Made by a program: the position numbers and the translations under genes
Shown: positions 1 through 64,000 of the stretch, piece after piece
Position numbering within the stretch: position 1 is the stretch's first letter
How the letters are laid out: the number at the start of each line of letters is the position of its first letter
The notes under the pieces: model-generated
What the model was told of the DNA's origin: nothing
The model's database searches: none
Seen by the model: the letters and a program-made list of their open reading frames with translations, nothing else
Virus record (IMG/VR): IMGVR_UViG_3300042453_002958
Location: 13,376-77,375 of that record
Length of the DNA stretch: 64,000 nt
Strand: one strand, 5' to 3'
DNA from: a virus

Positions 1-55
1 ACCGACGACACACCCGCGGCCACGGACGGCCGCACACCAACGCCAGGAGGGCCGG

Positions 56-1078
56 ATGACACGCAAAGGTGAGCTAGGCGGCGACGACATCACGGCCATG
101 GCGCGGCAGCTGGCGGCAACGCACCCCGACGCGCCGGTCAAGACGCTCGCGCGGCGGCTGGTCAAAGAGTGCAACGGCGCCATAACGCTGACGGCGGCCG
201 AGCGCCGTATCGCGAGGCAGTTCGGCCGGTCTGGCGAGCGCAGCCGAAAGCAGATGGCCGGCACGGCCGTCGCGATGCGACCCGCGCGAGAAAGCGGATG
301 GACGCCCGAAATGCCGCCAAGCAAGGCGGACCGCTGGGAACCCTACCGGCTCGAGGCCACCGGGGTCGTGGGAGTGCTGTCCGACATTCACGTCCCCTAT
401 CACGACGAGGTCGCTCTCCGGGCCGCGGTCGACCAGCTGCGGGGCGACCGGGTCGACGCGCTCGTGCTCAACGGCGACATCGCCGACTTCTATTCGATCA
501 GCCGATACACGCGAAACCCCAAAAAACGCAACTTCCGCGGCGAAGTCGACGCGGTGCGCGAAATGCTCGGCTGGATCCGCCAACAGTTCCGCGACATACC
601 GATCGTGTTCAAGGCCGGAAATCATGAAGAGCGCTGGAACGTGTGGCTTTGGAATCACGCCCCGGAAATCAGCGACGACCCGCGCACGAGCCTCGACCAA
701 TGGCTGGGCATGGACGACCACGGCATCACGTTCGTCGACGACCAGCGGCCGATCATGGCCGGCGAGCTGCCGATCCTCCACGGCCATGAGAAGGGAAAGG
801 GCATCACGGCCCCGGTCAATCAGGCCCGGGGCGCGTTCCTGCGACTCCACCACACCGTGCTCGAGGGCCACGGCCACCGGACGAGCGCACACTGCGAGCC
901 GGATATGTTCGGCCGGGAAGTGTTTTGCTGGAGTACCGGGTGCCTTTGCGACCTGCGGCCGGAGTACGCCCGACTCAACAAGTTTAACCACGGATTCGCC
1001 AGCGTCCGCGTCCAGGCCGACGGGCAGTTCGACGTGTCAAACTTCCGCATTGCAAACGGAAAGGTCCGGTCGTCATGA
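56..1078 (+). CDS. Calcineurin-like metallophosphoesterase
   Basis: Motifs LSDIH, NGDIAD, GNHE, HGH, GHGH. Confidence 0.85.
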   Translation: MTRKGELGGDDITAMARQLAATHPDAPVKTLARRLVKECNGAITLTAAERRIARQFGRSGERSRKQMAGTAVAMRPARESGWTPEMPPSKADRWEPYRLEATGVVGVLSDIHVPYHDEVALRAAVDQLRGDRVDALVLNGDIADFYSISRYTRNPKKRNFRGEVDAVREMLGWIRQQFRDIPIVFKAGNHEERWNVWLWNHAPEISDDPRTSLDQWLGMDDHGITFVDDQRPIMAGELPILHGHEKGKGITAPVNQARGAFLRLHHTVLEGHGHRTSAHCEPDMFGREVFCWSTGCLCDLRPEYARLNKFNHGFASVRVQADGQFDVSNFRIANGKVRSS

Positions 1079-1467
1079 GCGCCCCTGCCGTCACTCGACC
1101 GTGGGTCTACATCGCCAGCCCCTACACGAAGGGCGACGCCGCGATCAACACGCGGTTCCAAATGCGGATATGGGACGTGCTCTTCGACCTAGGCGTGGTG
1201 CCGATCGCTCCGCTCTGGAGCCACTTTCAGCACCTGCACAACCCCCGTCCCTATGGCGATTGGGTGGCCTACGATAACGAAATCATCGCCCGGTGCGATG
1301 CATGCCTGCGGATGACGGCGACCGACGAAGCCACCGGCTACCGGCAGCACGAATCATCGGGCGCGGATGCCGAAGTGCGACTGTTCGAGGCGATGGGAAA
1401 ACCCGTGTTCCACGACTTCTACTCGCTCAAGCAATGGATCGACGCCCTCGCGGAGTCGTGCGCATGA
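1075..1467 (+). CDS. Nucleoside 2-deoxyribosyltransferase-like / DUF1937-type phage protein
   Basis: VYIASPY, later CDA and SSGAxxE; ATGA overlap with upstream gene. Confidence 0.6.
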   Translation: MSAPAVTRPWVYIASPYTKGDAAINTRFQMRIWDVLFDLGVVPIAPLWSHFQHLHNPRPYGDWVAYDNEIIARCDACLRMTATDEATGYRQHESSGADAEVRLFEAMGKPVFHDFYSLKQWIDALAESCA

Positions 1468-2024
1468 AAATCATCGGGTTCGCGGGCCGGATCGGATCGG
1501 GCAAGACGCTTGCGGCGTCCATGATCCCCGACGCCCACTGCCTGCAATGGGCCGACCCCATCTATCGCGGGCTCGCCGCGATGCTGTCGATCCCGGACGA
1601 AGTGCTCCGCGACCGGGCGCAGAAAGAGCGGTTCCTCGACGTGGGCGGCCTGGACGTGGTGCCGCGCGACCTGCTTCGGACGCTCGGCACCGAGTGGGGC
1701 CGCGCGCTCGTCCACCCGGACATCTGGGTCACGCTGACGATGGACCGGATCGACACGCTCGCCGACGCGATCGGGGCGGACGCGTTCGCCGTCTGCGGGA
1801 CACGATTCCCGAACGAAGTGAAGGCGATCCGCGAGCGTGGCGGCGAAGTCTGGTGGGTCGACCGCCCCGGCGTCGCAGTCGGCACGCACTCGAGCGACTT
1901 TCAGATCGGCCCGGACGACTGCGACGACATCATCCGAAACACGGGCACGGTAGGCCAGCTGCGGCACCGCGTGCTCGGAGCGTATGCAGCGTACTCCGGA
2001 AGGGCGGCATGTCGGGCTTCCTGA
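1464..2024 (+). CDS. Deoxynucleoside monophosphate kinase
   Basis: IIGFAGRIGSGKT P-loop, R..LRTLGTEWGR, RFPNE. Confidence 0.85.
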   Translation: MKIIGFAGRIGSGKTLAASMIPDAHCLQWADPIYRGLAAMLSIPDEVLRDRAQKERFLDVGGLDVVPRDLLRTLGTEWGRALVHPDIWVTLTMDRIDTLADAIGADAFAVCGTRFPNEVKAIRERGGEVWWVDRPGVAVGTHSSDFQIGPDDCDDIIRNTGTVGQLRHRVLGAYAAYSGRAACRAS

Positions 2025-2155
2025 TCGCGGTGACGGGCGTCATCTACGCCTATGTTTCAATGGATCTGGCCTACCACGACAAGCCGGGTTTGGCCATTGC
2101 CTACGCCGGCTACGCGTTCGCCAATATCGGCCTCTATCTCGCCGCCACGAGGTGA
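2009..2155 (+). CDS. Small membrane protein
   Basis: 48 aa, two hydrophobic segments, overlaps upstream gene. Confidence 0.55.
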   Translation: MSGFLIAVTGVIYAYVSMDLAYHDKPGLAIAYAGYAFANIGLYLAATR

Positions 2156-2158
2156 CGC

Positions 2159-2803
2159 ATGATTGATCGACTGACGCCCGACGCCGCCGCCTACGTCGTC
2201 GCCGCGATGGCGGAAATGCACGCGGCCGGAGTCAATGTCACGCTCGCCGACGAAGACAGCAAAGCATACGGCGGCAAGCTCGGCGGCTACTTTGACGAAG
2301 ACGGGCCGACGTTCTTCGTCGCCACGGCGGTCTCGCCGCAAGTCTGGCTGTCCGTGTTCATCCACGAGCACCAGCACTACCGGCAATGGCGGGCAAACTC
2401 CCCGACCTGGACGGCGCGGCTCGGGGAAGACTGCTGCGCGTGGTACCTGTTCGACGCGTGGCTCCAGGGGGTCGTCGAGCTGACGCCGCAGCAACGCGAC
2501 AACGCGATCCGGCTGATCCTTGAGTGCGAGCGCGAATGCGAGACGATGGTGCTGTCAGAGCTCGAGGCCCGGCCAGGGCTCGGGCTGACGCTCGATTGGT
2601 ACCACCGAGCGGCCAACGTCTACCTCGCGTGGTACGGCGTCTGCCGCCTGACGCGGCAGTGGTACCAGCGCTCCCCCTACGCCGACGACGAGCTCGTCTC
2701 CCTGATGCCGGCGGACCGGCTGCTGACGGTCGAGGAGGCGATCCGGCCGACGCCGGCCGTGCTCGGGGCGATCGCGGCCAAGGTGTTCGCGGACGTGGCA
2801 TGA
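2159..2803 (+). CDS. Putative HEXXH zinc metallopeptidase
   Basis: FIHEHQH motif with downstream Glu. Confidence 0.5.
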   Translation: MIDRLTPDAAAYVVAAMAEMHAAGVNVTLADEDSKAYGGKLGGYFDEDGPTFFVATAVSPQVWLSVFIHEHQHYRQWRANSPTWTARLGEDCCAWYLFDAWLQGVVELTPQQRDNAIRLILECERECETMVLSELEARPGLGLTLDWYHRAANVYLAWYGVCRLTRQWYQRSPYADDELVSLMPADRLLTVEEAIRPTPAVLGAIAAKVFADVA

Positions 2804-2816
2804 CAACGGTAGTTCA

Positions 2817-3719
2817 TCACGCCGCCGGGTTTCCCGGGGGGTGGTCGTCGGGCCGGATCCGCGGCAAGAGCTCCCACGGCTTCGGCTGGCGGGCTCCGGT
2901 GATCCGGGGGTCCAGGTAGCTCTCCCGCGTGATCGAGTCTGAGGAATGCCCCAGATACGCCGTGGCGTCGCCCCCGGCGGCATCCAGGTGGCTCGCCGTG
3001 CTCTTCCGAAGGACGTGGAACTGGACATCCCTTCCGTCGCCAAGCCCGGCCCGCCGTGTGAGCGTCTTCCACCGCTTGCGAAGGGCGGTCATCGTGGCGC
3101 CCCAAAAAAACACCCGCTCGGCCCGGTGGTGCCGCAGCATGTCGTCCACCATGTCGCAGACCCACGGCGGCAGTTCGTAGGCGCGTTCCTGCCGCTTCCC
3201 CTTGCGAGTGTGCGGAGGCACGACCAACCACGGCCGCCTCCAGTTGTCGCGGGTGATCGCCAGCGTGGCCGTGATCCGCTCGCCGCTGTAGAAGAGCACC
3301 GCGATAAGCGTCGGGAAAAACAGCTTCGCCGGCACCGGCCCGACCCATCCCGTGCTGCGCTCCGCGACCGCGAACAGCCGCGACAGCTCCGCTTCCGTCA
3401 ACGCCCGCGGCGTCCGCTCGGGGACGACCTCCGCGCTGACGCACGGCCGCAGCCTAACGATGCCGCGGGCCTGCGCCAGATTCCAGAGCGCCAGCAACCC
3501 CGACCGCTCGCGGGCCACGGACTCCGGCGCGAGCTTCTCGCCGCGTTTGGCAAGAAACTGGCTCACGCGCAGATCCTCAAAATCCTCGAGCACCGCCGGG
3601 CGGCCGAGCCACCGCGAAAACTGCGTGATCGCGTGCCGCAGCAGCCGGACCGACTCCGGGCTTCGGCCGCGGAGTTTGAGCGGAACGTAGATGTCCGCGA
3701 GAAACTGATCGAGCGTCAT
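2817..3719 (-). CDS. int: Tyrosine recombinase/integrase (phage X)
   Basis: SGER, TRKG, FHVLRKS, LGHSS, Y; RBS GGAGG; about 300 aa with no obvious arm-binding domain. Confidence 0.9.
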   Translation of the reverse strand: MTLDQFLADIYVPLKLRGRSPESVRLLRHAITQFSRWLGRPAVLEDFEDLRVSQFLAKRGEKLAPESVARERSGLLALWNLAQARGIVRLRPCVSAEVVPERTPRALTEAELSRLFAVAERSTGWVGPVPAKLFFPTLIAVLFYSGERITATLAITRDNWRRPWLVVPPHTRKGKRQERAYELPPWVCDMVDDMLRHHRAERVFFWGATMTALRKRWKTLTRRAGLGDGRDVQFHVLRKSTASHLDAAGGDATAYLGHSSDSITRESYLDPRITGARQPKPWELLPRIRPDDHPPGNPAA

Positions 3720-3827
3720 GGCGTGTCCTCCCTCGTGTGGGATATAGGTCACGCTTCCGTGCGGGGAATGCCCTTCCGTGCTGGGGTGTCGGCCGTGCCG
3801 GCTTTGCCGGTCGATCCGTCCGAGAAT

Positions 3828-3848
3828 GGTTCGGTCCCACCCCCGCCA
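3828..3848 (+). other. Candidate attP core (tRNA 3'-end-like fragment)
   Basis: GGTTCGGTCCCACCCCCGCCA resembles T-loop + T-stem + acceptor strand + discriminator; just upstream of integrase. Confidence 0.35.
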
Positions 3849-3921
3849 CTTTCAACCGTTGCGATCCCCGTCGGGGACGGCAACGCAGAATGCCCGGGAA
3901 ACCGGGGCTAGTCTGTAGGGA

Positions 3922-4206
3922 ATGGAGCCCGCCATGCCAGCCCCGCGTGATCGACACCCGGGCGGACGGCCGCGGACGCGGGCGCCGTCGCCGCTGTTCG
4001 TTCGGATCGAATCCTTGGCACGGCGTAGGGGGCTTCGTCTCGACCAGCTAGCAGAAATCGCCGGCGTCGGCCGTGCAACGCTCTACCAGCTGAACGACCC
4101 GAAGGTGTCAACCGCCCGCGCGATCGCCGCAGCTCTCGGTGTGACGCTGGACCGTCTAACGCGAGACGAACCCGCCGCGAAGCCGCGCCGCCAACGGTCG
4201 GCGTGA
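3922..4206 (+). CDS. XRE/Cro-family HTH regulator
   Basis: LDQLAEIAGVGRATLYQL...AIAAALGVTLDRL; start may be 3934. Confidence 0.8.
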   Translation: MEPAMPAPRDRHPGGRPRTRAPSPLFVRIESLARRRGLRLDQLAEIAGVGRATLYQLNDPKVSTARAIAAALGVTLDRLTRDEPAAKPRRQRSA

Positions 4207-4322
4207 TATGCGGCGGATGATAACGTCGGCCACTCGCGTCACGCGGCCGGGCAACGCGCGATCGGCGGGGTGATATGCGGCACACCCGCCGCTACGGGGA
4301 ACCGCAGAAACAATGGTTCTCC
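4203..4322 (+). other. attI-like recombination site (copy X)
   Basis: GTGATATGCGGC direct repeats at 4203 and 4270, then GAACCGCAGAAACAATG-GTTCTCC; homologous to the reverse complement of 57934-58052. Confidence 0.6.
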
Positions 4323-4475
4323 AATCGATGTATCGCCGGTGCCCACGCGGTTCGCAGTAACGGTTTATCCTTCCGCCCGCTGCCGCCCCGAGCGACGCAT
4401 GATCGCCGTCGGGCATCTGAGCTATCGCCGCCGGCGCGGCGTCATGACTCGTGTCGGATCGCATCGCTCGCGTCC

Positions 4476-4778
4476 TCACTTGTCCGCCATCTGGATCGAG
4501 TGCCGCGCCATGCGCTCCGGCTGGATCCGCTTGAAGTAGACGACGAAGACAAGATTGCTCTCGCCGTGATTGCCCTGGAGCAACGCGCCTAACTCGGCCA
4601 GCCGCGTCGCGGCCCTCGTGTTGAAGCGGCGAAACGCGACGCGCAGAAACGTAGTCGGCGGGTCCGCGGCCTCGAACTGGTCGAGGAATATCTGCTCGGG
4701 CGCGTCGCGGTATCCGTCCGCGCGGTAGAGCTGCTCGGCCGCTTCGCGAATCTGCGCGGCTGTCAGTCCGGCAATCAT
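4476..4778 (-). CDS. Hypothetical protein
   Basis: ORF with GGAGG RBS. Confidence 0.5.
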   Translation of the reverse strand: MIAGLTAAQIREAAEQLYRADGYRDAPEQIFLDQFEAADPPTTFLRVAFRRFNTRAATRLAELGALLQGNHGESNLVFVVYFKRIQPERMARHSIQMADK

Positions 4779-4840
4779 TGGTCCCTCCATGCCGTGGCGG
4801 CCGTGATTCTAGCGGTTTGTCCGTTCTGTGGAAAACCCTC

Positions 4841-4869
4841 TTGACGCGATTGTCCGTGCGCCATAAAAC
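4841..4869 (+). promoter_or_regulatory. sigma70-like early promoter
   Basis: TTGACG-17-TAAAAC upstream of rightward early operon. Confidence 0.55.
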
Positions 4870-5209
4870 CCCTCCCCGTGACGCCCAACGTGGGCATCGC
4901 CGCGACGCTCACGCGATCGCGAAAACGGACTTCTCAGGCGAGGGACTGCCACATGACCGCCACCAGCAATCGCGTGGCGTCCCGCATCGACAAGGGACGC
5001 ACGAATGCGAAACCGAATCGCGGGACTGACGACACCGGAGCACGATTCGCTCGACGATGGGCCGCTCGACGATCAGGCGGCCATGGAGTTCGCCCGCTGG
5101 ACCCCGTCGCAGCGGCGGCTACGCAGGATGTTCGCACGGATGCAACGTCGGAGGATCCGACGGATTCTGCGGATGCACTCGGCCCCGGTCGCCATGGAGG
5201 GCGCCCGGG

Positions 5210-5404
5210 ATGCTGAGGCTACGCCGCAGAGTGGGCGAGCGGATCGTCGTCATCCCGCCGGACTCCGGGCCGATCCGTGTGACGGTCGTGGAAGTGGACG
5301 GGGGCAAAGTGTGGATCGGAGTGGACGCCGACGCGGACACGAAGATCTACCGCGAAGAGGTATACCGACGAGTGCTCGAGGAGCGACAGCAGCCGCAGGA
5401 ATGA
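5210..5404 (+). CDS. csrA: CsrA/RsmA-like RNA-binding protein
   Basis: MLRLRRRVGERI...VTVVEVDGGKVWIGVDA...IYREEV. Confidence 0.8.
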   Translation: MLRLRRRVGERIVVIPPDSGPIRVTVVEVDGGKVWIGVDADADTKIYREEVYRRVLEERQQPQE

Positions 5405-5664
5405 TGCCGATGGGTTGCATCGCTGGCGACGCCATGCCGGGCGACGCGGAGGCGGCGGGGGCCGCGGCCGAAATCGCCGAGCAGGCCGGACTGTGCCGCG
5501 GGGATCTGGTGCTGTTCTTCGACGCTGAACGCGGGTTTCGCCAGCTCACCGCGGCATGGGTGATCCAGGTGACGACGCGCGGAGATGTCGTCGTCGAAAC
5601 GTGCCTGGAGCGGTGCGAGCTGCTCGTGTCGGCCAGCCAGATCGCGCGGAGGATCCCGTCGTGA
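5401..5664 (+). CDS. Hypothetical protein
   Basis: ATGA-coupled ORF in early operon. Confidence 0.5.
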   Translation: MMPMGCIAGDAMPGDAEAAGAAAEIAEQAGLCRGDLVLFFDAERGFRQLTAAWVIQVTTRGDVVVETCLERCELLVSASQIARRIPS

Positions 5665-5888
5665 AGCAACTCAACCGATCGGCGAGGGTGAGCCGGCGGC
5701 CAGCGGACGCTGCCGCGTGGATGCGAGCCCGGGTGTGGCGTCTGGTGCAGGCCGTGCGGCAGCTGCACGAGTCGGAAGTCTGCGTGTCCGCGAAGACCTA
5801 CCGACAGGATCCGATGCTCCGAATGCTGGTCCGCGACACCGCGGACGAAATCGCGGCCGAGCTCCGCGTGCAAGGGGGGCCACTGTGA
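5661..5888 (+). CDS. Hypothetical protein
   Basis: GTGA-coupled ORF. Confidence 0.45.
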   Translation: MKQLNRSARVSRRPADAAAWMRARVWRLVQAVRQLHESEVCVSAKTYRQDPMLRMLVRDTADEIAAELRVQGGPL

Positions 5889-6046
5889 TGACCGCGTGTT
5901 TCGTGGCCGGGATCGCCGTCGGCGTCGGATGCACCGCTCTGGCGGTGGTGTTCGGCGCGGTGACGGCGTGCTGCTCGCGACGTAGCGATCGGCACTGGGA
6001 CTGTGTTCGTGACCAACTGTTTTCCCACGATGGAGGTGAGCGATGA
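5888..6046 (+). CDS. Small membrane protein
   Basis: Hydrophobic N-terminus, coupled to neighbours. Confidence 0.4.
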   Translation: MTACFVAGIAVGVGCTALAVVFGAVTACCSRRSDRHWDCVRDQLFSHDGGER

Positions 6047-6879
6047 CCGAATCTGCGATTGCGGTGACACCGGCCAAGCGGTCGGTGCTGATGACGATGG
6101 CGACACGCTACGGGATGGAGCCCGAAGCGTTCGAGGCGACCGTGCGGGCCACATGCGGCATGGCGGGTGCGACACGCGAGGAGTTCGCGGCGTTCCTGCT
6201 CGTCGCGAAGGAATACGCCCTGAACCCGGCCACGCGAGAAATCTACGCGTTTCCGAAAAAGGGCGGCGGAATCCAGCCGATCGTGTCCATCGACGGGTGG
6301 ATCACGATGGGGAACAACCACCCGCAGATGGATGGCCTCGAGGTCGACTTCCAGCACGACGACGCCGGGAAGTTGGTGTCGGCTACGGCCCGCGTCTTTC
6401 GGAAGGATCGGTCGCACCCGGTCGTCGTGACGGAGTATCTGGCCGAGTGCATCCGGCCGACGGACCCGTGGAAGATGCAGCACCGGATGCTCCGGCACAA
6501 GGCGGCGATCCAAGCCTTCCGCTACGCGTTCGGCTTCTCGGGGATCATGGAGCCGGACGAAGCCGAGGGGGTCGAGAGCCGGGCGGCCAGCACGACCACG
6601 CCCGAGCCGCGCGCGGTGCAAGAGCTGCCACCGCTGACCGAGGCCGAGTGGCAAAAGCTGATGCCCGCGTGGATCCGTGCGGTCGCGGCCGGCCGCAAAA
6701 CGGGCGGCGACATCCTCGCCTTTGCCCGGACGCGGTGGTCGCTGACCGACGGCCAAGCCGACCAGATCATGCTGATCGGCGCCACCGTCGCCGATGACGG
6801 CGAAATCGTCGAGGCCGTGGCGGTGGGCCGCGGTGACGCGTGGGAACCGCCGGTCGGCGACGAAGGGGGTGCCGCATGA
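6043..6879 (+). CDS. bet: Bet/RecT-family ssDNA annealing protein
   Basis: LNPATREIYAFP, IVSIDGW, PW...RMLRHKA.IQA.RYAFGFSGI. Confidence 0.9.
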   Translation: MTESAIAVTPAKRSVLMTMATRYGMEPEAFEATVRATCGMAGATREEFAAFLLVAKEYALNPATREIYAFPKKGGGIQPIVSIDGWITMGNNHPQMDGLEVDFQHDDAGKLVSATARVFRKDRSHPVVVTEYLAECIRPTDPWKMQHRMLRHKAAIQAFRYAFGFSGIMEPDEAEGVESRAASTTTPEPRAVQELPPLTEAEWQKLMPAWIRAVAAGRKTGGDILAFARTRWSLTDGQADQIMLIGATVADDGEIVEAVAVGRGDAWEPPVGDEGGAA

Positions 6880-8558
6880 AGATCATCTCGCTCGCCCAAG
6901 GCTCGCCGGAGTGGCTCGCGCACCGCGCCGCCCACTTCAACGCAAGCGACGCGCCGGCCATGCTCGGGTGCTCCCCGCACAAAAGCCGCCGACAGCTGCT
7001 CGCGGAGTGTGCCACGGGCATCACGCCGGAAGTCGACCCGGCGACGCAACGGCGGTTCAACAACGGCCACCGGCTGGAAGCCCTCGCGCGGCCCATGGCC
7101 GAGCAAATCGTCGGCGAGCCGCTCTACCCGGTGACGGGCACGAACGGCCGCTACTCCGCGAGTTTCGACGGTCTGACGCTCGGGGGCGAAACCGCATTCG
7201 AGCACAAGGCGCTCAACGGCGACATCCGGGCCGCGTTCCAATCCGGGGCCGACCTGCCCATGCACTACCGCGTGCAGATGGAGCACCAACTGCTCGTGAG
7301 CGGGGCCGGTCGCGTGCTGTTCGTGGCGAGCGATTGGGACGCCGCCGGGAATCTGCTCGAGTCGCACCACCGCTGGGTCGAATCGGACCCGGTGCTCCGC
7401 GAGCGGATCGTGGCCGGATGGACGCAGTTCGCGGCCGACCTAATGTCCTTCGAGCCGGCCGCGCCGGCGGAAGCGGCGCCGGTGGGAACCGCGCCGGAAA
7501 CGCTGCCGGCCCTGCGGATCGAAGTCGAGGGCACCGTCATCGCCAGCAACCTCCAGACGTTCCGCGAAACCGCCATCACGGCAATCCGCCACGTCCGCCG
7601 AGACTTGACGACCGATCAGGACTTCGCGGACGCGGAGCTGTCGGTCAAATGGTGCCGGGAAGTCGAGACCCGGATCGACGCCGCCAAGGCTCACGCGCTG
7701 TCGCAGACCGCGTCCATCGAAGAGCTTTTCCGCACGCTCGACGACGTGTCCGCGGAGGCTCGCCGGGTGCGGCTCGACCTGGAGAAGCTGGTCCGCGGGC
7801 GGAAGGATGAAATCCGAACGTCGATCGTGGTCGACGCCCAGCGGGCGCTGGCGAAGCATGTCGCCATGCTGTCGGCCGAAACCATGCCCTTCGAGCTTCG
7901 GCCGCCGGCGGCGGACTTCGGCGGGGCGGTCAAGGGGAAGCGTTCGATCACGGCCATGCACGACGCCGTCGACCACGCTCTGGCCGACGCCAAGATGGCC
8001 GCGGACGCGGAGGCCCGGGTCGTGCGAGCAAACGTCGCCGCATTCCGCGACATGGCGGCGGGCCGCGAGTCGCTCTTCCCCGACGGCGGGAAACTGATCG
8101 GCATGGAGCCGGCGGCGTTCCGCGAGTTGGTGGCCGGCCGGATCGCCCGGGCTGACGCGGAAAACGCGGAGCGTGCCCGGAAGGCCGCGGAAGCGGCAAC
8201 GGCGGCGGCGCCGGAAGCGGCCACGCCGCCGGCCGTGCTCCACCAAACGACCGGCCCGGGGGCGCCGGAAACCGCGGCGGCGGCCGCGGCGGACGACGAC
8301 TTCGGCGACGGCGACGAAGCGGCCAGCGAACCGGCCACGCTGAGCCTTGGCGACATCAACGCCCGGCTCGGGATCACGATGTCGGCCGCGTTCATCGCCA
8401 ACACGCTGCAAGTGGCGCCAGCCGGGCGGAATCGCCGGGCGCTGCTGTTCACCGATCGCCAGTTCCGGGCCATCTGCCAGCGGCTGGCGTCGCACGTTCA
8501 CGCGGTGAGCGCGCGGACTCGTGTTCGGGAAGTTGCAACGATCGGAGATGAATCATGA
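6876..8558 (+). CDS. YqaJ-like viral recombinase exonuclease with coiled-coil extension
   Basis: QGSPEWLAHR, ASDAPAMLG, SASFDG, EHK, Y..QMEHQLLV. Confidence 0.88.
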   Translation: MKIISLAQGSPEWLAHRAAHFNASDAPAMLGCSPHKSRRQLLAECATGITPEVDPATQRRFNNGHRLEALARPMAEQIVGEPLYPVTGTNGRYSASFDGLTLGGETAFEHKALNGDIRAAFQSGADLPMHYRVQMEHQLLVSGAGRVLFVASDWDAAGNLLESHHRWVESDPVLRERIVAGWTQFAADLMSFEPAAPAEAAPVGTAPETLPALRIEVEGTVIASNLQTFRETAITAIRHVRRDLTTDQDFADAELSVKWCREVETRIDAAKAHALSQTASIEELFRTLDDVSAEARRVRLDLEKLVRGRKDEIRTSIVVDAQRALAKHVAMLSAETMPFELRPPAADFGGAVKGKRSITAMHDAVDHALADAKMAADAEARVVRANVAAFRDMAAGRESLFPDGGKLIGMEPAAFRELVAGRIARADAENAERARKAAEAATAAAPEAATPPAVLHQTTGPGAPETAAAAAADDDFGDGDEAASEPATLSLGDINARLGITMSAAFIANTLQVAPAGRNRRALLFTDRQFRAICQRLASHVHAVSARTRVREVATIGDES

Positions 8559-8791
8559 TCCGGCGAGCCTTGCGGTGGATCTTCGGGATCGACGCGTTCG
8601 AGCGGATGGAGGCCGAGCTGCACCAAATGGAAGTCCACCGTAAAGCCTACCGTGACAACGCGCGGAGTCTTTCGGAGGAAAACTCGCGGCTCCGAAAAAC
8701 GATCGCCGAGCAGCGGTCGCTGCTCGTGATGCTCCGCGACGTGAATCGCGAGATGGACGAACGTATCGGGAAGTTGGAGGGTGTCGCGTGA
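8555..8791 (+). CDS. Hypothetical coiled-coil protein
   Basis: Coupled ORF. Confidence 0.55.
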   Translation: MIRRALRWIFGIDAFERMEAELHQMEVHRKAYRDNARSLSEENSRLRKTIAEQRSLLVMLRDVNREMDERIGKLEGVA

Positions 8792-8973
8792 AGTCCCCGG
8801 AAGCCAGGGAATACGAGCGGCTCGACCGGCATATCCGCACGGCAAACAGCGTCCGCGAGCTGCTGATATGGGACGCCGGGCGGGCAATGGCCGCGCTGCC
8901 GGCCACGCACGACAAGGCGCTCGCCCGAGCGGTGGCCGCGCGAATGCAGCACCTGACGGGGCGGAAGCCATGA
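8788..8973 (+). CDS. Hypothetical protein
   Basis: Coupled ORF. Confidence 0.45.
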   Translation: MKSPEAREYERLDRHIRTANSVRELLIWDAGRAMAALPATHDKALARAVAARMQHLTGRKP

Positions 8974-9326
8974 GCGACTATTGGCCAGAGCGAACGGACT
9001 TCGGGCCGCTGTTCTCCGCGCCCAAGGCCCGCGCGAGCGATCCGCCGACATCCCACGCGGCCGCGCGATCACGCGGCCTGACCGGCCAAAAGCTGCTCGT
9101 GTACGAAGCCCTCGCCGCCGGCCCTGCCGGCCAGACCGAGCTCGGCCAGCGGATCGGGATGGACGCCCACCGCGTCAACAAGCGGCTCGCGGACCTCGAA
9201 AGCGAAGGGCTTGCCGCGCCGACGGGCGACGAAGTTCGCAACGCTGGCGGGTGCCTGGAGCGGGTTTGGCGACGGATCGCAACCAATGCGGAATCGAATG
9301 GAGGCCAGCATGGCACGGAAGCCTGA
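8970..9326 (+). CDS. Winged-HTH (MarR-like) protein
   Basis: AR.SDPPTSHAAA + wHTH; homologous to 51655-51975. Confidence 0.7.
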   Translation: MSDYWPERTDFGPLFSAPKARASDPPTSHAAARSRGLTGQKLLVYEALAAGPAGQTELGQRIGMDAHRVNKRLADLESEGLAAPTGDEVRNAGGCLERVWRRIATNAESNGGQHGTEA

Positions 9327-10356
9327 CACGCGGCACGTTCTGCCGCTGTTTTGCGACGACCTGATCGCGTCCACCGTGGACATGACGCCCGCGTGCTTCG
9401 GCGCGTACATGCGGCTCATCTGCTACGCGTGGACGCGCGGCGGACTGCCGAACGACGAGCGAGCATGCGATCGGATCGCCGGCGGGATGGAGCCGGGGGA
9501 TTGGGACACCATCCGGCCGCGACTGATCGAGCTGGACGACGGCCGCTTGAGCCACGACCGCCTCGAGCGGGAGCGGGCGGCGGTTGACAGCATGGCCGAG
9601 AAGCGATCCGAAGCCGGCCGGAAGGGAAACGACACCCGCTGGGGATCGCAAACGGATCGCAAAGCGATCGCAAACGGATCGCAAAGCGATCGCAAAGCCA
9701 TCGCAAACGAATCGCGTGCTTCTTCGGATTCTGCGCCATGGCCCGTCGACCGGGCCGGATGTCGGGAATCCGATTCGGAATCGAGTTCCATCGACACCCG
9801 CGAATCTCCGGCAAAAACCGCGGTTCGATCGCAAAGCGATCGCAAACGGATCGCAAACGGATCGCAAAGCGATCGCAAAACGATCGCCCCTACTCCTACC
9901 CTACTCCTACCCAAGCAAGAGGAAAGACAATACGCGCGCGCCGACGGCGAAACGCCGCAGCCGGGGGCCGGGAACGCGGGGCCAGAGCCGGGGGCCGACG
10001 GGGACCCCGCGGCGGCCACGAAGCCCGCGGCCCGCCCGCGGCGGCCCGGATGGGTGCATGACGAGTGGGCGCGGATCGTCGAGGTGTGGAACGCGACCGA
10101 TCGCGCCGTGCCCTGGACGCTCGTGACGCCGCCGAACGGATTCGCCGACCTTGCCGCGTCCCCGGGGTGGGTCGCGCAAGCCCTCGCGGCGGTCGCCATG
10201 CTCCCCGAGTGCCGACGGTTCGAGCGGCCCGTGCCGTGGACGCAGTTCGTGCGGGATCTGGACCGGATTATCGCCGGCGAGTTCCGCGATCCGAGGGAGG
10301 CCCCGCGCCAGCTGGCCGCAGCCGGGGGCCGCCCGCAACGAAGGGGAAATCTATGA
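9310..10356 (+). CDS. DUF1376/YdaU-family replication initiator
   Basis: PLFCDDLIAST..M...FGAYMRL...W..GGLP; internal repeats. Confidence 0.8.
   Translation: MARKPDTRHVLPLFCDDLIASTVDMTPACFGAYMRLICYAWTRGGLPNDERACDRIAGGMEPGDWDTIRPRLIELDDGRLSHDRLERERAAVDSMAEKRSEAGRKGNDTRWGSQTDRKAIANGSQSDRKAIANESRASSDSAPWPVDRAGCRESDSESSSIDTRESPAKTAVRSQSDRKRIANGSQSDRKTIAPTPTLLLPKQEERQYARADGETPQPGAGNAGPEPGADGDPAAATKPAARPRRPGWVHDEWARIVEVWNATDRAVPWTLVTPPNGFADLAASPGWVAQALAAVAMLPECRRFERPVPWTQFVRDLDRIIAGEFRDPREAPRQLAAAGGRPQRRGNL
9644..9887 (+). repeat. Two tandem arrays of 11-bp GATCGCAAA(CG/GC) (putative iterons)
   Basis: About 6.5 copies at 9644-9715 and 5.5 copies at 9827-9887 inside the initiator gene. Confidence 0.8.
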
Positions 10357-10946
10357 GCCGGACGTGGGACGAAAACCGCGAGACGATCAACGGGCTCTGG
10401 CCGATGGCGCAGTTCACCGCGGAGGAAGCCGATCTGTGGCGATCCGACCTGGAGCCGCTGAACCAAGACGCGCTGTTCGAGGCGATCCGGCAGGTGAAAC
10501 GGTCCCGGGACTCAGTCTACCCGCAACTCGCTTGGGTGCATGACGCGTATCGCCAGCTGCGGGCGGCGCAGCGTGTCGCCGAGCGGATGCACGACGAGCG
10601 CCAGCCGGCCTACTCCGGGGAGCGACTCGTGATCGACGCGGAGGATAGCCGCCGGCTTCGGGCGCAGTTCGAGGCGGACATCGGCGCCGCAGCGACGATC
10701 GAAGCCCTCGACCACGTCGCCGCTTCGATCGCGGCGTCGCTCGAGCGGATGGAGGCCGTGGCGGCGGTCGTGCTCTGCGGGAAAGTGCGGGAGGCCCGGC
10801 AGCGGCTCGAGCACCCGGAAATCCCCCAGCGGTCGGCGCCATCCATGCGGTCGGCGCCGCGGGACGCGCGCGAGTGGCACGGCGAAGAGCACTCGCGATC
10901 GGAGTTCCTCCGCGTGCTGTCCGATTCCGAGCTCGGCCGGGATTGA
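10353..10946 (+). CDS. Putative helicase loader/inhibitor
   Basis: Directly after initiator; W...L..L...A...AI...YP pattern. Confidence 0.45.
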   Translation: MSRTWDENRETINGLWPMAQFTAEEADLWRSDLEPLNQDALFEAIRQVKRSRDSVYPQLAWVHDAYRQLRAAQRVAERMHDERQPAYSGERLVIDAEDSRRLRAQFEADIGAAATIEALDHVAASIAASLERMEAVAAVVLCGKVREARQRLEHPEIPQRSAPSMRSAPRDAREWHGEEHSRSEFLRVLSDSELGRD

Positions 10947-11002
10947 AGAAGTGCCCCCCGTCGCGACACGATACAACCATGGATGCGAGCACGGACGCGA
11001 GC

Positions 11003-11491
11003 ATGAATGCCAGAACGGTCATCGGCATCGACCCCGGGCCGCGGGAGTCGGCGTTCGTCGCGTGGGATGGCGAACGCGTGGTGTCGGCGGGAGACATGCC
11101 GAACCACCAGTTGGTGGCCTACCTGGACTCCGCGTCGTCGCCGGTCGCATGCGAGTGGATCGAATCGTTCGGGATGTCGGTCGGCCGCGAAGTGTTCGAG
11201 ACCGTCTTCGCGATCGGGATGTTTTCCACGCGCGTCGCGAGAATGCGGCTGGTGCCGCGGCGTGACGTGAAGTTGCACCTATGCTCGTCTGTCCGGGCGA
11301 AAGACGGGAACATCCGCCAAGCCCTGATCGACCGCTTCGGCGCCGTCGGCACGAAGCGGAACCCGGGGCCGCTGGCCGGAATCAGCCAGCACCGATGGGC
11401 GGCCCTCGCCGTCGCGGTGACGGCATTCGACCTAGCGGTCACGGACCACGAAGCCACGTTCCACCGCGATCACGCGAACGTGGTGGCATGA
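11003..11491 (+). CDS. RuvC-like Holliday junction resolvase
   Basis: VIGIDPG, E in strand, W.ALAVA. Confidence 0.7.
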   Translation: MNARTVIGIDPGPRESAFVAWDGERVVSAGDMPNHQLVAYLDSASSPVACEWIESFGMSVGREVFETVFAIGMFSTRVARMRLVPRRDVKLHLCSSVRAKDGNIRQALIDRFGAVGTKRNPGPLAGISQHRWAALAVAVTAFDLAVTDHEATFHRDHANVVA

Positions 11492-11997
11492 TGGTCGCAG
11501 ATCACACCGCCGCCGACGTGCTCGCGTTCGTGGCCGCGAGTGCCGCGCGCTACGTCGCGCGATCCGGGGGCGACGCGGAGGAAATCACGCAGCGGATCAT
11601 GCTGGCCATCGGCGAGCCGGTGAGGCACGGCGAATCCGAGTGGGCCTACACCGTGACGGCGGTGCGGAACGCGGTCGCTTCGATCGCGCGGCACGACCGG
11701 CGACTCCGTCGTTTTCCGGCGGTGCCCGTCGTCTCCGCGCACTCCGGGATCGCGCAACGCGACGCGATGTCCGATCAGGAGCGGATCGAGCTGCGAATCG
11801 ACATCGACGCGTGCCTGGAGCGTGAAGGTGAGCAGGTGAGGCGGCTTTGCCGATTGCTCGAGACGATGAGCGTCGCGGAGGCGTCGCGCGTGATGAACGT
11901 GCCGCGGTCGACGCTCGCCGGCTGGCTTGCCGGGCTGCGCGACCGGATGGAGGCGAAGGGGCTGTCGCCGGGCCGAAAAGGTACTCCCGGCGGTTGA
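11488..11997 (+). CDS. sigma70/ECF-like regulator (region 4 HTH)
   Basis: C-terminal MSVAEASRVMNVPRSTL. Confidence 0.55.
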   Translation: MMVADHTAADVLAFVAASAARYVARSGGDAEEITQRIMLAIGEPVRHGESEWAYTVTAVRNAVASIARHDRRLRRFPAVPVVSAHSGIAQRDAMSDQERIELRIDIDACLEREGEQVRRLCRLLETMSVAEASRVMNVPRSTLAGWLAGLRDRMEAKGLSPGRKGTPGG

Positions 11998-12081
11998 AAA
12001 AAACCCCCACGGCCTACGGAACGACCGACTATTCAGTCAAACTTGTCCCACCAAAAAAAAGAATGAACCGGCGGCCCCCTC

Positions 12082-12110
12082 TTGACGTATGGTATCCAGT
12101 CGGATATCAT
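12082..12110 (+). promoter_or_regulatory. sigma70 promoter with operator-like spacer
   Basis: TTGACG-17-TATCAT; spacer TATCCAGTCGGATA. Confidence 0.75.
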
Positions 12111-12162
12111 ACAGACGTGCGAGCGAATGAGACTCGCAAAACGAAAACGGGAACCCGCGACC

Positions 12163-12435
12163 ATGACCACGACTGCGACCAGCTGGAAAAAAGGCGACCG
12201 CGTGAAACTGACCACGACCACCGCCGGCCCCGAGTTGCTCGAGATCGTGAGCTTTCGCCGTACCGGCGCCGAGCAGCGCGTCGTGCTCGCGGACGCTGAA
12301 ACCGCGGCCCGAATCCGGGCCGGTGAAGTCGACGCCCGAATCGTCGTCCTCACCGGAATCGGCGGCCGCGTTCGCGAGATTGAAACGCAGCGATTCCACC
12401 GGCTTGCCGCCCGCGGGCTCGCCGTCCACGCCTGA
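12163..12435 (+). CDS. Hypothetical protein
   Basis: ORF behind repeated promoter. Confidence 0.6.
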   Translation: MTTTATSWKKGDRVKLTTTTAGPELLEIVSFRRTGAEQRVVLADAETAARIRAGEVDARIVVLTGIGGRVREIETQRFHRLAARGLAVHA

Positions 12436-12465
12436 CCACCAAGGAATAAACCGCCGGCCGCCCTC

Positions 12466-12494
12466 TTGACGAATGGTATCCAATCGGATATCAT
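12466..12494 (+). promoter_or_regulatory. sigma70 promoter, repeat of 12082
   Basis: TTGACG-17-TATCAT; spacer TATCCAATCGGATA. Confidence 0.75.
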
Positions 12495-12522
12495 TACGGT
12501 AACACGGGAGAGAAAACGAATC

Positions 12523-13011
12523 ATGTCGACGATCGAAGTGATGGGGATGGCCGAGGAAGGAACTTGCCAGCACTGCGGGACGAACTGCCCTCGCCGGCGG
12601 GTTGCTGTCCGCGCCGTCTACGCCGACGGCTCCACGGGCGAAGTCGAGCTTTGGGGTGTCGTCTGCGCCGGCTCGGCCCGGTACGGTCGCCGGACTGCGG
12701 CGAACGGAAACCGCGTCCGCCAGGACGCCGAGCACGCGGACCGCGTCGCGGAGCTGGACCGGCTCGACCGCGAGCGTCGCTTCGCCTACCGCGTCGCCGG
12801 CGAAGTGCCGGTCGAGGGCGGGCCGCGGAACGCCGCGAATCTTCGCTACCGCCGGACCGGACGGCCGATCGTCGGCAGCTACTTCCTCGCCGACGAAGCG
12901 GGGCGGATTGTGCGCGTCGACGGGACCGATCCCGCTGACGTAAAGCTGTTCGCCGACCGCGGCTTCACGACCCCGGTGTCCTCGCCGGTTCCCACCGCGA
13001 TCCACGCCTGA
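12523..13011 (+). CDS. Putative Zn-binding protein
   Basis: CQHC...WGVVCA; GGGAG RBS. Confidence 0.6.
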   Translation: MSTIEVMGMAEEGTCQHCGTNCPRRRVAVRAVYADGSTGEVELWGVVCAGSARYGRRTAANGNRVRQDAEHADRVAELDRLDRERRFAYRVAGEVPVEGGPRNAANLRYRRTGRPIVGSYFLADEAGRIVRVDGTDPADVKLFADRGFTTPVSSPVPTAIHA

Positions 13012-13028
13012 ACACCACGGAGCATTCA

Positions 13029-13292
13029 ATGCGATACTACGAAGTGAAGACCGCGAACACGACCTACTACCTGCGCGCGGATGCCGGCCGCGTCCACCAC
13101 GACGGAATCAACCGCGACGCCACCACCGACGTGTGGGGCGGCCGGTTCCAGTTCTTCACGCTGGCCGGGACGAAAATGCCCCGCGTCGGGTGCCCGATGC
13201 ACGGCCAAAATGCTACGGGCCGCATCCAAACAAGCCCGGTTCGGTCCGTTCGCAGAATCGGGGTCCGCGAGTTCACGCGGGCGGGTGCCTGA
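13029..13292 (+). CDS. Hypothetical protein
   Basis: GGAG RBS. Confidence 0.55.
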   Translation: MRYYEVKTANTTYYLRADAGRVHHDGINRDATTDVWGGRFQFFTLAGTKMPRVGCPMHGQNATGRIQTSPVRSVRRIGVREFTRAGA

Positions 13293-13294
13293 CC

Positions 13295-13486
13295 ATGAAA
13301 ATCGACCCCGCCCACTACGTTCGAGTCGGAACCGCCGCGAAAATCGCCGGAGTGACGCGTGCCTACGTTCGCCGACTGATACACGAGCAAAAGCTCGAGG
13401 CGATCCCGCTGGACGGGATCTTTCTGGTGCGTCGACGTGACGCCGAAGCCCTGAAACGCCACCGCGAGGAGCGCGACCATGACTGA
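13295..13486 (+). CDS. HTH_17/excisionase-like DNA-binding protein
   Basis: MKIDPAHYVRVGTAAKIAGVTRAYVRRLI; homologous to 41927-42160. Confidence 0.75.
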   Translation: MKIDPAHYVRVGTAAKIAGVTRAYVRRLIHEQKLEAIPLDGIFLVRRRDAEALKRHREERDHD

Positions 13487-14150
13487 CCTGCCGACGCGAC
13501 AGAATCCGCTGCTGTTCGACAAAACCGACCCCGTCGTCGACCCGGACGTGATCCGAAAAGCGCACGTCACGGTGGTGCGGGAGCGGAAACGCGACATCCG
13601 CGATTTGCGACGCAAGGAAAACGCCGCCGAAGCCGTCTCCGGCCTGCACCTGGACGGCCGCGAAATCTTCGGGCTGACGAAGGGCCAGTTTTCGCTGACC
13701 GACATGATCGACGCCGCGCTGGCCATCACCGGGCCGGCCGAGTTGCACGTCTCGACCTGGACCGCCGCGAATACGGACGTGTCGAAAATGCTCGAGATGA
13801 TCGGGTCCGGGAAGCTGACTGCCGCGCGGTGGCTTGTGGACGTGACGTTCGTGCGACGCGCCCCCCAGCTGGCGGCCCGTATCCGCGAAGCGTTCGGCGC
13901 CGACGCGATCCGCGTCACCCGGACACACGCCAAGTTTTCCGTGATTCGGAACCAGACGTGGTCGGTCGTGGTGCGCACCAGCATGAATCTCAACCACAAC
14001 CCGCGGCTCGAAGACTTCACGATCGCCCACGACCCGGAGCTCGCCGCGTTTCTTTTGGAGGCCATGGACGATGTCTGGAAAACGCAAAAGCGAACAATCG
14101 CCGACGGAAGCCACACCGCCGCCACCGAGTGGTGGCATCGCCACGGCTGA
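13479..14150 (+). CDS. Phospholipase D-fold (HKD-like) protein
   Basis: STW...VD...THAKF...TSMNL. Confidence 0.6.
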   Translation: MTDLPTRQNPLLFDKTDPVVDPDVIRKAHVTVVRERKRDIRDLRRKENAAEAVSGLHLDGREIFGLTKGQFSLTDMIDAALAITGPAELHVSTWTAANTDVSKMLEMIGSGKLTAARWLVDVTFVRRAPQLAARIREAFGADAIRVTRTHAKFSVIRNQTWSVVVRTSMNLNHNPRLEDFTIAHDPELAAFLLEAMDDVWKTQKRTIADGSHTAATEWWHRHG

Positions 14151-14427
14151 ACCGCCCGCCACGATCGCCGTGGTGCAATGGCTGATAAGCGGCGCGAGCG
14201 AGCACGATGTCGTCGAGGCATTGCGGGCCAAGTACCCCGGGACAGACGCCCGCAAAACCATGGCGGCCGTGTTCGAATACTTCGCGCACGAAGGAGCGCC
14301 AGACGCGGACGCCCTCCGCGGGTTCGTGCTGACCGCATACCGCGAGCTGTACCGCCGCATGCTGGACATCGGCGACTTCGATGGCGCCCGAAAAGTGCTC
14401 AAGAATATCACCGAGGTAGGACTGTGA
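14071..14427 (+). CDS. Possible terminase small subunit (start uncertain)
   Basis: Helical protein coupled (GTGA) to terminase large subunit. Confidence 0.4.
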   Translation: MSGKRKSEQSPTEATPPPPSGGIATAEPPATIAVVQWLISGASEHDVVEALRAKYPGTDARKTMAAVFEYFAHEGAPDADALRGFVLTAYRELYRRMLDIGDFDGARKVLKNITEVGL

Positions 14428-16529
14428 CGCTCTTCGGCGCCGGCTCCGGCCGCAAGCAAAAACACGCCGACCGCCACGACAAACGCAAGGCCGCAAGCGC
14501 CAGCCGCGACAAGGCGGTAAGCGCTGCCGGTCGCGACATCGGCGAACTGCCCGCCGTCGCCGATCCAGACCGCAAGGCCGCTTGCCGGCTGAACTTTCGG
14601 CTGTTTTGCGAGACCTACTACCGAGACCAGTTCTACCTCGAATGGTCCGACGACCACCTGGAGATCATCGCGGCGCTCGAGGCCGCCGTGCTGCGCGGCG
14701 AGTTGCTCGCGTTCGCCATGAGCCGCGGCAGCGGCAAAACCGCACTGATCGAGGCCGCGGCCGCGTGGGCGCTGTTCTTCGGTCACCAGCAGTTCGTGGT
14801 CATCATCGGCGCCACCGAAGAGCACGCCGCGCAGATGCTGGAAAACATCAAAGTGTCGTGCGAGACACGCGAACTCCTCGCGGCGGACTTCCCCGAAGTG
14901 TGCTACCCCATCGCCAAGCTCGAAAGAATCAACAATCGCGCCCGCGGCCAGCTGTTCCGCGGCAAGCCCACCCACATCCACTGGAACGGCGACGACGTGC
15001 AACTCCCCACGATCCCGGGATCGCCGGCATCGGGCGGAATCATCCGCGTCCGCGGCATCACCGGATCCATCCGCGGCATGGCCGTCACGCGGGCGTGCGA
15101 TGGCCGCAAGGTTCGTCCGTCGCTCGTGCTCGTGGACGATCCGCAGACCGACAAAAGCGCGCGAAGCCCGTCGCAAGTCGCCCAGCTGGAAAAAGTTTTC
15201 AAGGGGGCGGTGCTCGGGCTTGCCGGCCCCGACGTGCAAATCGCCGGACTCGTCACCGTGACCGTCGTAGCCCCGGACGACCTAGCGGAGCGACTGCTCG
15301 ACCGCGAGCGGAACCCGGCTTGCCATGGCCGGCGAATGAAACTGGTCTACGCGTGGCCGACCGAGACCGAACTATGGGAGCAATACGCCGAGTTGCGGAA
15401 GGCCGGCCAGCGGAGCGGCGTCGGAACCGCGGACGCCGACAAGCTGTTCGCCGACAACCTCGAGCGGATGACCGCGGGGTGCCGTGTCGGCTGGCCGGCA
15501 CGCAAGAAAACCGGCGAGATCCACGCTATCCAATCCGCCTACAACCTCCGCATCGACAAGGGGGAGGCCGTGTTCGCGGCCGAGTTCCAAAACGAGCCGC
15601 TGCCGCTCGTCGACCGGGCCGTCGAAGAGCTCACCGCGCCCGAGATCACGGACAAAACCAACCGCTACCCCAGGGGATTCGTCCCGCTGGCGTGCCAGTA
15701 TCTGTCGATGTTCGTCGACTGCCAAAAAGACGTTCTCTACTGGGCCGTGTGCGCGTGGGAAGACACGTTCTCCGGCTACGTCATCGACTACGGCACTTTC
15801 CCCGATCAGCGGCGGCCGTACTTCACGGTCCGCGAAGTGACGCGAAAGCTGACGGACGTGTCCAAAGCCAAAAGCGTCGAGGGGGCGCTGCTCGAGGGAC
15901 TGCACTCGCTGACCGCAAACTTCCTGGGCCGCGAGTGGAAGCGCGAAGATGGCGCCACCATGCGAATCGAGCGTTGCCTTGTGGACGCGAACTACATGAG
16001 CGACACCGTCTACCAGTTTTGCCGCGAGTCGTCGCGGGCCGGCGTGATGCCAAGCCACGGCCAGGGCGTCAAGGCGTCCAGCCTTCCATTCGCCATGTAC
16101 GCGCGGAAGCCGGGCGACCGCGTCGGGCACTACTGGCGGATCCCAAACACGGCAAAGCGTCGCGTCATCCGCCACGTCATGATCGACACGAACTACTGGA
16201 AATCGTTCATCCACGCGCGGCTCGCCACGCCGCGGGGCGATGCCGGGTGCCTGAGTCTCTTCGGCGAACACGGCGACCTGCACCGCATGCTCGCGGACCA
16301 CCTTGTCGCCGAGTATCGCGTCAGCAACACCGCCAAAGGCCGAACCGTCGAAGAGTGGAGCCCGCGGCCGGGACGGCCGGATAACCACTGGCTCGACTGT
16401 CTGGTCGGCTGCGCCGTCGGCGCGTCGATGCAGGGGGCGACGCTGTCGGGGTCGCAGGGATTCGCGGCCGCGCGAAAGCGGCGGGTTTCGTTCGCCGAGA
16501 TGCAACGCCAACGGAGGGCCGGGGCATGA
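14424..16529 (+). CDS. terL: Terminase large subunit (gpA-like)
   Basis: MSRGSGKT Walker A, LVDDPQT, FVDCQ, DNHWLDC. Confidence 0.9.
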   Translation: MTLFGAGSGRKQKHADRHDKRKAASASRDKAVSAAGRDIGELPAVADPDRKAACRLNFRLFCETYYRDQFYLEWSDDHLEIIAALEAAVLRGELLAFAMSRGSGKTALIEAAAAWALFFGHQQFVVIIGATEEHAAQMLENIKVSCETRELLAADFPEVCYPIAKLERINNRARGQLFRGKPTHIHWNGDDVQLPTIPGSPASGGIIRVRGITGSIRGMAVTRACDGRKVRPSLVLVDDPQTDKSARSPSQVAQLEKVFKGAVLGLAGPDVQIAGLVTVTVVAPDDLAERLLDRERNPACHGRRMKLVYAWPTETELWEQYAELRKAGQRSGVGTADADKLFADNLERMTAGCRVGWPARKKTGEIHAIQSAYNLRIDKGEAVFAAEFQNEPLPLVDRAVEELTAPEITDKTNRYPRGFVPLACQYLSMFVDCQKDVLYWAVCAWEDTFSGYVIDYGTFPDQRRPYFTVREVTRKLTDVSKAKSVEGALLEGLHSLTANFLGREWKREDGATMRIERCLVDANYMSDTVYQFCRESSRAGVMPSHGQGVKASSLPFAMYARKPGDRVGHYWRIPNTAKRRVIRHVMIDTNYWKSFIHARLATPRGDAGCLSLFGEHGDLHRMLADHLVAEYRVSNTAKGRTVEEWSPRPGRPDNHWLDCLVGCAVGASMQGATLSGSQGFAAARKRRVSFAEMQRQRRAGA

Positions 16530-16717
16530 TGACCGAGCAAACTGACGCCGTCGGGATCGCGTGCCCGCGGTGCGGGTGCCAAGATCTGCGGACGACAAAA
16601 ACCATGCGAGTCCGCGACGGCATGATCCGCCGCTACCGCTCGTGCCGACACTGCGGCCGGACGATGACGACGCACGAAGTGACGACGCGGCGCGAAGCGG
16701 TGCGTCGGCGCGGCTGA
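16526..16717 (+). CDS. Zn-ribbon protein (Ogr/Delta- or NrdR-N-like)
   Basis: CPRC...RRYRSCRHCG..MTTHE. Confidence 0.7.
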   Translation: MMTEQTDAVGIACPRCGCQDLRTTKTMRVRDGMIRRYRSCRHCGRTMTTHEVTTRREAVRRRG

Positions 16718-16727
16718 CCGCAGCCGT

Positions 16728-16743
16728 TTCCTATATGTAGGAA
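16728..16743. promoter_or_regulatory. Inverted repeat upstream of head operon
   Basis: TTCCTA-TATG-TAGGAA, AT-rich island in high-GC context. Confidence 0.45.
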
Positions 16744-16833
16744 GACTCCAGAAATCCGGCGGCGGTGCGCCGCCACTTCGCGCGCAAACGGCGTTTCTTG
16801 TCTCCAGAGGAATCATCCTCGGGAGCGCCGCCC

Positions 16834-17034
16834 GTGCCGGACGACACGATCACCGACGCCATTCGCGAGAACGCCGCCGGCCCCGCAAAGGCCAGCGGCG
16901 ACTCCATCTCGGTCGAGCAGCACTCGATCCGCGAGCAGATCGAGGCGGATCGCTACCTCGCCAGCAAGCGGGCCGCGTCCAAGCCGCACCGCGGCCTGCG
17001 ATTTACCCGCATCGTCCCCCCGGGGGCCGAGTAG
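16834..17034 (+). CDS. Head-tail joining protein (gpW-like)
   Basis: Between terL and portal; homologous to 58310-58525 (VEQH...Q..A.R..RF..I.PG). Confidence 0.65.
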   Translation: MPDDTITDAIRENAAGPAKASGDSISVEQHSIREQIEADRYLASKRAASKPHRGLRFTRIVPPGAE

Positions 17035-18534
17035 ATGGGGTGGCTTTCCCGACTGTTTTCGTCGCCGATGGCCGCCCCGCGGACGGTCGCGCGGCATGCG
17101 CTCCGCATGATCCGCGGCAGCTATGACGCCGCGCGGACGACCGACGACAACCGGAAGCACTGGGCGAACGTCGACAGCCTCTCGGCCAACGCCGCGCTGT
17201 CGCCGTCCGTCCGGCAGACGCTCCGCGAGCGTGCCCGCTACGAAGTCGCGAACAACTGCTACGCGGCGGGACTCGTGCGGACGGTCGCCAACGACCTGAT
17301 CGGCACGGGGCCGACGCTCCAGATCGTCGCCCCCGACGGGCACGACGCCAACCCGATCGAGCGTTCGTGGTCGCAGTGGGCCAAGGCCGTGAAGCTCGCG
17401 CGGAAGCTGCGGTGCATGCGGCAATGCCTCAGCCGCGACGGCGAAGCGTTCGCGGTGATGTTCACGAACCCGAAGATCGACCACCCCGTCAAGCTCGACC
17501 TCCGGCTGGTCGAGGCCGAGCAGGTGACGACGCCCACGCTGATCCGCGAAAACGCGGTCGACGGGATCGTCTTCGACGAGTACGGGAATCCGCTCGCCTA
17601 CCACATCCTTCGCACCCACCCGGGCGACGTGCTCCACACGATGGAGTACGACGAAGTGCCGGCCGAATACGTCATCCACTGGTACCGGCTCGAGCGGCCC
17701 GGCCAAAAGCGGGGCGTGCCGATCCTCGCGCCCGCACTGCCGCTGTTTTCCAAGCTGCGGCGGTTCACGCTCGCCGTGCTCGGGGCCGCCGAAGCCGCCG
17801 CGATGCAGGCCGGCGTGCTCTACACCGACGGCGCGCCGCACGACGAAGACGTGGAGGGCGAAGCGTTTGAGTCGGTCGAGTTCGAGCGGAATATGTTCAC
17901 GACCCTACCCGGCGGCTACCGCCTGGAGCAGCTGAAAGCCGAGCAGCCGACGACGACGTACTCCGAGTTCAAGGCCGAGCTGATCGACGAGGCGGCGCGG
18001 TGCGAAAACGTGCCGAGCAACATCGCCCGCGGCAACTCGTCCGCCTACAACTACGCCAGCGGCCGCCTCGACAACCAGATGTTCGGCCGGTCGCAGCACG
18101 TTGACCACTCCGAAGTCGAGGAAGAGGTCATCGACCGCATCTGGGCCGCCTGGATCGACGAAGCGGCCCGCGAGCCCGGCGTAATCCCCGACGGATTCCC
18201 GCCGATGGCCGAGTGCTCCCACGAATGGTTTTGGGACGGCCGCGAGCACGTCGACCCGAACAAGGAAGCCAACGCGCAGGCCACCCGGCTCGCGAACCTC
18301 ACCACGTCGCTCGCGGAGGAGTGGGCCAACCGCGGCCGCGATTGGGAGAAGGGCATGCGGCAGATCGCTCGCGAGCGACAGCTGCTCGCCGAGCTGGGCC
18401 TGTCGCTGCCGGACGCCACGCAGGTGACGACCGCGTCGTCCGCCGCCTCCGCGCTGTCGGACATTGCCGACGGCGACGAATCCGCCGCCGGCCAAGCCGG
18501 ACTCGCGATCGCCAACCGCAGGGGAGGCCGATGA
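17035..18534 (+). CDS. Portal protein, lambda family
   Basis: LRERARYE..NN.YA.G, DGEAF, RPGQ.RGVP, NYASGR, HVDP.KE. Confidence 0.92.
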   Translation: MGWLSRLFSSPMAAPRTVARHALRMIRGSYDAARTTDDNRKHWANVDSLSANAALSPSVRQTLRERARYEVANNCYAAGLVRTVANDLIGTGPTLQIVAPDGHDANPIERSWSQWAKAVKLARKLRCMRQCLSRDGEAFAVMFTNPKIDHPVKLDLRLVEAEQVTTPTLIRENAVDGIVFDEYGNPLAYHILRTHPGDVLHTMEYDEVPAEYVIHWYRLERPGQKRGVPILAPALPLFSKLRRFTLAVLGAAEAAAMQAGVLYTDGAPHDEDVEGEAFESVEFERNMFTTLPGGYRLEQLKAEQPTTTYSEFKAELIDEAARCENVPSNIARGNSSAYNYASGRLDNQMFGRSQHVDHSEVEEEVIDRIWAAWIDEAAREPGVIPDGFPPMAECSHEWFWDGREHVDPNKEANAQATRLANLTTSLAEEWANRGRDWEKGMRQIARERQLLAELGLSLPDATQVTTASSAASALSDIADGDESAAGQAGLAIANRRGGR

Positions 18535-20600
18535 TGGACCGCAAGAGCCGTCGCCGACGCGAACGCATGATCCTCGCCGGGGCCAATCGCCCGTTCGAGC
18601 TCTGCGGCTCGGCGGTCGTCAACATCGAGGCCGGCGCCCCCGACGCCACGGCACCGGCCACGGTGCTGATCGAAGCGTACTCCGGCGGGCTGATGAACGT
18701 GGACGGAATCGGCCAGATGGTGGCCGACGTGCGCGGCATCGAGGCCGACGGCCGCGTGGTGCTGCTCTCCGGCCACGAAAACACGCTCTCGGCAACGCTC
18801 GGCAGCGCGACCGTCCAGGTCGTCGACGGCCGGAGGCTGATGGCCACCGGGACGATCAGCCGCACCAACCCGATCGCCGCCACCGCCATCGAGCTGAGCC
18901 GCGATAGCGTGCCGCTCCAGGCGTCCATCGGGGCCGAGCCGATCGAGCCGCCAATCCGCATACGGGGCGGACAGTCGGTCGAGGTCAACGGCCGCACGAT
19001 CACCGCCGGCCCGGGGGGCTTCCTGCTCTACCGGCGCACCCGGCTCCGACACATCGCGATTCTGCCCAACGGGGCGGACGCAAAGACCAGTGTTTCCATC
19101 GCGGCCGAGGCCGCACCAAACCAGGAGGGTTTCGACGTGGACTTCAATACTTGGGTCGAGTCGCTCGGCATGGTCGTCGCGGACCTCACCGCCGAGCAGG
19201 TCACGCTGCTCCAGAGCGTCTACGACAAGCTGATGGCGGCCGAAAAGGCCGACGACGCCGGCGAAGTCGAGACCCCCGAAACGACCGCGACCGTGGCCGC
19301 GTCCGCCGTCGCCACCATCCGCGCGCAGATGGCCGCCGAAACCACCCGCGTCAACGCCATCCGCGCCGTCTGCGGCGATCGGCATGGCGACATCGCCGCC
19401 AAGGCCATCGCCGACGGCTGGGACTCGACCCGTGCCGAGCTCGAGGTGCTCCGCTCGTCGCGGCCGCGCCTCCCGGCCATCCACGCCAAGGAAAACGCCG
19501 TGAACACGAAGATCATCGAGGCGAGCCTGTGCATGGCCGCCGGCATCAACGTCGAGAAGTCCTACTCCGAAGAAACCCTCGACCGGGCCAGCAAGTTCCG
19601 CCGGCGCGGCCTCCGGTGGCACGCCGAGCAGATCGCGGCGGCCAGCGGCAAGGCGATCGACGCCGATCCGGGCACGCAGCAGTGGATCCAGGCGGCGTTC
19701 TCCACCAGCGAGCTCTCGGGAATCGTCGGCAACGTGGCCAACAAGGCTCTCCAGGACGCGTTCGCCATGGCTCCGTCCGTGGCCGAGCAGATCACGGCGA
19801 CGCGCAGCCACACGAACTTCCAGCCCAACACCGTCTACTCGCTCGCCCTCAACGGCGAGCTCCAGCTCGTCAGCAAGGACGGCGAGCTCAAGCACCTGCG
19901 GATGGCCGAGGAAAGCCGGACCCGTCAGGTGCAGACCCGCGGCGCGGTGCTGAGCATCACGCGGCAGGATCTCATCAACGACGACCTGAACGCGTTCGCG
20001 GACAACGCCAAGGCCATGGGCCGGAAGGCCGTCCACTCCCGCGAGAAAACGCTGTTCGCCGCGCTCAACGCGACGGCCGCGGGTTCGTCGTTCTTCACCA
20101 CGGCCCGGGGCAACTACTTCGAGGGTGCGGCGACCAACCTTCAGTCGTCCAGCCTCGCCACCGCGGTGCAGATGTTCCGCGATCAGGTCGGCCCGGACGG
20201 TCTGCCGGTGATGGTCGACCCCACCATCCTGCTCGTGCCGACGGCCCTCGAGCAGACGGCCAAGGAGCTCATGAACAGCCAGTACGTCGTCGGGCCGACC
20301 ACGGCCAAGACGCCGTCGGCGAACGTGTGGCAGGGTTCGTTCACCCCGCTCGTGTCGCCGTGGCTGTCCAACTCCACGCTGACCGGCAACTCGTCGACCG
20401 CGTGGTACCTGCTCGGGAACCCCGCCGACCTCGCGGCCCTGGAGATCGCCTACCTCAACGGCCTCCAGACGCCGACGGTCGAGTTCTTCGGCATGGACAC
20501 CAACCCCGAAGTGCTCGGCGTGTCGTGGCGGGTGTTCTGGGACTTCGGCGTAGCGCTCGCCGAGTACCGCGCCGGCGTAAAGAGCAAGGGCGCGGCCTGA
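18531..20600 (+). CDS. Prohead protease-scaffold-major capsid fusion (Mu gpT-like capsid)
   Basis: AYSGG, QASIGA protease region; ITRQDLINDDLNAF; YLNG..P capsid motifs. Confidence 0.85.
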   Translation: MMDRKSRRRRERMILAGANRPFELCGSAVVNIEAGAPDATAPATVLIEAYSGGLMNVDGIGQMVADVRGIEADGRVVLLSGHENTLSATLGSATVQVVDGRRLMATGTISRTNPIAATAIELSRDSVPLQASIGAEPIEPPIRIRGGQSVEVNGRTITAGPGGFLLYRRTRLRHIAILPNGADAKTSVSIAAEAAPNQEGFDVDFNTWVESLGMVVADLTAEQVTLLQSVYDKLMAAEKADDAGEVETPETTATVAASAVATIRAQMAAETTRVNAIRAVCGDRHGDIAAKAIADGWDSTRAELEVLRSSRPRLPAIHAKENAVNTKIIEASLCMAAGINVEKSYSEETLDRASKFRRRGLRWHAEQIAAASGKAIDADPGTQQWIQAAFSTSELSGIVGNVANKALQDAFAMAPSVAEQITATRSHTNFQPNTVYSLALNGELQLVSKDGELKHLRMAEESRTRQVQTRGAVLSITRQDLINDDLNAFADNAKAMGRKAVHSREKTLFAALNATAAGSSFFTTARGNYFEGAATNLQSSSLATAVQMFRDQVGPDGLPVMVDPTILLVPTALEQTAKELMNSQYVVGPTTAKTPSANVWQGSFTPLVSPWLSNSTLTGNSSTAWYLLGNPADLAALEIAYLNGLQTPTVEFFGMDTNPEVLGVSWRVFWDFGVALAEYRAGVKSKGAA

Positions 20601-20666
20601 GCCGCCCCGTCGCTCGCCTGATCGAGACCACAACCACAACCACCCCAAGAAAGAAGGACCGAAGAC

Positions 20667-20996
20667 ATGGCGACTGCGGACTACATCCACTCCGGCGACG
20701 TGATCGACTTCACGCCGGGCAGCGACACGGCGGCCGGCGCCGTCGTCGTCCAGGGCACCCAGATCGGCGTGACCAAGGTGGCCGTGCCGGCCAACACCCA
20801 GGGCACGCTCCACGTCCAAGGCGTGTTCGACATCGCCTGCGCGACGGGGACCACGTTCTCGGCCGGTGCGCTCCTCTACTGGAACGCCGGGTCGCAGCTG
20901 GTGACGACGACGAACACGGACGTTCTGATCGGCCGGGCGGCGGTCGCGAAGACTGCCGGCCAGCTCAAGGCCCGGGTTCGTATCGGCTGCGCCTGA
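20667..20996 (+). CDS. DUF2190 capsid cement/decoration protein
   Basis: G..IDFTP....AG.VVV...G..GVF; follows capsid gene. Confidence 0.8.
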   Translation: MATADYIHSGDVIDFTPGSDTAAGAVVVQGTQIGVTKVAVPANTQGTLHVQGVFDIACATGTTFSAGALLYWNAGSQLVTTTNTDVLIGRAAVAKTAGQLKARVRIGCA

Positions 20997-21093
20997 TCGG
21001 CCGTCCGGCCTAACTGAAAACCGACGGGGCGCCGCGCAAGCCCAAGCACGGCGCGGCGCCCCGTCTCTCGGTTCGCTCTACGCCGCGTGAGGG

Positions 21094-21468
21094 ATGGCCG
21101 TGTCCTCGACCAGTTGCACCGCCGATTCGGTCGCGTTCGAGCGGCTCGCCGCCACGCTGCCGCTCGCGTTCAACGTGGGCGACGACTTCCCGTTTCGGCT
21201 GCTCATCAACCGGGATCTGACCGGCTACACGCTGGCCGCCACCATCGTCAACGCGTCCACCGGGGCCACGGCGGCCACGTTCGCCATCACGACGACGCTG
21301 ACCACCGTGGCGGGCGTCACGAACACGCGCGTCAACCTTTCGCTGACCGACACGCAGACCGCAACGCTCGTGCCCCCGACCCAGTACCGATGGAGTTTCC
21401 GGTGGACGACCCCCACCGGCGACACCCGCACCATTCTCTCCGGCCGCGTCCGCGCGGTGAGGCGGTGA
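21094..21468 (+). CDS. BppU-like Ig-fold virion protein
   Basis: GDDF...DLTGYT...LSLT..QT...Y.W...T.LSG.V. Confidence 0.55.
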
Positions 21469-21472
21469 TGCC

Positions 21473-23383
21473 ATGAGCGACACGATCACGGTCGACGGCG
21501 GCGAAACGATCATCGTGGCGCCGGACGCGTGCGCGACCGCTGACTGCGAAGTGCTCGTCAGCATCGTCACGGGCCAGGACGGTGCCGTCGGGCCAGCCGG
21601 ACCGCAGGGGCCGGCGGGTGCAGCTGGACAAACCGGACCCGCCGGGGCCGCCGGGCCGCAGGGACCGGCAGGGCCAGCCGGGGCAACGGGGGCAACGGGG
21701 CCAGCAGGGGCGACCGGGGCCGCAGGGCCGACCGGACCGCAGGGGCCGGCGGGGGCGGCCGGTGCCGCCGGCCCGCAAGGGCCAGCCGGGCCAGCCGGCA
21801 CGACGACCTGGGCCGGGATCACGGACAAGCCGGCCACGTTCGCGCCGTCCGATCATGCCCACGGCGCCATCACGCCCGACGGAAGGATCGGCGACAACAC
21901 GACATCAGGGCGATTCGTCGTCACGACCGACCTGGGAGACCTGGCCACGGCCGGCGCCTCGACGGGCAGGTCGCTGCTCGGCCTCGGCGGCGCGGCGACG
22001 CTGAACGTCGGCACCGCGGCCGGCACGGTGGCGGCGGGCAACGACGCGCGGCTCTCCGACGCGCGGACGCCGACGGCCCACACCCACGCCAACCTCGGCA
22101 CGGAGGATGCAAAGCAAGACTTCTACATCAACCTCGCCAACGGCCTGCCAAACATCGAAAACGGCGTGCCGACTGAGGTAAACCATCGCGCCGTGGCGTG
22201 GATTCAGAATAGAAGCCACTTCGGCGCGGGTCGGTTCAATCATTACGGCGAGTTCCCGGCACACGCCGGGCAATATAGCGCGACTTTCGGATGGGCCTGT
22301 CACGTCATCGACAACACAACTTCATCGGACGGCAATCAAGCGAAGGGCAGTTTCGCCGCCGGTTACGGCAACACTGTCGGCGCGTCGATGTCGTCGGCGC
22401 TCGGCCAATACAACCTCGTCCGAAACGTAGGGCACGCGATTGGCGCATACAACCAGGTCGGCGGATCGGGCGACCAGATTGTGGCGCACAACTGGACAAG
22501 CCCGACCGCAAGCCACTCTGTCGAGATCAGCGGAAACAGGTCATCGACGTATCCCGTAGGCACTGTGGTTGCGGTCCTTTTGGCGAGCGCCTCGAATGTG
22601 GACTCTTGGCAGCCAAACAAGGTTTCGGCGGTCTCCTACAACGCCGGAACGAACAGGACCGTGATTACGCTTGTCGCGCCGGCCGAGTTTCAAGCGGCCA
22701 CGACTGATTTTTTGGAGCAGGCGAGCGGGATCGGACAATCCAACGTCCTTACTCGCTCTCTGATCTGCACGCTAAACGGCGGCGGCGAGGGGATCGCGAT
22801 CGGATGGCGAAACATCATCCCGACATCCCGCGGGTTCGCAATCGGTACCGATCACAACCTGGTGGGCCAACACGGATTCGCGCTCGGTCGCCAGGTCGTG
22901 ACGAAGAACGCCTACCAGGGCGGCTTTGGAACCGGCTACCTGATGAACGGCTCGACGCGGCATATCGCGCAGATGAATATGTGGTGCCTGAAGCGGCGCA
23001 CCACCGACGCCACGCCGGCGGTGATGACGATCGACGGACTGTCCACGGTGGCCTCGACCAACTCCATCATTTTAGAGGAGCGGTCGGTATATCGGATGCG
23101 ATTTGAAATCGCCGGACGTGGGACTGGGGACATAGCCTACGGCGAAACAATCACGGCAACCGTCAAGCGAGACGGGTCTTCAAACCTGACGATTGTCGGG
23201 CAGGCGAGCTCTAACAAGCACACCGACAGCGGCCTTTCGACTGCATCTGCCACCCTAAAAGCAAACGGGACGCTCGACTCCGTAGAGCTGGAAGTGACCG
23301 GCGTCGCTGGGACCACGATCATCTGGCACGCATACGTCGAGGCGTCGCAAATCTCAAACGACTACACGGCAAACTCTTTGTAA
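21473..23383 (+). CDS. Collagen-like fibre/adhesin protein
   Basis: Long Gly-X-Y run at about 21575-21800; YadA-head-like repeats; lower-GC C-terminal part. Confidence 0.8.
22047..22173 (+). repeat. Direct repeat copy 1 (identical to 63874-64000)
   Basis: 127 bp identical up to the window end; diverged similarity extends back to about 21781/63611. Confidence 0.9.
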
Positions 23384-23485
23384 TGCCTGCCAAAAACAGG
23401 GAGGCGGCGACGCTCTGGCCGCTCAAATCCCGGGGTTTACACCCCGGCGCGGATCGCTACGCTGCCGGTGAACGGGTGAACACCT

Positions 23486-24526
23486 ATGATCGAACACCTG
23501 CACCGACTCGCGGCCCACGCCTACTACTGCGGCGAGCACGACGTGGGACGCCGCGCGTGCGAGCGGCTCATGCGCATGGACCTATCCCCGGAGAAGGACG
23601 AAGCCGTCCGCTCCAACCGGACGTGGTACACCAGGCCGCTCGGCGACCTGGTGGACGTGTGGCTCACTCCGCTTGAGCCCGCCGTCCGGGTCGGCTGGTC
23701 TCGGTTCAACCCGTCGGTCGTGATCCACGACGGCGTACCGCTCTACAACGTCCGCACCAGCAACTACCGGATCGACGACAACGGCCAGTACGTCATGCCG
23801 CCGGAAGATGCCGGCGTGATCCGCACCGACAACCTGCTCTACGAGCGGCCCGGTCTCGCGACCATGCTGCAGTGCGACTACCCGCGGTCGCAGTTTCCGG
23901 TCGATGGGCTGGAGGACGTGCGGCTCAACTCGATCGACGGCCGGCTCTACGCATCGGCCACGCTCCGCAATCTCGACGGACAGGACGGCACCTGCCGGAT
24001 GGCCTACGGCGAAGTCGTGGACGGCCGGATCGCGAGTCTCGTGTGCCACGACACGGTGGACGGCAAGCACGAGAAGAACTGGATGCCGATCGTGGGCCAG
24101 AAGCGGTGGCTCTACTCGTGCTCGGCCAACGGCCACGTCTGTCTGGTGGAGGATGCCGGCGACGACTGGACGGTCACGGCCTACGCCGAGTCGCCGCCGG
24201 TGGCCCGGGCGTTTCGCGGCGGCTCGCAGCTCGTGCCGATCGGCGGCGGCGAGTGGCTGGCGGTGATCCACGAGGTCGCGATGGTCAAGGGCCGCCGGGT
24301 CTACGAGCACCGCTTCGTGCTGTTCTCCGAAGCCGACTGGTCCATCGCGGCCGTGTCGCCGCCGTTCGCGTTTCGCGAACCGCGAAAGATCGAGTTCTGC
24401 GCCGGGCTGGCCCTCCGCGGCGGCAAGCTGATCGCCACGTTCGGCGTGCGTGACGCGGAGGCATGGATGGCCGAGATGGCGGTCGAGCAGGTGCGATCCA
24501 TCCTGGAGAGTCCGACATGGGAGTGA
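23486..24526 (+). CDS. GH43/GH130-like five-bladed beta-propeller protein
   Basis: FNPSV, GLEDVRL, EKNWMP, RGGS, IEFCAGL. Confidence 0.65.
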   Translation: MIEHLHRLAAHAYYCGEHDVGRRACERLMRMDLSPEKDEAVRSNRTWYTRPLGDLVDVWLTPLEPAVRVGWSRFNPSVVIHDGVPLYNVRTSNYRIDDNGQYVMPPEDAGVIRTDNLLYERPGLATMLQCDYPRSQFPVDGLEDVRLNSIDGRLYASATLRNLDGQDGTCRMAYGEVVDGRIASLVCHDTVDGKHEKNWMPIVGQKRWLYSCSANGHVCLVEDAGDDWTVTAYAESPPVARAFRGGSQLVPIGGGEWLAVIHEVAMVKGRRVYEHRFVLFSEADWSIAAVSPPFAFREPRKIEFCAGLALRGGKLIATFGVRDAEAWMAEMAVEQVRSILESPTWE

Positions 24527-25077
24527 GCGTGGACGTGCCGGCCGTGGACACCATCCGGGCACTGCTGGAAGCCAACTGGCGGGACGACGATTGGTTCGGC
24601 TGCGACAGCCGGGTGATCTTCCACTACGCCATGAAAGCGCAGGTCTGCCGGCGGTTCGCGCCCCGGCGGGTGATCGAGATCGGCACCCGCTGCGGCTACT
24701 CGCTGCTCACGTTCGCGACCGTGGCCCCGCGGGCGTCGTTTCTCTGCATCGACGGGGCGATGGACGCCGACAGCTACGACTGTCTCGCCCACTGGCGGCG
24801 GCTGGTGGACCGGCACGAGATCGACGCCGACCTGGTCGTGGTGGACTCGCACGCGATCAAGTCGCTCCCGCCGGCCGACTTCGCCCATATCGACGGCGAC
24901 CACTCCTACGAGGGTGCCCTGGCGGATCTGCGGCTCGTGGCTCACTGCCGGGCGATCCTGGCGGACGACTGCGACAACCGCGACGTGCGGCGGGCGGTCG
25001 AGACGTTCGCCCGCGAGCAGGCCCGGACGGTGGAGTATTTCGATGACGGGCTGCGGCAGGGGGCCATCCTGACATGA
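24517..25077 (+). CDS. Class I SAM methyltransferase (Methyltransf_24-like)
   Basis: VIEIGTRCGYS, FAHIDGDHSYEG..AD, ADD. Confidence 0.85.
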   Translation: MGVSVDVPAVDTIRALLEANWRDDDWFGCDSRVIFHYAMKAQVCRRFAPRRVIEIGTRCGYSLLTFATVAPRASFLCIDGAMDADSYDCLAHWRRLVDRHEIDADLVVVDSHAIKSLPPADFAHIDGDHSYEGALADLRLVAHCRAILADDCDNRDVRRAVETFAREQARTVEYFDDGLRQGAILT

Positions 25078-26129
25078 AGGTCGCCATCTACGCCCTCGCG
25101 AAGAACGAGTCCGCCAACGTGGCCCGCTGGGAGGAGTCGTGCCGGGACGCGGACGTTCGCGTGGTCACTGACACCGGCTCCACCGACGACACCGTGCAGC
25201 TGCTGGAGGCCGCGGGGGTCACGGTGGCCCGCGGTGCCCCGATCCCGTGGCGGTGGGACGACGCCCACAACCTCTCGCTCATGCACGTCCCCGCGGACGT
25301 GGACGTGGCGATCCGGCTCGACCTGGACGAAGCCCTCGACCCCGGGTGGCGGGCGGCCCTGGAGGCCGCGTGGAAGCCGGAGACCACGAAGCTCCGCTAC
25401 TGGTACTGGTGGTCAGACGCGCTCCGGTTTCGCTGCGACCGGATCCACTCCCGCACCGGCTACCGCTGGACGGGGGCGACCCACGAGGGGCTCGTGCGGT
25501 GGGACGGGGCCGAGGTGCAGACCTTCAACGACGACGTGGTGATCCGCCACCACCGGCAGCCCGGCAAGATGCACAAGAGCGACCTGTCGCTGCTCCGCCA
25601 GGCGGTCCGCGAGAATCCGGCCGACGCGCGGATGCAGTGGTATTTCGCTCGGGAGCTCGACTACGCCGGAGAGGCCGAGGCCCGCGATTCGTTCGAGCGA
25701 TACCTGCGGATGCCGGGCGGATCGCCGCACGAGCGGGCGTATGCCAGGCGAGTGCTTGCGAGACTGGAGCCATCCAATGCAAGCCGCCACCTGTTTCATG
25801 CCCTGACCGAATCTCCGGACGAGCCCGAGGTGACCGTCGCCGTGGCCGAGAAAGCGTGGGAGATGGGCGACTACGTCGGAACGCTCTACTGGGCACGTCA
25901 GGCCGTTTCGTGCCCGGAGGAGTCGATGTCGCACGCCAGCGACCCGCGAGCGTATTCGGACGTCGCCCCGGACCTCGCCGCATCGGCGGCGATGAAACTC
26001 GGTCGCTACGCAGAAGCCCTCCGCCACGCCCGCGAAGCCCTTCGCCGAAGCCCTAGCGACGAGCGGCTGGCCAAGAACGTCCGGCTACTTGAGACAATGG
26101 AATCGGAGGACGGCCCAAAGGCCGAATAG
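25074..26129 (+). CDS. GT2 glycosyltransferase with TPR repeats
   Basis: ALAKNE, DTGSTDDT, LDLDE, THE; TPR C-terminus. Confidence 0.85.
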   Translation: MKVAIYALAKNESANVARWEESCRDADVRVVTDTGSTDDTVQLLEAAGVTVARGAPIPWRWDDAHNLSLMHVPADVDVAIRLDLDEALDPGWRAALEAAWKPETTKLRYWYWWSDALRFRCDRIHSRTGYRWTGATHEGLVRWDGAEVQTFNDDVVIRHHRQPGKMHKSDLSLLRQAVRENPADARMQWYFARELDYAGEAEARDSFERYLRMPGGSPHERAYARRVLARLEPSNASRHLFHALTESPDEPEVTVAVAEKAWEMGDYVGTLYWARQAVSCPEESMSHASDPRAYSDVAPDLAASAAMKLGRYAEALRHAREALRRSPSDERLAKNVRLLETMESEDGPKAE

Positions 26130-26132
26130 CCA

Positions 26133-26582
26133 ATGTCGATCGCCGTGCAGATTGCCGACTCGCTCGCCGCAGCCCTGTCGGCGTATCCGCTCTCCATGCC
26201 AGTGGCTGCTTCCCGCAAATACGTCCCTGACTACGACGGCACCGAGCTGCAGTCGCTGCGAGTGGCCGTGGTGCCGGGACCGATTGAGACCGAGCGCGTG
26301 GCGCGCGGACAAGACCTGTTCACGCACTCTGTAATGGTCATGATTGGCAAGGCCACAGACGGCAGTAACGAGCAGATAGATCCGCTCATGCAGCTCTGCG
26401 AGGAGATCATGGACGCGATCCGCAGCGGCACCTTGGGCACTGCGGGGATGCCGGACAATGCGAAATACTTCGGCTCGACGTTCGACGCGACGTTTGACCG
26501 CGACAACCTCAACGACCGCCGCATGTTTCTCGCCCAGATCGGGGTTACGTACCGGGTGCCACGCGAACACGTATTGGTGTAG
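26133..26582 (+). CDS. Tail completion/terminator-like protein
   Basis: Size and position before neck and tail tube genes. Confidence 0.55.
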   Translation: MSIAVQIADSLAAALSAYPLSMPVAASRKYVPDYDGTELQSLRVAVVPGPIETERVARGQDLFTHSVMVMIGKATDGSNEQIDPLMQLCEEIMDAIRSGTLGTAGMPDNAKYFGSTFDATFDRDNLNDRRMFLAQIGVTYRVPREHVLV

Positions 26583-26584
26583 CC

Positions 26585-27355
26585 ATGCAGTTCATGCCAA
26601 TCGGCGGCAATCCATTCGGGGCCGCCCTCAGCGGCGGCTTTCGGATCCCGAGTATTTCGCTGCGGGTCAGCACGAGCTTTTTCTTTGACCGGGACGCCGT
26701 GAAGTCTTCCCTGAGCGCTATGGAGCTAAAGGCGCTCTCCAAGGGCTCGATGCGGATCAAGGACTACGCCAAGCGGTCCATTCGCAAGATGGGGGCAGGC
26801 CGCCCCCGGCTCAAGATCATGAAAGACAACCCCGGGGTGGCGCTGGCCGCGCTCGCCTCCAGGCCGACGACGAGCCAGCGGACGCGACGCACGCTGCAAA
26901 CCAGGATCATGGAGATTCAGACCAGGCCGCCGTCTCGCCCGGGCACGCCACCGCACACGCACGTCCCCTACTCGCACATGCTTGGGTTTCGCCGAAACCT
27001 GTGGAACTACTTTGATCCGCAGACACGGTCGGCGGTGGTCGGTCCCAGCAAGAAGGGCAAGATGCTGCCATACCTGCATGAGTTCGGCGGGACTCAGACT
27101 CTGTCGGTTTGGGTATTTCGCAACCGCTACCCAGGTGGCCAGGTCATCACGAGAACCGGTGCCACAGGAGACCGGCCGAGAAACTCCGCGATGTGGCAGG
27201 TGACCTCGCAGCGGCGGACGGTCACGTATCCTGAGCGGCCATTTATGCACCCAGCGATGATGCGTGCTGTCGCAAACGGGGATCTCGCGAAGGCGTTCGG
27301 CGGCCAGTTCAGCGTGGCGCAGGCCGGCCGCGGGACGTTCATCCGTGGGTCGTAG
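26585..27355 (+). CDS. Neck/tail component (HK97 gp10-like)
   Basis: S.PG.PP, LHEFGG, YPERPFM.PA. Confidence 0.7.
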   Translation: MQFMPIGGNPFGAALSGGFRIPSISLRVSTSFFFDRDAVKSSLSAMELKALSKGSMRIKDYAKRSIRKMGAGRPRLKIMKDNPGVALAALASRPTTSQRTRRTLQTRIMEIQTRPPSRPGTPPHTHVPYSHMLGFRRNLWNYFDPQTRSAVVGPSKKGKMLPYLHEFGGTQTLSVWVFRNRYPGGQVITRTGATGDRPRNSAMWQVTSQRRTVTYPERPFMHPAMMRAVANGDLAKAFGGQFSVAQAGRGTFIRGS

Positions 27356-27412
27356 GCATGTATACTGACGTATAGGTACACTGACCTAGCCGCACAAGGA
27401 GCCTCCGCAGCC

Positions 27413-27781
27413 ATGCCAGCCCACACGTACTACCTCGGCAAGAACGGGACGTTCACTTTCTCGGCGGGAATCGCCAACAACGACGTCAAGACGGTCACCG
27501 TCAATCGCGAGACCGCTGCCGAGGCAGACGTGACGACCAGGGCAAGCGGTGACGAGCAGGAGTTCGCCTTTGTGCGAAAGAACACGTCGATCGACGTGGT
27601 CGTGCTGCACCACACGATCACCGGCGGCCTCGGGACGACCGGCACGATCACCTGCACGCTGTCGCCGAGCGGGCCGTTTGCCAGCCCTTCGGGCGTGTTC
27701 CAGGTCATGAGCATTTCAGAGTCGCAGGATCTCGACAACGCCGTTGAATGGACTGTCAACCTTCGCAAGACGGCTGGTTGA
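27413..27781 (+). CDS. Tail tube (major tail) protein
   Basis: V.V......ADVTTR; Q.LD.AV; AAGGAG RBS. Confidence 0.6.
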   Translation: MPAHTYYLGKNGTFTFSAGIANNDVKTVTVNRETAAEADVTTRASGDEQEFAFVRKNTSIDVVVLHHTITGGLGTTGTITCTLSPSGPFASPSGVFQVMSISESQDLDNAVEWTVNLRKTAG

Positions 27782-27805
27782 TCGGCCCAACGAAACAGGT
27801 GGGCC

Positions 27806-28177
27806 GTGGCCAACGAGAAGTTCGTCCTTGGGCGCGAGTGCGTGTTTCGCGTGGACGGGCTCCTTACGCTGCGGAGCGTCCGTGACGTAGGCGTGAGGAG
27901 AACCACGACAGAGGTGGATGCGACTGGCTACGGCCACTCGTCTCGTTCGTCAGTCGTGACCCACCGCACTTACGAGATCGACGTCGAGGTTTTTGATCCG
28001 GAGGAAGTCGAGGCGCTGCGGAACGCCGAGTCTTCCGACACGCCGATCACTGTGACGACGACCAATGGGCTCATGCCCATAAGCGGCAAGTTCACCATTC
28101 ACGAAGTCGTCGCCGATGAGGGCATCGACGACGCTGTCGTGGCACGATTTTCACTGAGGCAGTGGGGCCACCCATGA
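27806..28177 (+). CDS. Second tail-tube-like paralogue
   Basis: VRDV......EVDAT...IDDAV; similar to upstream gene. Confidence 0.55.
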   Translation: MANEKFVLGRECVFRVDGLLTLRSVRDVGVRRTTTEVDATGYGHSSRSSVVTHRTYEIDVEVFDPEEVEALRNAESSDTPITVTTTNGLMPISGKFTIHEVVADEGIDDAVVARFSLRQWGHP

Positions 28178-28731
28178 AGACGTTCACGGACACCGAGGGC
28201 AGGCTTTGGAATGTTCGCGGGAGTCTAGGGGCTTTCGAGCGAGTGAAGACATCGACCGGCGTGGACATGCTTGACCTGCCGACCACGCAAAACTGTCTCA
28301 AGGAGATCAACAACGTATTCACGCTGGGGCGCGTGCTCTACGCGATGTGCCAAGAGCAAGCGGATGGCCGCGGGCTGACGCCGGAGCAGTTCGCCGACGC
28401 CTTCAATGCCGACACGCTGCACGATGCGAGCAACGCTCTGCTCGATGAGGTGGTTTTTTTTTGCCGGAAGGAGATGCGGCCAGTGCTGCAGATGGCGCTG
28501 GACAAGGCGAGGCAGGCCGACGCCAGGATCGTGGAGACGATGCAGTCGAGGGTGCAGAGCATGGAGCGCCACATGGACGTCGCGATCGAGAACCTGTTGA
28601 CATCTACAAGCTCTGCTACGAGCTCGCCGGCGTCATCGGAGTCCATCCAGCAGAGTGGACCCTACGCGGGCTCATCTGGGCCGCCACGGCCAAGCAGAAA
28701 GAGGCGTGGGGTCACACCTCAACCGTCGTAG
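28174..28731 (+). CDS. Tail assembly chaperone (G-like)
   Basis: MKTFTD..GR.W; precedes tape measure; T9 run at 28454-28462. Confidence 0.7.
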   Translation: MKTFTDTEGRLWNVRGSLGAFERVKTSTGVDMLDLPTTQNCLKEINNVFTLGRVLYAMCQEQADGRGLTPEQFADAFNADTLHDASNALLDEVVFFCRKEMRPVLQMALDKARQADARIVETMQSRVQSMERHMDVAIENLLTSTSSATSSPASSESIQQSGPYAGSSGPPRPSRKRRGVTPQPS

Positions 28732-28868
28732 CCCAGCACTACTCGATCCACCGCGACCCCAAGAAGCGGCGAGAGCCCTACCAGCCCAACGAGTTCAATC
28801 CGTTCCACGAAAAAGCGAAGCCGAAGATGCTGGACGAGAAATCCCTCGCTGAAATGTTTGGGGACTGA
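28461..28868 (+). CDS. Tail assembly chaperone frameshift extension (T-like)
   Basis: -1 frame ORF (YELAGVIGVHP.EWTLR...FNPF) ending next to the tape measure start. Confidence 0.55.
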   Translation: MPEGDAASAADGAGQGEAGRRQDRGDDAVEGAEHGAPHGRRDREPVDIYKLCYELAGVIGVHPAEWTLRGLIWAATAKQKEAWGHTSTVVAQHYSIHRDPKKRREPYQPNEFNPFHEKAKPKMLDEKSLAEMFGD

Positions 28869-28870
28869 AC

Positions 28871-31186
28871 ATGGCCGGCGCTGGTGGAGTCCGTGCGGGC
28901 GGTGCCTTCGTAGAGATCTACGCGAAGGATACCCGTTTCCAGCAGGCCATGGCCCGCGTGCAGGGACGGCTCAAGGCGATCGGATCCACGATGCAGTCCC
29001 TAGGCACGTCGATGTCGCTGGTCGGCACCGCTTTGGGCATCCCCATGGTGCTCGCCGCCAAGACTGCGGCGAAGTTTGAAGACGCGATGCTCGGCATGAA
29101 GGCCGCGGCCGGCCTGACCGACGGCGAACTAAAGGCCGTCGAGAAGGCGGCCCTCGATTTGTCCAAAACCATGGGGGTCGCGCCGTCCGGCATCGCGGAG
29201 GCGTTTCTGGAGTTGCTCAAGGCCGGCATGTCGCTGGAGCAGGTGCTGGGCGGTGCGGGCAAGGCGGCCGTGGAGTTCGCCCGCGTGTCGGGCGTCGAGA
29301 TGGCAGAGGCAGCTGTGTTCATGAAGGTCTCGATGAACACGTTTGGAGTTTCGGCCACCGAAGCCGTCGATACGCTCTCTGCTGCTGCGGACGCGAGCGA
29401 AACGTCGATCGCGGCGATGGTTGAATCGTTCGGGCTTGTCGGGTCTGCGGGGGCATTGTTCAACCAATCACTGTTCGATATTTCGCAAGGTCTCGCGGTG
29501 CTCGCCCGCTTCGGCATCAAGGGCGAGGAAGCCGGCACGGGGATCAAGACTGCCCTCATGCGTCTCACGTCGCCCTCGATGGAGGCGGAGGAGGCGCTGG
29601 CGAAGATCGGGCTGACGCTCGAAAACTTTCGCAACGTGGACGGCGAGCTGTTGCCGCTCGTGCAGATCGTCGGCGTTCTCGAAAAGGCGCTTGAGGGCGT
29701 AGACCAGGTCATGAGAGACAGGATTCTCGGCCAGGTCTTTGGCGATCGCGGTATTCGTGTTGTCGGTGCGTTCCTCAACGTAGGCGTCGAAGGCTTCGGT
29801 GACATCGCGGACGCGATGGAGGCCAACCTGCCGGTCGCGATGAAGTTTCAGATCCTCATGAGCGGAATCACCGGTGCGCTGCAGACCATGTACGCCGCCG
29901 TGGAGCGGTTGTCGATTGCGTTCGCCAAGGCCCTTGGCCCAAACATCGGCTACGCGGCTGCGGCGGCCGCACGATTCATCGACGTCGTGGCGGCCCTCAT
30001 TGCCGCGTTCCCCGGCGTGGCGACGGCCGCGGCTGCAGGCACGGCTGCTCTGGTAGGGCTCGGCGTGGTGCTCATCACGACCGGGCTCGCGTTCAAGGTG
30101 CTGGCCGCTGCCGTCGGCATCTTCTCGGCGGCATTGGCCCTGCTCACTTCGCCGATCGGTATAGCCACGGCGGCGCTCGTGGGCGGCGTGGCGATCATGC
30201 TCGCGAATATGTACCAGCTATCGCCGGAGTTTGCGGCAGAGATGGACGCGATTATGGCGGCAGCCATGTCGCTGGATTTCGGCGTCGCGTGGGAGCTGAT
30301 GAACATAAACCTAGCGATCGCATTGGTGAAGTTTCAGCAGTATTGGCACGACACATTTTCCGCCGTCAAAAATACCGTGATGGGCGTGAGCGACTTCATT
30401 GGCGACATGCTCACGGAGGGGCTCGACAGGTTTCTCGGCTTGTTCGGATCGGACATTCTCTGGATGCAGGCCCAGTTGGAGCGTCTCGGCCTGTATTTCA
30501 AGGCGGCTTTCGATTGGGATTTCTGGATCAACGGGCTAGATGACGCCATCGCGGAGGTCGATGCCCGCGTGGAGCGTGAGCGCGAATCGCTGCCCACAGC
30601 CGACGCGAGAGCAGCGGCGAGGGAGTTCGAGCGAGATAGGCGGGCAGAAGAAAGACGCGCGGCTGACGCCGCGGCGGCGGATCTCACTCCGGAAGTCATC
30701 GCGGACCTGGAAGCACAACGGGATCGCATAAAGAGGCGTGCGGCTGCTGAGCGAGAGGCAAGAAAGCAGGAGACGAAGGGCAGCGAGGCAAAGCGTGGAG
30801 GGCCTGAGTTTCCGAACATGGACCCCACCGTTGGCGGCGTGAGCGCCAGGTCGATCGGCACGTTCTCGGCTGCGATCGCCGGGCGGGTCGGTGTCGGTCC
30901 GGAGTTGGCAACGATGCACACGATCGCGGCCAACACCGGAAGGGCTGCAGATGCGCTAGAAGGGATGCTCCGTGGTGACTTCAAGGGGGCCGCTCCGATC
31001 GGTGACGTCGAGGCCATGCGAGATGCCATAGCCGCCGCCGCCAAGAGTCCAGAGGCTGCGGTCGCCGGCGGCGCCGAGTCGCTGGTGACCCCAATGGAAA
31101 TGACGGCCGCGTCTGTCGGCGAGGCCGCGCGTCATTTGAGCGAGCTGGTGAAGCTCGCCCGCTCCGGCGGTATCGCGTTCGCATAG
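28871..31186 (+). CDS. Tail tape measure protein (TP901-type core)
   Basis: AGGAFVEI, FEDAM, G.KGEEAGT.IK..L.RL. Confidence 0.9.
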   Translation: MAGAGGVRAGGAFVEIYAKDTRFQQAMARVQGRLKAIGSTMQSLGTSMSLVGTALGIPMVLAAKTAAKFEDAMLGMKAAAGLTDGELKAVEKAALDLSKTMGVAPSGIAEAFLELLKAGMSLEQVLGGAGKAAVEFARVSGVEMAEAAVFMKVSMNTFGVSATEAVDTLSAAADASETSIAAMVESFGLVGSAGALFNQSLFDISQGLAVLARFGIKGEEAGTGIKTALMRLTSPSMEAEEALAKIGLTLENFRNVDGELLPLVQIVGVLEKALEGVDQVMRDRILGQVFGDRGIRVVGAFLNVGVEGFGDIADAMEANLPVAMKFQILMSGITGALQTMYAAVERLSIAFAKALGPNIGYAAAAAARFIDVVAALIAAFPGVATAAAAGTAALVGLGVVLITTGLAFKVLAAAVGIFSAALALLTSPIGIATAALVGGVAIMLANMYQLSPEFAAEMDAIMAAAMSLDFGVAWELMNINLAIALVKFQQYWHDTFSAVKNTVMGVSDFIGDMLTEGLDRFLGLFGSDILWMQAQLERLGLYFKAAFDWDFWINGLDDAIAEVDARVERERESLPTADARAAAREFERDRRAEERRAADAAAADLTPEVIADLEAQRDRIKRRAAAEREARKQETKGSEAKRGGPEFPNMDPTVGGVSARSIGTFSAAIAGRVGVGPELATMHTIAANTGRAADALEGMLRGDFKGAAPIGDVEAMRDAIAAAAKSPEAAVAGGAESLVTPMEMTAASVGEAARHLSELVKLARSGGIAFA

Positions 31187-31194
31187 GCAAACCA

Positions 31195-32139
31195 ATGGCA
31201 TATCCAGAAGTTATCGAGCTGTTTGATTCAGGCTCCGGCGGCCTGACGACGAACGACAAGGGTGGTCTGGAACGAGAGGTCACCCTACGGTGGCTCGTCT
31301 CGCAGAAGGCAAACTACCTGGCTGCCGAGCAGTGGGCCGTCGCAAACGCACCGCTCTACTGGTCTGGCCACAAGCGGGCCAGGCTCGACATTCGCGGATT
31401 GGGCAACTACTGGTGGGAGATCTCTGCCCAGTACGTGAATCTGTCGATTGAGTCCGACGAGGAGGAGCCGGATCCGCAGTCACAGGACTCCGGGTCTGGT
31501 TGCCAGGGGGTCTCGACGAGTATTTCGTTCGACACGAGCAGCGGCACCGCCCATATCACTCAGGCGAATAAGACAAACACGGCCGGGCTCGCGGGGGCCA
31601 CCGGGCAGGCCAAGTACGCCAAGGCCGGCGAGACCGCGCCGGATACCGAAGGGGCCATCGACATCGAGGGGGACCAGGTCCGCGGCGTGGACGTGACGGT
31701 TCCGGCGTTCACGTTCTCGGAGACCTGGACGTTCCCAGCGGCGTGCGTCGTCGAGTCGTACCTTGAAACGCTCTACGAGCTTTCCGGCAAGATCAACAAC
31801 GCGCCGTGGCGGATGTTTGGAAAGGGCGAGGTGCTGTTTCTCGGCGCTCGCGGCCAAGCCGAGCGCGGGGCGACGACTTGCCAAGTCACGTTCTCGTTCT
31901 CTGCCAGTCCGAATAAGACCGGCATACAGATCGGCGCAATCACCGGCATCGACAAGGGTGGCTGGGACTACCTCACGGTTACCTACGACACGGTTGCCGC
32001 CGCCGGGTCGCTCATCAAGCGGCCTCGATACGTCTACGTCAGCAGCGTCTACGAAGGCGCAGACTTCTCTCGGCTCGCTATCGGTGGCACACAGTTCCCA
32101 AGCGTGTACCAGCCGAAAAAGAACTTTGAGGCAAAGTGA
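31195..32139 (+). CDS. Distal tail/baseplate protein
   Basis: Follows tape measure; GKINN..W..F..GEVLFLGA. Confidence 0.6.
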   Translation: MAYPEVIELFDSGSGGLTTNDKGGLEREVTLRWLVSQKANYLAAEQWAVANAPLYWSGHKRARLDIRGLGNYWWEISAQYVNLSIESDEEEPDPQSQDSGSGCQGVSTSISFDTSSGTAHITQANKTNTAGLAGATGQAKYAKAGETAPDTEGAIDIEGDQVRGVDVTVPAFTFSETWTFPAACVVESYLETLYELSGKINNAPWRMFGKGEVLFLGARGQAERGATTCQVTFSFSASPNKTGIQIGAITGIDKGGWDYLTVTYDTVAAAGSLIKRPRYVYVSSVYEGADFSRLAIGGTQFPSVYQPKKNFEAK

Positions 32140-32930
32140 TGTCCTCCGGCGACCCGTATCGCAAGGCGCAGCCTGGCGAGAAGCTCACCATCCATGCGGC
32201 GACGTGGAACCGGATGGTGGACCTCGTCAGGCCGGCGGCTTCGTCGGCCCCAGGCGAGGAGTTTTCGTACCGGCGGACCAACTTTCGCGTCTATTGCCGA
32301 AATGATACGAGCGAAACGATACCGCAGTGGGGGGTGTTGCACATCGACGGCGTATTGCCTACGCCAAGCGGTGCGACTGGAGCCGAGGCCGACCAGTTTC
32401 AGTCGTCGCCAGCGATCATTGGCATCACGCCAACCGGGACGACCAACGCTGGCTTCGTGGTTGCGGTGGAGCCGATTGAGAAAGATCAGTTGGGGATGGT
32501 GGCGATCGACGGCGTCGTCCAGTGCAAGTTGGACATCAAGGCTGCGGATCATCGGTTTGCCACGCCCAAGCCCGGCTCGGCGACCGAGCTGCAGACGGCG
32601 TCGTCCGGCGAGGCTGCGATTCTCTGGAAAGAGTCGGGCACCGGGACTGGCAAGTGGGGGCTCGTTCGGATTGGGGCCGGGGCGGGGGGCGGCGTGATGG
32701 TTGGCAAGATCACCGGGACGTGGGCAAAGGGTGGCACGCAAACGGTTTGGGAGCACACGGGCGCGGGCGAGCAGGTCAGCGGGCCTAGCGGGCCGGTTTC
32801 CATTACCGGCGTGAACAGATTTGCCAGCGTGTCCGCGACGGGGTCTGCGGCGAAGTGGGTGGCCGTGGCCAACGTCGATTCTCATTGGCACCTCATCGCG
32901 GCGGAGTGTTCTGATGATCCTCCTGCCTAA
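32139..32930 (+). CDS. Minor tail protein
   Basis: PGEKL.I.A.TWN; AVEPI...G motif. Confidence 0.6.
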   Translation: MSSGDPYRKAQPGEKLTIHAATWNRMVDLVRPAASSAPGEEFSYRRTNFRVYCRNDTSETIPQWGVLHIDGVLPTPSGATGAEADQFQSSPAIIGITPTGTTNAGFVVAVEPIEKDQLGMVAIDGVVQCKLDIKAADHRFATPKPGSATELQTASSGEAAILWKESGTGTGKWGLVRIGAGAGGGVMVGKITGTWAKGGTQTVWEHTGAGEQVSGPSGPVSITGVNRFASVSATGSAAKWVAVANVDSHWHLIAAECSDDPPA

Positions 32931-34104
32931 CTGCACCTGCTGCGGATGCTCGGAAGAATGTTGCCGCACGCGCACCTACTCATACGAAGACACCGAGCCT
33001 CCAGGCAAATGGTTTGACGAATGTCCGAACATCGGAAACTGCGCCGATGGAGAAGATGCCGTCGTCGGCGACTGCGCTGATGATGTGATAGAGGGATACA
33101 TTGTCGAGCGTTTCTGCAAGCAGTCGATAGCAGGCAAGGAGATCCACGCATTTCTGCGGGAAAACTCCAAGATCGACGACTACGGGACGATCGCGGGAAT
33201 CGACACTATCGAGGAGTGCGGAATCCTCGGGATCATAGAGGCAGATCACGACATCACCAGCGAGTTGGAGTTTGAGGATGACGGGGCTTACTTGATCGCA
33301 AAGGTTCCGTTCCGCGCTGAAAACAGTCAGCTCGGCGGACCAGTCGGTGCTGCGGGCGTTGTGATCTGTTGGTGCTGTGTTGATCCGCAAGAGCCGCCGC
33401 CCGAAGGCGGCGTGTGCCCTTGCTGTGCCGGACCGCCGCCCCCTCCCCCGCCGTCTTGCTGCTCAAAACTGGATACGTGCGAGGATGGAACTCTTATCAA
33501 GAGGTGCGGTAAATACGTCCCGTCTCAATGTTGTAGCTCGCACCAAGAAGATAGTGAGTCTGCGGTCGAGATATGCGGAGGCGAGAGTCCCCCCGTTATC
33601 TCTTGCGAGGAGAACGGCCACTTCCCTGCGACCAATGCTCCGCACGACTGCCTAAACAGCGAGTTCCAGGGCGGCGCGTGGGTTACTGTTTCCGACTGGT
33701 CTGCTTTTGATCCGGCCGAGACAGACCCAGACCTGATCGCGCTGTATGCCGAGGTTGACTCAAAGGTGAACCAGTCGTTTTTTGTTCCGTTTACTTGTCT
33801 AGGCGCAGCCACGAAGACGTTCGATCTTGGCGTCGGAGCCGGAGCCGATAGGACAACTGCCGGCACTCGCTGCAATGACGCGAACTGGTTTGCAGAAGTG
33901 AGCGTCAATCTCTGCGCAAGAACTGCATCCGTAACTGTCAGCAACGACAGTTGCTGGTCTGCTACGGCTGTAGGAATAAACCTCTCGGACCTTACGGCTA
34001 TCGGCGTTCCGTGCAACTCGTGGACCGGGTGCATCTGCGAGGGGTTCAGTGGAGAGAACGAAGGATTCGGAGGCGGCGAGGTTGCCGTTTCCGCCTCCGC
34101 ATAA
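32914..34104 (+). CDS. Cys-rich tail-associated protein
   Basis: Many CC/CxC motifs, lower GC. Confidence 0.6.
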   Translation: MILLPNCTCCGCSEECCRTRTYSYEDTEPPGKWFDECPNIGNCADGEDAVVGDCADDVIEGYIVERFCKQSIAGKEIHAFLRENSKIDDYGTIAGIDTIEECGILGIIEADHDITSELEFEDDGAYLIAKVPFRAENSQLGGPVGAAGVVICWCCVDPQEPPPEGGVCPCCAGPPPPPPPSCCSKLDTCEDGTLIKRCGKYVPSQCCSSHQEDSESAVEICGGESPPVISCEENGHFPATNAPHDCLNSEFQGGAWVTVSDWSAFDPAETDPDLIALYAEVDSKVNQSFFVPFTCLGAATKTFDLGVGAGADRTTAGTRCNDANWFAEVSVNLCARTASVTVSNDSCWSATAVGINLSDLTAIGVPCNSWTGCICEGFSGENEGFGGGEVAVSASA

Positions 34105-34113
34105 TGGTGGTGC

Positions 34114-34524
34114 ATGAACGAAATGTGTCAGTTTGAGCGGCAAGAAGACGGTGGCCTCGCGTGCCGAGTTTGCGGCCTGCGTGCCCCAAAAAGCTCCTCC
34201 AGTCCCGTCGCTGCTTGCCGTCCCCGTCGCCCGATAGTCTCCGCAGAACCGCAAGTCCCGATCTTTCGGAAAGCGGGAAACTTCGCGGTATCGGCAGCCA
34301 AGCACGTCGCCGCCGGGGCTCCACGATGCACGGACGAGCAGGTCGCAGCGCGTTACGCGATCTGCGTCGGGTGCGAGCACTACGACGGGAGCGAGTGCCG
34401 GAAGTGCGGATGCCCCGTCGTTCGGAAACGCCAGTGGGTCAGCAAACTCTCCTGGGCCGGAGAGTCGTGCCCGGCCGGCAAATGGGGGCCGGTTACCGGG
34501 GTTGACGCCCCTCCCCAGCCGTAG
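34114..34524 (+). CDS. Cys-rich Zn-binding protein (DUF6171-like)
   Basis: R..IC..C......C..CGC....K......CP.GKW. Confidence 0.7.
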   Translation: MNEMCQFERQEDGGLACRVCGLRAPKSSSSPVAACRPRRPIVSAEPQVPIFRKAGNFAVSAAKHVAAGAPRCTDEQVAARYAICVGCEHYDGSECRKCGCPVVRKRQWVSKLSWAGESCPAGKWGPVTGVDAPPQP

Positions 34525-34565
34525 ACACTCGACCAGGTGGACGGCGGTACACCGCGGAGGTGCCG

Positions 34566-34817
34566 ATGGCTGATCGTCTCGTGGATCGGATCGCGGACCG
34601 GGTTTCGCGGCTGGAGCGAAAACCCCGCAACTTCTTCGAGCGGCTCCCGCCGGAGGCGCAGGCCGAGCTGCTCGACGTTCGCCGGCGGTTTCAGTCCGGT
34701 GAGCTGCAGACCTCCGCGTCGGCTCTCGCCGACCTCTTGATCGAGGAGTCGGCGGCCGACGGGATCGAGTTGTGCGGACCCCAGGGGCTGCGGGTATGGC
34801 TGACGCGAAACGACTGA
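34566..34817 (+). CDS. Hypothetical protein
   Basis: GGAGG RBS. Confidence 0.55.
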   Translation: MADRLVDRIADRVSRLERKPRNFFERLPPEAQAELLDVRRRFQSGELQTSASALADLLIEESAADGIELCGPQGLRVWLTRND

Positions 34818-35875
34818 CCGACCGGGTGGTCGAGCGTGCCGAGCAAGCCGACCGGCTCGCGGCCGACGCCGAGATCGCCCGGCTGCGTTCGGAGGTGGCG
34901 TCGTACCGCAAGCGGTACAGCGACGCCCTCGCGGCCATCGACCGCGAGCGTGACCGGGCCGACGCGGCCCTCTCGCTCCGGGGGCTGGAGCCGGTGCGGA
35001 GCAAGCCGCCCGGCAAGCGGACCGCCAAGCGGCACGCGGCCACCATGGTTTTCATGCTCTCGGACATTCACTGCGAGGAGCGGGTGGACCCGGCGACCGT
35101 CAACGGCGAGAACGACTACTCGCTCGACGTGTGCCAGCGGCGGCTCGACGAGTTGCAGCGGCGGCTGTTCACGATGCTCGACCACGAGCGGGGGCTGGCC
35201 GACATCCGGCGGATGGTGGTTTGGCTGGGCGGCGACTTCATCACGGGGCACATTCACCCGGACTGCGTGGAGGTCACGCAGCTGACCCCGCCCAACGCGA
35301 CCCGGTGGATCGGCGAGCGGCTCCGCGGGATGCTCGACGCGATCGCCGAGCGGGTCGAATCGGTGATCGTCTGCACCAACGCGGGCAACCATGGGCGGAG
35401 CACCGAGAAGCTCCGGATCGCCACCGAGCTGGACCACTCGTGGGAGCAGCTCATGTACCACACGCTCGCCCGGGAGGAGCGAAACGCCAACGTCGAGTGG
35501 CGGATCGCGACCGGGCACCTCGGCTACGTGGACCTGGACGGGTTCATTCTCCGCACGACCCACGGCCACTCGATCCGCTACGCCGGCGGCGTCTACGGGT
35601 TGGCCCTGCCGGCCAGCAAGGCGATCGCGGCGTGGGACGTGAGCCGCCGGGCGGACCTGACGATCTTCGGGCACTATCACAACTGGGGTTGGCTCCGCGG
35701 TGCCCGCTACGTCTCGAACGGCAGCGTGATCGGCTACTCCCCGTACGCCGTGTACATCAAAGCGAGCAGTGCCGAGCGGCCCTGCCAGGGGCTCGTGGTG
35801 ATCGACCACGGGCGGCACGAAGTGACGAAAGCATACCCATTGTTTTGCGACGCGGACCTACGGGAGACCGCGTGA
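34796..35875 (+). CDS. Metallophosphoesterase
   Basis: LSDIH, GGDFI, GNHGR, HGH, GHYH, NGS. Confidence 0.85.
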   Translation: MADAKRLTDRVVERAEQADRLAADAEIARLRSEVASYRKRYSDALAAIDRERDRADAALSLRGLEPVRSKPPGKRTAKRHAATMVFMLSDIHCEERVDPATVNGENDYSLDVCQRRLDELQRRLFTMLDHERGLADIRRMVVWLGGDFITGHIHPDCVEVTQLTPPNATRWIGERLRGMLDAIAERVESVIVCTNAGNHGRSTEKLRIATELDHSWEQLMYHTLAREERNANVEWRIATGHLGYVDLDGFILRTTHGHSIRYAGGVYGLALPASKAIAAWDVSRRADLTIFGHYHNWGWLRGARYVSNGSVIGYSPYAVYIKASSAERPCQGLVVIDHGRHEVTKAYPLFCDADLRETA

Positions 35876-36606
35876 CGCTTCTCTCCGACGACTACATCGC
35901 CAAGGCCACGGCCGACGCTCGCCGCTACCAGGGCCAGTGGTGCGGCACGGCGGGCAACCTTGCCGCACACACGATGCGGCTCATCCGCGAGCGCGAAAGG
36001 ATTCTCTCGATGCTGGAGCTACGCGACGGGGTTCGGATCATCGGCATCGCCGGCCACATCGGGGCGGGCAAGAGTCTGGTGGCGTCCATGATCCCGGAGT
36101 CCACTCACATTCAATGGGCCGACCCGATCTACCGCGGGCTGTCGGCGATGTTCGACGTGCCCGAGGAGGTTTTGCGGGGCCGGGTCCAGAAAGAGGGGGC
36201 GATGCCGGGGGCCGAGACCACGGTGCGGCACTGTCTCCGCACGCTCGGCACCGAGTGGGGCCGCGACCTGATCCACCCGGACCTGTGGGTTCGGCTGACC
36301 ATGCAGCGGATCGACATGCTCGCGGACCAGACCGGGGCCAACGTCTTCGCCATCTGCGGCACGCGGTTCCCCAACGAAGTCGCCGCGATCCGCGAGCGTG
36401 GCGGGGAGGTTTGGTGGGTGAGCCGGCCCGGCGATGAGCCGGCCGACTGCCCGCACGTCAGCGATCGGATGATCGGCCGCGACGACTGCGACGTGGAGAT
36501 CCAGAACGGCGGCACCATCGACCAGCTCCGGGCGTCGGTTCAAGCGGCATGGGCGGATTTTCTGCGCGCCCGCGGCGTACCTGAACACCCGTACAATGGT
36601 GAATAG
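35872..36606 (+). CDS. dNMP kinase with extra N-terminal domain
   Basis: IIGIAGHIGAGKS, LRTLGTEWGR, RFPNE; close homologue of 1464-2024. Confidence 0.85.
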   Translation: MTLLSDDYIAKATADARRYQGQWCGTAGNLAAHTMRLIRERERILSMLELRDGVRIIGIAGHIGAGKSLVASMIPESTHIQWADPIYRGLSAMFDVPEEVLRGRVQKEGAMPGAETTVRHCLRTLGTEWGRDLIHPDLWVRLTMQRIDMLADQTGANVFAICGTRFPNEVAAIRERGGEVWWVSRPGDEPADCPHVSDRMIGRDDCDVEIQNGGTIDQLRASVQAAWADFLRARGVPEHPYNGE

Positions 36607-36611
36607 AGACC

Positions 36612-36842
36612 ATGGACTCCCTGTTTCGCCAGACCGCCCGCGGCCGTGAGCCGCTCGCATCGTCGAGCGAAGCGGGGCACCACGTTCACTACCAGCCGTC
36701 GCGGCGGGTTGGGATTGGCTCGATCACCAGCCGCCGGCCCGGGCAACCCAAGCCGCTCACGTTCTACGAAATGCTCGCCCTTCAGCTCGGCGTCACGCTC
36801 GCCGAGGCCAAACGACTCCACGCTCTAGGAGAGACTCGCTGA
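36612..36842 (+). CDS. Hypothetical protein
   Basis: ORF coupled to next gene. Confidence 0.5.
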   Translation: MDSLFRQTARGREPLASSSEAGHHVHYQPSRRVGIGSITSRRPGQPKPLTFYEMLALQLGVTLAEAKRLHALGETR

Positions 36843-37336
36843 TGGCCAACTCACTCTCGGTCGCCGGCAACACCCGGATCTCGTGGTCGCTGTCGGACGC
36901 GGACGCCCAGCCGCAGGTGTCGATGTCGGCCCAGCGGTCGTCGGCCCGGGCGATCACCAACGGCACCGGCCCCAACCAGGCCACCGTGGCGTTCACCACC
37001 GCGCTCACGATCACGGGCGTGGGTTCGTCCACCATCAACGTCAACGCGGCCCCGGTGACGTCGTTCGGGTTCGCGGGCAAAGCCGTGTTCACGAACATCC
37101 GCGAGATGCTGGTCTCGGTGCCCACCGGCCCGACGGGCGGCTGGGTGCTGTTCAGCGCCCCCACCGGCACGACCGGGGCGACGGGCGTGGCGGTCCGCGT
37201 CGGCGGGCAGCTGCACCTGGTGGACTACCTCACCGGGATCTCGACGGCCACCGGGGCGTGGACGTTCCAGAACGGCCCGACCGGCACGTACGGCGTGGAC
37301 TTCACGGCGATCGGTCTCGGCTCTTACGCGGACTGA
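36842..37336 (+). CDS. Beta-rich, Thr/Gly-rich protein (possible virion component)
   Basis: Composition; strong codon bias. Confidence 0.55.
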   Translation: MANSLSVAGNTRISWSLSDADAQPQVSMSAQRSSARAITNGTGPNQATVAFTTALTITGVGSSTINVNAAPVTSFGFAGKAVFTNIREMLVSVPTGPTGGWVLFSAPTGTTGATGVAVRVGGQLHLVDYLTGISTATGAWTFQNGPTGTYGVDFTAIGLGSYAD

Positions 37337-37338
37337 CC

Positions 37339-37674
37339 ATGACCGCTGATTTCAGCCGCGTCGAGCTCTACCTGTCGGACGCCCGCAAAGCCGCGGCGGA
37401 CGGGCTGACGTGGGCAGAGTTCGGCGAGCTGCTGGTGGCGTTCTTGAAGATCGCCATGGCCATGTACGACGAGGTCGCGAGCATGACCGGCGAGCAGAAG
37501 AAAGCCGCCGTGCTCGCCGGGGTTGGCCGGCTATTCGACGTGGCGGCCGACAACTGCATCCCGCTCATGCTCTGGCCGGTGTGGGGGCTCGCCCGCGGCC
37601 CGGTCCGGCTCCTGGTGCTGGCCCTCGCCAGCGGTGCCATTGAACAACTTCTCCCGCTCGTGAGGGTCCGATGA
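37339..37674 (+). CDS. Membrane-associated protein (holin candidate)
   Basis: GEQKKAAVL motif, hydrophobic C-terminus. Confidence 0.45.
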   Translation: MTADFSRVELYLSDARKAAADGLTWAEFGELLVAFLKIAMAMYDEVASMTGEQKKAAVLAGVGRLFDVAADNCIPLMLWPVWGLARGPVRLLVLALASGAIEQLLPLVRVR

Positions 37675-38225
37675 TCGCTCTCGCTCTGATCGCCGCCGCG
37701 GCCGTGGCGTTTGGCTGGCCGCAGCTCGCTCCGCTCGTCGAGAAGGCCAAGGCCGTGGCCCCCACGCTCACGCCCCGCCACTACGCCGGCATCGCCCTGG
37801 TGGCTGCGGCGATCGCGTATGGGTTTGCCCCCGGCCCCGGCCCGGCCCCCGGCCCGTCGCCGGCACCCGATCCCGGCCCGCTGTCGCTGCGGGGGTTGTT
37901 CGCCGGCCCCACGGCGTCCGAGGACGCCGTCTTGGTGGGGGCCATGTGCGACGAGATCGCGGACGAGATCCAGTTTGCCGCTGGCCAGCCGGAGGGCTAT
38001 CTGGCCACCGGGGTGGCTGTCGATGAGCTGCGGCGGCGGGTCCGCGAGTTTCGCTGCCGGGGTATTTCGATCGGGGACCGGCAGCCGGCAGCCCGGGACG
38101 CGATCGCCAAGTTTCTCGAAGGGGCGGTCGGCACGGACGGCGGCCCGCTGAGTGCCGAGCAGCGATCGGCGTGGGTGGCGGCGTACCGCGACGTGGGGAG
38201 GGCGGCGACCGATGCGGCGAAGTAG
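37671..38225 (+). CDS. Membrane-anchored protein with Pro-rich linker
   Basis: Two N-terminal hydrophobic helices, PGPGPAP linker. Confidence 0.6.
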   Translation: MIALALIAAAAVAFGWPQLAPLVEKAKAVAPTLTPRHYAGIALVAAAIAYGFAPGPGPAPGPSPAPDPGPLSLRGLFAGPTASEDAVLVGAMCDEIADEIQFAAGQPEGYLATGVAVDELRRRVREFRCRGISIGDRQPAARDAIAKFLEGAVGTDGGPLSAEQRSAWVAAYRDVGRAATDAAK

Positions 38226-39357
38226 CGAATGGACCTGGTCGGCGATCGCGTTCGTCGTGTTCGCGGCGGTGCTGGGCACGCTCGTGTCCCGCTACGTGTC
38301 GCGGATCGCCGACAGGGTCGAGACGAACTACGGTTACCTGCCGGACCCGGAGGGGACGCGGGAGTTTCTCCGCGAGCTCGACCAGCCGATGTTTCGCCAG
38401 GCCGGGGCCGAGGTGATCGCCGGGGCCAAGGGCCACGACGCATACCTCTATCGGTTCGCTGACCGCTGCCACCGGCAGAAGTACGGCAAGCCATTCGGGC
38501 CGTGGAACCAGGGGCCGCACGGGTCGTGCGTGTCGTTTGGCTGGGCGATGGGCTCCTACGTTGGCCAGTGCGTTGACCACGTCGCGGGCGGGCTGGCGGA
38601 GTGCCCGCTGCTGGTGGCGACCGAGCCGATCTACGGCGGCTCGCGGACCGCGGGGCGGATGCCGCCGGTGGTCACGGCCGGGTATTCGGACGGCTCCTAC
38701 GGCGGGGCCGCGGCCCGCTGGGTGTCGGGCCGGTGCCGCGACACCACCGTGGGCGGGATCCTGTACCGGCAGAAGTACGGCGACGTCGATCTCTCGGCGT
38801 ACTCGATCGACCGCTCCCGGGCGTGGGGCAACTCGGGCGTGCCGAAGCCGCTCGCGGTGCTGGCCAACCAGCACACCGCCACGGCCGTCGCCCTGTGCGA
38901 AGACTGGGACTCCCTGGTCTCGGCTCTTGAGTCGGGCATGTGCGTCCCGGTGTGCTCGAACGTCGGGTTCGCGTCCGGCGACCGCGACGCCGATGGGTTC
39001 TGCCGACGGGCGTCCACCTGGAACCATTGCCTCGTGGCGATCTCTGTGAAGTACGCCAAGAACAACGGCCCGGGCTCCGCCACCCCGATGAAGAATCCCC
39101 GCGACGGCGTCCTGCTGATGAACAGCTGGGGCTCCTACGTGGGCGGGGGCAAGCACCCGCTCGATCAGCCGGACGGCTCGTTCTGGATCACGCGGGCCGA
39201 CGCCGAAGCGATTCTTGCCCAGGGCGATTCGTTCGTAATCGGCTCGGTCAACGGCTTCAAGTACCGCGACCTCGACCACGCCGGCTGGCTGCAGCCGGCC
39301 CCGGCCCCAACCGACGCCGCGAAGGTGCCGGCCATCAACCACTCGCTCGCTCTGTAG
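38212..39357 (+). CDS. Papain-like (C1-type) cysteine peptidase with N-terminal TM anchor
   Basis: NQG..GSCVSFG (Q,C), WNHC (H), MNSWG (N), GSFWI. Confidence 0.85.
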   Translation: MRRSSEWTWSAIAFVVFAAVLGTLVSRYVSRIADRVETNYGYLPDPEGTREFLRELDQPMFRQAGAEVIAGAKGHDAYLYRFADRCHRQKYGKPFGPWNQGPHGSCVSFGWAMGSYVGQCVDHVAGGLAECPLLVATEPIYGGSRTAGRMPPVVTAGYSDGSYGGAAARWVSGRCRDTTVGGILYRQKYGDVDLSAYSIDRSRAWGNSGVPKPLAVLANQHTATAVALCEDWDSLVSALESGMCVPVCSNVGFASGDRDADGFCRRASTWNHCLVAISVKYAKNNGPGSATPMKNPRDGVLLMNSWGSYVGGGKHPLDQPDGSFWITRADAEAILAQGDSFVIGSVNGFKYRDLDHAGWLQPAPAPTDAAKVPAINHSLAL

Positions 39358-39365
39358 GTGACCCC

Positions 39366-39626
39366 ATGACCAAGCGTGCCATCGTTCTCTCGTGTCTCGC
39401 GTGTCTCGTGGCCGGTTATTTGGCCGCTTCGGTCCCGGGCTTCGACCCGGTGAACCCGTTCAACCCCCGGCCCCAGCGGCCGTTTCTCCAGCTCATTTCG
39501 CGGCTGGCGAAGCTCGGGTTGTGGGTCACGGTTTTCGCCGAGCCAGCCCCGCGGCCGGTCGAGCAGCAATACGCCGCCGCACACTGTGACGACAGGACCA
39601 TGATCTGCCACGCGGAGGGATGGTGA
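39366..39626 (+). CDS. Secreted/membrane protein
   Basis: Signal-like N-terminus. Confidence 0.55.
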   Translation: MTKRAIVLSCLACLVAGYLAASVPGFDPVNPFNPRPQRPFLQLISRLAKLGLWVTVFAEPAPRPVEQQYAAAHCDDRTMICHAEGW

Positions 39627-39877
39627 TGCTTCAACTTGTCGTTTGGGTCGTTTTCGGATGGATCGCGGGCTCCGTCGCGGAGTGGTTGTGGCCACCTGCG
39701 AAGCCGCACGCCAAGTGGCAGACGATCGCCATTGGCGTGATCGGATCGGTGGCCGGTGGTTTGGCCGGTTCGCTCGTGAGCGGCGACCACTACCGGCCGG
39801 CCGGGATCGTGCTGTCGGTGCTGGGGGCGGTGGCGTGCATGTTCGTCTGGCGCAAACTCGATGAGGTGAAGCCGTGA
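39626..39877 (+). CDS. GlsB/YeaQ/YmgE (transglycosylase-associated) membrane protein
   Basis: VFGWIAG..A..L.P...TI.IG.IGS..GG...S..GA. Confidence 0.75.
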   Translation: MLQLVVWVVFGWIAGSVAEWLWPPAKPHAKWQTIAIGVIGSVAGGLAGSLVSGDHYRPAGIVLSVLGAVACMFVWRKLDEVKP

Positions 39878-40206
39878 GCATGGTGTGGCGGTGGGTTATT
39901 TCGATGCTCGTGTGGCTGTCGGCCGACCACGAGCGGATCGCCACCGAGCCGGCCCGGGCGGCTGCGGCCGTGGCGGTGGCCCGCGCGTCGATCATCGAGC
40001 AGATGGAGGCCCGGCCCCTGCCCCCGGCCCCGCCGGGGCCGACGGCGTGCAAGTGCTCGGCCACCTGCGTGCGTGGGTCGTGGCGGCCCGATGGCCGCAT
40101 CGAGGCCCGGTGCGATTGCACCTGCCCGCGGTGCGTGGCGGAGCGGGCGAAGCCCGGCACGGTTCGATCGGGGACGTGCCAGAGCGGTACGTGCCCGCCC
40201 CGGTGA
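39874..40206 (+). CDS. Membrane-anchored Cys-rich protein
   Basis: Hydrophobic N-terminus; CKC..C..G....DG....C.C.C. Confidence 0.55.
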   Translation: MSMVWRWVISMLVWLSADHERIATEPARAAAAVAVARASIIEQMEARPLPPAPPGPTACKCSATCVRGSWRPDGRIEARCDCTCPRCVAERAKPGTVRSGTCQSGTCPPR

Positions 40207-40216
40207 GGGCGACCAG

Positions 40217-40630
40217 GTGAACGACGCGATCGTCCAGCTGCAGGCACACGTACGCTACCGGCTGGGCACGCGGGTGACCTACGCCCATGCGTGGCGGGTC
40301 GATGCCCTGAGCCGGCTGGTGCTCCGGCATTGGCCGCACGCCCACCTGGAGGATGCCGTGGTGGCCGGTGGCCGCCACTCGATCGCGGTCACCCATGCCA
40401 TGACCTTGATGCGGTCGCAGGTCCGCGAGCAGTGGGAGGCCCGGCACGGGTCGGGGCCGCTATGGGATCTCGTGCTGGGTGGCACGGTCACGGCCACCGG
40501 CATGATCCTGCTCGATCTCTGGTGGCCGAGCCCGGGGTGGCGGTCAATCCTGGTGGCGATGTCGCGGTCACTGGCTGACGATCGCCAGCACGGCGTCGAT
40601 GGCGTCGTGGATCGCCCGGGCCAGTTGTGA
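40217..40630 (+). CDS. Hypothetical protein
   Basis: Last ORF of rightward operon. Confidence 0.5.
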   Translation: MNDAIVQLQAHVRYRLGTRVTYAHAWRVDALSRLVLRHWPHAHLEDAVVAGGRHSIAVTHAMTLMRSQVREQWEARHGSGPLWDLVLGGTVTATGMILLDLWWPSPGWRSILVAMSRSLADDRQHGVDGVVDRPGQL

Positions 40631-40701
40631 GTCTGTGCCAAGCTCTTGGCCGATCCGCACGAGCACGAGCGAGCGGACGATGGCGGACCATGTGGTGCGG
40701 G

Positions 40702-41100
40702 TCATGGCTGCCCGCCATTCTTCCGCTCGTTGTCGATCAGCTCCTGCAGGCTGTCGAGGAAAGAATCATCGCACCCGTCGATGGCAGTCTTGGCCATCCT
40801 CAGCAACTGTTCTTCGAGGATTTCGTTGTTTGCAAGTTCAAAGACGAGGTCTTCAGTTAGATCTGGCAGTGTCCATTTTGCTTCACGCTTCAGGTCGTCA
40901 ATGCAACGGGCGATGGCATCCACCACGCTCCTTGTGTCGTCTCGGAGCTGCCCATTCCGCTTCTCGTCGTTGGCGAACCATTCGGGCGCAGGATTCACCT
41001 GACGGGCAACTGATCTTTTCGTTGAGAAACAGTCGCGGTGCGACTGCTCGTCGGAGTCGGCCGGGTTCCATTCAATGCGGATAGAGAAAAACGGCTTCAT
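40702..41100 (-). CDS. Hypothetical acidic protein (low-GC moron)
   Basis: GGAGG RBS; atypical composition. Confidence 0.65.
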   Translation of the reverse strand: MKPFFSIRIEWNPADSDEQSHRDCFSTKRSVARQVNPAPEWFANDEKRNGQLRDDTRSVVDAIARCIDDLKREAKWTLPDLTEDLVFELANNEILEEQLLRMAKTAIDGCDDSFLDSLQELIDNERKNGGQP

Positions 41101-41588
41101 GAAAAAACCTCCTGTGCCAAGAGTTGAGCCGGAAACGATGCCACGTCAACGTCCGCCGGGCTGGTTGTCCATTCGTAGGTGACGCCGTCCGGGTGCCGGG
41201 ACGGCGGCAGCACGGACTGGGCGGCCCGCCCACCGAGCCGTATTTCGATGCTGTCAAACTTCACGACCGCCGACTCCGGCATCCAGGGTTCCCAGCGAAA
41301 AAGCCGGTGCTCCCCGCGGGCCGACCGCCAGGTCGGGGTGGGCAGGTCGAGCACGCCGAACGCGGCCAGCTGCTCCCGGCCGGCGGGGTCGTCGTATTCG
41401 ACGTCCACGACCCCGGACCCGGGGCCGAGCAGGAGCCCCACGTTGTCGCCGGCGGCGAGCCACCGGGCCACGTCGTCCGGGCTGGTTGTGCCACGGTGCT
41501 GCCAGCCGGTGCCGAGCGGGCGTTTCGCCCGGCGGGCGACGCGGACGAAACGGCAACCGGCGGCGGCGAGGGCGGAGATGGGGGTCAT
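41097..41588 (-). CDS. Stand-alone bifunctional primase/polymerase N-terminal domain
   Basis: KRP....W, NVGLL.G..SGVVDVEYD, G.HR.F, QSVLPPS.HP.G..YEW. Confidence 0.8.
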   Translation of the reverse strand: MTPISALAAAGCRFVRVARRAKRPLGTGWQHRGTTSPDDVARWLAAGDNVGLLLGPGSGVVDVEYDDPAGREQLAAFGVLDLPTPTWRSARGEHRLFRWEPWMPESAVVKFDSIEIRLGGRAAQSVLPPSRHPDGVTYEWTTSPADVDVASFPAQLLAQEVFS

Positions 41589-41818
41589 GCGGCACCCCCT
41601 TCGGCCCGAACGAAGTACGGGGCCATGCCATCGGCCATGATCTCGTCGCACGTCTCCCAAGCGTCCTTGAGTGTGGCGAAGCGCTTCACGCGGTCGGACT
41701 CCGGGGCGATCGGGGTGATCCGGCCGCCACATTTCAGCAGGCAGCAGATTTGCGACGTGATGATCGCGAGCACGTAGTAACCGGCGGTCGAGGTCTCGGT
41801 GTAGATCGGGGCGGTCAT
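41585..41818 (-). CDS. Hypothetical protein
   Basis: AGGAG RBS behind repeated promoter. Confidence 0.6.
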   Translation of the reverse strand: MTAPIYTETSTAGYYVLAIITSQICCLLKCGGRITPIAPESDRVKRFATLKDAWETCDEIMADGMAPYFVRAEGGAA

Positions 41819-41867
41819 GGTCTCGGTCTCCTGGTTGTGGCCGCGGGTTTCGTCCCGCGTCGGTCTA

Positions 41868-41896
41868 GTTATATTCGATCGGCAAATAGGTGTCAA
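41868..41896 (-). promoter_or_regulatory. sigma70 promoter with conserved operator
   Basis: TTGACA-CCTATTTGCCGATCGAA-TATAAC. Confidence 0.8.
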
Positions 41897-41926
41897 GTGG
41901 TGAGAAAAGTTTTTTTGGTTGTGGGG

Positions 41927-42160
41927 TCAGGCCCGGCCGTCGGCCTTGTGGATCCGGGGCCGCCCGCGGCCGACCGGGTCGCGAGTCCATTTCTCGCAAG
42001 CGGTGCGGAGGGCGAAGAAATAGCCGTCGATCTCGATACCGGCGATGCCCCCGGCCCCCGGCCCCTTCTTGACGAGCTCGCGGAGATAGTAGCGCGAGAC
42101 TCCGGCGAGCCGGGCTCCGGTCTGAATCGATACGTACGCTTTGGGGTCGATCTTTGCCAT
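41927..42160 (-). CDS. HTH_17-like DNA-binding protein
   Basis: MAKIDPKAYVSIQTGARLAGVSRYYLRELV; C-terminal GRPR. Confidence 0.75.
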   Translation of the reverse strand: MAKIDPKAYVSIQTGARLAGVSRYYLRELVKKGPGAGGIAGIEIDGYFFALRTACEKWTRDPVGRGRPRIHKADGRA

Positions 42161-42234
42161 GGGTGCATTATTGCCGGGCGGCTGCGGCGGTCAAGCCGGG
42201 TTGTCTGCTGGTTGTGCATGGGTTGTCCGTGCGG

Positions 42235-42474
42235 TCAGTCCGCGAACATGGGGACGCAACGGGCGACCGGCTGCCGGGCCGGGCCGACCGGAGCACCGGC
42301 GGCGTCCAGGTCGAGCAGGAAGCGGTCCGCGGCCCGGCGGGCATCGGTGCCGGGCTGGGCGTGGCGGTCCGCCTCGCGGGCATCGGCGAGCGCGAGGGCG
42401 TCAACCGCCCGGCGGATGCTGTCGGGCATCGCGGAGTAACGGGAGGCGAGTCGGGCGAAGGTGGCAGCGGTCAT
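42235..42474 (-). CDS. Hypothetical protein
   Basis: CCACAACCAGGAG leader. Confidence 0.55.
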   Translation of the reverse strand: MTAATFARLASRYSAMPDSIRRAVDALALADAREADRHAQPGTDARRAADRFLLDLDAAGAPVGPARQPVARCVPMFAD

Positions 42475-42516
42475 GGCGTCGGGCTCCTGGTTGTGGGTTG
42501 GTTGTGGTGGGGTCGG

Positions 42517-42795
42517 TCAGTTGGGCAGCCTGCAGTTGCGAGCGTGGCGGTCAATCGTCTCGCACCAGGTGCGGACGGCCGCCCGGGTGTCCGCCATCGT
42601 GGCCGGGCTCGTGCGGACGTCGAGCGTCCAGGTGTAGCCGTCGAAAGCGAAACAATCTGCGAGCCATCGGCGGCCGGAAAAGTCGCGGCGGATGTGCACG
42701 CGGCCGGTTAGCTGGCCGGCCGGGTTGTGCACGGCATATCCCGCCGTGGTCGCCGTGGCGGTCGTGCCGTGCGCGAACGTGATGAACGTGGCCAT
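42517..42795 (-). CDS. Hypothetical protein
   Basis: CCACAACCAGGAG leader. Confidence 0.6.
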   Translation of the reverse strand: MATFITFAHGTTATATTAGYAVHNPAGQLTGRVHIRRDFSGRRWLADCFAFDGYTWTLDVRTSPATMADTRAAVRTWCETIDRHARNCRLPN

Positions 42796-42899
42796 GGTTG
42801 TGCTCCTGGTTGTGGCGGTTGGTTGTCGGGTGGCGATGTGCCAGCCGGCCCGGTTCCCGCCGTCCTCCGTGGGGCGGCGGTGGCCGGGGCGGCCGGGCG

Positions 42900-43508
42900 T
42901 CACGGGTAGCCGCGGACCTCGTCGAGCACGGCCCCGGCTGCGGCTGTCTGCCGGCGGATCCGGGCGATGATGCCCGCGGACGTCTTGAGCTGCGGCACCT
43001 TGACGAACGGGTGAACGGGCTGCCGGTCGGCGAGTCGCAGCCCGGCGGACGGGCGACGGTAGACGTGGTAAGGCTCCCAGCGCTGGCCGGTGTGGGCGGC
43101 CCGCCACGACTGCGCCGCGGCGTCGATGGCGTACTCGATCGCGGACAGTTCCGCGACCGCGGCGGCGACCGCGTCTTGCCGGGCAGCTTCACGAGCGGCC
43201 CGGGCACGATCGGCGGCGGCGGCTTCCAGCCGATCGGCGTCGGCACGGATCGCGTCCACGGTGGCCGGTGTGATGCTGGCATAGGTGAACACGCACACGC
43301 TCCCGACGATCGCGGTGCGGCCGTCGTCGAGGTTGTGGAGCGTGAACAGGTAGCGCAGCCCGTGGTGGCCGCACGAGCAGCGGCCCACGGCCCGGGGTAG
43401 TTCGCAGCAGTCGCCCCGATACTCCCAGCGGGAGCCGTCGCCAAGGGCAGCGGCGAGCCGTTCGGCGTAGTGGCAGCGGTTACGGGCTTGGGTGGCGGTC
43501 GTGGTCAT
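42900..43508 (-). CDS. Zn-binding hypothetical protein
   Basis: CSCGH...VGSVC. Confidence 0.65.
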   Translation of the reverse strand: MTTTATQARNRCHYAERLAAALGDGSRWEYRGDCCELPRAVGRCSCGHHGLRYLFTLHNLDDGRTAIVGSVCVFTYASITPATVDAIRADADRLEAAAADRARAAREAARQDAVAAAVAELSAIEYAIDAAAQSWRAAHTGQRWEPYHVYRRPSAGLRLADRQPVHPFVKVPQLKTSAGIIARIRRQTAAAGAVLDEVRGYP

Positions 43509-43555
43509 GGTCTCGGGTCTCCGGTGGTTGTGGCCGTCGTGGCCGTGGTGGTGGT

Positions 43556-43584
43556 GTTATATCCAATCGGCAAATAGGATGCAA
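43556..43584 (-). promoter_or_regulatory. sigma70 promoter with conserved operator
   Basis: TTGCAT-CCTATTTGCCGATTGGA-TATAAC. Confidence 0.75.
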
Positions 43585-43602
43585 GGGGTCAAGAAAAGTT
43601 TT

Positions 43603-43917
43603 TCAGTCCAGGTGCTCCGCGAGCTCCCACGCGGCCCGGGCCGCGGCGGCGGCGATGTCGTCCACGCTCGGCCGCTGGCGCTTCCCGCCGCGGCGGCGGC
43701 GGTTCAACTCGTCGGCACAGTAGTTGATTTCGTCGGCGTAGTAGCCGTGGTTCGGCTGGTCCGGCCATGCTTCGAGCGTGGCGCGGCAATCGGCGATCAC
43801 GTAGAGCAGTTCGGCGTCCGATCGGCTGCGGCACAGTTTGGGGTAGGCCGCGTGGTCGATGTGCTTGGTGGCGGCGGGGTGGTCCATCCAGCCGGTCGCG
43901 TTGGTTGTGGTGCTCAT
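43603..43917 (-). CDS. Hypothetical protein
   Basis: GGAG RBS; Y.DE.....EL.RR motif. Confidence 0.6.
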   Translation of the reverse strand: MSTTTNATGWMDHPAATKHIDHAAYPKLCRSRSDAELLYVIADCRATLEAWPDQPNHGYYADEINYCADELNRRRRGGKRQRPSVDDIAAAAARAAWELAEHLD

Positions 43918-44023
43918 GGTCTCGTCTCTCCGTTGGGGTTGGTTGTGGGTTGTCGGGCGACGCGCCCGGCATCCCCCTGGCCGGCCGCGGCGGATGCCGG
44001 GGCCGGCGTGGGGGCGGCCGTGC

Positions 44024-45031
44024 TCAGCGCTTCGGCTTGCCGCCGTAGGCGGCGGTCGAAAACACTTCGGCCGACTCCGGCAGGTAGGCGGAGCTGCTGA
44101 CGGTCCAGCCGCCGTATCGGCTGTCTCCGAGATAGTTGCCGCCGCCCATGCTGTAGTTTTCGCGGTGCTCGATGGACTCCTCGCGGATGTGCCACTCCAG
44201 CGGCACGACCGGCCCGTGTGCCGTGTGCAGGGGCTGCAGCGGGTTCGCGGCCGCGTGGGCTTCGGCAGCGGCCCGCGTCGGCAGCGGCCCGGCGACCAGG
44301 TCGCGGTGCCAGCCGGACACGGTGCCAGCGTAGACCCGTTCGCCGCGGTCGTCGGTGTAGTCGGTGCTCGTGACCGGCTTGACGTACCAGCGGCCAAGGC
44401 CCGGCCCGTAGTCGGCCGTGGGCTTGAACGCGGCCGCGGCTTTCCGCAGCTGGGCGAACGACTCGCGCTTCCCGCGGCCGAAGCCGATCACGACCTCGCG
44501 GGCGGTGCGGTGGCCGAAGTAGTCGCTCTGGCTGTCCGACTCATCGACCCGAAACTTTGCAAAGATCACGCGGTCGGCGCCCGCGTCGCTCATCGCCGTG
44601 GCGAGCGCGTCGCGGCTCATCGTCCGCAGCTGCGGCACGTCGTCGTACGCCACCGCGTCCGCCTCCGCACGGGCCATGCGGCGCTCCTCGGCGTCGCGGT
44701 GGCGGCTGGCCATTTCTTCAAGGCCGCGGACCGTCTCGGCGACGTCGTCCGCGAGATACTGCCGGCCGTCGTTCGTGGCGCAGTTGTAGACCAGCGGCGG
44801 CCAGCCGTGATCGTCGGCACGCTCCGCGATGATTTCGAGCGCGGCGGACGCGATTTCGGTTTTCGTTATCGGCTCCACCGTGTCGCCGTACTGGTCCGCA
44901 AGCGCGGCCGCGTTCGCGGCGGCCACGACGGCGAGCAGGTCGGCCACGTCGGCCAACTGGCCAAGGCCAAGCCGCACGGCGGCGGCGGCGAAGGATGCGA
45001 GATTCGACACTTCAAGGTTCGCGACGCTCAT
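44024..45031 (-). CDS. Multi-domain hypothetical protein (mobile-element type)
   Basis: DESDSQSDYF...VVIGF...F.QLRKAA, EHRENYSMGGG.YLG. Confidence 0.65.
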   Translation of the reverse strand: MSVANLEVSNLASFAAAAVRLGLGQLADVADLLAVVAAANAAALADQYGDTVEPITKTEIASAALEIIAERADDHGWPPLVYNCATNDGRQYLADDVAETVRGLEEMASRHRDAEERRMARAEADAVAYDDVPQLRTMSRDALATAMSDAGADRVIFAKFRVDESDSQSDYFGHRTAREVVIGFGRGKRESFAQLRKAAAAFKPTADYGPGLGRWYVKPVTSTDYTDDRGERVYAGTVSGWHRDLVAGPLPTRAAAEAHAAANPLQPLHTAHGPVVPLEWHIREESIEHRENYSMGGGNYLGDSRYGGWTVSSSAYLPESAEVFSTAAYGGKPKR

Positions 45032-45093
45032 TTGAGATTCTCCGTTCTTGGTGTTGTGGGCCGGTTTTCCCGCCGGCCCGATCGGGTTGTGCA

Positions 45094-45122
45094 GTTATAG
45101 CCGATCGGCAAATAGAAGTCAA
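45094..45122 (-). promoter_or_regulatory. sigma70 promoter with conserved operator
   Basis: TTGACT-TCTATTTGCCGATCGGC-TATAAC. Confidence 0.8.
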
Positions 45123-45703
45123 AAGGGGGCAGGTGCAAGGGCCGCACGAGTACGGGGCCGGCCGGCCGTCGGATGCCGGGCAAACCACTGGCAATCGGCG
45201 AGCGAGACCCGCCAGTTTCGGCCGATCTTGTGGCCGCGGACCTTGCCGGCCTTCACGAGTTGCCGCAGCCATTGTTCGGTAACGTCCGCGATCGCGGCCC
45301 CTTCGACCAGGCCGACGAACGTCTCCGCGGCCCCGTTGTCCGCGGCCAGCTCCGCGAGCCGGGCGATCGTCTCGCCCATGACATCGTCGGCCGGTCGCAT
45401 TGTGGGGGCCGACTCCGCGAGCTCCGCGAAAAGGTCGTCCGCGGTCATGCCACGATCGGCGGCGGTAACGTCAAGGCCGCGGATGTAGGTTGCATCCCCA
45501 CCGGCAAGCGCGGCCCGGTTCCGGATCCGCCAGTGTCCGCCGTGCTCGTCTCCACAACTGGCGGAGAAGGCCCCGCGGCGAAACTCGCCGATCCGCTCCA
45601 GCTCTGCGGCTTCGATCGCCCTGGTCTCGCGGTATGCGGCCAGCACGTCCGCCCAATCGAGTCCGGCGGCGGCGGCGGCTTGCTTGTGGGCTTGCGTGTT
45701 CAT
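45119..45703 (-). CDS. Protein with C-terminal HTH_17 domain
   Basis: EGAAIADVTEQWLRQLVKAGKVRG.KIGRNWRV, GRPR. Confidence 0.7.
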   Translation of the reverse strand: MNTQAHKQAAAAAGLDWADVLAAYRETRAIEAAELERIGEFRRGAFSASCGDEHGGHWRIRNRAALAGGDATYIRGLDVTAADRGMTADDLFAELAESAPTMRPADDVMGETIARLAELAADNGAAETFVGLVEGAAIADVTEQWLRQLVKAGKVRGHKIGRNWRVSLADCQWFARHPTAGRPRTRAALAPAPF

Positions 45704-45728
45704 GGTCTCTTGCTCCCGTGTTGTGATG

Positions 45729-45756
45729 ATAATAGCCGATCGGCAAATAGAGTCAA
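45729..45756 (-). promoter_or_regulatory. sigma70 promoter with conserved operator
   Basis: TTGACT-CTATTTGCCGATCGGC-TATTAT. Confidence 0.7.
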
Positions 45757-45901
45757 GCCCCATCACAAAAAAAACAAGAAGCCCGGAAACCGCGGGCGAT
45801 CGTGCGGAGCATATTGCCGATCGGACACTTGGCAAACGCGAAACCGGACCCCGGCCGGTCGTGCTCGTGACGGTCCGCGGGCGGGCGGAGACCTGGTGCA
45901 G

Positions 45902-45995
45902 GTCGTCTCGTCGTCTCGTCGTCTCGTCGGTCGGTCGGTCGGTCGGTCGGTCGGTCGGTCGGTCGGTCGGTCGGTCGGTCGTCGTCGTCGTCGTC
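45902..45995. repeat. Compound microsatellite (GTCGTCTC)3-(TCGG)13-(TCG)5
   Basis: Read directly from sequence. Confidence 0.95.
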
Positions 45996-46017
45996 ACCAG
46001 CTCGCCGGGCCGGCCAT

Positions 46018-46137
46018 CGAAATACCAGCCGAGGCCGGCGGGCCGGCGATCGAAATACCCCACGCGAGGGGTGCCCCACCGAAATACCACCTAGGGGGGG
46101 TGTGTTGCGTTTTGCAACACCCCCACCTAGGTGGGGG
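46018..46137. repeat. CGAAATACC x3 and palindromes
   Basis: Copies at 46018, 46051, 46080; GTGTTGC/GCAACAC hairpin; perfect 18-bp palindrome CCCCCACCTAGGTGGGGG at 46120-46137. Confidence 0.85.
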
Positions 46138-46286
46138 GGTAACAGGGACGTTGCGCCCCCCACGGCGGGGGGGTCCTTCGCCCCGCGGCACGCGGGGTGC
46201 CCCGGCTGCGAACTACACCCAATCGATGACTGCCGCCCGAAAGGCCCCCAAGAGCCGCAGGACGCCCGCCGCTGATCGCGGCGTGC

Positions 46287-47273
46287 TCACGCCGCAGGAT
46301 CCTCTTTCCCCCGGAACTGGAGCACGTCCGGGGGTCCGCTCGACGCCCCCGGCGGCGTCGATGGGGGTGTCGGCTGATCGTCTAGGTCGAGCGGCGGCAG
46401 CCAACCCAAGCCACCGTAGTCCGTAGGGCATATGTCGGGATCGACATATCTCTGCTGGAGATTCGGATCCGTGTGATCGAGCAGCCGCGTGGCCGCCGAG
46501 CTGCCGCCAGCGAGGGCGGCAAAACTCGCGGCCGTCCGTCTCAGCCCGTGGAAGCCCCTGTACCGCACCCCGGCCGACTCGCACAAGACTTTCAGCGAGG
46601 CCCACTGCGACCTGGTCCGCCGATCCCACGGCCACACCAGGTCGTCGGGGCCGCGGCGGTGCTCGGCGAGCATCGCGGCCAGCTGCGGCGTGATCGACCG
46701 CTCGATGTCGCGAGTCGAGCCCTTTCTGGTCGCCCCGAGCAGCACGATCCGGCACCGCTCCAGGTCCACCTGTCCCCAGCGGAGCGCGGTGAGTGCCGAG
46801 AATCGTTCGCCGGAGCACACCGCGGCGTAGATGAGAGTCGGCCACCACCATCGGGCCGGAAGCCCGCCGACCTTGCCGATCCGCTTCTTGCCGTACCGGA
46901 TGAGCTTCTCCACGTCTTCGGCCGTGTAGGCCCGGCCGACAGGCAGCCGCGTCGGCACCTTGATCTTGGGCAGCTCCGGAAACTCCGCGGCCCACCGCTT
47001 GCGGGCGGCGTAGGTCCAGACCGCGGCGATCATGACGCGATCCTTTCGCACGCTCGCGGGACTGGGCCGCCGCCCGGCCCACGCGATCGTCTCGGCCCGC
47101 CACCGCAGGTAGCGGGCGACGACCAGGTCGTCGAAGTCGTCGGTCGTCGCCGGCCGACCCAGGAACCGCTCGAACCGATCCCACAGCATCCGGTACAGCC
47201 CGGCCGTGTGGGGCTTCAACTCCCGCAGCAGAGCGTACCGCTCCGCGACCTCCCGAACCGTCATGGCACCCAT
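46287..47273 (-). CDS. int: Tyrosine recombinase/integrase (phage Y)
   Basis: SGER, TRKG, FHGLRR, LDH, Y; homologous to 2817-3719. Confidence 0.9.
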   Translation of the reverse strand: MGAMTVREVAERYALLRELKPHTAGLYRMLWDRFERFLGRPATTDDFDDLVVARYLRWRAETIAWAGRRPSPASVRKDRVMIAAVWTYAARKRWAAEFPELPKIKVPTRLPVGRAYTAEDVEKLIRYGKKRIGKVGGLPARWWWPTLIYAAVCSGERFSALTALRWGQVDLERCRIVLLGATRKGSTRDIERSITPQLAAMLAEHRRGPDDLVWPWDRRTRSQWASLKVLCESAGVRYRGFHGLRRTAASFAALAGGSSAATRLLDHTDPNLQQRYVDPDICPTDYGGLGWLPPLDLDDQPTPPSTPPGASSGPPDVLQFRGKEDPAA

Positions 47274-47361
47274 CGTCGTCTCTCCCTCATGGTTGATCGG
47301 GGCAGACTACCACACCTGCACACCCGTACATCCATGACGGTGGGGGGTACGACCCCCAGGC

Positions 47362-47381
47362 TTCGACTCCCCTCGCCTCCA
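47362..47381 (+). other. attP core: 3' end of tRNA-Ala or tmRNA
   Basis: TTCGACT-CCCCT-CGCCTCC-A = T-loop, T-stem, acceptor strand with U70, A73. Confidence 0.65.
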
Positions 47382-47516
47382 CTCGACATCTGCCCGGCAC
47401 CCCGACTCTCTCACCGCGACGACCCGCAAGCAAGCAACGGGTTCGAGCGGGTGCAGTCGGGGGGCCGGGACAGGTTGGACAGTTGATTCGGCTGACGCCA
47501 GCGTTAGTATGGAGAC

Positions 47517-47741
47517 ATGATCGTGGCGCTACCTCCCAACCGCAAGCTGATCGGCACCCGCGACGCCGCCAAGATCCTTGGCATAAGCATGGGGCGGCTT
47601 CGCCAGCTCGCCCTCGACGGGACGGTGTGGAGTGACCACGCCGCAGCAAACGCTCGCGTGTTCGACGAGACAGAGATCCGCAAGCGGGCCAAGGTGCCCA
47701 GGACTACTGGGCGCAAGCCCGGCGGATTTCGGGCCGGCTGA
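47517..47741 (+). CDS. MerR/HTH_17-like regulator or excisionase
   Basis: IGTRDAAKILGISMGRLRQLA; divergent from integrase. Confidence 0.75.
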   Translation: MIVALPPNRKLIGTRDAAKILGISMGRLRQLALDGTVWSDHAAANARVFDETEIRKRAKVPRTTGRKPGGFRAG

Positions 47742-47784
47742 TTTCAGCGGCTTTTTCATGGGGACTCCTTTTCGGAGAACCCTC

Positions 47785-47812
47785 TTGACACGTTCTGACG
47801 CTCGCGTATATT
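47785..47812 (+). promoter_or_regulatory. sigma70-like early promoter
   Basis: TTGACA-16-TATATT; AACCCTCTTGAC context as at 4841. Confidence 0.5.
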
Positions 47813-48049
47813 TCCGCACCGTCGTTCATACGCTGTCGTCTGAACGACGCGGGCCGAGAAGTTTCGACTCCTCCACTCAATGTTTCTCGCGGGCTAGACG
47901 GCACAAAAAAACGAGTTGACCAACAACTGAACTTGCGTACACCTAGGACATGCCACTCATCACGGTGATGGGTGGGCCACTCAGGCGAGGGACGCCGATG
48001 AAAACGAGAAAGAACGCATCGGCGGCCCGACTCACGAAGGGAGCCGGTC

Positions 48050-48361
48050 ATGGACATGGACGTCGAGATAAGAAACCTGCGGACCAAGGGCCGCGAGATC
48101 GAGGAGATCGCGGAGCTCTACGGGCTGGACGTGGCCGACGTGGAGGAGAGGCTGGCGTCGGCGTGGCGGGATCCACGATTCGGCGGCAAGGCCGAGCCGA
48201 ACGAGTACCTCATCATGCTGGAGGCGAGCGCGGTGCGGATGCACTGGTCGCCGGAGGAGGAGTCGCGGCGACGGGGGCAGCGGAACGGCTGGACGCCGCC
48301 GGATGCGTCGGAGTCGATCTTCGCCAAGCCCGTCGCGAGCTTGCGGTACAGGTCTGCGTGA
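48050..48361 (+). CDS. Hypothetical protein with HTH-like N-terminus
   Basis: IEEIAELYGLDVADV; GGGAG RBS. Confidence 0.55.
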   Translation: MDMDVEIRNLRTKGREIEEIAELYGLDVADVEERLASAWRDPRFGGKAEPNEYLIMLEASAVRMHWSPEEESRRRGQRNGWTPPDASESIFAKPVASLRYRSA

Positions 48362-48702
48362 CCGCCGGCACCCTGCGGGCCAGAGCCCGGGACGCCATGG
48401 ACTGCTGCCACGGCCGGCTGCCGCTCAACGAGACGATCGACCTGTCGATCGACGAGCGAATCGAGCAGGGCGACGCCGAGGCTCTGTTCGACGCCGTCGT
48501 GGAGGCCATGGAGACCCTCGCGGACCTGCAGGACCGGATCGCCGAATCGTACATGTGTGACGCCGACACCATGCGGCGGCTCGCGGCCGTGCGGCTCCGA
48601 AAGGAGCTGACGGGCCGGGACTGGCGTGGTGCGGCGTGGCCGGAGCAGGAGACCGCCGCGACGGATCGCGGCGGGAGGGAGGCCGGCGGAGCCGGTCGCT
48701 GA
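48358..48702 (+). CDS. Hypothetical protein
   Basis: GTGA-coupled ORF. Confidence 0.5.
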   Translation: MTAGTLRARARDAMDCCHGRLPLNETIDLSIDERIEQGDAEALFDAVVEAMETLADLQDRIAESYMCDADTMRRLAAVRLRKELTGRDWRGAAWPEQETAATDRGGREAGGAGR

Positions 48703-48759
48703 CAGGACGGACACCCGGCGAGCCACGGTAGGCAAGCCGGCCAATACACGGAGGGGCTC

Positions 48760-49077
48760 GTGCTGATTCTCAGCCGCTACCAGGGACAGGCAATCCGGAT
48801 CGGTCCGGACGTGACGGTCGTGGTGACCGCGATCAAGCAGGCCAACGGCTGCCGCCCCATGGTGAAGCTGGGCATCGACGCGCCCCAGTCCATCACGGTG
48901 ATCCGCGAGGAAATCGAGGAGCGATATGGCGCACCAGACGACGGCGACCAGCGATGCCGCGAGGCGTCGAGAGGCGAAGCAGGCACTGGGGCTCGCCCGT
49001 GCGTGCCGGCTTCTCCGAGCAGTGAATCTCATGCTCACGTCCGCGGCGGCTGTCCGCGGCCAGAGCAGGGTGTTTGA
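48760..49077 (+). CDS. csrA: CsrA/RsmA-like protein
   Basis: MLILSR..GQ.I.IG.DV.V.V......VKLGIDAP....V.REE. Confidence 0.85.
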   Translation: MLILSRYQGQAIRIGPDVTVVVTAIKQANGCRPMVKLGIDAPQSITVIREEIEERYGAPDDGDQRCREASRGEAGTGARPCVPASPSSESHAHVRGGCPRPEQGV

Positions 49078-49153
49078 TGGCGACTTGCGGATGGTCCGCG
49101 AGGCCGCAGAGCTGATGAACGAGTGGGCCAAGGACGAGGGCACAAAAACATGA
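48926..49153 (+). CDS. Hypothetical protein
   Basis: GAGGAG RBS; overlaps csrA tail. Confidence 0.45.
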   Translation: MAHQTTATSDAARRREAKQALGLARACRLLRAVNLMLTSAAAVRGQSRVFDGDLRMVREAAELMNEWAKDEGTKT

Positions 49154-50043
49154 AGATCACAAGAGGTATCCGACAGACACCGAGCCGCGTGGTGATCCAC
49201 GGGGTCGAGGGCATCGGCAAGAGCACGCTGGCGGCACAGTTCCCGAACCCGATCGTGCTCGACACCGAAGACGGCACCAACCACCTGGACGTGGCCCGGG
49301 TGACGTGCGGCGACTGGGCGACGTTCAAGGCCGCACTGGTCGAGATCGCGGGCGACACGCAGGGGTTTCAGAGCATCGTGATCGACTCGATGGACTGGGC
49401 CGAGCGGCTGCTGATCGAGAAGCTCTTGAAAGATGCCAACAAGCGGAGCATCGAGGACTTCGGTTTCGGCAAGGGCTACACGATGGTCGCGGAGGCCGTG
49501 TCGCGGCTGCTCGACGACCTGGACGTGATCGTCGGCAAGGGCATGAACGTCGTGCTCGTGGCCCACACCAAGGTCGCCCGCACGAGCCCGCCGGACATGG
49601 ACGAGGGCTACGACCGCTTCGAGCTGAAACTGACCAAGCAGAGCGGGCCGCTCGTCAAAGAATGGGCCGACGCGATCCTGTTCGCCAACTACAAGACGCG
49701 GCTGGTCGAGGGCCAGGACGGCCGGACGCGGGCCAAGGGCGGCAAGGAGCGGGTGCTGCACACCGAGCGGGCCGCGGCGTGGGACGCGAAAAACCGCTGC
49801 GGTCTCCCGGCCGAGATCCCCATGGACATCGCGGCCCTTGCCCCGCTGTTCGCCCTGCCGAAGCCGCGGTCGTGGCGGGACCGGGTCCGCGAGGCCGCGA
49901 CTGTCGAAGCCCTTGGGGCGATCGGGGACGACGTGGATGCCGCGGAGTCGTCGGGCAAGTTGCAGCCGGACCAGGCCGACGCCCTGCGGCAGATGATCGC
50001 GGGCCGGCACGACGAGATCCAGCCGCAGGAGGCCACAGCATGA
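49150..50043 (+). CDS. AAA_24 / Sak4-like ATPase recombinase
   Basis: HGVEGIGKST, LDTEDG, IDSMDW, GFGKGY, AKNR. Confidence 0.88.
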   Translation: MKITRGIRQTPSRVVIHGVEGIGKSTLAAQFPNPIVLDTEDGTNHLDVARVTCGDWATFKAALVEIAGDTQGFQSIVIDSMDWAERLLIEKLLKDANKRSIEDFGFGKGYTMVAEAVSRLLDDLDVIVGKGMNVVLVAHTKVARTSPPDMDEGYDRFELKLTKQSGPLVKEWADAILFANYKTRLVEGQDGRTRAKGGKERVLHTERAAAWDAKNRCGLPAEIPMDIAALAPLFALPKPRSWRDRVREAATVEALGAIGDDVDAAESSGKLQPDQADALRQMIAGRHDEIQPQEATA

Positions 50044-50240
50044 CCGGCACCCAGGTCGAGCGGGACGAGCAGACCGCCCACGAATCGGTGATGCAGGTGA
50101 TCGAGGACGCCGTGACCGCGTTCAAGCGGGGCGGCATGAGCTACGACCGGGCCGCGACGGTGATCGGCACGGCACTGGCGAAAGAGTCGGCGCGGCCGGC
50201 TCGGATCGGTGAGACACACGCACCAGAGGTTACGACATGA
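50040..50240 (+). CDS. Hypothetical protein
   Basis: Coupled ORF. Confidence 0.5.
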   Translation: MTGTQVERDEQTAHESVMQVIEDAVTAFKRGGMSYDRAATVIGTALAKESARPARIGETHAPEVTT

Positions 50241-50719
50241 ACTGGGACGATTTCGGCACGGTCGATGAGGGCGAGTCGGGCGTGGTGGAGCAGCTCTGCC
50301 CGGAGGGTGCCCACACGGCCACGATCGGCTGGTTGAAGATGCAGCCGAAGGAGTGGGCGGAGTGTGAAGCCAACCCCAAGGGCATGTGCCTGACGGTGCG
50401 GCTCGACGTGAAGAAGGGCATCAAAGCCGTCTTCGACACGATCCCCTGCCACCGCCGGGCGACCATCGAGGCGCTCTGCCGGTCGGCCCGGATCGACCCG
50501 CCGCGGGGCGATTGGGACGAGAGCGAGTTGAAGGGCTGCGTCGTGACGTTCGAGAGCGTCATTTCGCTGTCGAAGAAGGGCAACGACTACGTGCTGATAA
50601 AGGGCTACAAGCCCAACGCGGACCCGCTGCCCAAGGAGATCCGCGACCGCCCGGCCCGCACGCCGACGCAGAAGGCCGACGCGGCGGCCGCGATGCCCAA
50701 CGACGACATCCCCTTCTGA
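50237..50719 (+). CDS. Phage ssDNA-binding protein (DUF669-like)
   Basis: PEG.H, C-terminal DDIPF; adjacent to Sak4-like gene. Confidence 0.75.
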   Translation: MNWDDFGTVDEGESGVVEQLCPEGAHTATIGWLKMQPKEWAECEANPKGMCLTVRLDVKKGIKAVFDTIPCHRRATIEALCRSARIDPPRGDWDESELKGCVVTFESVISLSKKGNDYVLIKGYKPNADPLPKEIRDRPARTPTQKADAAAAMPNDDIPF

Positions 50720-50745
50720 CCACCACCACCATCAAGGACGAGACC

Positions 50746-51060
50746 ATGGCAACGCCAGTATTTCGATCGCGGGTCAACGTGGACTACGACTTCAACGTAA
50801 CCATCGTCCGCGAGCAGGGCGATTCGATCATCGTGGACGGCGAGCGGTTCGTGCGGATGCTCGGCGGCTCATTCATGTTGAGCATGACCGGCGAGTGGCA
50901 CTATTCGCCACGCGAGGCCGACCTGTCGGTGCTCGCGACGCTGTCCAGACTCCGCGGCCGGGTCGATGACCTGGTCGCCACGATCCAGCGGCCGCTCCCG
51001 GCCGCAGACGCTGCACAGGTTCCGGCGTCGGGGAGAGCGCACGCGGGGGTCGCGACGTAA
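50746..51060 (+). CDS. Hypothetical protein
   Basis: AAGGA RBS. Confidence 0.55.
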   Translation: MATPVFRSRVNVDYDFNVTIVREQGDSIIVDGERFVRMLGGSFMLSMTGEWHYSPREADLSVLATLSRLRGRVDDLVATIQRPLPAADAAQVPASGRAHAGVAT

Positions 51061-51152
51061 CTCCGCTGCCGGGGGCTGGCGACGTTCTCCAGCCGGTGCC
51101 CCGACCGTCCGCCGCACGACACGCGGCACCACACACAGGGAGGGTGATAGCG

Positions 51153-51407
51153 ATGGGACACGACTGGCATAGAGACATGGAGCCGCTGCCGATCAAGGCC
51201 GCGGGGGTGGCATCGTTCCTGCGGAGCTGCGGGCGACCGCGGGCCGCGGCGTGGGCTGCGGAGCTCGGCACGGAGTTGGAGAAGGCACGGGCCGAGATCT
51301 TCAACCTTCGCGTCGATAACAACCGGCTCGCGTCGAAGTTGGCCCGGCTGACGGGTGGCGAGAGTTTTTCGCAGATCCCGCACTCGAACAAAAGCGAGTG
51401 GGAGTAG
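51153..51407 (+). CDS. Hypothetical protein
   Basis: GGAGG RBS. Confidence 0.5.
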   Translation: MGHDWHRDMEPLPIKAAGVASFLRSCGRPRAAAWAAELGTELEKARAEIFNLRVDNNRLASKLARLTGGESFSQIPHSNKSEWE

Positions 51408-51409
51408 CC

Positions 51410-51658
51410 ATGGCCGTCAAGCACATCATGACGTTCAGCGAGATGCGCAAGGACCACATCCGCGACTGGCTGCGGCTGTCCGACCTGCAGGATGCCGCTG
51501 CCGCGGCCGGCCGGTGGATGACGCGGTACGAGGTCCGCAGGGCGATCCGGCACCTGCCGAAGCCGGCGGTCAAGCGGTACGGGCACTGGCACTACACCGA
51601 CGAGCACCGCGACGCGGTGGTGGCTGCGGCCAAGTCGATGGTGGAGGTGGTGGCATGA
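51410..51658 (+). CDS. Hypothetical protein
   Basis: GGAG RBS. Confidence 0.55.
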   Translation: MAVKHIMTFSEMRKDHIRDWLRLSDLQDAAAAAGRWMTRYEVRRAIRHLPKPAVKRYGHWHYTDEHRDAVVAAAKSMVEVVA

Positions 51659-51975
51659 GCAACGACTTCTTCATCCCGCCCTGCGACACCGGGCCGCTGT
51701 TCGCCCAGCTGCGAGCCCGCCCCAGCGACCCGCCGACATCGCACGCGGCTGCCAAGCGGGCCGCGAAGACGGCCGGCGGCCACCGGGACGCGATCGTCGA
51801 GGCGCTCGCGGCCGGGCCGGCGGGGCAGACCGAGATCGCCCGCCGGGCCGGGCTGACCGTGGCCCAGGTGAGCAAGCGGCTCAAGGAGCTGCGGGACGGC
51901 GGGCGGATCGAGCGGACCGGGCGCGATGTGGCGGCGGGGGAGTGTGAGTATCGAAATACCGAGGCAAGGAGGTAG
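51655..51975 (+). CDS. Winged-HTH protein
   Basis: Homologous to 8970-9326. Confidence 0.7.
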   Translation: MSNDFFIPPCDTGPLFAQLRARPSDPPTSHAAAKRAAKTAGGHRDAIVEALAAGPAGQTEIARRAGLTVAQVSKRLKELRDGGRIERTGRDVAAGECEYRNTEARR

Positions 51976-51977
51976 CG

Positions 51978-52352
51978 ATGGCGAAGATCATCACAAACTT
52001 GGCGGACGTGCCGGACGGCTGGGTGCGGATCGCGGACATCACAGACAGCGTGACCGACCAGAAGATTCTCAGCGACGCCCACAACGCGGACGTGATCCCG
52101 GCCGTGAAGTTGGTGCGAACGACCAGCGAGTTTCGGATCGGGCCGGTGTGGGTGGACCCGGTAGCGGCGAAGGCGCTGCTGGAGCGATGCCAGGCCAAGC
52201 GGGACGGGCGGGTGGCGGCCGAAGGTGACCGCGACCAGCGTGCCGGGTCTGCCGTTCGTGTCGTGGTGCTCGACGACTGCGCCGAGCGGATTGCCGTAGC
52301 GTTGGAGCGGATCGCGGATGCGGTGTGCGGTGTGCCCACTGCTCACGGGTGA
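51978..52352 (+). CDS. Hypothetical protein
   Basis: AGGAGG RBS. Confidence 0.6.
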   Translation: MAKIITNLADVPDGWVRIADITDSVTDQKILSDAHNADVIPAVKLVRTTSEFRIGPVWVDPVAAKALLERCQAKRDGRVAAEGDRDQRAGSAVRVVVLDDCAERIAVALERIADAVCGVPTAHG

Positions 52353-52405
52353 CTGGGTGGCAGAGTGGCGCGGGACGGCGGGGCGAGCTTGTGGAGGGTG
52401 GCGTG

Positions 52406-52909
52406 ATGGCAGACAAGGTGCCGCAATGGATACGCCTATGCGTCGATTATTGGTGCGAACGATTCGACGAATCTGAAATCGGAGTTGATTGGTCTGATGC
52501 GATGGAGCATTGCTGGCGATGCGGCTCGAAAAGAAAACTGCAGAAATGCCACATAGTCGCGAAGCAGTTCGGTGGTGGCGACGGGCAAGAGAATACGCTC
52601 CCGCTTTGCTGTGAGTGCCACGACGAGGCGCCAGACGTTACAGATCCATCGGAGATTTGGAGATGGATAAAAGAAACGAAGTCAATGTTCTACGGAACAC
52701 TCAAGTTCGAGCGGGCGGCAATGGCAGCTGTGTCTCGCGGATGCGATCTCTCCAGATTCAACAGACAGAAGTTTGACTATTTGATGGAGCACAGCGTCGG
52801 CCTTCATCTCATGCAAAACGGAACCGGATGCCGGATCAAGTCATCGAGCATTGCATGGGCCATTGAAATGGCTTGTCGAAGGGAGGCCACGGATGGCACG
52901 AGCCCGTAG
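52406..52909 (+). CDS. HNH endonuclease (low-GC)
   Basis: CWRCG...CHIV....GG.D...N...LC..CH. Confidence 0.8.
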   Translation: MADKVPQWIRLCVDYWCERFDESEIGVDWSDAMEHCWRCGSKRKLQKCHIVAKQFGGGDGQENTLPLCCECHDEAPDVTDPSEIWRWIKETKSMFYGTLKFERAAMAAVSRGCDLSRFNRQKFDYLMEHSVGLHLMQNGTGCRIKSSSIAWAIEMACRREATDGTSP

Positions 52910-53774
52910 CATCAAACCGGCGTTCTTCAAGAACGAGTTTCTGGCCGAGTGCGAGCCGATGGCTCGTCTCCTGTTCGTCGGCCTATGGACGCTCGCCGAT
53001 CGCGACGGCCGCCTGGAGTGCAGGCCGCTGCGTATCAAGGCCGAGCTGTTCCCATACGACAACTGCGACATCGCCAGCCTGCTCAAGCAGCTGGCTGACC
53101 GGGGCTTCGTCCGAGCCTACGAATCGGGCGACATGAGGGTGTTGGAGATCCCCAAGTTCTGCGAGCACCAGCGGTGCCACCCTGACGAACGCAGCGAAGG
53201 GCTGCCGCCACCCTCAGAATCGGCGGAAACCGCGGTTTCTCGCGGGGAAAACGCAAAGCCGGGAAATCCGGCGCGTGAGCCGGGAAACTTCCCTGCGAAT
53301 TGCGCCTTATACCCTTCTTCCTCTAGTCCTTCTACCTCTAGTCCTTCTGCTTGGAGTGCTCCGAGCAAGCCCGCTCCGCGGTCTGGCTCGAAGCCGTCCG
53401 ACGCCCTGCGGTGGGGTGCGGAGCACGGGTGGGAGGGAATCACCGACGCTGACCGTGCGGAATGGTCACGGGCTTACCCGGCGGCTGACCTGGACATCGA
53501 GCTCGCCAGGGCCACGCAGTGGCTGAAGGCCAACCCCAAGAAGGCCGCGAAATCCAACTGGCGGAAGTGGCTGACCACGATCTGGCTCTCGAAGTGCCAG
53601 GACCGCGGCGGCACGCACCGCGAGACGGGCGCAAGGGCGGCCCCACCCCCCGCCCCGCCCCGCATCGACCCGGCGTTCGAGGCCGCCAAGGCCGCGACGC
53701 TGGCCCGGGAGGCGGCCCGCCGGGCCGCGGAGCACGCCCGGCTCGACGCCCAAGCCGCAGGAGCCGCCCCATGA
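52893..53774 (+). CDS. Phage replication initiator (replisome organiser-like)
   Basis: MARARSIKP.FF..E.L....ARLLF.GLW..AD.DGR, F..HQ. Confidence 0.8.
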   Translation: MARARSIKPAFFKNEFLAECEPMARLLFVGLWTLADRDGRLECRPLRIKAELFPYDNCDIASLLKQLADRGFVRAYESGDMRVLEIPKFCEHQRCHPDERSEGLPPPSESAETAVSRGENAKPGNPAREPGNFPANCALYPSSSSPSTSSPSAWSAPSKPAPRSGSKPSDALRWGAEHGWEGITDADRAEWSRAYPAADLDIELARATQWLKANPKKAAKSNWRKWLTTIWLSKCQDRGGTHRETGARAAPPPAPPRIDPAFEAAKAATLAREAARRAAEHARLDAQAAGAAP

Positions 53775-54037
53775 CCCGCAAACTCTCCGCCGCTTCGATC
53801 CTCGCCGCCCGCTCGCAGGGCACGACCGTCGCCCAGCGGCAGCTGCTCGAAGTATTTCGATCGCTCCGCGACTCGCAGGGCTACGCCCCGACGTTTCGCG
53901 AGCTGGCCGACGAGATCGGGGTCAACGTGGGCGACGTGTCGGCGAAAATGTGGCGGCTCCGGCGGGACGGGGTCGTCGATTGGCACGACGGCAAGGCCCG
54001 GACTATCCGGATCGTGAGGGACTCATGGGGCTCTTGA
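53771..54037 (+). CDS. LexA DNA-binding-domain-only regulator
   Basis: GYAPTFRELA...G......L.R.G......ARTI; no protease domain. Confidence 0.8.
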   Translation: MTRKLSAASILAARSQGTTVAQRQLLEVFRSLRDSQGYAPTFRELADEIGVNVGDVSAKMWRLRRDGVVDWHDGKARTIRIVRDSWGS

Positions 54038-54513
54038 TCGGCATCGACCCCGGGATCACCGGGGCGATCGCGGTGATCGGCGACGGCCAGGTGGCGTGCC
54101 GGGAGATGCCGGCCGTTGAGATCAACGGCCGGCGGCGGGTGGACCCGGCGGGGCTTACCACCGCCCTCGCGGCAATCCTGCAGGCCGGCCACCAGGTCGA
54201 GATGGCGGTGCTGGAGCACGTCCAGGGCGTGCAGGGCACCGGGGCCACGTCCGCGTTCAGTTTCGGCCGGTCGTTCGGCGTGGTCGAGGGCGTGCTGGCC
54301 GGGCTCGCGATCCCGCACACGCTGGTCCGCCCGCAGGTGTGGACCAAGGCACTGGGCGTGAGCCGGGACAAGGGCAGCCACCGGGCCGCGGCGGCCCGGC
54401 TCTGGCCGAAGCACGCGGATCTATTCGCCCGCGTGAAGGACGACGGGCGTGCCGACGCGGTGCTGCTCTGCCACTGGTACGAGAGGTGTCATGGGACGTC
54501 CGCCGTCGGCTGA
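54025..54513 (+). CDS. RuvC-like Holliday junction resolvase
   Basis: IGIDPG.TGA, LEHV, SAFSFG, P..W, DGRADA. Confidence 0.85.
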   Translation: MGLLIGIDPGITGAIAVIGDGQVACREMPAVEINGRRRVDPAGLTTALAAILQAGHQVEMAVLEHVQGVQGTGATSAFSFGRSFGVVEGVLAGLAIPHTLVRPQVWTKALGVSRDKGSHRAAAARLWPKHADLFARVKDDGRADAVLLCHWYERCHGTSAVG

Positions 54514-56605
54514 CCCGGCCAAGGCCGCAGAGCGAAAGCGGCTGCTCGACCTGGAGCGGACCCGCGAGCGTACGCGCCGCGGGGCCGACATCGGCGAGAT
54601 CCCGAAGGTGGTGGACGCCGCCCGGCGGGAGTCGTGCCGGCTCGACCTGGAGCGGTTCCTGGTCACCTACTTCCCGTACTCCACCGGGCTGTCGCCGTTC
54701 AGCGACGACCACAAGCGGGTGATCTCGCGGATCCAGGACTGCGTGACGCGCGGCGGCCGGTTCGTGAACGCGGTCTACCGCGGTTTTTCTAAGAGCACGA
54801 TCAGCGAGTTGGCGCTTATGTGGGCCGTGCTCTACGGCCACCGCCGGTTCGGCGGGATCTTCGCGGCCGAGAGCGACCTGGCCGCCAAGGCAATCAACTC
54901 GATCCGCACCGAGCTCAGCGACAACGACCTGCTCTACGACGACTTCCCAGAGGTGTGCCACGCGGTGCGGGCTCTTGAGGGCAAGGCGCAGCGTTGCAAC
55001 TCGCAGACCCACAACGGCAAGCGGACCCACATCGGCTGGAAGAAAGACACGCTCGTGCTGCCGACGATCGAGGGGTCGGTGTCAAGCGGGGCGATCATCA
55101 TGAGCCGCGGGCTCACCGGCTCGATCCTTGGGCTCCGGTGGAAAACGCCCGAGGGCCACCAGCTGCGGCCCGACTTCACGATAGTGGACGACCCGCAGAC
55201 CCGCGAGTCGGCCAGGTCGCCGGTGCAGTGCCAGGCCCGGCTGGAGATCTTAACCAAAAGTGTCATGAAGCTCGCCGGTCACACCAAGAGCATGGCGTGC
55301 GTGGTCAACGCGACGGTGATCGAGCAGGACGACATGGTGGACCAGCTGCTCGACCAGGGCCGCTACCCGGCGTGGCAGGGCGAGCGGATCCCGATGGTCC
55401 GGCAGTTCGCCGACCGCCACGAAGACTTGTGGATGGAGCGGTATCGCGAGTTGCGATGCACGTTCGCGAAGGACGTGGTGGGCGACCAGGCCCGAGCCCA
55501 CCGCGAGGCCAACGAGTTCTACGCCGCCAACCGCGACGAGATGGACCGCGGCTGTCTGGTGTCGTGGGCGTCGTGCTTCGACCCGGACGTTGAAGTCTCC
55601 GCGATCCAGCACGCATACAACGCCCTCATCGACGACGGGCCGGACGTGTTCGCGAGCGAGTTTCAACAAGCCCCCCTCAAGAACGCGGCGGAGTCGCTGG
55701 GGATCTCCCCGGACGAGGTCCGGGGCCGGGCCATCGAAATACCCGTGGGCGTGGTTCCGCGTGGGTGCGACACGCTCACGGCGTTCGTGGACGTGCAGGA
55801 GAAGCTCCTGTATTGGGCGGTGGTGGCATGGGGCTCGCAGCTCCGCGGGCACCTGGTGGCGTACGGGGCTTACCCCGAGCAGGGCCGGAGCTACTACACG
55901 CTCCGCGACTCGAAGAAGACGCTCGTGAAGGCTGCCGGCGGGGCTTCGCTGGAGGCCGCGATCCACGCGGGGCTTGAGGCCGTGGCGGCGTCGCTGCTGG
56001 GCCGGGAGTTCACCCGAGAAGATGACGACGCGGTGCTGCGGGTGGGGCAGCTGTTCGTCGATGCCAACTGGGCACAGACGCAGGGCGTCGTCCGCGACTT
56101 CGCCCGCCGGTCGTCGTTCGGGCCGCGGGTGCTGCCGACCCATGGCCGGTTCGTGGGTGCGAGCGGCCAGACGATCTCGGACAAGCGGCCGGACCGCGGC
56201 GAGCGGATCGGGCACAACTGGCGGACGAGCACGATCGGCAAGCAGCGGCACGTTCTCTACGACACGAACGCATGGAAGACGTTCGTGGCGTCCCGGCTCA
56301 AGCTGCCGGCCGCCGACCCGCAAGCGTTTACCGTCCACGCGGGCTCGCACGAGATGCTCGTGGAGCACCTGTCGGCGGAGGCCCCGGTTCGCGTCGAGTC
56401 GAAGATGCGGACGGTGGACGAGTGGAAGTTGATCCCGGGCCGCGACAACCACTGGTGGGACTGTCTCGTCGGTGCCGCGGTGGCCGCGAGCTACTCCGGC
56501 GTGACGGCCGTGGGGGCCGAGGTGGTCAAGCCCGTGCGAAAGGTCATCACCCGCGAGGAGATGGCGGCCCGCCGTGCGGCGATCATGGGCAAGATGGGCA
56601 GATGA
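54491..56605 (+). CDS. terL: Terminase large subunit (gpA-like)
   Basis: YRGFSKST, IVDDPQT, FVDVQ, DNHWWDC; homologous to 14424-16529. Confidence 0.9.
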   Translation: MGRPPSADPAKAAERKRLLDLERTRERTRRGADIGEIPKVVDAARRESCRLDLERFLVTYFPYSTGLSPFSDDHKRVISRIQDCVTRGGRFVNAVYRGFSKSTISELALMWAVLYGHRRFGGIFAAESDLAAKAINSIRTELSDNDLLYDDFPEVCHAVRALEGKAQRCNSQTHNGKRTHIGWKKDTLVLPTIEGSVSSGAIIMSRGLTGSILGLRWKTPEGHQLRPDFTIVDDPQTRESARSPVQCQARLEILTKSVMKLAGHTKSMACVVNATVIEQDDMVDQLLDQGRYPAWQGERIPMVRQFADRHEDLWMERYRELRCTFAKDVVGDQARAHREANEFYAANRDEMDRGCLVSWASCFDPDVEVSAIQHAYNALIDDGPDVFASEFQQAPLKNAAESLGISPDEVRGRAIEIPVGVVPRGCDTLTAFVDVQEKLLYWAVVAWGSQLRGHLVAYGAYPEQGRSYYTLRDSKKTLVKAAGGASLEAAIHAGLEAVAASLLGREFTREDDDAVLRVGQLFVDANWAQTQGVVRDFARRSSFGPRVLPTHGRFVGASGQTISDKRPDRGERIGHNWRTSTIGKQRHVLYDTNAWKTFVASRLKLPAADPQAFTVHAGSHEMLVEHLSAEAPVRVESKMRTVDEWKLIPGRDNHWWDCLVGAAVAASYSGVTAVGAEVVKPVRKVITREEMAARRAAIMGKMGR

Positions 56606-56681
56606 ACCGAGGTTGACACCTGTTCACCACCGGGCAGACTGCGGGAGGTTCGATGGTCTCCCATTCTGAAAGGAGTCTCTG

Positions 56682-56990
56682 ATGCGTTTTCTTTCGTTGC
56701 TCGTGGTGCTGCTCGCGTCGTCGGCCGTGGCCCAGGACACGGTGATCGTGAGCCGTCGCCCGGTGACGGTCGTGCAGTCGTCGGCCCAGGACGCGGCCGT
56801 GGTGCTGGCCCGCCGCGGGGCGCTCGTGCATACCGGCTGCGGCCAGACCGAGGGCATCGGCTTCTCGACCGTCTCGGCCGAGCACGCCAAGCGGTCGTGT
56901 TGCTACTGGGGCCGGCGGACGCCGACGGACATCGGCATCGCGTGGAGCCCGCTGCGTCGCGGCTGGTTCGCGGTCGTGAGGTATCGCTGA
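56682..56990 (+). CDS. Secreted protein (possibly CAP/SCP-like)
   Basis: Signal peptide; H...EGIG...CCYW...IG.A....GW.A..RY. Confidence 0.55.
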   Translation: MRFLSLLVVLLASSAVAQDTVIVSRRPVTVVQSSAQDAAVVLARRGALVHTGCGQTEGIGFSTVSAEHAKRSCCYWGRRTPTDIGIAWSPLRRGWFAVVRYR

Positions 56991-57238
56991 TGCACGACTT
57001 CTCGCCGGTCACCGCCGTGCTGGTGTTCGCAACGTACGTCGTCATCGACGTGCTCTACGCGGCATACATCATCGCGGTCGGTGACCGGCGGGCGGTCCGT
57101 GCCGCGGCCCTTTCCGCGGTGATCTACTCGCTGCTCGCGTACGGGGTGGTGACGTTCTCGAAGAACATCGCGTACCTGGTGCCGCTGGCGGCGGGGGCGT
57201 TCGTGGGCACGTACGTGACGGTGCGGTGGCGGCGATGA
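56990..57238 (+). CDS. Small 3-TM membrane protein
   Basis: Hydrophobic helices, GAFVGT. Confidence 0.65.
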   Translation: MHDFSPVTAVLVFATYVVIDVLYAAYIIAVGDRRAVRAAALSAVIYSLLAYGVVTFSKNIAYLVPLAAGAFVGTYVTVRWRR

Positions 57239-57636
57239 GCGACGACATCGTGTGGAGGCTTCGCCGATGGGTGGACCGCGAGATCAGCGAAGATGATCCG
57301 GCCGGTGCCATTTCTGCGGCCATCGACGAGATAGTTGAGTTGCGTCACCGGCTCGCGGAGCTAGGGGCGATCGTGCGAACTTCGCGGACCAGAAAAGAGG
57401 CGACCGAGGCCGCCGACCGGCTCGCGCCGATGGACGTGCGTTCGCTGCTGCTGAATGGGTTTCATCAAGTCGATAAGGCGTGGAGGTCGCAGTCGCCGAG
57501 TCAGGTTTTGTCGCAAGAAAACTTGACGCTCTCCGACGCGGAGCGGGAGGCGATTGCGGTTGCAAGGCGGTGCCTGTTGCCATGCCACGAGGACTTCGAC
57601 GCCACACTACGCGCGTTGCTGGAACGGTTGGGCTGA
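57235..57636 (+). CDS. Hypothetical protein (possible second cassette ORF)
   Basis: DIV.RLR; TL.D.EREAI...TLR.LLERL; stop codon lies inside an attC R box. Confidence 0.55.
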   Translation: MSDDIVWRLRRWVDREISEDDPAGAISAAIDEIVELRHRLAELGAIVRTSRTRKEATEAADRLAPMDVRSLLLNGFHQVDKAWRSQSPSQVLSQENLTLSDAEREAIAVARRCLLPCHEDFDATLRALLERLG

Positions 57637-57682
57637 GAACGCCAGCGATCAGCGGCTCGTCCGCTGCATCGCGTGGTTATGC
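57634..57682 (-). other. attC integron-cassette recombination site
   Basis: Minus strand GCATAAC-CACGC-GATGCAGC-GGACGAGCC-GCTGATC-GCTGGC-GTTCTCA (R''-5-L''-centre-L'-6-R'; extra base at L'' position 4). Confidence 0.8.
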
Positions 57683-57939
57683 CGGATAGGAGTACAAAGG
57701 AGACAAGCATGAGCGATCCCAGCACTGATGTGATCCGCCGAGTGTTTGACGAAAGCGGCAAGCATTTCGTTGAGGTCGGCCCGTTTCCCGATGACCCTGG
57801 ATGCGTGGAGTTGCGCACAGTGCCGGGCGAGGGGAGCGACGAGTGGTACGGCAAGTTGAGCCTGTCCATGACGCCGAGACTGGCCCGCGAACTGGGGCGA
57901 GCCCTGATTGACGCAGCGAGCGACTGCGAGAAGGCATAA
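57640..57939 (-). mobile_element. Integron-type gene cassette (300 bp)
   Basis: Starts G/TTATGC at the attI junction and carries the complementary GCATAAC R'' in its attC. Confidence 0.7.
57709..57939 (+). CDS. Cassette-encoded hypothetical protein (76 aa)
   Basis: AAGGAG RBS; TAA inside the R box. Confidence 0.7.
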   Translation: MSDPSTDVIRRVFDESGKHFVEVGPFPDDPGCVELRTVPGEGSDEWYGKLSLSMTPRLARELGRALIDAASDCEKA

Positions 57940-58052
57940 CCAGTGTTTCTGCGGTTCTCGATAGCAGCCCCCTTGCCGCATATCACCCCGCCGATTCCGC
58001 GCCGCACGGCCGCGTGACGCTCGCCGCCGCCGCTATCAGTGCCGCATAGCAC
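57934..58052 (-). other. attI-like site (copy Y)
   Basis: GTG(A/C)TATGCGGC direct repeats, GAACCGCAGAAACACTG-GTTATGC; homologous to 4203-4322. Confidence 0.65.
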
Positions 58053-58150
58053 ACCCGTCGCCCCCGGCGACACGACGCGATTTCATGTCGCCGATCGGGT
58101 CGAAGGGCGACAGGTCGGCAGGGGTAAAATGGCGGTAAGGAGACCCCGCC

Positions 58151-58258
58151 ATGCCAGCGTATCTCGACGAGCAGTTCTTCGACGAGCTGGACGACGAGAT
58201 CAACGCGGCGGATCAAGTCATCTGGATCGAGTGGCTCGACGGGCCGATCGGTACGTGA
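58151..58258 (+). CDS. Small acidic peptide (35 aa)
   Basis: AAGGAG RBS; 10 D/E and no K/R. Confidence 0.5.
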   Translation: MPAYLDEQFFDELDDEINAADQVIWIEWLDGPIGT

Positions 58259-58309
58259 ACACTGGTACACTGTTGGTAGGGACGCGAATCCCGCGCCCCT
58301 CACCGGAGT

Positions 58310-58525
58310 GTGGCAGTGGCGACGACCGACGAAGTGCTCGACGCAGTTGCGGCGAATCTCGCCCAGCCGAAGCGCGCCCGCACCGACGCCGGTGAGGTCG
58401 AGCAGCACGACCTCGACAAGCAGGTCGCCGCGGCCCGGTTCGTGATCGACGCCCAGGCCCGCACGGTCTCGCCGTTTCGCTCGCTGCGGTTCGCGCAGAT
58501 CGAATCCCCGGGGGCCAACGGCTGA
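58310..58525 (+). CDS. Head-tail joining protein (gpW-like)
   Basis: Homologous to 16834-17034. Confidence 0.65.
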   Translation: MAVATTDEVLDAVAANLAQPKRARTDAGEVEQHDLDKQVAAARFVIDAQARTVSPFRSLRFAQIESPGANG

Positions 58526-60294
58526 TGGGGATTCTCTCCGGACTGCTCGGGCCATCCCGGGCCACGATGCAGAGCACGATCGCGACCCAGCAGGCCGCGA
58601 TCGCGACGCTCGTGCGTGCGAAGTACGACGCCGCACAGACCACCGACCTGAACCGCCGGCACTGGGCGCTCGCCGACTACTACTCCGCCGACGCCGCCCT
58701 CTCCCCGGCCGTCCGGCAGCGGATGCGTGCTCGTGCCCGGTACGAGCTGGCCAACAACTCCTACGCCGCTGGCATGGCGTCCACCTGGTCGCACGACCTG
58801 GTCGGCACCGGCCCCCGGCTCCACCTGGATCTCGGGCCGGACGCCGACTCGGAGCTGGTCCGCCGGATCGAGCTGGCGGTCTACGACTGGTCGGTGAACA
58901 TCGACCTGGCGAAGAAGCTCCGCGTGGCCAAGCACGCGCGGGTCGGCGACGGCGAAGTGTTCGGCGTGCAGGTGACCAACCGCTCGCTCCGGGGCGTGCA
59001 GGTGGACCTGCGGCTGATTGAGAGCGACCACTGCGTGTCGCCCACCGGCTTCCCCACCGAGACCGACGTGGACGGCGTCGAGTTCGACGACGACGGCAAC
59101 CCGGCCCGGTATTGGTTCACCCGCAACCACCCCGGCTCGCTCACGCCCGGCTGGACGCTCGACGGCCGGTGGCACGCCGCCGACAAGGTCCACCACTGGT
59201 TCCACGCGACCCGCCCGGGCCAGCACCGCGGTGTGCCGGAGATCGCCCCGGCTCTCGAACTGTTCGCCATGCTGCGGCGGTTCACGCTCGCGACCGTGAC
59301 CGCCGCGGAGACCGCGGCCGACTTCGCCGCGATTCTCAAGACGACCATGCCGGCCGACGGCGGCGGGGCCGCGTCGCTGGAGACGCTGGAGACCATGCCG
59401 ATCACCCGGGGGATGGCGATCGCCGCCCCGGACGGCTGGGAGCCGGTGCAGATGAAGGCCGAGCACCCGACGAGCAGCTACGACTCGTTCGTGCGTCGGC
59501 TCCTCAACGAGATCAGCCGCTGCATCGACATGCCCTACATCGTGGCCGCGATGGACTCGTCCACCGCGAACTACTCGTCGATGCGGGGCGACTACCTGGT
59601 CTACCGCAAGCGGATCTCGGTCGAACGCAACGACATGGAGCGGGTGTTCCTCGACCCGCTGCTCGTGGCGTGGCTGGAGGAGGCCGCCCTGGTGCCGGGT
59701 CTCATCCCCGACGGGCTGCCGCCGGTCGCCGAGTGGAACTGGACTTGGACGTGGGACGGGTTCGAGCACGTAGATCCACTGAAGGAGGCCGACGCCGAGG
59801 CGGCCATGCTCGCGGCCAACACGACGACCATCGCCGAGGTCTGCCAGAAGCGCAACAAGGACTGGCGGCAGGTGCTGCGGCAGAGGGCCGTGGAGAAGAC
59901 GCTGGAGCGTGAGTTGGGTATTTCGATGGGCGAACCCGTCGCGGCCGACGCCGGCGACACCGACATCGAAGCCGCCGACGGCTACCGGCCGCCGCAGGCC
60001 GCAAGGTCCGCGGCCCGGCGCGGCCTGGAGCTGCGATCGAAATACGGCCGCGGCGGCACTGCGGTGGGCATCGCCCGGGCTCGCGACATCGCGGGCGGCC
60101 GGTCGCTCCCGCTGGACACGATCGCCCGGATGGTTTCGTTCTTCGCCCGGCACGCGGCCTACAAGGACAACCACGGCGAGGATCCGCCCTCCAACGCCGA
60201 AATCTCGTGGCTCCTGTGGGGCGGCGACGCCGGCCGGGCGTGGGCCGAGCGCATCTGGACCCGCGAGAACGCCGACGAGGAGCAGACCGCATGA
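58525..60294 (+). CDS. Portal protein, lambda family, with extra C-terminal domain
   Basis: RARARYE..NNSYA, DGEVF, RPGQHRGVP, NYSS.R, HVDPLKE; about 110-aa extension. Confidence 0.92.
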   Translation: MGILSGLLGPSRATMQSTIATQQAAIATLVRAKYDAAQTTDLNRRHWALADYYSADAALSPAVRQRMRARARYELANNSYAAGMASTWSHDLVGTGPRLHLDLGPDADSELVRRIELAVYDWSVNIDLAKKLRVAKHARVGDGEVFGVQVTNRSLRGVQVDLRLIESDHCVSPTGFPTETDVDGVEFDDDGNPARYWFTRNHPGSLTPGWTLDGRWHAADKVHHWFHATRPGQHRGVPEIAPALELFAMLRRFTLATVTAAETAADFAAILKTTMPADGGGAASLETLETMPITRGMAIAAPDGWEPVQMKAEHPTSSYDSFVRRLLNEISRCIDMPYIVAAMDSSTANYSSMRGDYLVYRKRISVERNDMERVFLDPLLVAWLEEAALVPGLIPDGLPPVAEWNWTWTWDGFEHVDPLKEADAEAAMLAANTTTIAEVCQKRNKDWRQVLRQRAVEKTLERELGISMGEPVAADAGDTDIEAADGYRPPQAARSAARRGLELRSKYGRGGTAVGIARARDIAGGRSLPLDTIARMVSFFARHAAYKDNHGEDPPSNAEISWLLWGGDAGRAWAERIWTRENADEEQTA

Positions 60295-62123
60295 CGAACC
60301 GCATCACGCTGTCCACCGACCTGCGGATCGAGGCCGCCGAGGGCCGTGCCCCGACGTTCGAGCTGGTGGCTTACACCGGGGCTGCCATCCGGCAGACCTG
60401 GAGCCGGTCGCCGCTGGTCGTGGACCTGGCCGGCATGGACACCGCCAAGGCGTCGATCCCGATCCTGTGGTCGCACGAGCGGACGCTGGACGCCGTGATC
60501 GGCAGGAGCACCGAGATCGTCAACGACGGCCAGCAGCTCATCATCCGCGGCGAGCTGCTCACCCAGGGCGAAGTGCCGGAGAAGATCGCCCAGCTGGCCC
60601 GGGCCGGCATCCCGCTGCAGGCGTCGATCGGTGCCGACGCCGCCAACATCGAAAACGTCAACGCCGGTGGGTCCGTGACCGTGAACGGTCGCGACTTCAC
60701 CGGACCCGTGTCTGTCGTTCGTGCTTCCGATCTCCGGGAGACGAGCGTGGTTCTGTTTGGTGCGGACGCCAGAACGTCCGCGGCGATCGCCGCCGAGGCG
60801 AATGAGGTGCTTACCATGAGCGACCAGCTCAACGAGAAGCCCGTCGAGGCCGCCGTGCCGCAGACGGAAGCCCCGGCGATCGTCGCCGTGGAACAGAAGC
60901 AGATCGTCGAGGCCAAGGGCACCGACGGCTCCAGCGCGGTGACGGCCGAGTCGGTCGCGAACCTCGTCCTGGAGAAGCTCCGGGCCGAGCGGCTCGCGGA
61001 CGTTCGGGCCTCGCGCCCGGCCGCTCCGGCGGTCCACGTCCAGGCCGAGCGGGCCGACAGCCCGCAGGTGATCGAGGCTTCTCTGTGCCTCGCCGGCGGT
61101 CTCGCCAACGTCGAGAAGGTCTTCGACGCGAAGACGCTCGAACTGGCGGACAAGCGGCGGAGCCAGTCGAGTCTCGGGGAGGTGCTGGTCGAAGCGGCTC
61201 GGGCCAACGGTTACACGGGTGGCAACCGGATCAACGCCGGCAACATCCGTGAGATCCTCGCGGCCGGGTTCGCGACGCACAGCATCGCGAACGTGCTCGC
61301 GGCCACGTACGGCAAGTTTTTGCTCCAGGGGTACAACGCCGTCGAATCGACGTGGGACATGATCGCTTCGATCCGGTCCGTGAGCGACTACAAGGCTGTC
61401 ACCGGCGTGCGGCTCAACGGTGGGTTCGACTTCGAGGACGTCGGCCCGACCGGCGAGCTCAAGAGTGCGGACGCCAGCGACGAGACCCGGACGATCCGGG
61501 CGAAGCTGACCGGACGCATGTCGTCGATCTCGATGGTGGACATCGTGAACGACGATCTCGGGGCTCTCACCCAGGTTCCTGCTCGGCTCGGTCGCGGTGC
61601 CGCGATCAAGCTCAACAAGGACTTCTGGACCGAGTTCCAGGCCAACAACAGCACGTTCTACCGTGCGGAGTCGGCTGCGGCCGGCAACGCCCTCTCGATC
61701 TCCAGCCTGCGGACGGCCACCGCGTCGTACCGCAAGCTCACGGATCCCGACGGCAACCCGCTGGGCATCACCCCGGCGATGCTGCTCGTGCCGCCGGAGC
61801 TGGAGATCACCGCGGCCGAGCTGATGGGCGGTTCGCTGCTCATCACCGGCGAGTCCACGACCCGCACGAATGTCAACGTGCTGGCGGGTCGCTACCAGGT
61901 GGTCCCGTCGTCGTACCTGACGACCGGCACGACCTGGTGGCTGGTCGCCAACCCGGCCGAGCTGCCCTGCATGGAGGTCGCGTTCCTGAACGGCAACCGT
62001 CTCCCGACGGTGCAGCAGGCCGACGCGGACTTCAACCAGCTCGGCATCCAGGTCCGCGGCCACTTCTCCTACGGTGTGGCCAAGGCCGAAGCCCGCGGTG
62101 CCTACCGGATGGCCACGGCCTGA
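60291..62123 (+). CDS. Prohead protease-scaffold-major capsid fusion
   Basis: AYTG, QASIGA, IVNDDLGA, FLNG..P. Confidence 0.85.
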   Translation: MTNRITLSTDLRIEAAEGRAPTFELVAYTGAAIRQTWSRSPLVVDLAGMDTAKASIPILWSHERTLDAVIGRSTEIVNDGQQLIIRGELLTQGEVPEKIAQLARAGIPLQASIGADAANIENVNAGGSVTVNGRDFTGPVSVVRASDLRETSVVLFGADARTSAAIAAEANEVLTMSDQLNEKPVEAAVPQTEAPAIVAVEQKQIVEAKGTDGSSAVTAESVANLVLEKLRAERLADVRASRPAAPAVHVQAERADSPQVIEASLCLAGGLANVEKVFDAKTLELADKRRSQSSLGEVLVEAARANGYTGGNRINAGNIREILAAGFATHSIANVLAATYGKFLLQGYNAVESTWDMIASIRSVSDYKAVTGVRLNGGFDFEDVGPTGELKSADASDETRTIRAKLTGRMSSISMVDIVNDDLGALTQVPARLGRGAAIKLNKDFWTEFQANNSTFYRAESAAAGNALSISSLRTATASYRKLTDPDGNPLGITPAMLLVPPELEITAAELMGGSLLITGESTTRTNVNVLAGRYQVVPSSYLTTGTTWWLVANPAELPCMEVAFLNGNRLPTVQQADADFNQLGIQVRGHFSYGVAKAEARGAYRMATA

Positions 62124-62143
62124 CCAGTGACGTCGTAATCGTT

Positions 62144-62177
62144 CCCGGCGGGCAGGAGCCCAAGCCTGCCCGCCGGG
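62144..62177 (+). terminator. Strong hairpin after capsid gene (terminator or mRNA stabiliser)
   Basis: CCCGGCGGGCAGG/CCTGCCCGCCGGG 13-bp stem; weak U-tract. Confidence 0.45.
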
Positions 62178-62216
62178 GTTCCATCCACCATCATCAGTTC
62201 CGAAAGGGTTTTTCAG

Positions 62217-62543
62217 ATGGCTTCCTTCTACGCCGACGGCAACAAGCTGGACTACACGCCCACCACGGGCGTGGCGGCCGGCGAAATCGTCGTCCTCGGT
62301 TCTCTCGTGACCATGGCCGATCGTCCGATCGTCGCCAACGAGCTCGGTTCGGTTCACACCAACTGCGTCGTCACCGGCCCGGTGTTCGCCACCGGCGTGA
62401 CCGGTGCCCAGGGGGCGGCGATCAAGTGGTACGCCACCAGTGGCGTGTTCGACGCTTCGACCGGCACCAACGCCGGCTACCTGGCCCGCCCCCGACTGGC
62501 GACCGATCGCCAGGTGGCCGTGCTCCTCTGGCCGGGCTCGTGA
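62217..62543 (+). CDS. DUF2190 capsid cement protein
   Basis: G..LDYTP...VAAGE.VV.G. Confidence 0.75.
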   Translation: MASFYADGNKLDYTPTTGVAAGEIVVLGSLVTMADRPIVANELGSVHTNCVVTGPVFATGVTGAQGAAIKWYATSGVFDASTGTNAGYLARPRLATDRQVAVLLWPGS

Positions 62544-62619
62544 TCGACCCCACGCAAGGGGGCGGGTACGGCCACGCTACCGGCCGTGCCCGCCCCTCTT
62601 GGCACTCTGCTGGTGACAC

Positions 62620-63315
62620 ATGCAGGACATGATCGCCATCGGCGAGGCGTGGTTCGAGCAGCAACGCCGGCAGCACCTGGCCGTGGAGGTCGAGTACCGG
62701 CCGCTGGCTGGGCTGCCGCGGACCTGCAAGGCCACGGTGGTCACCGGCCGGTGGGAGTCGCTGGACGCGGCCGGCACGGTGCTCCGCATGGAGACCCGCG
62801 ACTTCTTCATCCACCGGGATGAGTTGCCGCAGGATCCGAAGAAGGGCGACGTGGTCGCGATCACGGAGTACGACGCCGAGACGACCTATGAGGTGATGAT
62901 CCCGCCCGGTGCCCAGCACCATTGGCGGTGGTCCGACCGCAACCAAGCGATCCGACGGATTCATACGATGGTCAAGCAGGGTGCCGCCGCCGTGATCGAC
63001 GAGTCGCTCCTGGTGCGTGCGATCGGCGTGTCCACGGCCGCCGCGATCACCGACGAGCAGATCGCGGCACAGCTGACGCTCGACCTGGGCACCAACCGCG
63101 TGCTCGCGAAGCAGCTCACGCCGGCCGCGGCCTACGTGTACGTCGTGCTGCCGGAGTCGTTCGGCACGCCGCTGGTCTCGGTCAACGGCTTCCGGACGAC
63201 GGCCCTGGAGCTGACGAGCCGGTCGATCACGTTCGCCGGCCAGTCGTCGCGGCCCTACCGCGTCTACCGCTCGACCTACCCGGTCACCGGCTCCGTGCTC
63301 GTGGAGGTGGCGTGA
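62620..63315 (+). CDS. Head-tail joining protein with C-terminal extension
   Basis: V.Y......AT.......RDF.I....L...P..GD.......YEV......RIHT. Confidence 0.6.
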   Translation: MQDMIAIGEAWFEQQRRQHLAVEVEYRPLAGLPRTCKATVVTGRWESLDAAGTVLRMETRDFFIHRDELPQDPKKGDVVAITEYDAETTYEVMIPPGAQHHWRWSDRNQAIRRIHTMVKQGAAAVIDESLLVRAIGVSTAAAITDEQIAAQLTLDLGTNRVLAKQLTPAAAYVYVVLPESFGTPLVSVNGFRTTALELTSRSITFAGQSSRPYRVYRSTYPVTGSVLVEVA

Positions 63316-64000
63316 TGGCCGAAATCAAGGGCACGAACGTCGTGGCCCCGGTGGTGCCGCTGGACACCGCCGACGTGCATCCCACGCACGCCGCGGCCTA
63401 CGGGCTGGGCGGCTATCGCACGGTCGCGAGCGACGCCGAGCGCGACGCGATCCCGGCTCCGCGTCGCGAGCAGGGGATGCTGGTGTTCGTCACCGCGACC
63501 GGCATGACGTGGCGGCTCGGGTCCGACCTGACGACGTGGACCGAAGGTGGCGGTGGTGGCGGGGCAACCGGCCCAACCGGCCCCGCTTCGACGGCGACAG
63601 GCCCGACAGGGCCGGCCGGGCCAGCCGGGACGACGACCTGGGCCGGGATCACGGACAAGCCGGCTCTGGCGGCGGCCGATCACAATCACGGCAGCATCAC
63701 GAGCGACGGCCGGATCGGCGACAACACGACCTCCGGGCGATTCGTGGTCACGACCGACCTGGGAGATCTGGCCGTAGCCACACCTTCGGGGGTGCGGACG
63801 ATGCTCGGCCTCGGCGGCGCGGCGACGCTCAACGTCGGCACCGCGGCCGGCACGGTGGCGGCCGGCGACGACTCGCGGCTCTCCGACGCGCGGACGCCGA
63901 CGGCCCACACCCACGCCAACCTCGGCACGGAGGATGCAAAGCAAGACTTCTACATCAACCTCGCCAACGGCCTGCCAAACATCGAAAACGGCGTGCCGAC
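63315..64000 (+). CDS. Fibre protein of phage Y (partial, runs off window)
   Basis: Short collagen-like run, then sequence converging on 21473-23383. Confidence 0.8.
   Translation, partial: MAEIKGTNVVAPVVPLDTADVHPTHAAAYGLGGYRTVASDAERDAIPAPRREQGMLVFVTATGMTWRLGSDLTTWTEGGGGGGATGPTGPASTATGPTGPAGPAGTTTWAGITDKPALAAADHNHGSITSDGRIGDNTTSGRFVVTTDLGDLAVATPSGVRTMLGLGGAATLNVGTAAGTVAAGDDSRLSDARTPTAHTHANLGTEDAKQDFYINLANGLPNIENGVP

Follow-up and report, generated by a model that had tools for sequence, protein, structure and literature searches.

Why does a short non-coding stretch of a freshwater phage genome recur, inverted, in a second phage whose DNA is otherwise diverged, and why does the likeness between the two copies break off after the same three bases? 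We addressed this question in a window of 64 kb, by which we mean the whole stretch of DNA that was analysed (bases 13376–77375 of the 77,375-bp IMG/VR record IMGVR_UViG_3300042453_002958). A sequence-only reading had taken the element for a conserved, portable recombination site akin to attI, located in the immunity region of a phage X and in the head region of a phage Y. The 77-kb record is indeed made up of two separate phage genomes, X (about 36.7 kb) and Y (about 41.8 kb), which join through a collagen-like fibre gene whose 5' and 3' ends are near-identical in the two (BLAST identity of 99% across 129 bp and of 89% across 404 bp). This join is probably an assembly join or the trace of a recent exchange between co-occurring phages; X and Y, being separate genomes joined in this way, are not tandem prophages, and neither copy of the element therefore lies at a prophage–host border. 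BLAST retrieved eight DNA matches between X and Y, the element being the sole non-coding and the sole inverted one, and the proteins common to both phages are 30–45% identical, in line with the divergence that had been claimed. The inverted copies enclose 54 kb, and we rejected the idea that this segment had been flipped, since the present order leaves the Y terminase and portal colinear. A tRNA-Arg(TCG) called by ARAGORN at 43741–43830 spans 90 nt within an ORF of the opposite strand and is probably a false positive, and so is unusable as an att landmark. The setting is given by the following features, in window positions except where stated.

Record bases 1–129, equal to window 23292–23420: fibre-gene duplicate 1
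21770–22173, similar to 63600–64000: fibre-gene duplicate 2
2817–3752, minus strand: X integrase (IntX), an Xer-like tyrosine recombinase whose transcription is directed away from the element
3922–4206, plus strand: XRE-type HTH gene of X, immediately preceding the element
14178–16529: X large terminase
46287–47273, minus strand: Y integrase (IntY)
54449–56605: Y large terminase
58310–58525: Y gpW-like gene
58525–60294: Y portal

Both placements were borne out. In X, the order is integrase, HTH gene, element, a leftward ORF (4476–4790, minus strand), RecT, a RecE-like exonuclease and the large terminase, followed by the portal, a protease–capsid fusion and the tape measure protein, so that the element sits between integrase plus HTH gene and RecT/RecE. 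In Y, the integrase is followed by Sak4, the large terminase, about 1.7 kb of small ORFs together with the element, the gpW-like gene and the portal, which places the element between large terminase and portal. This 1.7-kb insert, with the terminase on one side and the gpW-like gene plus portal on the other, is an unusual spot for accessory genes, and one of its small ORFs (56682–56990) has a signal-peptide-like N-terminus (MRFLSLLVVLLASSAVAQ...).

The element is non-coding and about 120 bp long. Alignment with MAFFT and BLAST confirmed that the reported near-match of 4236–4318 to the reverse complement of 57938–58020 is real and extends further, with 4195–4318 (plus strand) matching 58060–57938 (minus strand) at 78% over 119 bp. 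Each copy comprises two GTG(A/C)TATGCGGC repeats and a 21-mer core, arranged as follows.

4203–4214, plus strand: distal 12-bp repeat of X, overlapping the TGA stop of the HTH gene and forming the left edge of the portable module
4236–4249, plus strand: central box GCGTCACGCGGCCG of X, conserved between the two repeats
4270–4281, plus strand: proximal 12-bp repeat of X
4299–4319, plus strand: 21-mer core of X, GAACC-N11-GGTTC, with the putative junction at or just before GTT (4316–4318)
57937–58052, minus strand: Y copy, with repeats at 58052–58041 and 57986–57975 and the core at 57957–57937

With up to one mismatch, the 12-mer GTGATATGCGGC occurs four times in the 64 kb against 0.34 expected (0/100 shuffles), at 4203 and 4270 (67 bp apart) and, on the minus strand, at 58052 and 57986 (66 bp apart), which upholds the 66–67-bp spacing of the direct repeats; no further site was found at this threshold in the whole 77-kb record. 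The 21-mer GAACCGCAGAAACAnTGGTTC is present solely at 4299–4319 (plus strand) and 57937–57957 (minus strand), against 0.00 expected. Repeats and core are essentially identical between X and Y (one mismatch in each) while the spacers have diverged, and similarity stops right after GTT, X continuing as GTTCTCC and Y as GTTATGC, as the sequence-only reading had noted.

These features bear on the idea that the element is a structured ncRNA, or else a functionless remnant of chance or of recent transfer. In favour of this, the element is non-coding and DNA does pass between X and Y, as the 99%-identical stretch of the fibre gene attests. However, there was no Rfam match at the gathering threshold, and RNAalifold found no conserved RNA fold on either strand (-4 to -6 kcal/mol) and no covarying helix beyond a 5–7-bp GAACC/GGTTC mini-stem, the outcome of a check on RNA structure that had been called for at the outset. 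Repeats and core are kept while the spacers diverged, and there are some 30 family members in many studies. We therefore give very little credence to this explanation.

Further copies of the element, around 30 in all, were found in viral and metagenome contigs spanning many studies. An initial 14-mer scan was flooded by chance matches, the repeats being present in the window's own copies only. Exact-pattern scans for core plus repeats retrieved viral contigs (L038, L076, which is the same as L063, L113, L140–L145, L216, L245 and L261) and metagenome copies (L313/315/350, L318, L321, L322, L325, L334, L343, L355, L356 and L358), and an integrase-guided search added the loci L305, L307 and L309. 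All follow one plan: a repeat, about 45 bp containing CGTCACG, a second repeat and a core ending in CA(C/A)TGGTT, with the repeats 66–75 bp apart. The repeats are palindrome-like (for example, TATCACG-N8-CGTGATA) and vary in their inner bases from phage to phage (TTATCACGAC, TATGCGGC, TTATGCGGAA and CTATGCAGC), the two copies within an element co-varying. The core opens with an AGAAC-type box; its centre is variable among the family (CAGAAACA, CATAATCA), as is its left half in L305 and L309. In these two closest relatives of X, a perfect palindrome replaces the left half of the core (GATTATCC-GGTTCA-GGATAATC in L305) and CACTGGTT is retained nonetheless, the putative docking site being itself modular.

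What surrounds the element changes on both sides. Homology starts at the distal repeat, ahead of which there are at least four contexts: RusA (PF05866) in at least 13 copies; the HTH and integrase genes in the X clade; in Y, a small ORF together with the gpW-like gene and portal, L261 having an upstream stretch that resembles this one; and, in L038, a PDDEXK gene with terminase. There is no RusA in the record studied here. Tabulating the sequence after GTT, as had been proposed, gave at least 17 unrelated continuations among the roughly 30 copies and no single conserved downstream context. Conversely, one and the same first cassette lies behind three different element variants in L142, L145 and L261. 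These comparisons support the view that the element is portable between genome positions.

The sequences that follow GTT led to a second type of repeat. Comparison of the ends of contig G004 revealed an imperfect hairpin, GAGAACGCCAGCGATCAGCGG–loop–CCGCTGCATCGCGTGGTTCT, with AGAAC...GTTCT ends, of which an 18-mer occurs in >119 IMG/VR contigs and whose AGAAC-type box is the same as that opening the core of the element. The hairpins are 46 nt or roughly 88 nt long with loops of 5–7 nt or 43–47 nt. When its ends match, a hairpin has a folding energy of -19.4 kcal/mol (z -5.2); from an end stem of 5–8 bp the fold continues through an internal loop to 5 bp and then past a bulge to 6 bp, and compensatory changes are found in the upper stem. 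The structure is thus of the attC type, whereas the RYYYAAC/GTTRRRY consensus is matched no further than AAC and GTT. In four hairpin-bearing records analysed whole, the hairpins form one co-oriented cluster of 1–4 copies, and at loci that contain the element they are found on its GTT side; neither hairpins nor partner ends were found past the element, where the array stops. Phage X and its closest relative G410 contain no hairpin. The 18-mer is not enriched in 401 bacterial genomes of one phylum, that of a Pirellulaceae MAG (14 one-mismatch hits versus about 16 in a reversed control). One class with a 45-nt loop (for example, in L270, L276, L277 and L280) carries ACACAGGAG followed by ATG, that is, a Shine–Dalgarno sequence and a start codon inside the hairpin, and is reminiscent of GGA loop motifs of the CsrA type; the hairpin may thus have a second role, in regulating how its cassette is translated.

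Unique hairpin instances (n=162) reveal how the sequences on either side are linked, with the proviso that the hairpin and cassette pairs in these statistics are phylogenetically non-independent. Fifty-three pairs share the left flank only, 47 the right flank only and a single pair both. In pairs sharing the left flank, GAGAAC never differs, and differences reach the background rate from the next base on. Pairs sharing the right flank agree in the right arm, in which variant of GTT(C/A)T they carry and in loop class (96% vs 50%), and a few pairs break at the right end instead. This stepwise drop in linkage points to one sharp junction, between AAC and G on the ORF strand and immediately before GTT on the element strand.

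The units delimited by this junction are small cassettes, each consisting of an ORF with a hairpin at its 5' end and, next to the element, abutting it exactly at GTT. Among 114 unique cassettes (182–1355 bp, median 320 bp), a single ORF spans 87% of the cassette, and in 101 of the 114 it lies on the same strand as the hairpin and reads toward the element, with the stop about 4 nt ahead of AAC. Arrays of 1–7 cassettes lie inside phage early or late operons, and their cargo includes DUF551 (12 cassettes), several DNA methyltransferases and PAPS-reductase-like proteins, the rest being unknowns. The units of X and Y are laid out as follows.

57635–57680, plus strand: attC-like hairpin of Y, preceding the small ORF that ends at the Y core and marking the start of the Y cassette
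57676–57940, plus strand: Y cassette, with start GTTATGCC (57676–57683), ORF 57709–57939 and end GGCATAAC (57933–57940)
4316–4831, minus strand: cassette-like unit of X, with a promoter-like site (4834–4806), ORF 4476–4790 and end motif GGAGAAC (4322–4316)

The ends of a cassette, GTTnnnnn...nnnnnAAC, are mutually complementary, the sequence that follows the GTT closing hairpin k pairing with the one that precedes AAC in hairpin k+1. Within a cassette, the two ends pair at 4.65 of 7 positions, compared with 3.18 +/- 0.11 for shuffled partners (0/10,000) and 3.10 for pairing with the hairpin's own left end. As there are 33 distinct start octamers, it is the pairing and not a fixed sequence that is conserved. 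Cassettes adjacent to the element keep it, at 8 of 10 positions in Y, where GTTATGCC and GGCATAAC are complementary, and at 10 of 10 in L245. Such complementarity would be expected if cassettes became circular and their ends closed the hairpin stem, and is a hallmark of integron cassettes. By comparison, then, the cassettes have the properties of mobile units: their flanks assort independently, linkage breaks at a single point and their ends are paired. Many cassette ORFs terminate in ...LLERLG* or ...LLERTK* (for example, at 57600–57637), with the stop within the end box before AAC, so that the end of the protein and the recombination box overlap in such cassettes. A small palindrome, GTTCTCGAAGAAC, at 57154–57166 consists of a start box followed directly by an end box and may be an empty junction or a product of chance.

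The unit of X has no hairpin of its own and is recognizable by its end motifs only. That its leftward ORF may be cassette-derived had been suggested beforehand, and the ORF does behave like a cassette: a homologue adjoins the element in L076, and a hairpin arm can take the place of the core beside it, as described below. By contrast, the weak look-alike of an attC right half that had been seen at 4799–4818 did not hold up, as there is no hairpin and what is present is a cassette-end-like CCACAGAAC at 4831–4823 (minus strand), with which the neighbouring unit ends.

Population data likewise place the junction at GTT. Four contigs end 0–2 nt from GTT, namely G004 (49 kb, '100% complete'), the record of L305, L309 and L343. 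The last of these ends 2 nt past GTT, and in the same metagenome (Ga0208086) L322 and L334 have the same 78 nt plus core as L343 and then different continuations. L343 thus continues into both, which indicates a branch in the assembly graph and the coexistence of two variants, and accounts for contigs ending at GTT. The two ends of G004 overlap by 4 nt and, when joined, form a regular cassette–element junction. Logan contigs of four lake or freshwater runs, mapped on 3400–5400, diverge at 4316–4320, where loose ends cluster on both sides. In run X4, three contigs put the reverse complement of a hairpin arm before 4316 in place of the core, so that one ORF region can be preceded by a hairpin or by the element, the two having about 6 bp in common. 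From these data we infer a recombination junction at GTT.

Contigs that end at the core are also what a cos or packaging site might yield, the core being a rotationally symmetric nicking site and the repeats phage-specific terminase-binding sites. The architecture is like that of lambda cosN plus cosB, and in several relatives (L038, L144) the element lies 0.5–4 kb before the terminase genes. However, the X element is 10 kb from the large terminase, which an endonuclease gene already abuts, and the Y element has the terminase on one side and the portal on the other. In G004 the overlap of the ends is just 4 nt, and the break falls at a cassette junction; graph branching explains the contig ends, and the complementary cassette ends would be left unexplained. 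With a position that differs between X and Y, this explanation is very improbable.

The swap in run X4 bears equally on a different alternative, namely that the element is a passive regulatory boundary (promoter/operator, or terminator plus promoter) for the backbone gene that follows, whether RusA, the gpW-like gene plus portal or the integrase. Cassettes would insert beside such a boundary, AGAAC would be part of the last cassette and the element would never recombine. On the ORF strand the element does always lie between a cassette stop and a backbone gene (RusA in at least 13 copies). Its repeats are palindrome-like as in operators, their specificity varies by phage like that of immunity groups, and in the X clade the element adjoins an HTH gene. 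Unlike operators, however, the repeats occur nowhere else in the 77-kb record, and no sigma-70-like promoter or terminator was found in the X or the Y copy. Y has the same repeats without a homologue of the X HTH protein, and X and Y have no high-identity DNA-binding protein in common. The AGAAC-type box is common to core and hairpins and the interior of a hairpin can replace the core at the same base; the near-invariant core end in otherwise diverged phages would also go unexplained. We consider a purely regulatory boundary unlikely, and a regulatory role may coexist with a recombination role of the element.

Which enzyme might act at this site? IntX and IntY are Phage_integrase proteins of about 300 aa with weak matches to the XerD, XerC and XerA models of NCBIfam and no match to the integron-integrase model TIGR02249 at E <= 0.01; no integrase of the IntI type was found. 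IntX retains the catalytic residues R, K, H, R and Y but lacks an arm-binding domain. A PDB sequence search with IntX gave no hit, and the structures nearest to its AF2 model (pLDDT 83) were XerA and XerH, VchIntIA (2a3v) ranking 13th. One Xer-like tyrosine recombinase, 28–33% identical to IntX, was present in each of five element-bearing records tested (5/5), in none of them adjacent to the element. In X and its clade (L305, L307 and L309) the order integrase–HTH–element is kept, with the HTH gene in between and a divergent arrangement, whereas the integrase is at least 10 kb away in at least 13 RusA-side copies and likewise not adjacent in Y. Since X and Y have the same repeats yet integrases that are 30% identical, and the integrase is mostly distant, the integrase is no obvious reader of the repeats. 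At a guess, the Xer-like integrase of the phage is a candidate recombinase for the element, and the two repeats are candidate accessory binding sites, by analogy with DR1 and DR2 of attI1.

The proximity of an integrase in the X clade raises the possibility that the element is a phage attP, with a core common with a bacterial attB and repeats serving as arm-type integrase sites, a role that could coexist with cassette capture. The conserved gene order and the contigs that end exactly at GTT fit this, as does a 19-mer of the core found in a Pirellulaceae MAG (L155, JALOQX010000017.1, 288–306), 30 nt after a tRNA-Arg(CCT). This 19-mer has no repeats, its contig ends 287 bp further on, and it could be an attB, a remnant or a chance match; a second 19-mer-like match in the MAG lies inside a coding region. 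L155 was the one candidate in the genome scan, and no attL, attR or attB-like split forms emerged from the metagenome scan. Rather, true copies all consist of repeats, core and a cassette-type start (GTTCTGTGG, GTTCTCAC, GTTATGC...) that pairs with the opposite cassette end. Most copies lie at least 10 kb from the integrase, beside RusA, the Y copy lies between terminase and portal, the Xer-like integrase has no arm-binding domain, and graph branching accounts for the contig ends. An attP is therefore improbable.

Together, our analyses favour, with a probability of roughly 60%, an element that is a fixed attI-like docking site ending an integron-like cassette array of a temperate freshwater phage family. 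The claim of a conserved portable recombination site thus finds support in at least four genomic contexts, the junction at GTT and the paired cassette ends, recombination at the element being deduced from comparison. Cassettes would excise as circles whose two ends close the hairpin stem, a tyrosine recombinase would act on the folded single strand, and re-insertion would occur at the GTT of the element or at another hairpin. We are less confident, at somewhat below even odds, that the system is an IntI-free, phage-borne integron analogue in which a portable 120-bp module captures single-gene circles with family-specific hairpins by means of an Xer-like phage integrase or host Xer.

Integron chemistry is the recombination of folded single-stranded DNA hairpins that shuffles one-gene cassettes. 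As generally understood, it requires IntI and arose in bacteria, phages carrying it only now and then. The phage arrays resemble integrons, especially sedentary chromosomal integrons with homogeneous attC sites, in several respects: a simple site that ends in GTT, preceded by two repeats, is the docking site in integrons and the putative one in the phages; one-gene cassettes are co-oriented, and between them lie imperfect hairpins in which AAC and GTT are conserved and which have an unpaired spacer, a bulge and a loop that varies, their sequence being homogeneous across the phage family; crossover takes place, or in the phages would take place, at a single point next to GTT; cassette ends are complementary; and the cargo includes DNA methyltransferases. 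There are differences as well. Integrons have IntI, whereas these phages have only Xer-like integrases that are usually not adjacent; the integron box is GTTRRRY, compared with GTTCTnn or GTTATnn in the phage element and hairpins; classical integron ORFs read away from attI under Pc, whereas the phage cassette ORFs face the docking site and have the hairpin at their 5' end; and the phage arrays, unlike integrons, are short and lie within early or late operons.

Two other mobile systems and two phage sites invite comparison. Arbiol and colleagues are said to have reported, in 2010, the PeSL mobile regulatory cassettes of T4-type phages, whose shuffling was reportedly ascribed to homologous recombination in the repeat. 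Like the arrays described here, PeSLs have repeated promoter/stem-loop elements around small accessory ORFs, plastic regions and mosaic junctions. However, homologous recombination in a 46-bp repeat would spread the breakpoints, unlike the one-base drop in linkage between AAC and G and the X4 swap with its roughly 6 shared bp, and it does not predict complementarity of cassette ends beyond the shared motif. CTX-phi and other IMEX elements integrate by Xer recombinases acting on a folded single strand. They provide a precedent for Xer-type tyrosine recombinases on a single-stranded DNA hairpin, but there a whole phage genome enters chromosomal dif without cassette arrays, and no dif-like 11-6-11 site was seen in the element or array here. 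Lambda attP and cosN/cosB likewise combine an invariant core with phage-specific repeated sites to one side, whereas the position of the present element is tied to neither integrase nor terminase and its flanks are cassettes.

The sole report of integron parts in phages that we found identified such parts and CALINs, with canonical attC sites detected by IntegronFinder, in 21 phages (Qi et al., 2023; PMC9892861). The phage attC sites were recombined by bacterial IntI1 and were read as fragments of bacterial integrons carried by phages (PMC9892861). Those phages likewise have attC-type sites, small cassettes, some of them with methyltransferases, and no adjacent IntI, whereas the sites analysed here are non-canonical, phage-specific, present in >119 viral contigs and accompanied by a docking element of their own (cf. 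PMC9892861). We found nothing in the literature describing this element family or IntI-independent arrays.

For the annotation of these phages, the comparisons yield a rule for cassette borders, GTTnnnnn...nnnnnAAC and then the hairpin. A large set of freshwater phage contigs has homogeneous hairpin sites of its own, a docking element and population-level cassette turnover without IntI. If the proposed mechanism is true, the enzymology of hairpin recombination would be wider than currently thought, sharp mosaic junctions in phage accessory regions would have one mechanism, and the system might offer a tractable site-specific tool. Temperate phages would then hold a private, rapidly reshuffled store of accessory genes, DNA methyltransferases included, behind a docking module that occupies at least four genome positions and would have been passed between diverged phages.

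Follow-up and report, generated by a model that had tools for sequence, protein, structure and literature searches.

Can a phage hold integron-type gene cassettes, together with a site at which they dock, when it encodes no integron integrase? Integrons are commonly viewed as bacterial devices, and the question is raised by a short interval in the head-gene region of an uncultured virus (IMG/VR record IMGVR_UViG_3300042453_002958, positions 13,376 to 77,375; this stretch of 64,000 nt is hereinafter the window). A preliminary description had placed an attC site, a captured cassette and an attI-like element between the terminase and portal genes, and both borders of this hypervariable interval are confirmed by Pfam. 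On the left stands the gene of a large terminase of the lambda gpA type (54449-56605, + strand; Pfam GpA_nuclease, 3.8e-24; in PHROG, too, terminase large subunit). On the right, a gpW-like small head protein gene (58316-58525, + strand), named from its position and size only, lies directly upstream of a lambda-family portal gene (58525-60294, + strand; Pfam Phage_portal_2, 4e-57), an arrangement that is kept in 60 or more relatives. A search for the terminase-side (left) end of the array yielded no definable limit.

The first element of interest is a 49-nt attC-type site at 57634-57682, in which the heptamers, the boxes and the extra base were all found where the preliminary description had put them. 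The + strand shows the geometry of an attC bottom strand, namely, TGAGAAC, 6 nt, GATCAGC.., a 5-nt loop, ..GCTG[C]ATC, 5 nt and GTTATGC, with the extra C as the bulged base; on the minus strand, the order is R'' GCATAAC, 5 nt, GATGCAGC (with one extra base), a 9-nt centre, GCTGATC, 6 nt and GTTCTCA. The + strand, which carries all the genes, was also considered as the attC top strand; this assignment was dropped in view of the orientation of bacterial intI genes and of the AA|C junctions described below. The minus strand as the top strand, as originally proposed, agrees with the orientation of intI beside bacterial arrays. A covariance model (R2) of 150 elements from other viral contigs, the window being left out, matched the site with 51.3 bits (E 1.3e-11), which is the only significant match in the 64 kb (the runner-up has an E of 0.18), and a further model, R1, gave 52.3 bits; the site is recognised by both of these attC models, which were built in the course of this analysis. 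The DNA folds of both strands are better than those of shuffled sequences (z about -2.9 and -3.0). Within 56400-58700, an Rfam scan returned nothing relevant, a promoter scan returned zero promoter-like sites, sigma-70-like ones included, and the terminator scan returned just two terminator-like sites, both inside the neighbouring gene C133 and on the other strand. In classical attC sites, the extrahelical base of the bottom strand is a G. Here it is a C, so that the label "canonical" holds for the boxes, the spacers and the presence of an extra base but not for the identity of that base. The site also represents the short form of its family (41 nt from AAC to GTT), most members of which measure 79-83 nt.

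This family comprises about 300 copies in related viral contigs (59 elements come from the window and 76 portal-related loci, another 240 from 78 additional viral loci), with at least 120 viral stretches carrying the element, and it shows strong compensatory changes. At each of the 154 viral loci, all elements lie on a single strand, and their lengths fall into two clusters, 41-50 nt and 79-83 nt. Two sets, of 41 and of 139 distinct sequences, served to measure covariation, and in both the AAC and GTT ends are invariant. Pairing is retained in 99.6% of cells, as compared to 21-48% with the partner slid; double changes number 175 versus 51±18 in shuffles, none of the 500 shuffles reaching 175, and four stem pairs display 14-67 double changes each. 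The GAT/ATC stem has an invariant bulged C and, on the + strand, a 5' spacer of 6 nt and a 3' spacer of 5 nt. Neighbouring elements obey a simple rule: the heptamer that follows one element and the heptamer that precedes the next are exact reverse complements in about 27 of some 33 pairs. The inverted repeats at the cassette ends of relatives are 7-10 nt long, while complementarity within the element is mostly missing. The family thus displays inverted core ends, an L''/L' stem with an extrahelical base, asymmetric spacers, conservation of structure over sequence, a centre of variable length, one site per cassette, a single orientation and arrays beside an integrase gene, all of which are traits of attC sites. 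Relatives L010, L050 and L274, with 3, 8 and about 15 attC sites, respectively, qualify as CALINs; the window itself, with a single attC, is one short of the two-site definition.

The same elements are found in bacteria. A pattern scan of bacterial genomes yielded at least 120 stretches, nearly all of them from Planctomycetota, with 282 covariance model matches arranged in arrays. In Novipirellula, SH449 and Neorhodopirellula, as well as in metagenome-assembled genomes (MAGs) from lakes, the elements lie directly upstream of IntI genes recognised by TIGR02249 (360-405 bits), and the + strand of the model corresponds to the coding strand of intI beside these arrays. Judging from sequence and predicted geometry, 57634-57682 can be regarded as a genuine attC of the family that is used by the chromosomal integrons of Pirellulales.

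What does this attC delimit? The cassette unit (57640-57939, + strand) is 300 bp in length and combines the attC with the gene downstream of it, its first base being the C of TGAGAA|C and its last two the AA of GCATAA|C. The two + strand heptamers, GTTATGC (57676-57682) and GCATAAC (57934-57940), are part of an exact 8-nt inverted repeat formed by the cassette ends, GTTATGCC after the attC and GGCATAAC at the end, which in a circular cassette would restore a paired R box. The predicted junction of such a circle is the cassette end GAAGGCATAA joined to CGCCAGCGATCAGC, and that of the emptied site would be GGGCTGAGAA joined to CCAGTGTTTCTGCGG. The cassette is present as initially described, except that it is not non-coding on the + strand, where the 76-aa gene D76 (57709-57939, + strand; RBS AAGGAG) has its stop codon TAA within GCATAAC. 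On the other side of the site, the stop codon TGA of C133 (57235-57636, + strand) opens the attC heptamer TGAGAAC, and by blastp C133 shares its C-terminus (..LTLSDAEREAI..LLERLG) with the most numerous family of phage cassette proteins.

Natural variants show how such units behave. Homology to L010, L006 and L001-L007 stops at 57678/57679 and resumes at 57932-57938, and alignments with near-identical phages lose their homology at the AA|C / G|TT points on either side of 57640-57939. A 41-kb, 100%-complete relative has 2289 bp, corresponding to three cassettes, in the place of D76. The sister phages L025/L026, compared with L027/L028, carry an additional 784-bp cassette, made of an attC and a C5-methylase gene, at TGAGAA|C..TAGTGA between flanks that are 100% identical; its insertion point is exactly the AA|C of the attI-like site, and no homology links the attI-like site with the attC on the right-hand side of AAC at this junction. 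L027 also differs from L026 by one additional cassette of 240 bp. Contigs from lake metagenomes diverge directly after 57678 and before 57634-57638, and in one of them the C133 region is joined to 57938 with D76 missing, although this contig may come from another array; such joints (57678 to 57938 and similar), whose sides are just 20-26 letters long, are not counted as evidence, and assembled contigs cannot reveal circles or rates. The 202 cassettes form 178 clusters at 90% identity, and a single array carries one cassette in duplicate. The expectation that gene content at the G/TT point would vary among relatives was thus borne out by near-identical phages that differ by whole cassettes at AA|C, and, as judged from these variants, site-specific exchange at this point adds, removes and swaps cassettes.

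The right-hand partner of the exchange is the attI-like element at 57940-58055 (+ strand), with the junction AA|C at 57939/57940. After the junction come a spacer, CAGTGT, an L-like box, TTCTGCGG (57947-57954; GTATGCGG in relatives), and two repeats, b TGCCGCATATCAC (57974-57986) and c TGCCGCATAGCAC (58040-58052), so that the order on the minus strand is DR2-like, DR1-like, L-like, 6 nt and G|TT. The two 13-nt repeats that first drew attention to this element, TGCCGCATA(T/G)CAC at 57974-57986 and 58040-58052, do exist. Taken alone they are within the noise, with 38 comparable two-copy repeat families in the same 2.1 kb, but their sequence and their spacing of about 66 nt recur in relatives and in a second copy in the window, and by this measure of conservation they are real. 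The element occurs in 17 viral stretches and is kept in all close relatives, where the variable DNA always ends at xxxxAA|C; at 7 of the 11 newly examined attI-like loci an attC was detected, always on the 5' side and on the same strand. The cassette insertion in the sister phages indicates that 57940-58055 acts as an attI-like docking site. Beyond it follows a conserved ORF of 35 aa (58151-58258, + strand) between the attI-like site and the gpW-like gene, which has a strong RBS and homologues of 46-97% identity in many relatives by tblastn, and no family match in Pfam or PHROG.

The second copy (4200-4318, minus strand; blastn 78% over 119 nt, E 4e-22) sits in phage X, the other phage genome of the record, and homology between the copies begins at GGAGAA|C. 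Neither an attC nor a GTTCTCC partner was found beside 4200-4318. Within 450 nt of this copy follow an HTH gene (Pfam HTH_3; 3922-4206, + strand) and the gene of IntX, a tyrosine recombinase (PF00589; 2817-3752, minus strand). Like an attI, the element has its G|TT insertion point next to the first cassette; a neighbouring cognate intI is absent, and because no IntI adjoins the element we call it attI-like, not attI. The anticipated likeness to bacterial attI regions extends to short motifs but not to a copy of the sequence: blastn against 401 Pirellulaceae genomes revealed no copy of the element, only GC-rich matches of 20-45 nt (E 1e-4 to 1e-2) that were taken as chance, and blastn-short against 41 intI loci gave matches at the motif level only. 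The short-motif likenesses include 14 of 17 nt at a junction in Stieleria bergensis, a 13-15-nt repeat that one Pirellulaceae genome shares with the element, although in the opposite orientation, and motifs related to the predicted L, R and direct-repeat boxes in the intI-proximal regions of three Pirellulaceae genomes, one of these matches being reversed.

Which enzyme, then, could serve these sites? The preliminary description had stated that no IntI is present and that neither tyrosine recombinase is IntI-like, and so it proved: a TIGR02249 search of the 77-kb record found no IntI candidate, and IntX (best match XerD, 41 bits) and IntY of phage Y (46287-47303, minus strand; PF00589, 27.3 bits) are both generic. 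The record is accordingly not a complete integron, which comprises an intI with the IntI-specific domain. IntI was likewise absent from the 78 viral loci and from five further array-bearing phage records in which it was sought. IntI is encoded in 99 of the 201 sampled Pirellulaceae genomes and in 2 of the 5 lake Pirellulales MAGs that carry the elements. Since no IntI was found in these phage records and about half of the sampled Pirellulaceae genomes encode it, a host IntI acting in trans is, we infer, the likeliest mechanism. The cassette pools of phages and bacteria are separate (13 of 277 proteins match, all of them in small MAG contigs), and exchange with the host integrons is therefore not evident. 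Moreover, attI sites are normally specific for their cognate IntI (PMC2095811, as far as that source bears on the matter), so that an attI-like site with no known partner IntI counts against the platform proposed here.

With this reservation, it appears quite probable that the locus is a phage platform that holds integron-type cassettes without an IntI of its own and docks them at an attI-like site, most likely with the help of a host IntI in trans. The following sequence of events can be envisaged. The hosts are likely to be Pirellulales; the IntI of an infected or lysogenised host would act in trans on the phage sites, recombining attC with the attI-like site or attC with attC through circular cassettes, with strand exchange at AA|C of the + strand, i.e. 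at G|TT of the minus, or top, strand. The 300-bp cassette would have been docked in this way at the attI-like site, just upstream of the 35-aa ORF, the gpW-like gene and the portal gene. The phage cassettes are adapted to the phage in that the gene is carried on the attC bottom strand, which is the strand of the late operon. Given the RBS and start codon in attC, the stop codon at xxxxAAC and the late-operon strand, capture would lead to expression from read-through late transcripts, probably with translational coupling.

Could the phages recombine the same sites on their own? The enzyme would then be a phage tyrosine recombinase other than IntI (IntX, IntY or one that escaped recognition), and the platform would be self-sufficient. 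Indeed, some 450 nt separate the attI-like copy at 4200-4318 from IntX, the two share a strand and their relative position is that of array and intI in bacteria, and both the lack of a host attI matching the phage site in the 401 Pirellulaceae genomes and the separation of the phage cassette pool from that of the hosts fit such an arrangement. On the other hand, the matches of IntX (XerD, 41 bits) and IntY (PF00589, 27 bits) are weak and generic, with no TIGR02249 signal, the integrase of phage Y is 11 kb away from the platform, and a relative of IntX was found in just 2 of the 11 further attI-like loci, where it is not adjacent; furthermore, the attC family is common to arrays that stand beside true IntI genes. 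We therefore consider a phage enzyme unlikely.

Still less probable, in our view, is modular shuffling by homologous recombination between repeats, in which the hairpins would be regulatory and the cassette-like appearance a by-product. The precedent is provided by the PeSL elements of T4-type phages, which contain an early promoter and are thought to work by homologous exchange. The likeness is real insofar as, in both cases, hyperplastic regions of phage genomes contain small variable genes bordered by short conserved stem-loops: the elements described here are 80-nt repeats common to co-occurring phages, lake metagenomes contain many copies, with depth piled 10-40 fold on 57605-57671, and the hairpin spans an RBS and a start codon, making a role at the RNA level plausible. 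PeSL-type elements, however, would combine a promoter with the stem-loop and exchange by homology, whereas here there is no promoter match (zero sigma-70-like promoters in the region), the breakpoints are located exactly at AA|C instead of being scattered over the repeat, and the junctions are without flanking homology, none being present to the right of AAC at the attI-like junction. The complementary heptamers that flank gene bodies are predicted by a circular intermediate but not by homologous exchange, and the elements, which also flank bacterial IntI genes, have their homologues in integron attC sites. A chance resemblance of a short intergenic hairpin and unrelated short repeats, as might be suspected from the single copy in the window, from 13-nt repeats that do not stand out among the many other pairs of these 2 kb and from the pairing of R' GTTCTCA with R'' GCATAAC at only 4 of 7 positions, is already refuted by the independent covariance model match (E 1.3e-11), the covariation among hundreds of homologous elements, the homology breakpoints at the predicted positions and the 784-bp insertion, as well as by an attI-like element that is conserved across 17 viral stretches and has two copies in the window.

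The cassettes of the phage platform have a characteristic layout: their genes are located on the attC bottom strand and mostly start within the attC. In 158 of 194 viral elements, as compared to 29 of 176 bacterial ones, the attC loop contains the start of an ORF of at least 60 aa; 155 of 182 have a fixed reading phase, and 148 have a Shine-Dalgarno-like motif. The long form of the attC carries the Shine-Dalgarno motif in its 5' arm and the start codon in its loop, and its 3' arm encodes, for example, ..PASAGS, while the stop codon of the upstream gene falls in, or just before, the xxxxAAC box. This placement of genes inside attC is a previously undescribed feature. The arrays of related phages reach about 15 cassettes, with a cargo of mainly DUF551 proteins, DNA methyltransferases, Mom and HNH proteins, which suggests an exchangeable store of counter-defence genes and morons. 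A wider picture can be drawn, to which we would give only slightly better than even chances: phages of Planctomycetota may possess a cassette pool of their own, parasitise the IntI of their hosts, use a remodelled attC whose recombinogenic bottom strand also encodes the RBS, the start codon and the first 20 or so codons of the cargo gene, and thereby maintain a store of exchangeable genes for DNA modification and other counter-defence, with an attI-like module of about 120 nt that is portable and could be positioned in the head operon or in the immunity region.

How does this compare with known systems? Phage CALINs have been known since 2023 (Qi, Rajabal, Ghaly, Tetu and Gillings; PMC9892861), from a screen that, as reported there, covered 10,705 cultured phage genomes and yielded 21 positive phages, none from Planctomycetota, a name that the paper does not contain. 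To the extent of that account, the likeness lies in phage attC sites and cassettes without intI, in DNA methyltransferase cargo and in an implied host integrase in trans; the integrase-less attI-type docking site and natural insertion variants are, within the same limits, described only here, and the bacterial-style gene orientation typical of the earlier CALINs is replaced here by bottom-strand genes that start inside attC. The present arrays also go beyond those CALINs in reaching about 15 cassettes, the element being found in at least 120 viral stretches. Thus, phage attC clusters were already known as rare finds in cultured phages, and what is new is the docking site, the insertion variants and the bottom-strand gene layout. 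With the sedentary chromosomal integrons of Pirellulaceae, the phage platform shares the attC family and its geometry (GAT..[C]ATC, 5-nt spacer, GTT), one-stranded arrays and the rule that governs cassette ends. Those integrons, however, adjoin intI and have genes on the top strand, upstream of attC, whereas the phage platform has no intI, a reversed gene orientation, a separate pool and an attI-like site of which no copy was found in 401 Pirellulaceae genomes. The attI1 site of class 1 integrons consists of L and R boxes and the direct repeats DR1 and DR2, with crossover at G|TTRRRY (PMC9892861, in what it says of attI1). At the level of layout, the phage site resembles it in the G|TT insertion point adjoining the first cassette, in an inverted L-like box 6 nt away and in the direct recurrence of the motif, once at about 19 nt and once at about 66 nt; it differs from attI1 in having no adjacent intI and in being strongly conserved throughout its approximately 120 nt, and this conservation over the full length suggests additional functions.

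If the proposed platform is real, a whole group of uncultured phages would make routine use of cassettes, involving hundreds of sites and arrays that reach about 15 units, and a docking site that belongs to the phage and has no integrase would be added to the known phage attC clusters, the natural variants being snapshots of cassette insertion. The placement of genes within attC would solve the problem of expression in a promoterless operon, and site-specific exchange would offer a concrete mechanism for the turnover of morons and anti-restriction genes in phages. Phage evolution would then be predicted to be shaped by the IntI activity of the hosts, and whether an IntI can serve an unlinked attI becomes a testable question. 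The phage store would mirror the bacterial integrons in which anti-phage defence systems are kept, and its small genes, selected for portability, form a mineable set of candidates for counter-defence.

D76 itself has zero matches in Pfam and PHROG, and its AF2 model (pLDDT 91) shows no significant match to a PDB fold. Homologues fall into 27 clusters, every one unnamed; that in L357 (58%) is also a cassette gene, associated with a different attC in which the bulged base is a G, and that in L358 (44%) is an ordinary phage gene. All genes that neighbour the cassette are, like D76, on the + strand.

Comparison of related phage genomes shows gain, loss and replacement of gene cassettes at AA|C / G|TT, both in attC elements and in an attI-like site located in a phage head module. 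The source of the window is a 77-kb IMG/VR virus record (G+C 67%), in which 22047-22173 and 63874-64000 are identical over 127 nt, with exactly one phage gene set in between. The record seems to consist of two phage genomes, X and Y, joined via this shared stretch, and the join may be an assembly artefact; the locus considered here belongs to the second genome, phage Y. The attC-type site (57634-57682) lies in a lambda-like head module with all genes on the plus strand, namely the large terminase (54449-56605, GpA_nuclease), five small genes (A102, B82, C133, D76 and a 35-aa ORF), the gpW-like gene (58316-58525), the lambda-family portal (58525-60294) and a protease-capsid fusion. Two of the small genes, A102 (a signal-peptide protein) and B82 (a two-helix membrane protein), directly follow the terminase (56682-57238), are present in the same interval of many relatives and are not bounded by attC sites. 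The 35-aa ORF (58151-58258; MPAYLDEQFF..), which follows the attI-like site and precedes the gpW-like gene, has a strong RBS, is conserved in many relatives (46-97% identity) and gave no family match.

The site, heptamers and repeats named in the preliminary description were all found at the locus. The 49-nt site folds as DNA on both strands (z about -3). With the portal as query, 76 related viral loci were retrieved, in which the length of the terminase-gpW interval ranges between about 170 bp and 4.7 kb; in this comparison D76 is restricted to the window, and a hairpin of about 45 nt is present in many divergent ones (blastn). A structural regular expression returned 46 copies, all on the gene strand and either 41-48 or 80-83 nt long; in an alignment of 41 distinct copies (A1), AAC, GAT, CATC, GTT and a bulged C are invariant, and the stem pairs show 8-18 compensatory double changes. 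The covariance model R1 recognized 59 copies in the portal-related loci and just one in the whole record. A pattern scan over all viral contigs yielded at least 120 stretches with the element, and in 78 of these R1 identified 240 copies, in arrays of up to about 15 and on one strand per locus. For 139 distinct sequences, 99.6% of cells are paired, as compared to 21-48% with the partner slid by one to three columns, and there are 175 double changes versus 51±18 in shuffles. A second model, R2, built from those other viral loci alone with the window left out, scores the window site at 51.3 bits (E 1.3e-11), the sole significant match in 64 kb, so that the attribution to attC holds up against a covariance model. 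In the viral locus L052, two attC elements (1831-2250) lie upstream of the terminase and not between terminase and portal; hence, the position of the arrays varies even within the phage group.

When one genome per prokaryote species was scanned for the pattern, nearly all of the matches listed belonged to Planctomycetota, mostly Pirellulales. R1 found at least 282 copies in 80 bacterial loci, in one-stranded arrays with a spacing of 300-700 bp. Integron integrases (TIGR02249, 360-405 bits) are encoded in four of the five Pirellulaceae genomes tested, and the elements lie directly upstream of the intI 5' end, with the plus strand of the model being the intI coding strand. In the canonical integron layout, the intI coding strand is the bottom strand of attC, and the classical bottom strand, as in aadA7, comprises AAC, 6 nt, a 7-nt arm and, beyond the loop, an 8-nt arm with one extra base, 5 nt and GTT. 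The element has this geometry, but the extra base is C instead of G. Thus, the intI orientation beside the bacterial arrays and the bottom-strand geometry of the plus strand together vindicate the earlier choice of the minus strand as the attC top strand. The layout is canonical in the Pirellulaceae loci other than L168, a lake Pirellulales MAG contig with an inverted integrase, where attC (7405-7489) is on the strand opposite to intI (5401-6345), past its 3' end. IntI is present in 99 of 201 sampled Pirellulaceae genomes and in two of five element-bearing lake Pirellulales MAGs. The attC sites of the phages thus belong to the same family as those beside the IntI genes of the probable hosts' family.

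The phage itself, as had been proposed, carries no IntI: none was found in the 77-kb record, and both of its tyrosine recombinases, IntX (2817-3752) and IntY (46287-47303), are generic. Searches of the 78 viral loci and of five further array-bearing viral records also returned no IntI; by gene content, these are array-bearing phages without an integron integrase.

All close relatives have a conserved element, the attI-like docking site (57940-58055 in the window), directly after the variable DNA, which stops at xxxxAAC. The two 13-nt repeats of this site (57974-57986 and 58040-58052) are present; as bare repeats, they do not stand out against 38 other repeat families found within the same 2 kb. 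The element consists of a spacer CAGTG(A/T), GTATGCGG (TTCTGCGG in the window), about 19 nt, CCGCATA(A/T)CAC, about 53 nt and a third copy, GC(C/G)GCATAGCAC; on the top strand, the order is two direct repeats, then an L-like box in inverted orientation, 6 nt and G|TT. This order is compatible with the one known for attI1 and laid out in a legend of PMC9892861. A pattern scan detected the element in 17 viral stretches, and 7 of 11 newly examined loci contain attC elements, always on the 5' side and on the same strand (seven in L328, four in L389). A perfect hairpin, GTCGCC(N3-4)GGCGAC, directly follows the element (58056-58075), likewise in the loci L383, L385, L389 and L390, whereas L380 and L388 have a TTGACA-containing stretch in its place; a terminator or a promoter serving the genes downstream may thus be part of the docking module. 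A search for the element in bacterial attI regions gave matches at the level of short motifs: the Stieleria bergensis junction ..AA|C CAGTAATTATGCGAGG is identical to the phage site at 14 of 17 positions, one Pirellulaceae genome has near intI two 13-nt repeats that equal the phage repeat in opposite orientation, and in two genomes GGCCGCATAAC is present many times upstream of intI. The whole element, however, had no copy in 401 Pirellulaceae genomes (blastn). Since the likeness to bacterial attI regions is thus weak, the name attI-like refers to how the site behaves and is laid out and does not imply homology.

A second copy of the docking element (78% over 119 nt, with homology from AAC) is located at 4200-4318, in the immunity region of phage X, beside an HTH gene and IntX; a cassette adjoining this copy was searched for and none was found. 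That IntX adjoins this copy speaks for a phage recombinase other than IntI as the enzyme, an explanation that we nevertheless consider improbable. More probably, a host IntI would act in trans, during infection or lysogeny, and the cassettes would go through circular forms.

The cassette is not non-coding: it holds the plus-strand gene D76 (57709-57939), which has a good RBS and a stop codon inside GCATAAC. Homology to near-identical phages (L010, L006, L001-L007) breaks at 57678 (..GCGTGGTT|) and restarts at 57932-57938 (|AAC..; blastn). In arrays, the heptamer after one element (GTTxxxx) and the one at the start of the next (xxxxAAC) are exact reverse complements for about 27 of about 33 neighbour pairs, and the match often extends over 8-10 nt; the two ends of a single element usually do not match each other. 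The window has GTTATGCC (57676-57683) and GGCATAAC (57933-57940) as its pair. Such a rule is what a circular intermediate, cut inside the core site, would leave behind. In a strict blastn comparison of sister phages, L027 and L028 read ..TGAGAAC|TAGTGAATACGCGG.., and L025 and L026 read ..TGAGAAC|GCACAGGATCAGCGG.., then 784 bp (attC plus a C5-methylase-like gene) and ..GTCGGCGAAC|TAGTGAATACGCGG.., the flanks of the insertion being 100% identical; the 784-bp cassette has its own GTTCGCCGAC, complementary to the cassette end. L027, as compared to L026, holds one additional 240-bp cassette. These events identify the moving unit as attC together with the gene that follows it, the cut being at AA|C of the plus strand; in the window, this unit is 57640-57939. 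Homologous shuffling could likewise be invoked for the exchange of cassettes, but it is highly unlikely, because attC and docking site have nothing in common right of AAC, so that the 784-bp junction cannot stem from homologous exchange. Chance resemblance to integron sites is refuted.

The predicted variation of gene content at G/TT is, accordingly, real: besides the 784-bp difference, a 41-kb, 100%-complete relative holding L010 has, at the position of D76, three other cassettes (2289 bp), one of them encoding a 560-aa C5 methylase. Contigs from four lake-water metagenomes pile on the element 10-40 fold and diverge directly after 57678 and directly before 57634-57638, and one joins the C133 region to 57938, skipping D76; these contigs, in which circles are not visible, support a hypervariable joint in the population. 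In the array of L312, the same cassette occurs at positions 3 and 5, an outcome expected from excision and re-insertion.

In the bacterial arrays, as in textbook integrons, genes are on the top strand, upstream of attC; in contrast, genes of the phage arrays are on the attC bottom strand. An ORF of at least 60 aa starts in the attC loop in 158 of 194 long viral elements versus 29 of 176 bacterial ones. The attC 5' arm supplies a GGAG-type motif (148/182), the reading phase over GTT is constant (155/182), and translation of the 3' arm gives ..PASAGS or ..PSRGS. In 261 of 290 elements, the upstream gene has its stop codon within xxxxAAC or immediately ahead of it. The short attC of the window has a loop without a start codon, and D76 has its own RBS. 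Expression of the cassettes would rely on read-through of late transcripts, and translation would be coupled across the hairpin.

Phage CALINs (clusters of attC sites lacking an integrase, as defined in PMC4889954) have been published: PMC9892861 reports integron parts in 21 of 10,705 cultured phages, including 17 CALINs, and recombination by IntI1 of five of six tested phage attC sites. Literature searches returned no report of Planctomycetota phages with integron parts, of an integrase-less attI-type site, of natural insertion variants in phages, or of genes starting inside attC.

The cassette pool is diverse: 202 phage cassettes form 178 clusters at 90% identity, 277 cassette proteins fall into 153 families, and there is hardly any overlap with the bacterial loci. 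Among 150 representative proteins, Pfam assigned 17 to DUF551, six to C5 methylases, four to N6_N4 methylases, two each to Dam and Mom, and three to four to HNH; the cargo might serve counter-defence. The C-terminus of C133 (57235-57636) is common to the largest cassette family. Homologues of D76 form 27 clusters, all unnamed, and its confident AF2 model had no significant fold match. A 58% relative, in L357, is also a bottom-strand cassette, with a different attC that has the extra G of the classical state, and a 44% relative, in L358, is an ordinary phage gene. Four short contigs binned into bacterial MAGs (L109, L158, L164, L183) bear phage-type attC elements with high model scores and, as the sole "bacterial" loci, match phage cassette proteins; they are probably phage DNA.
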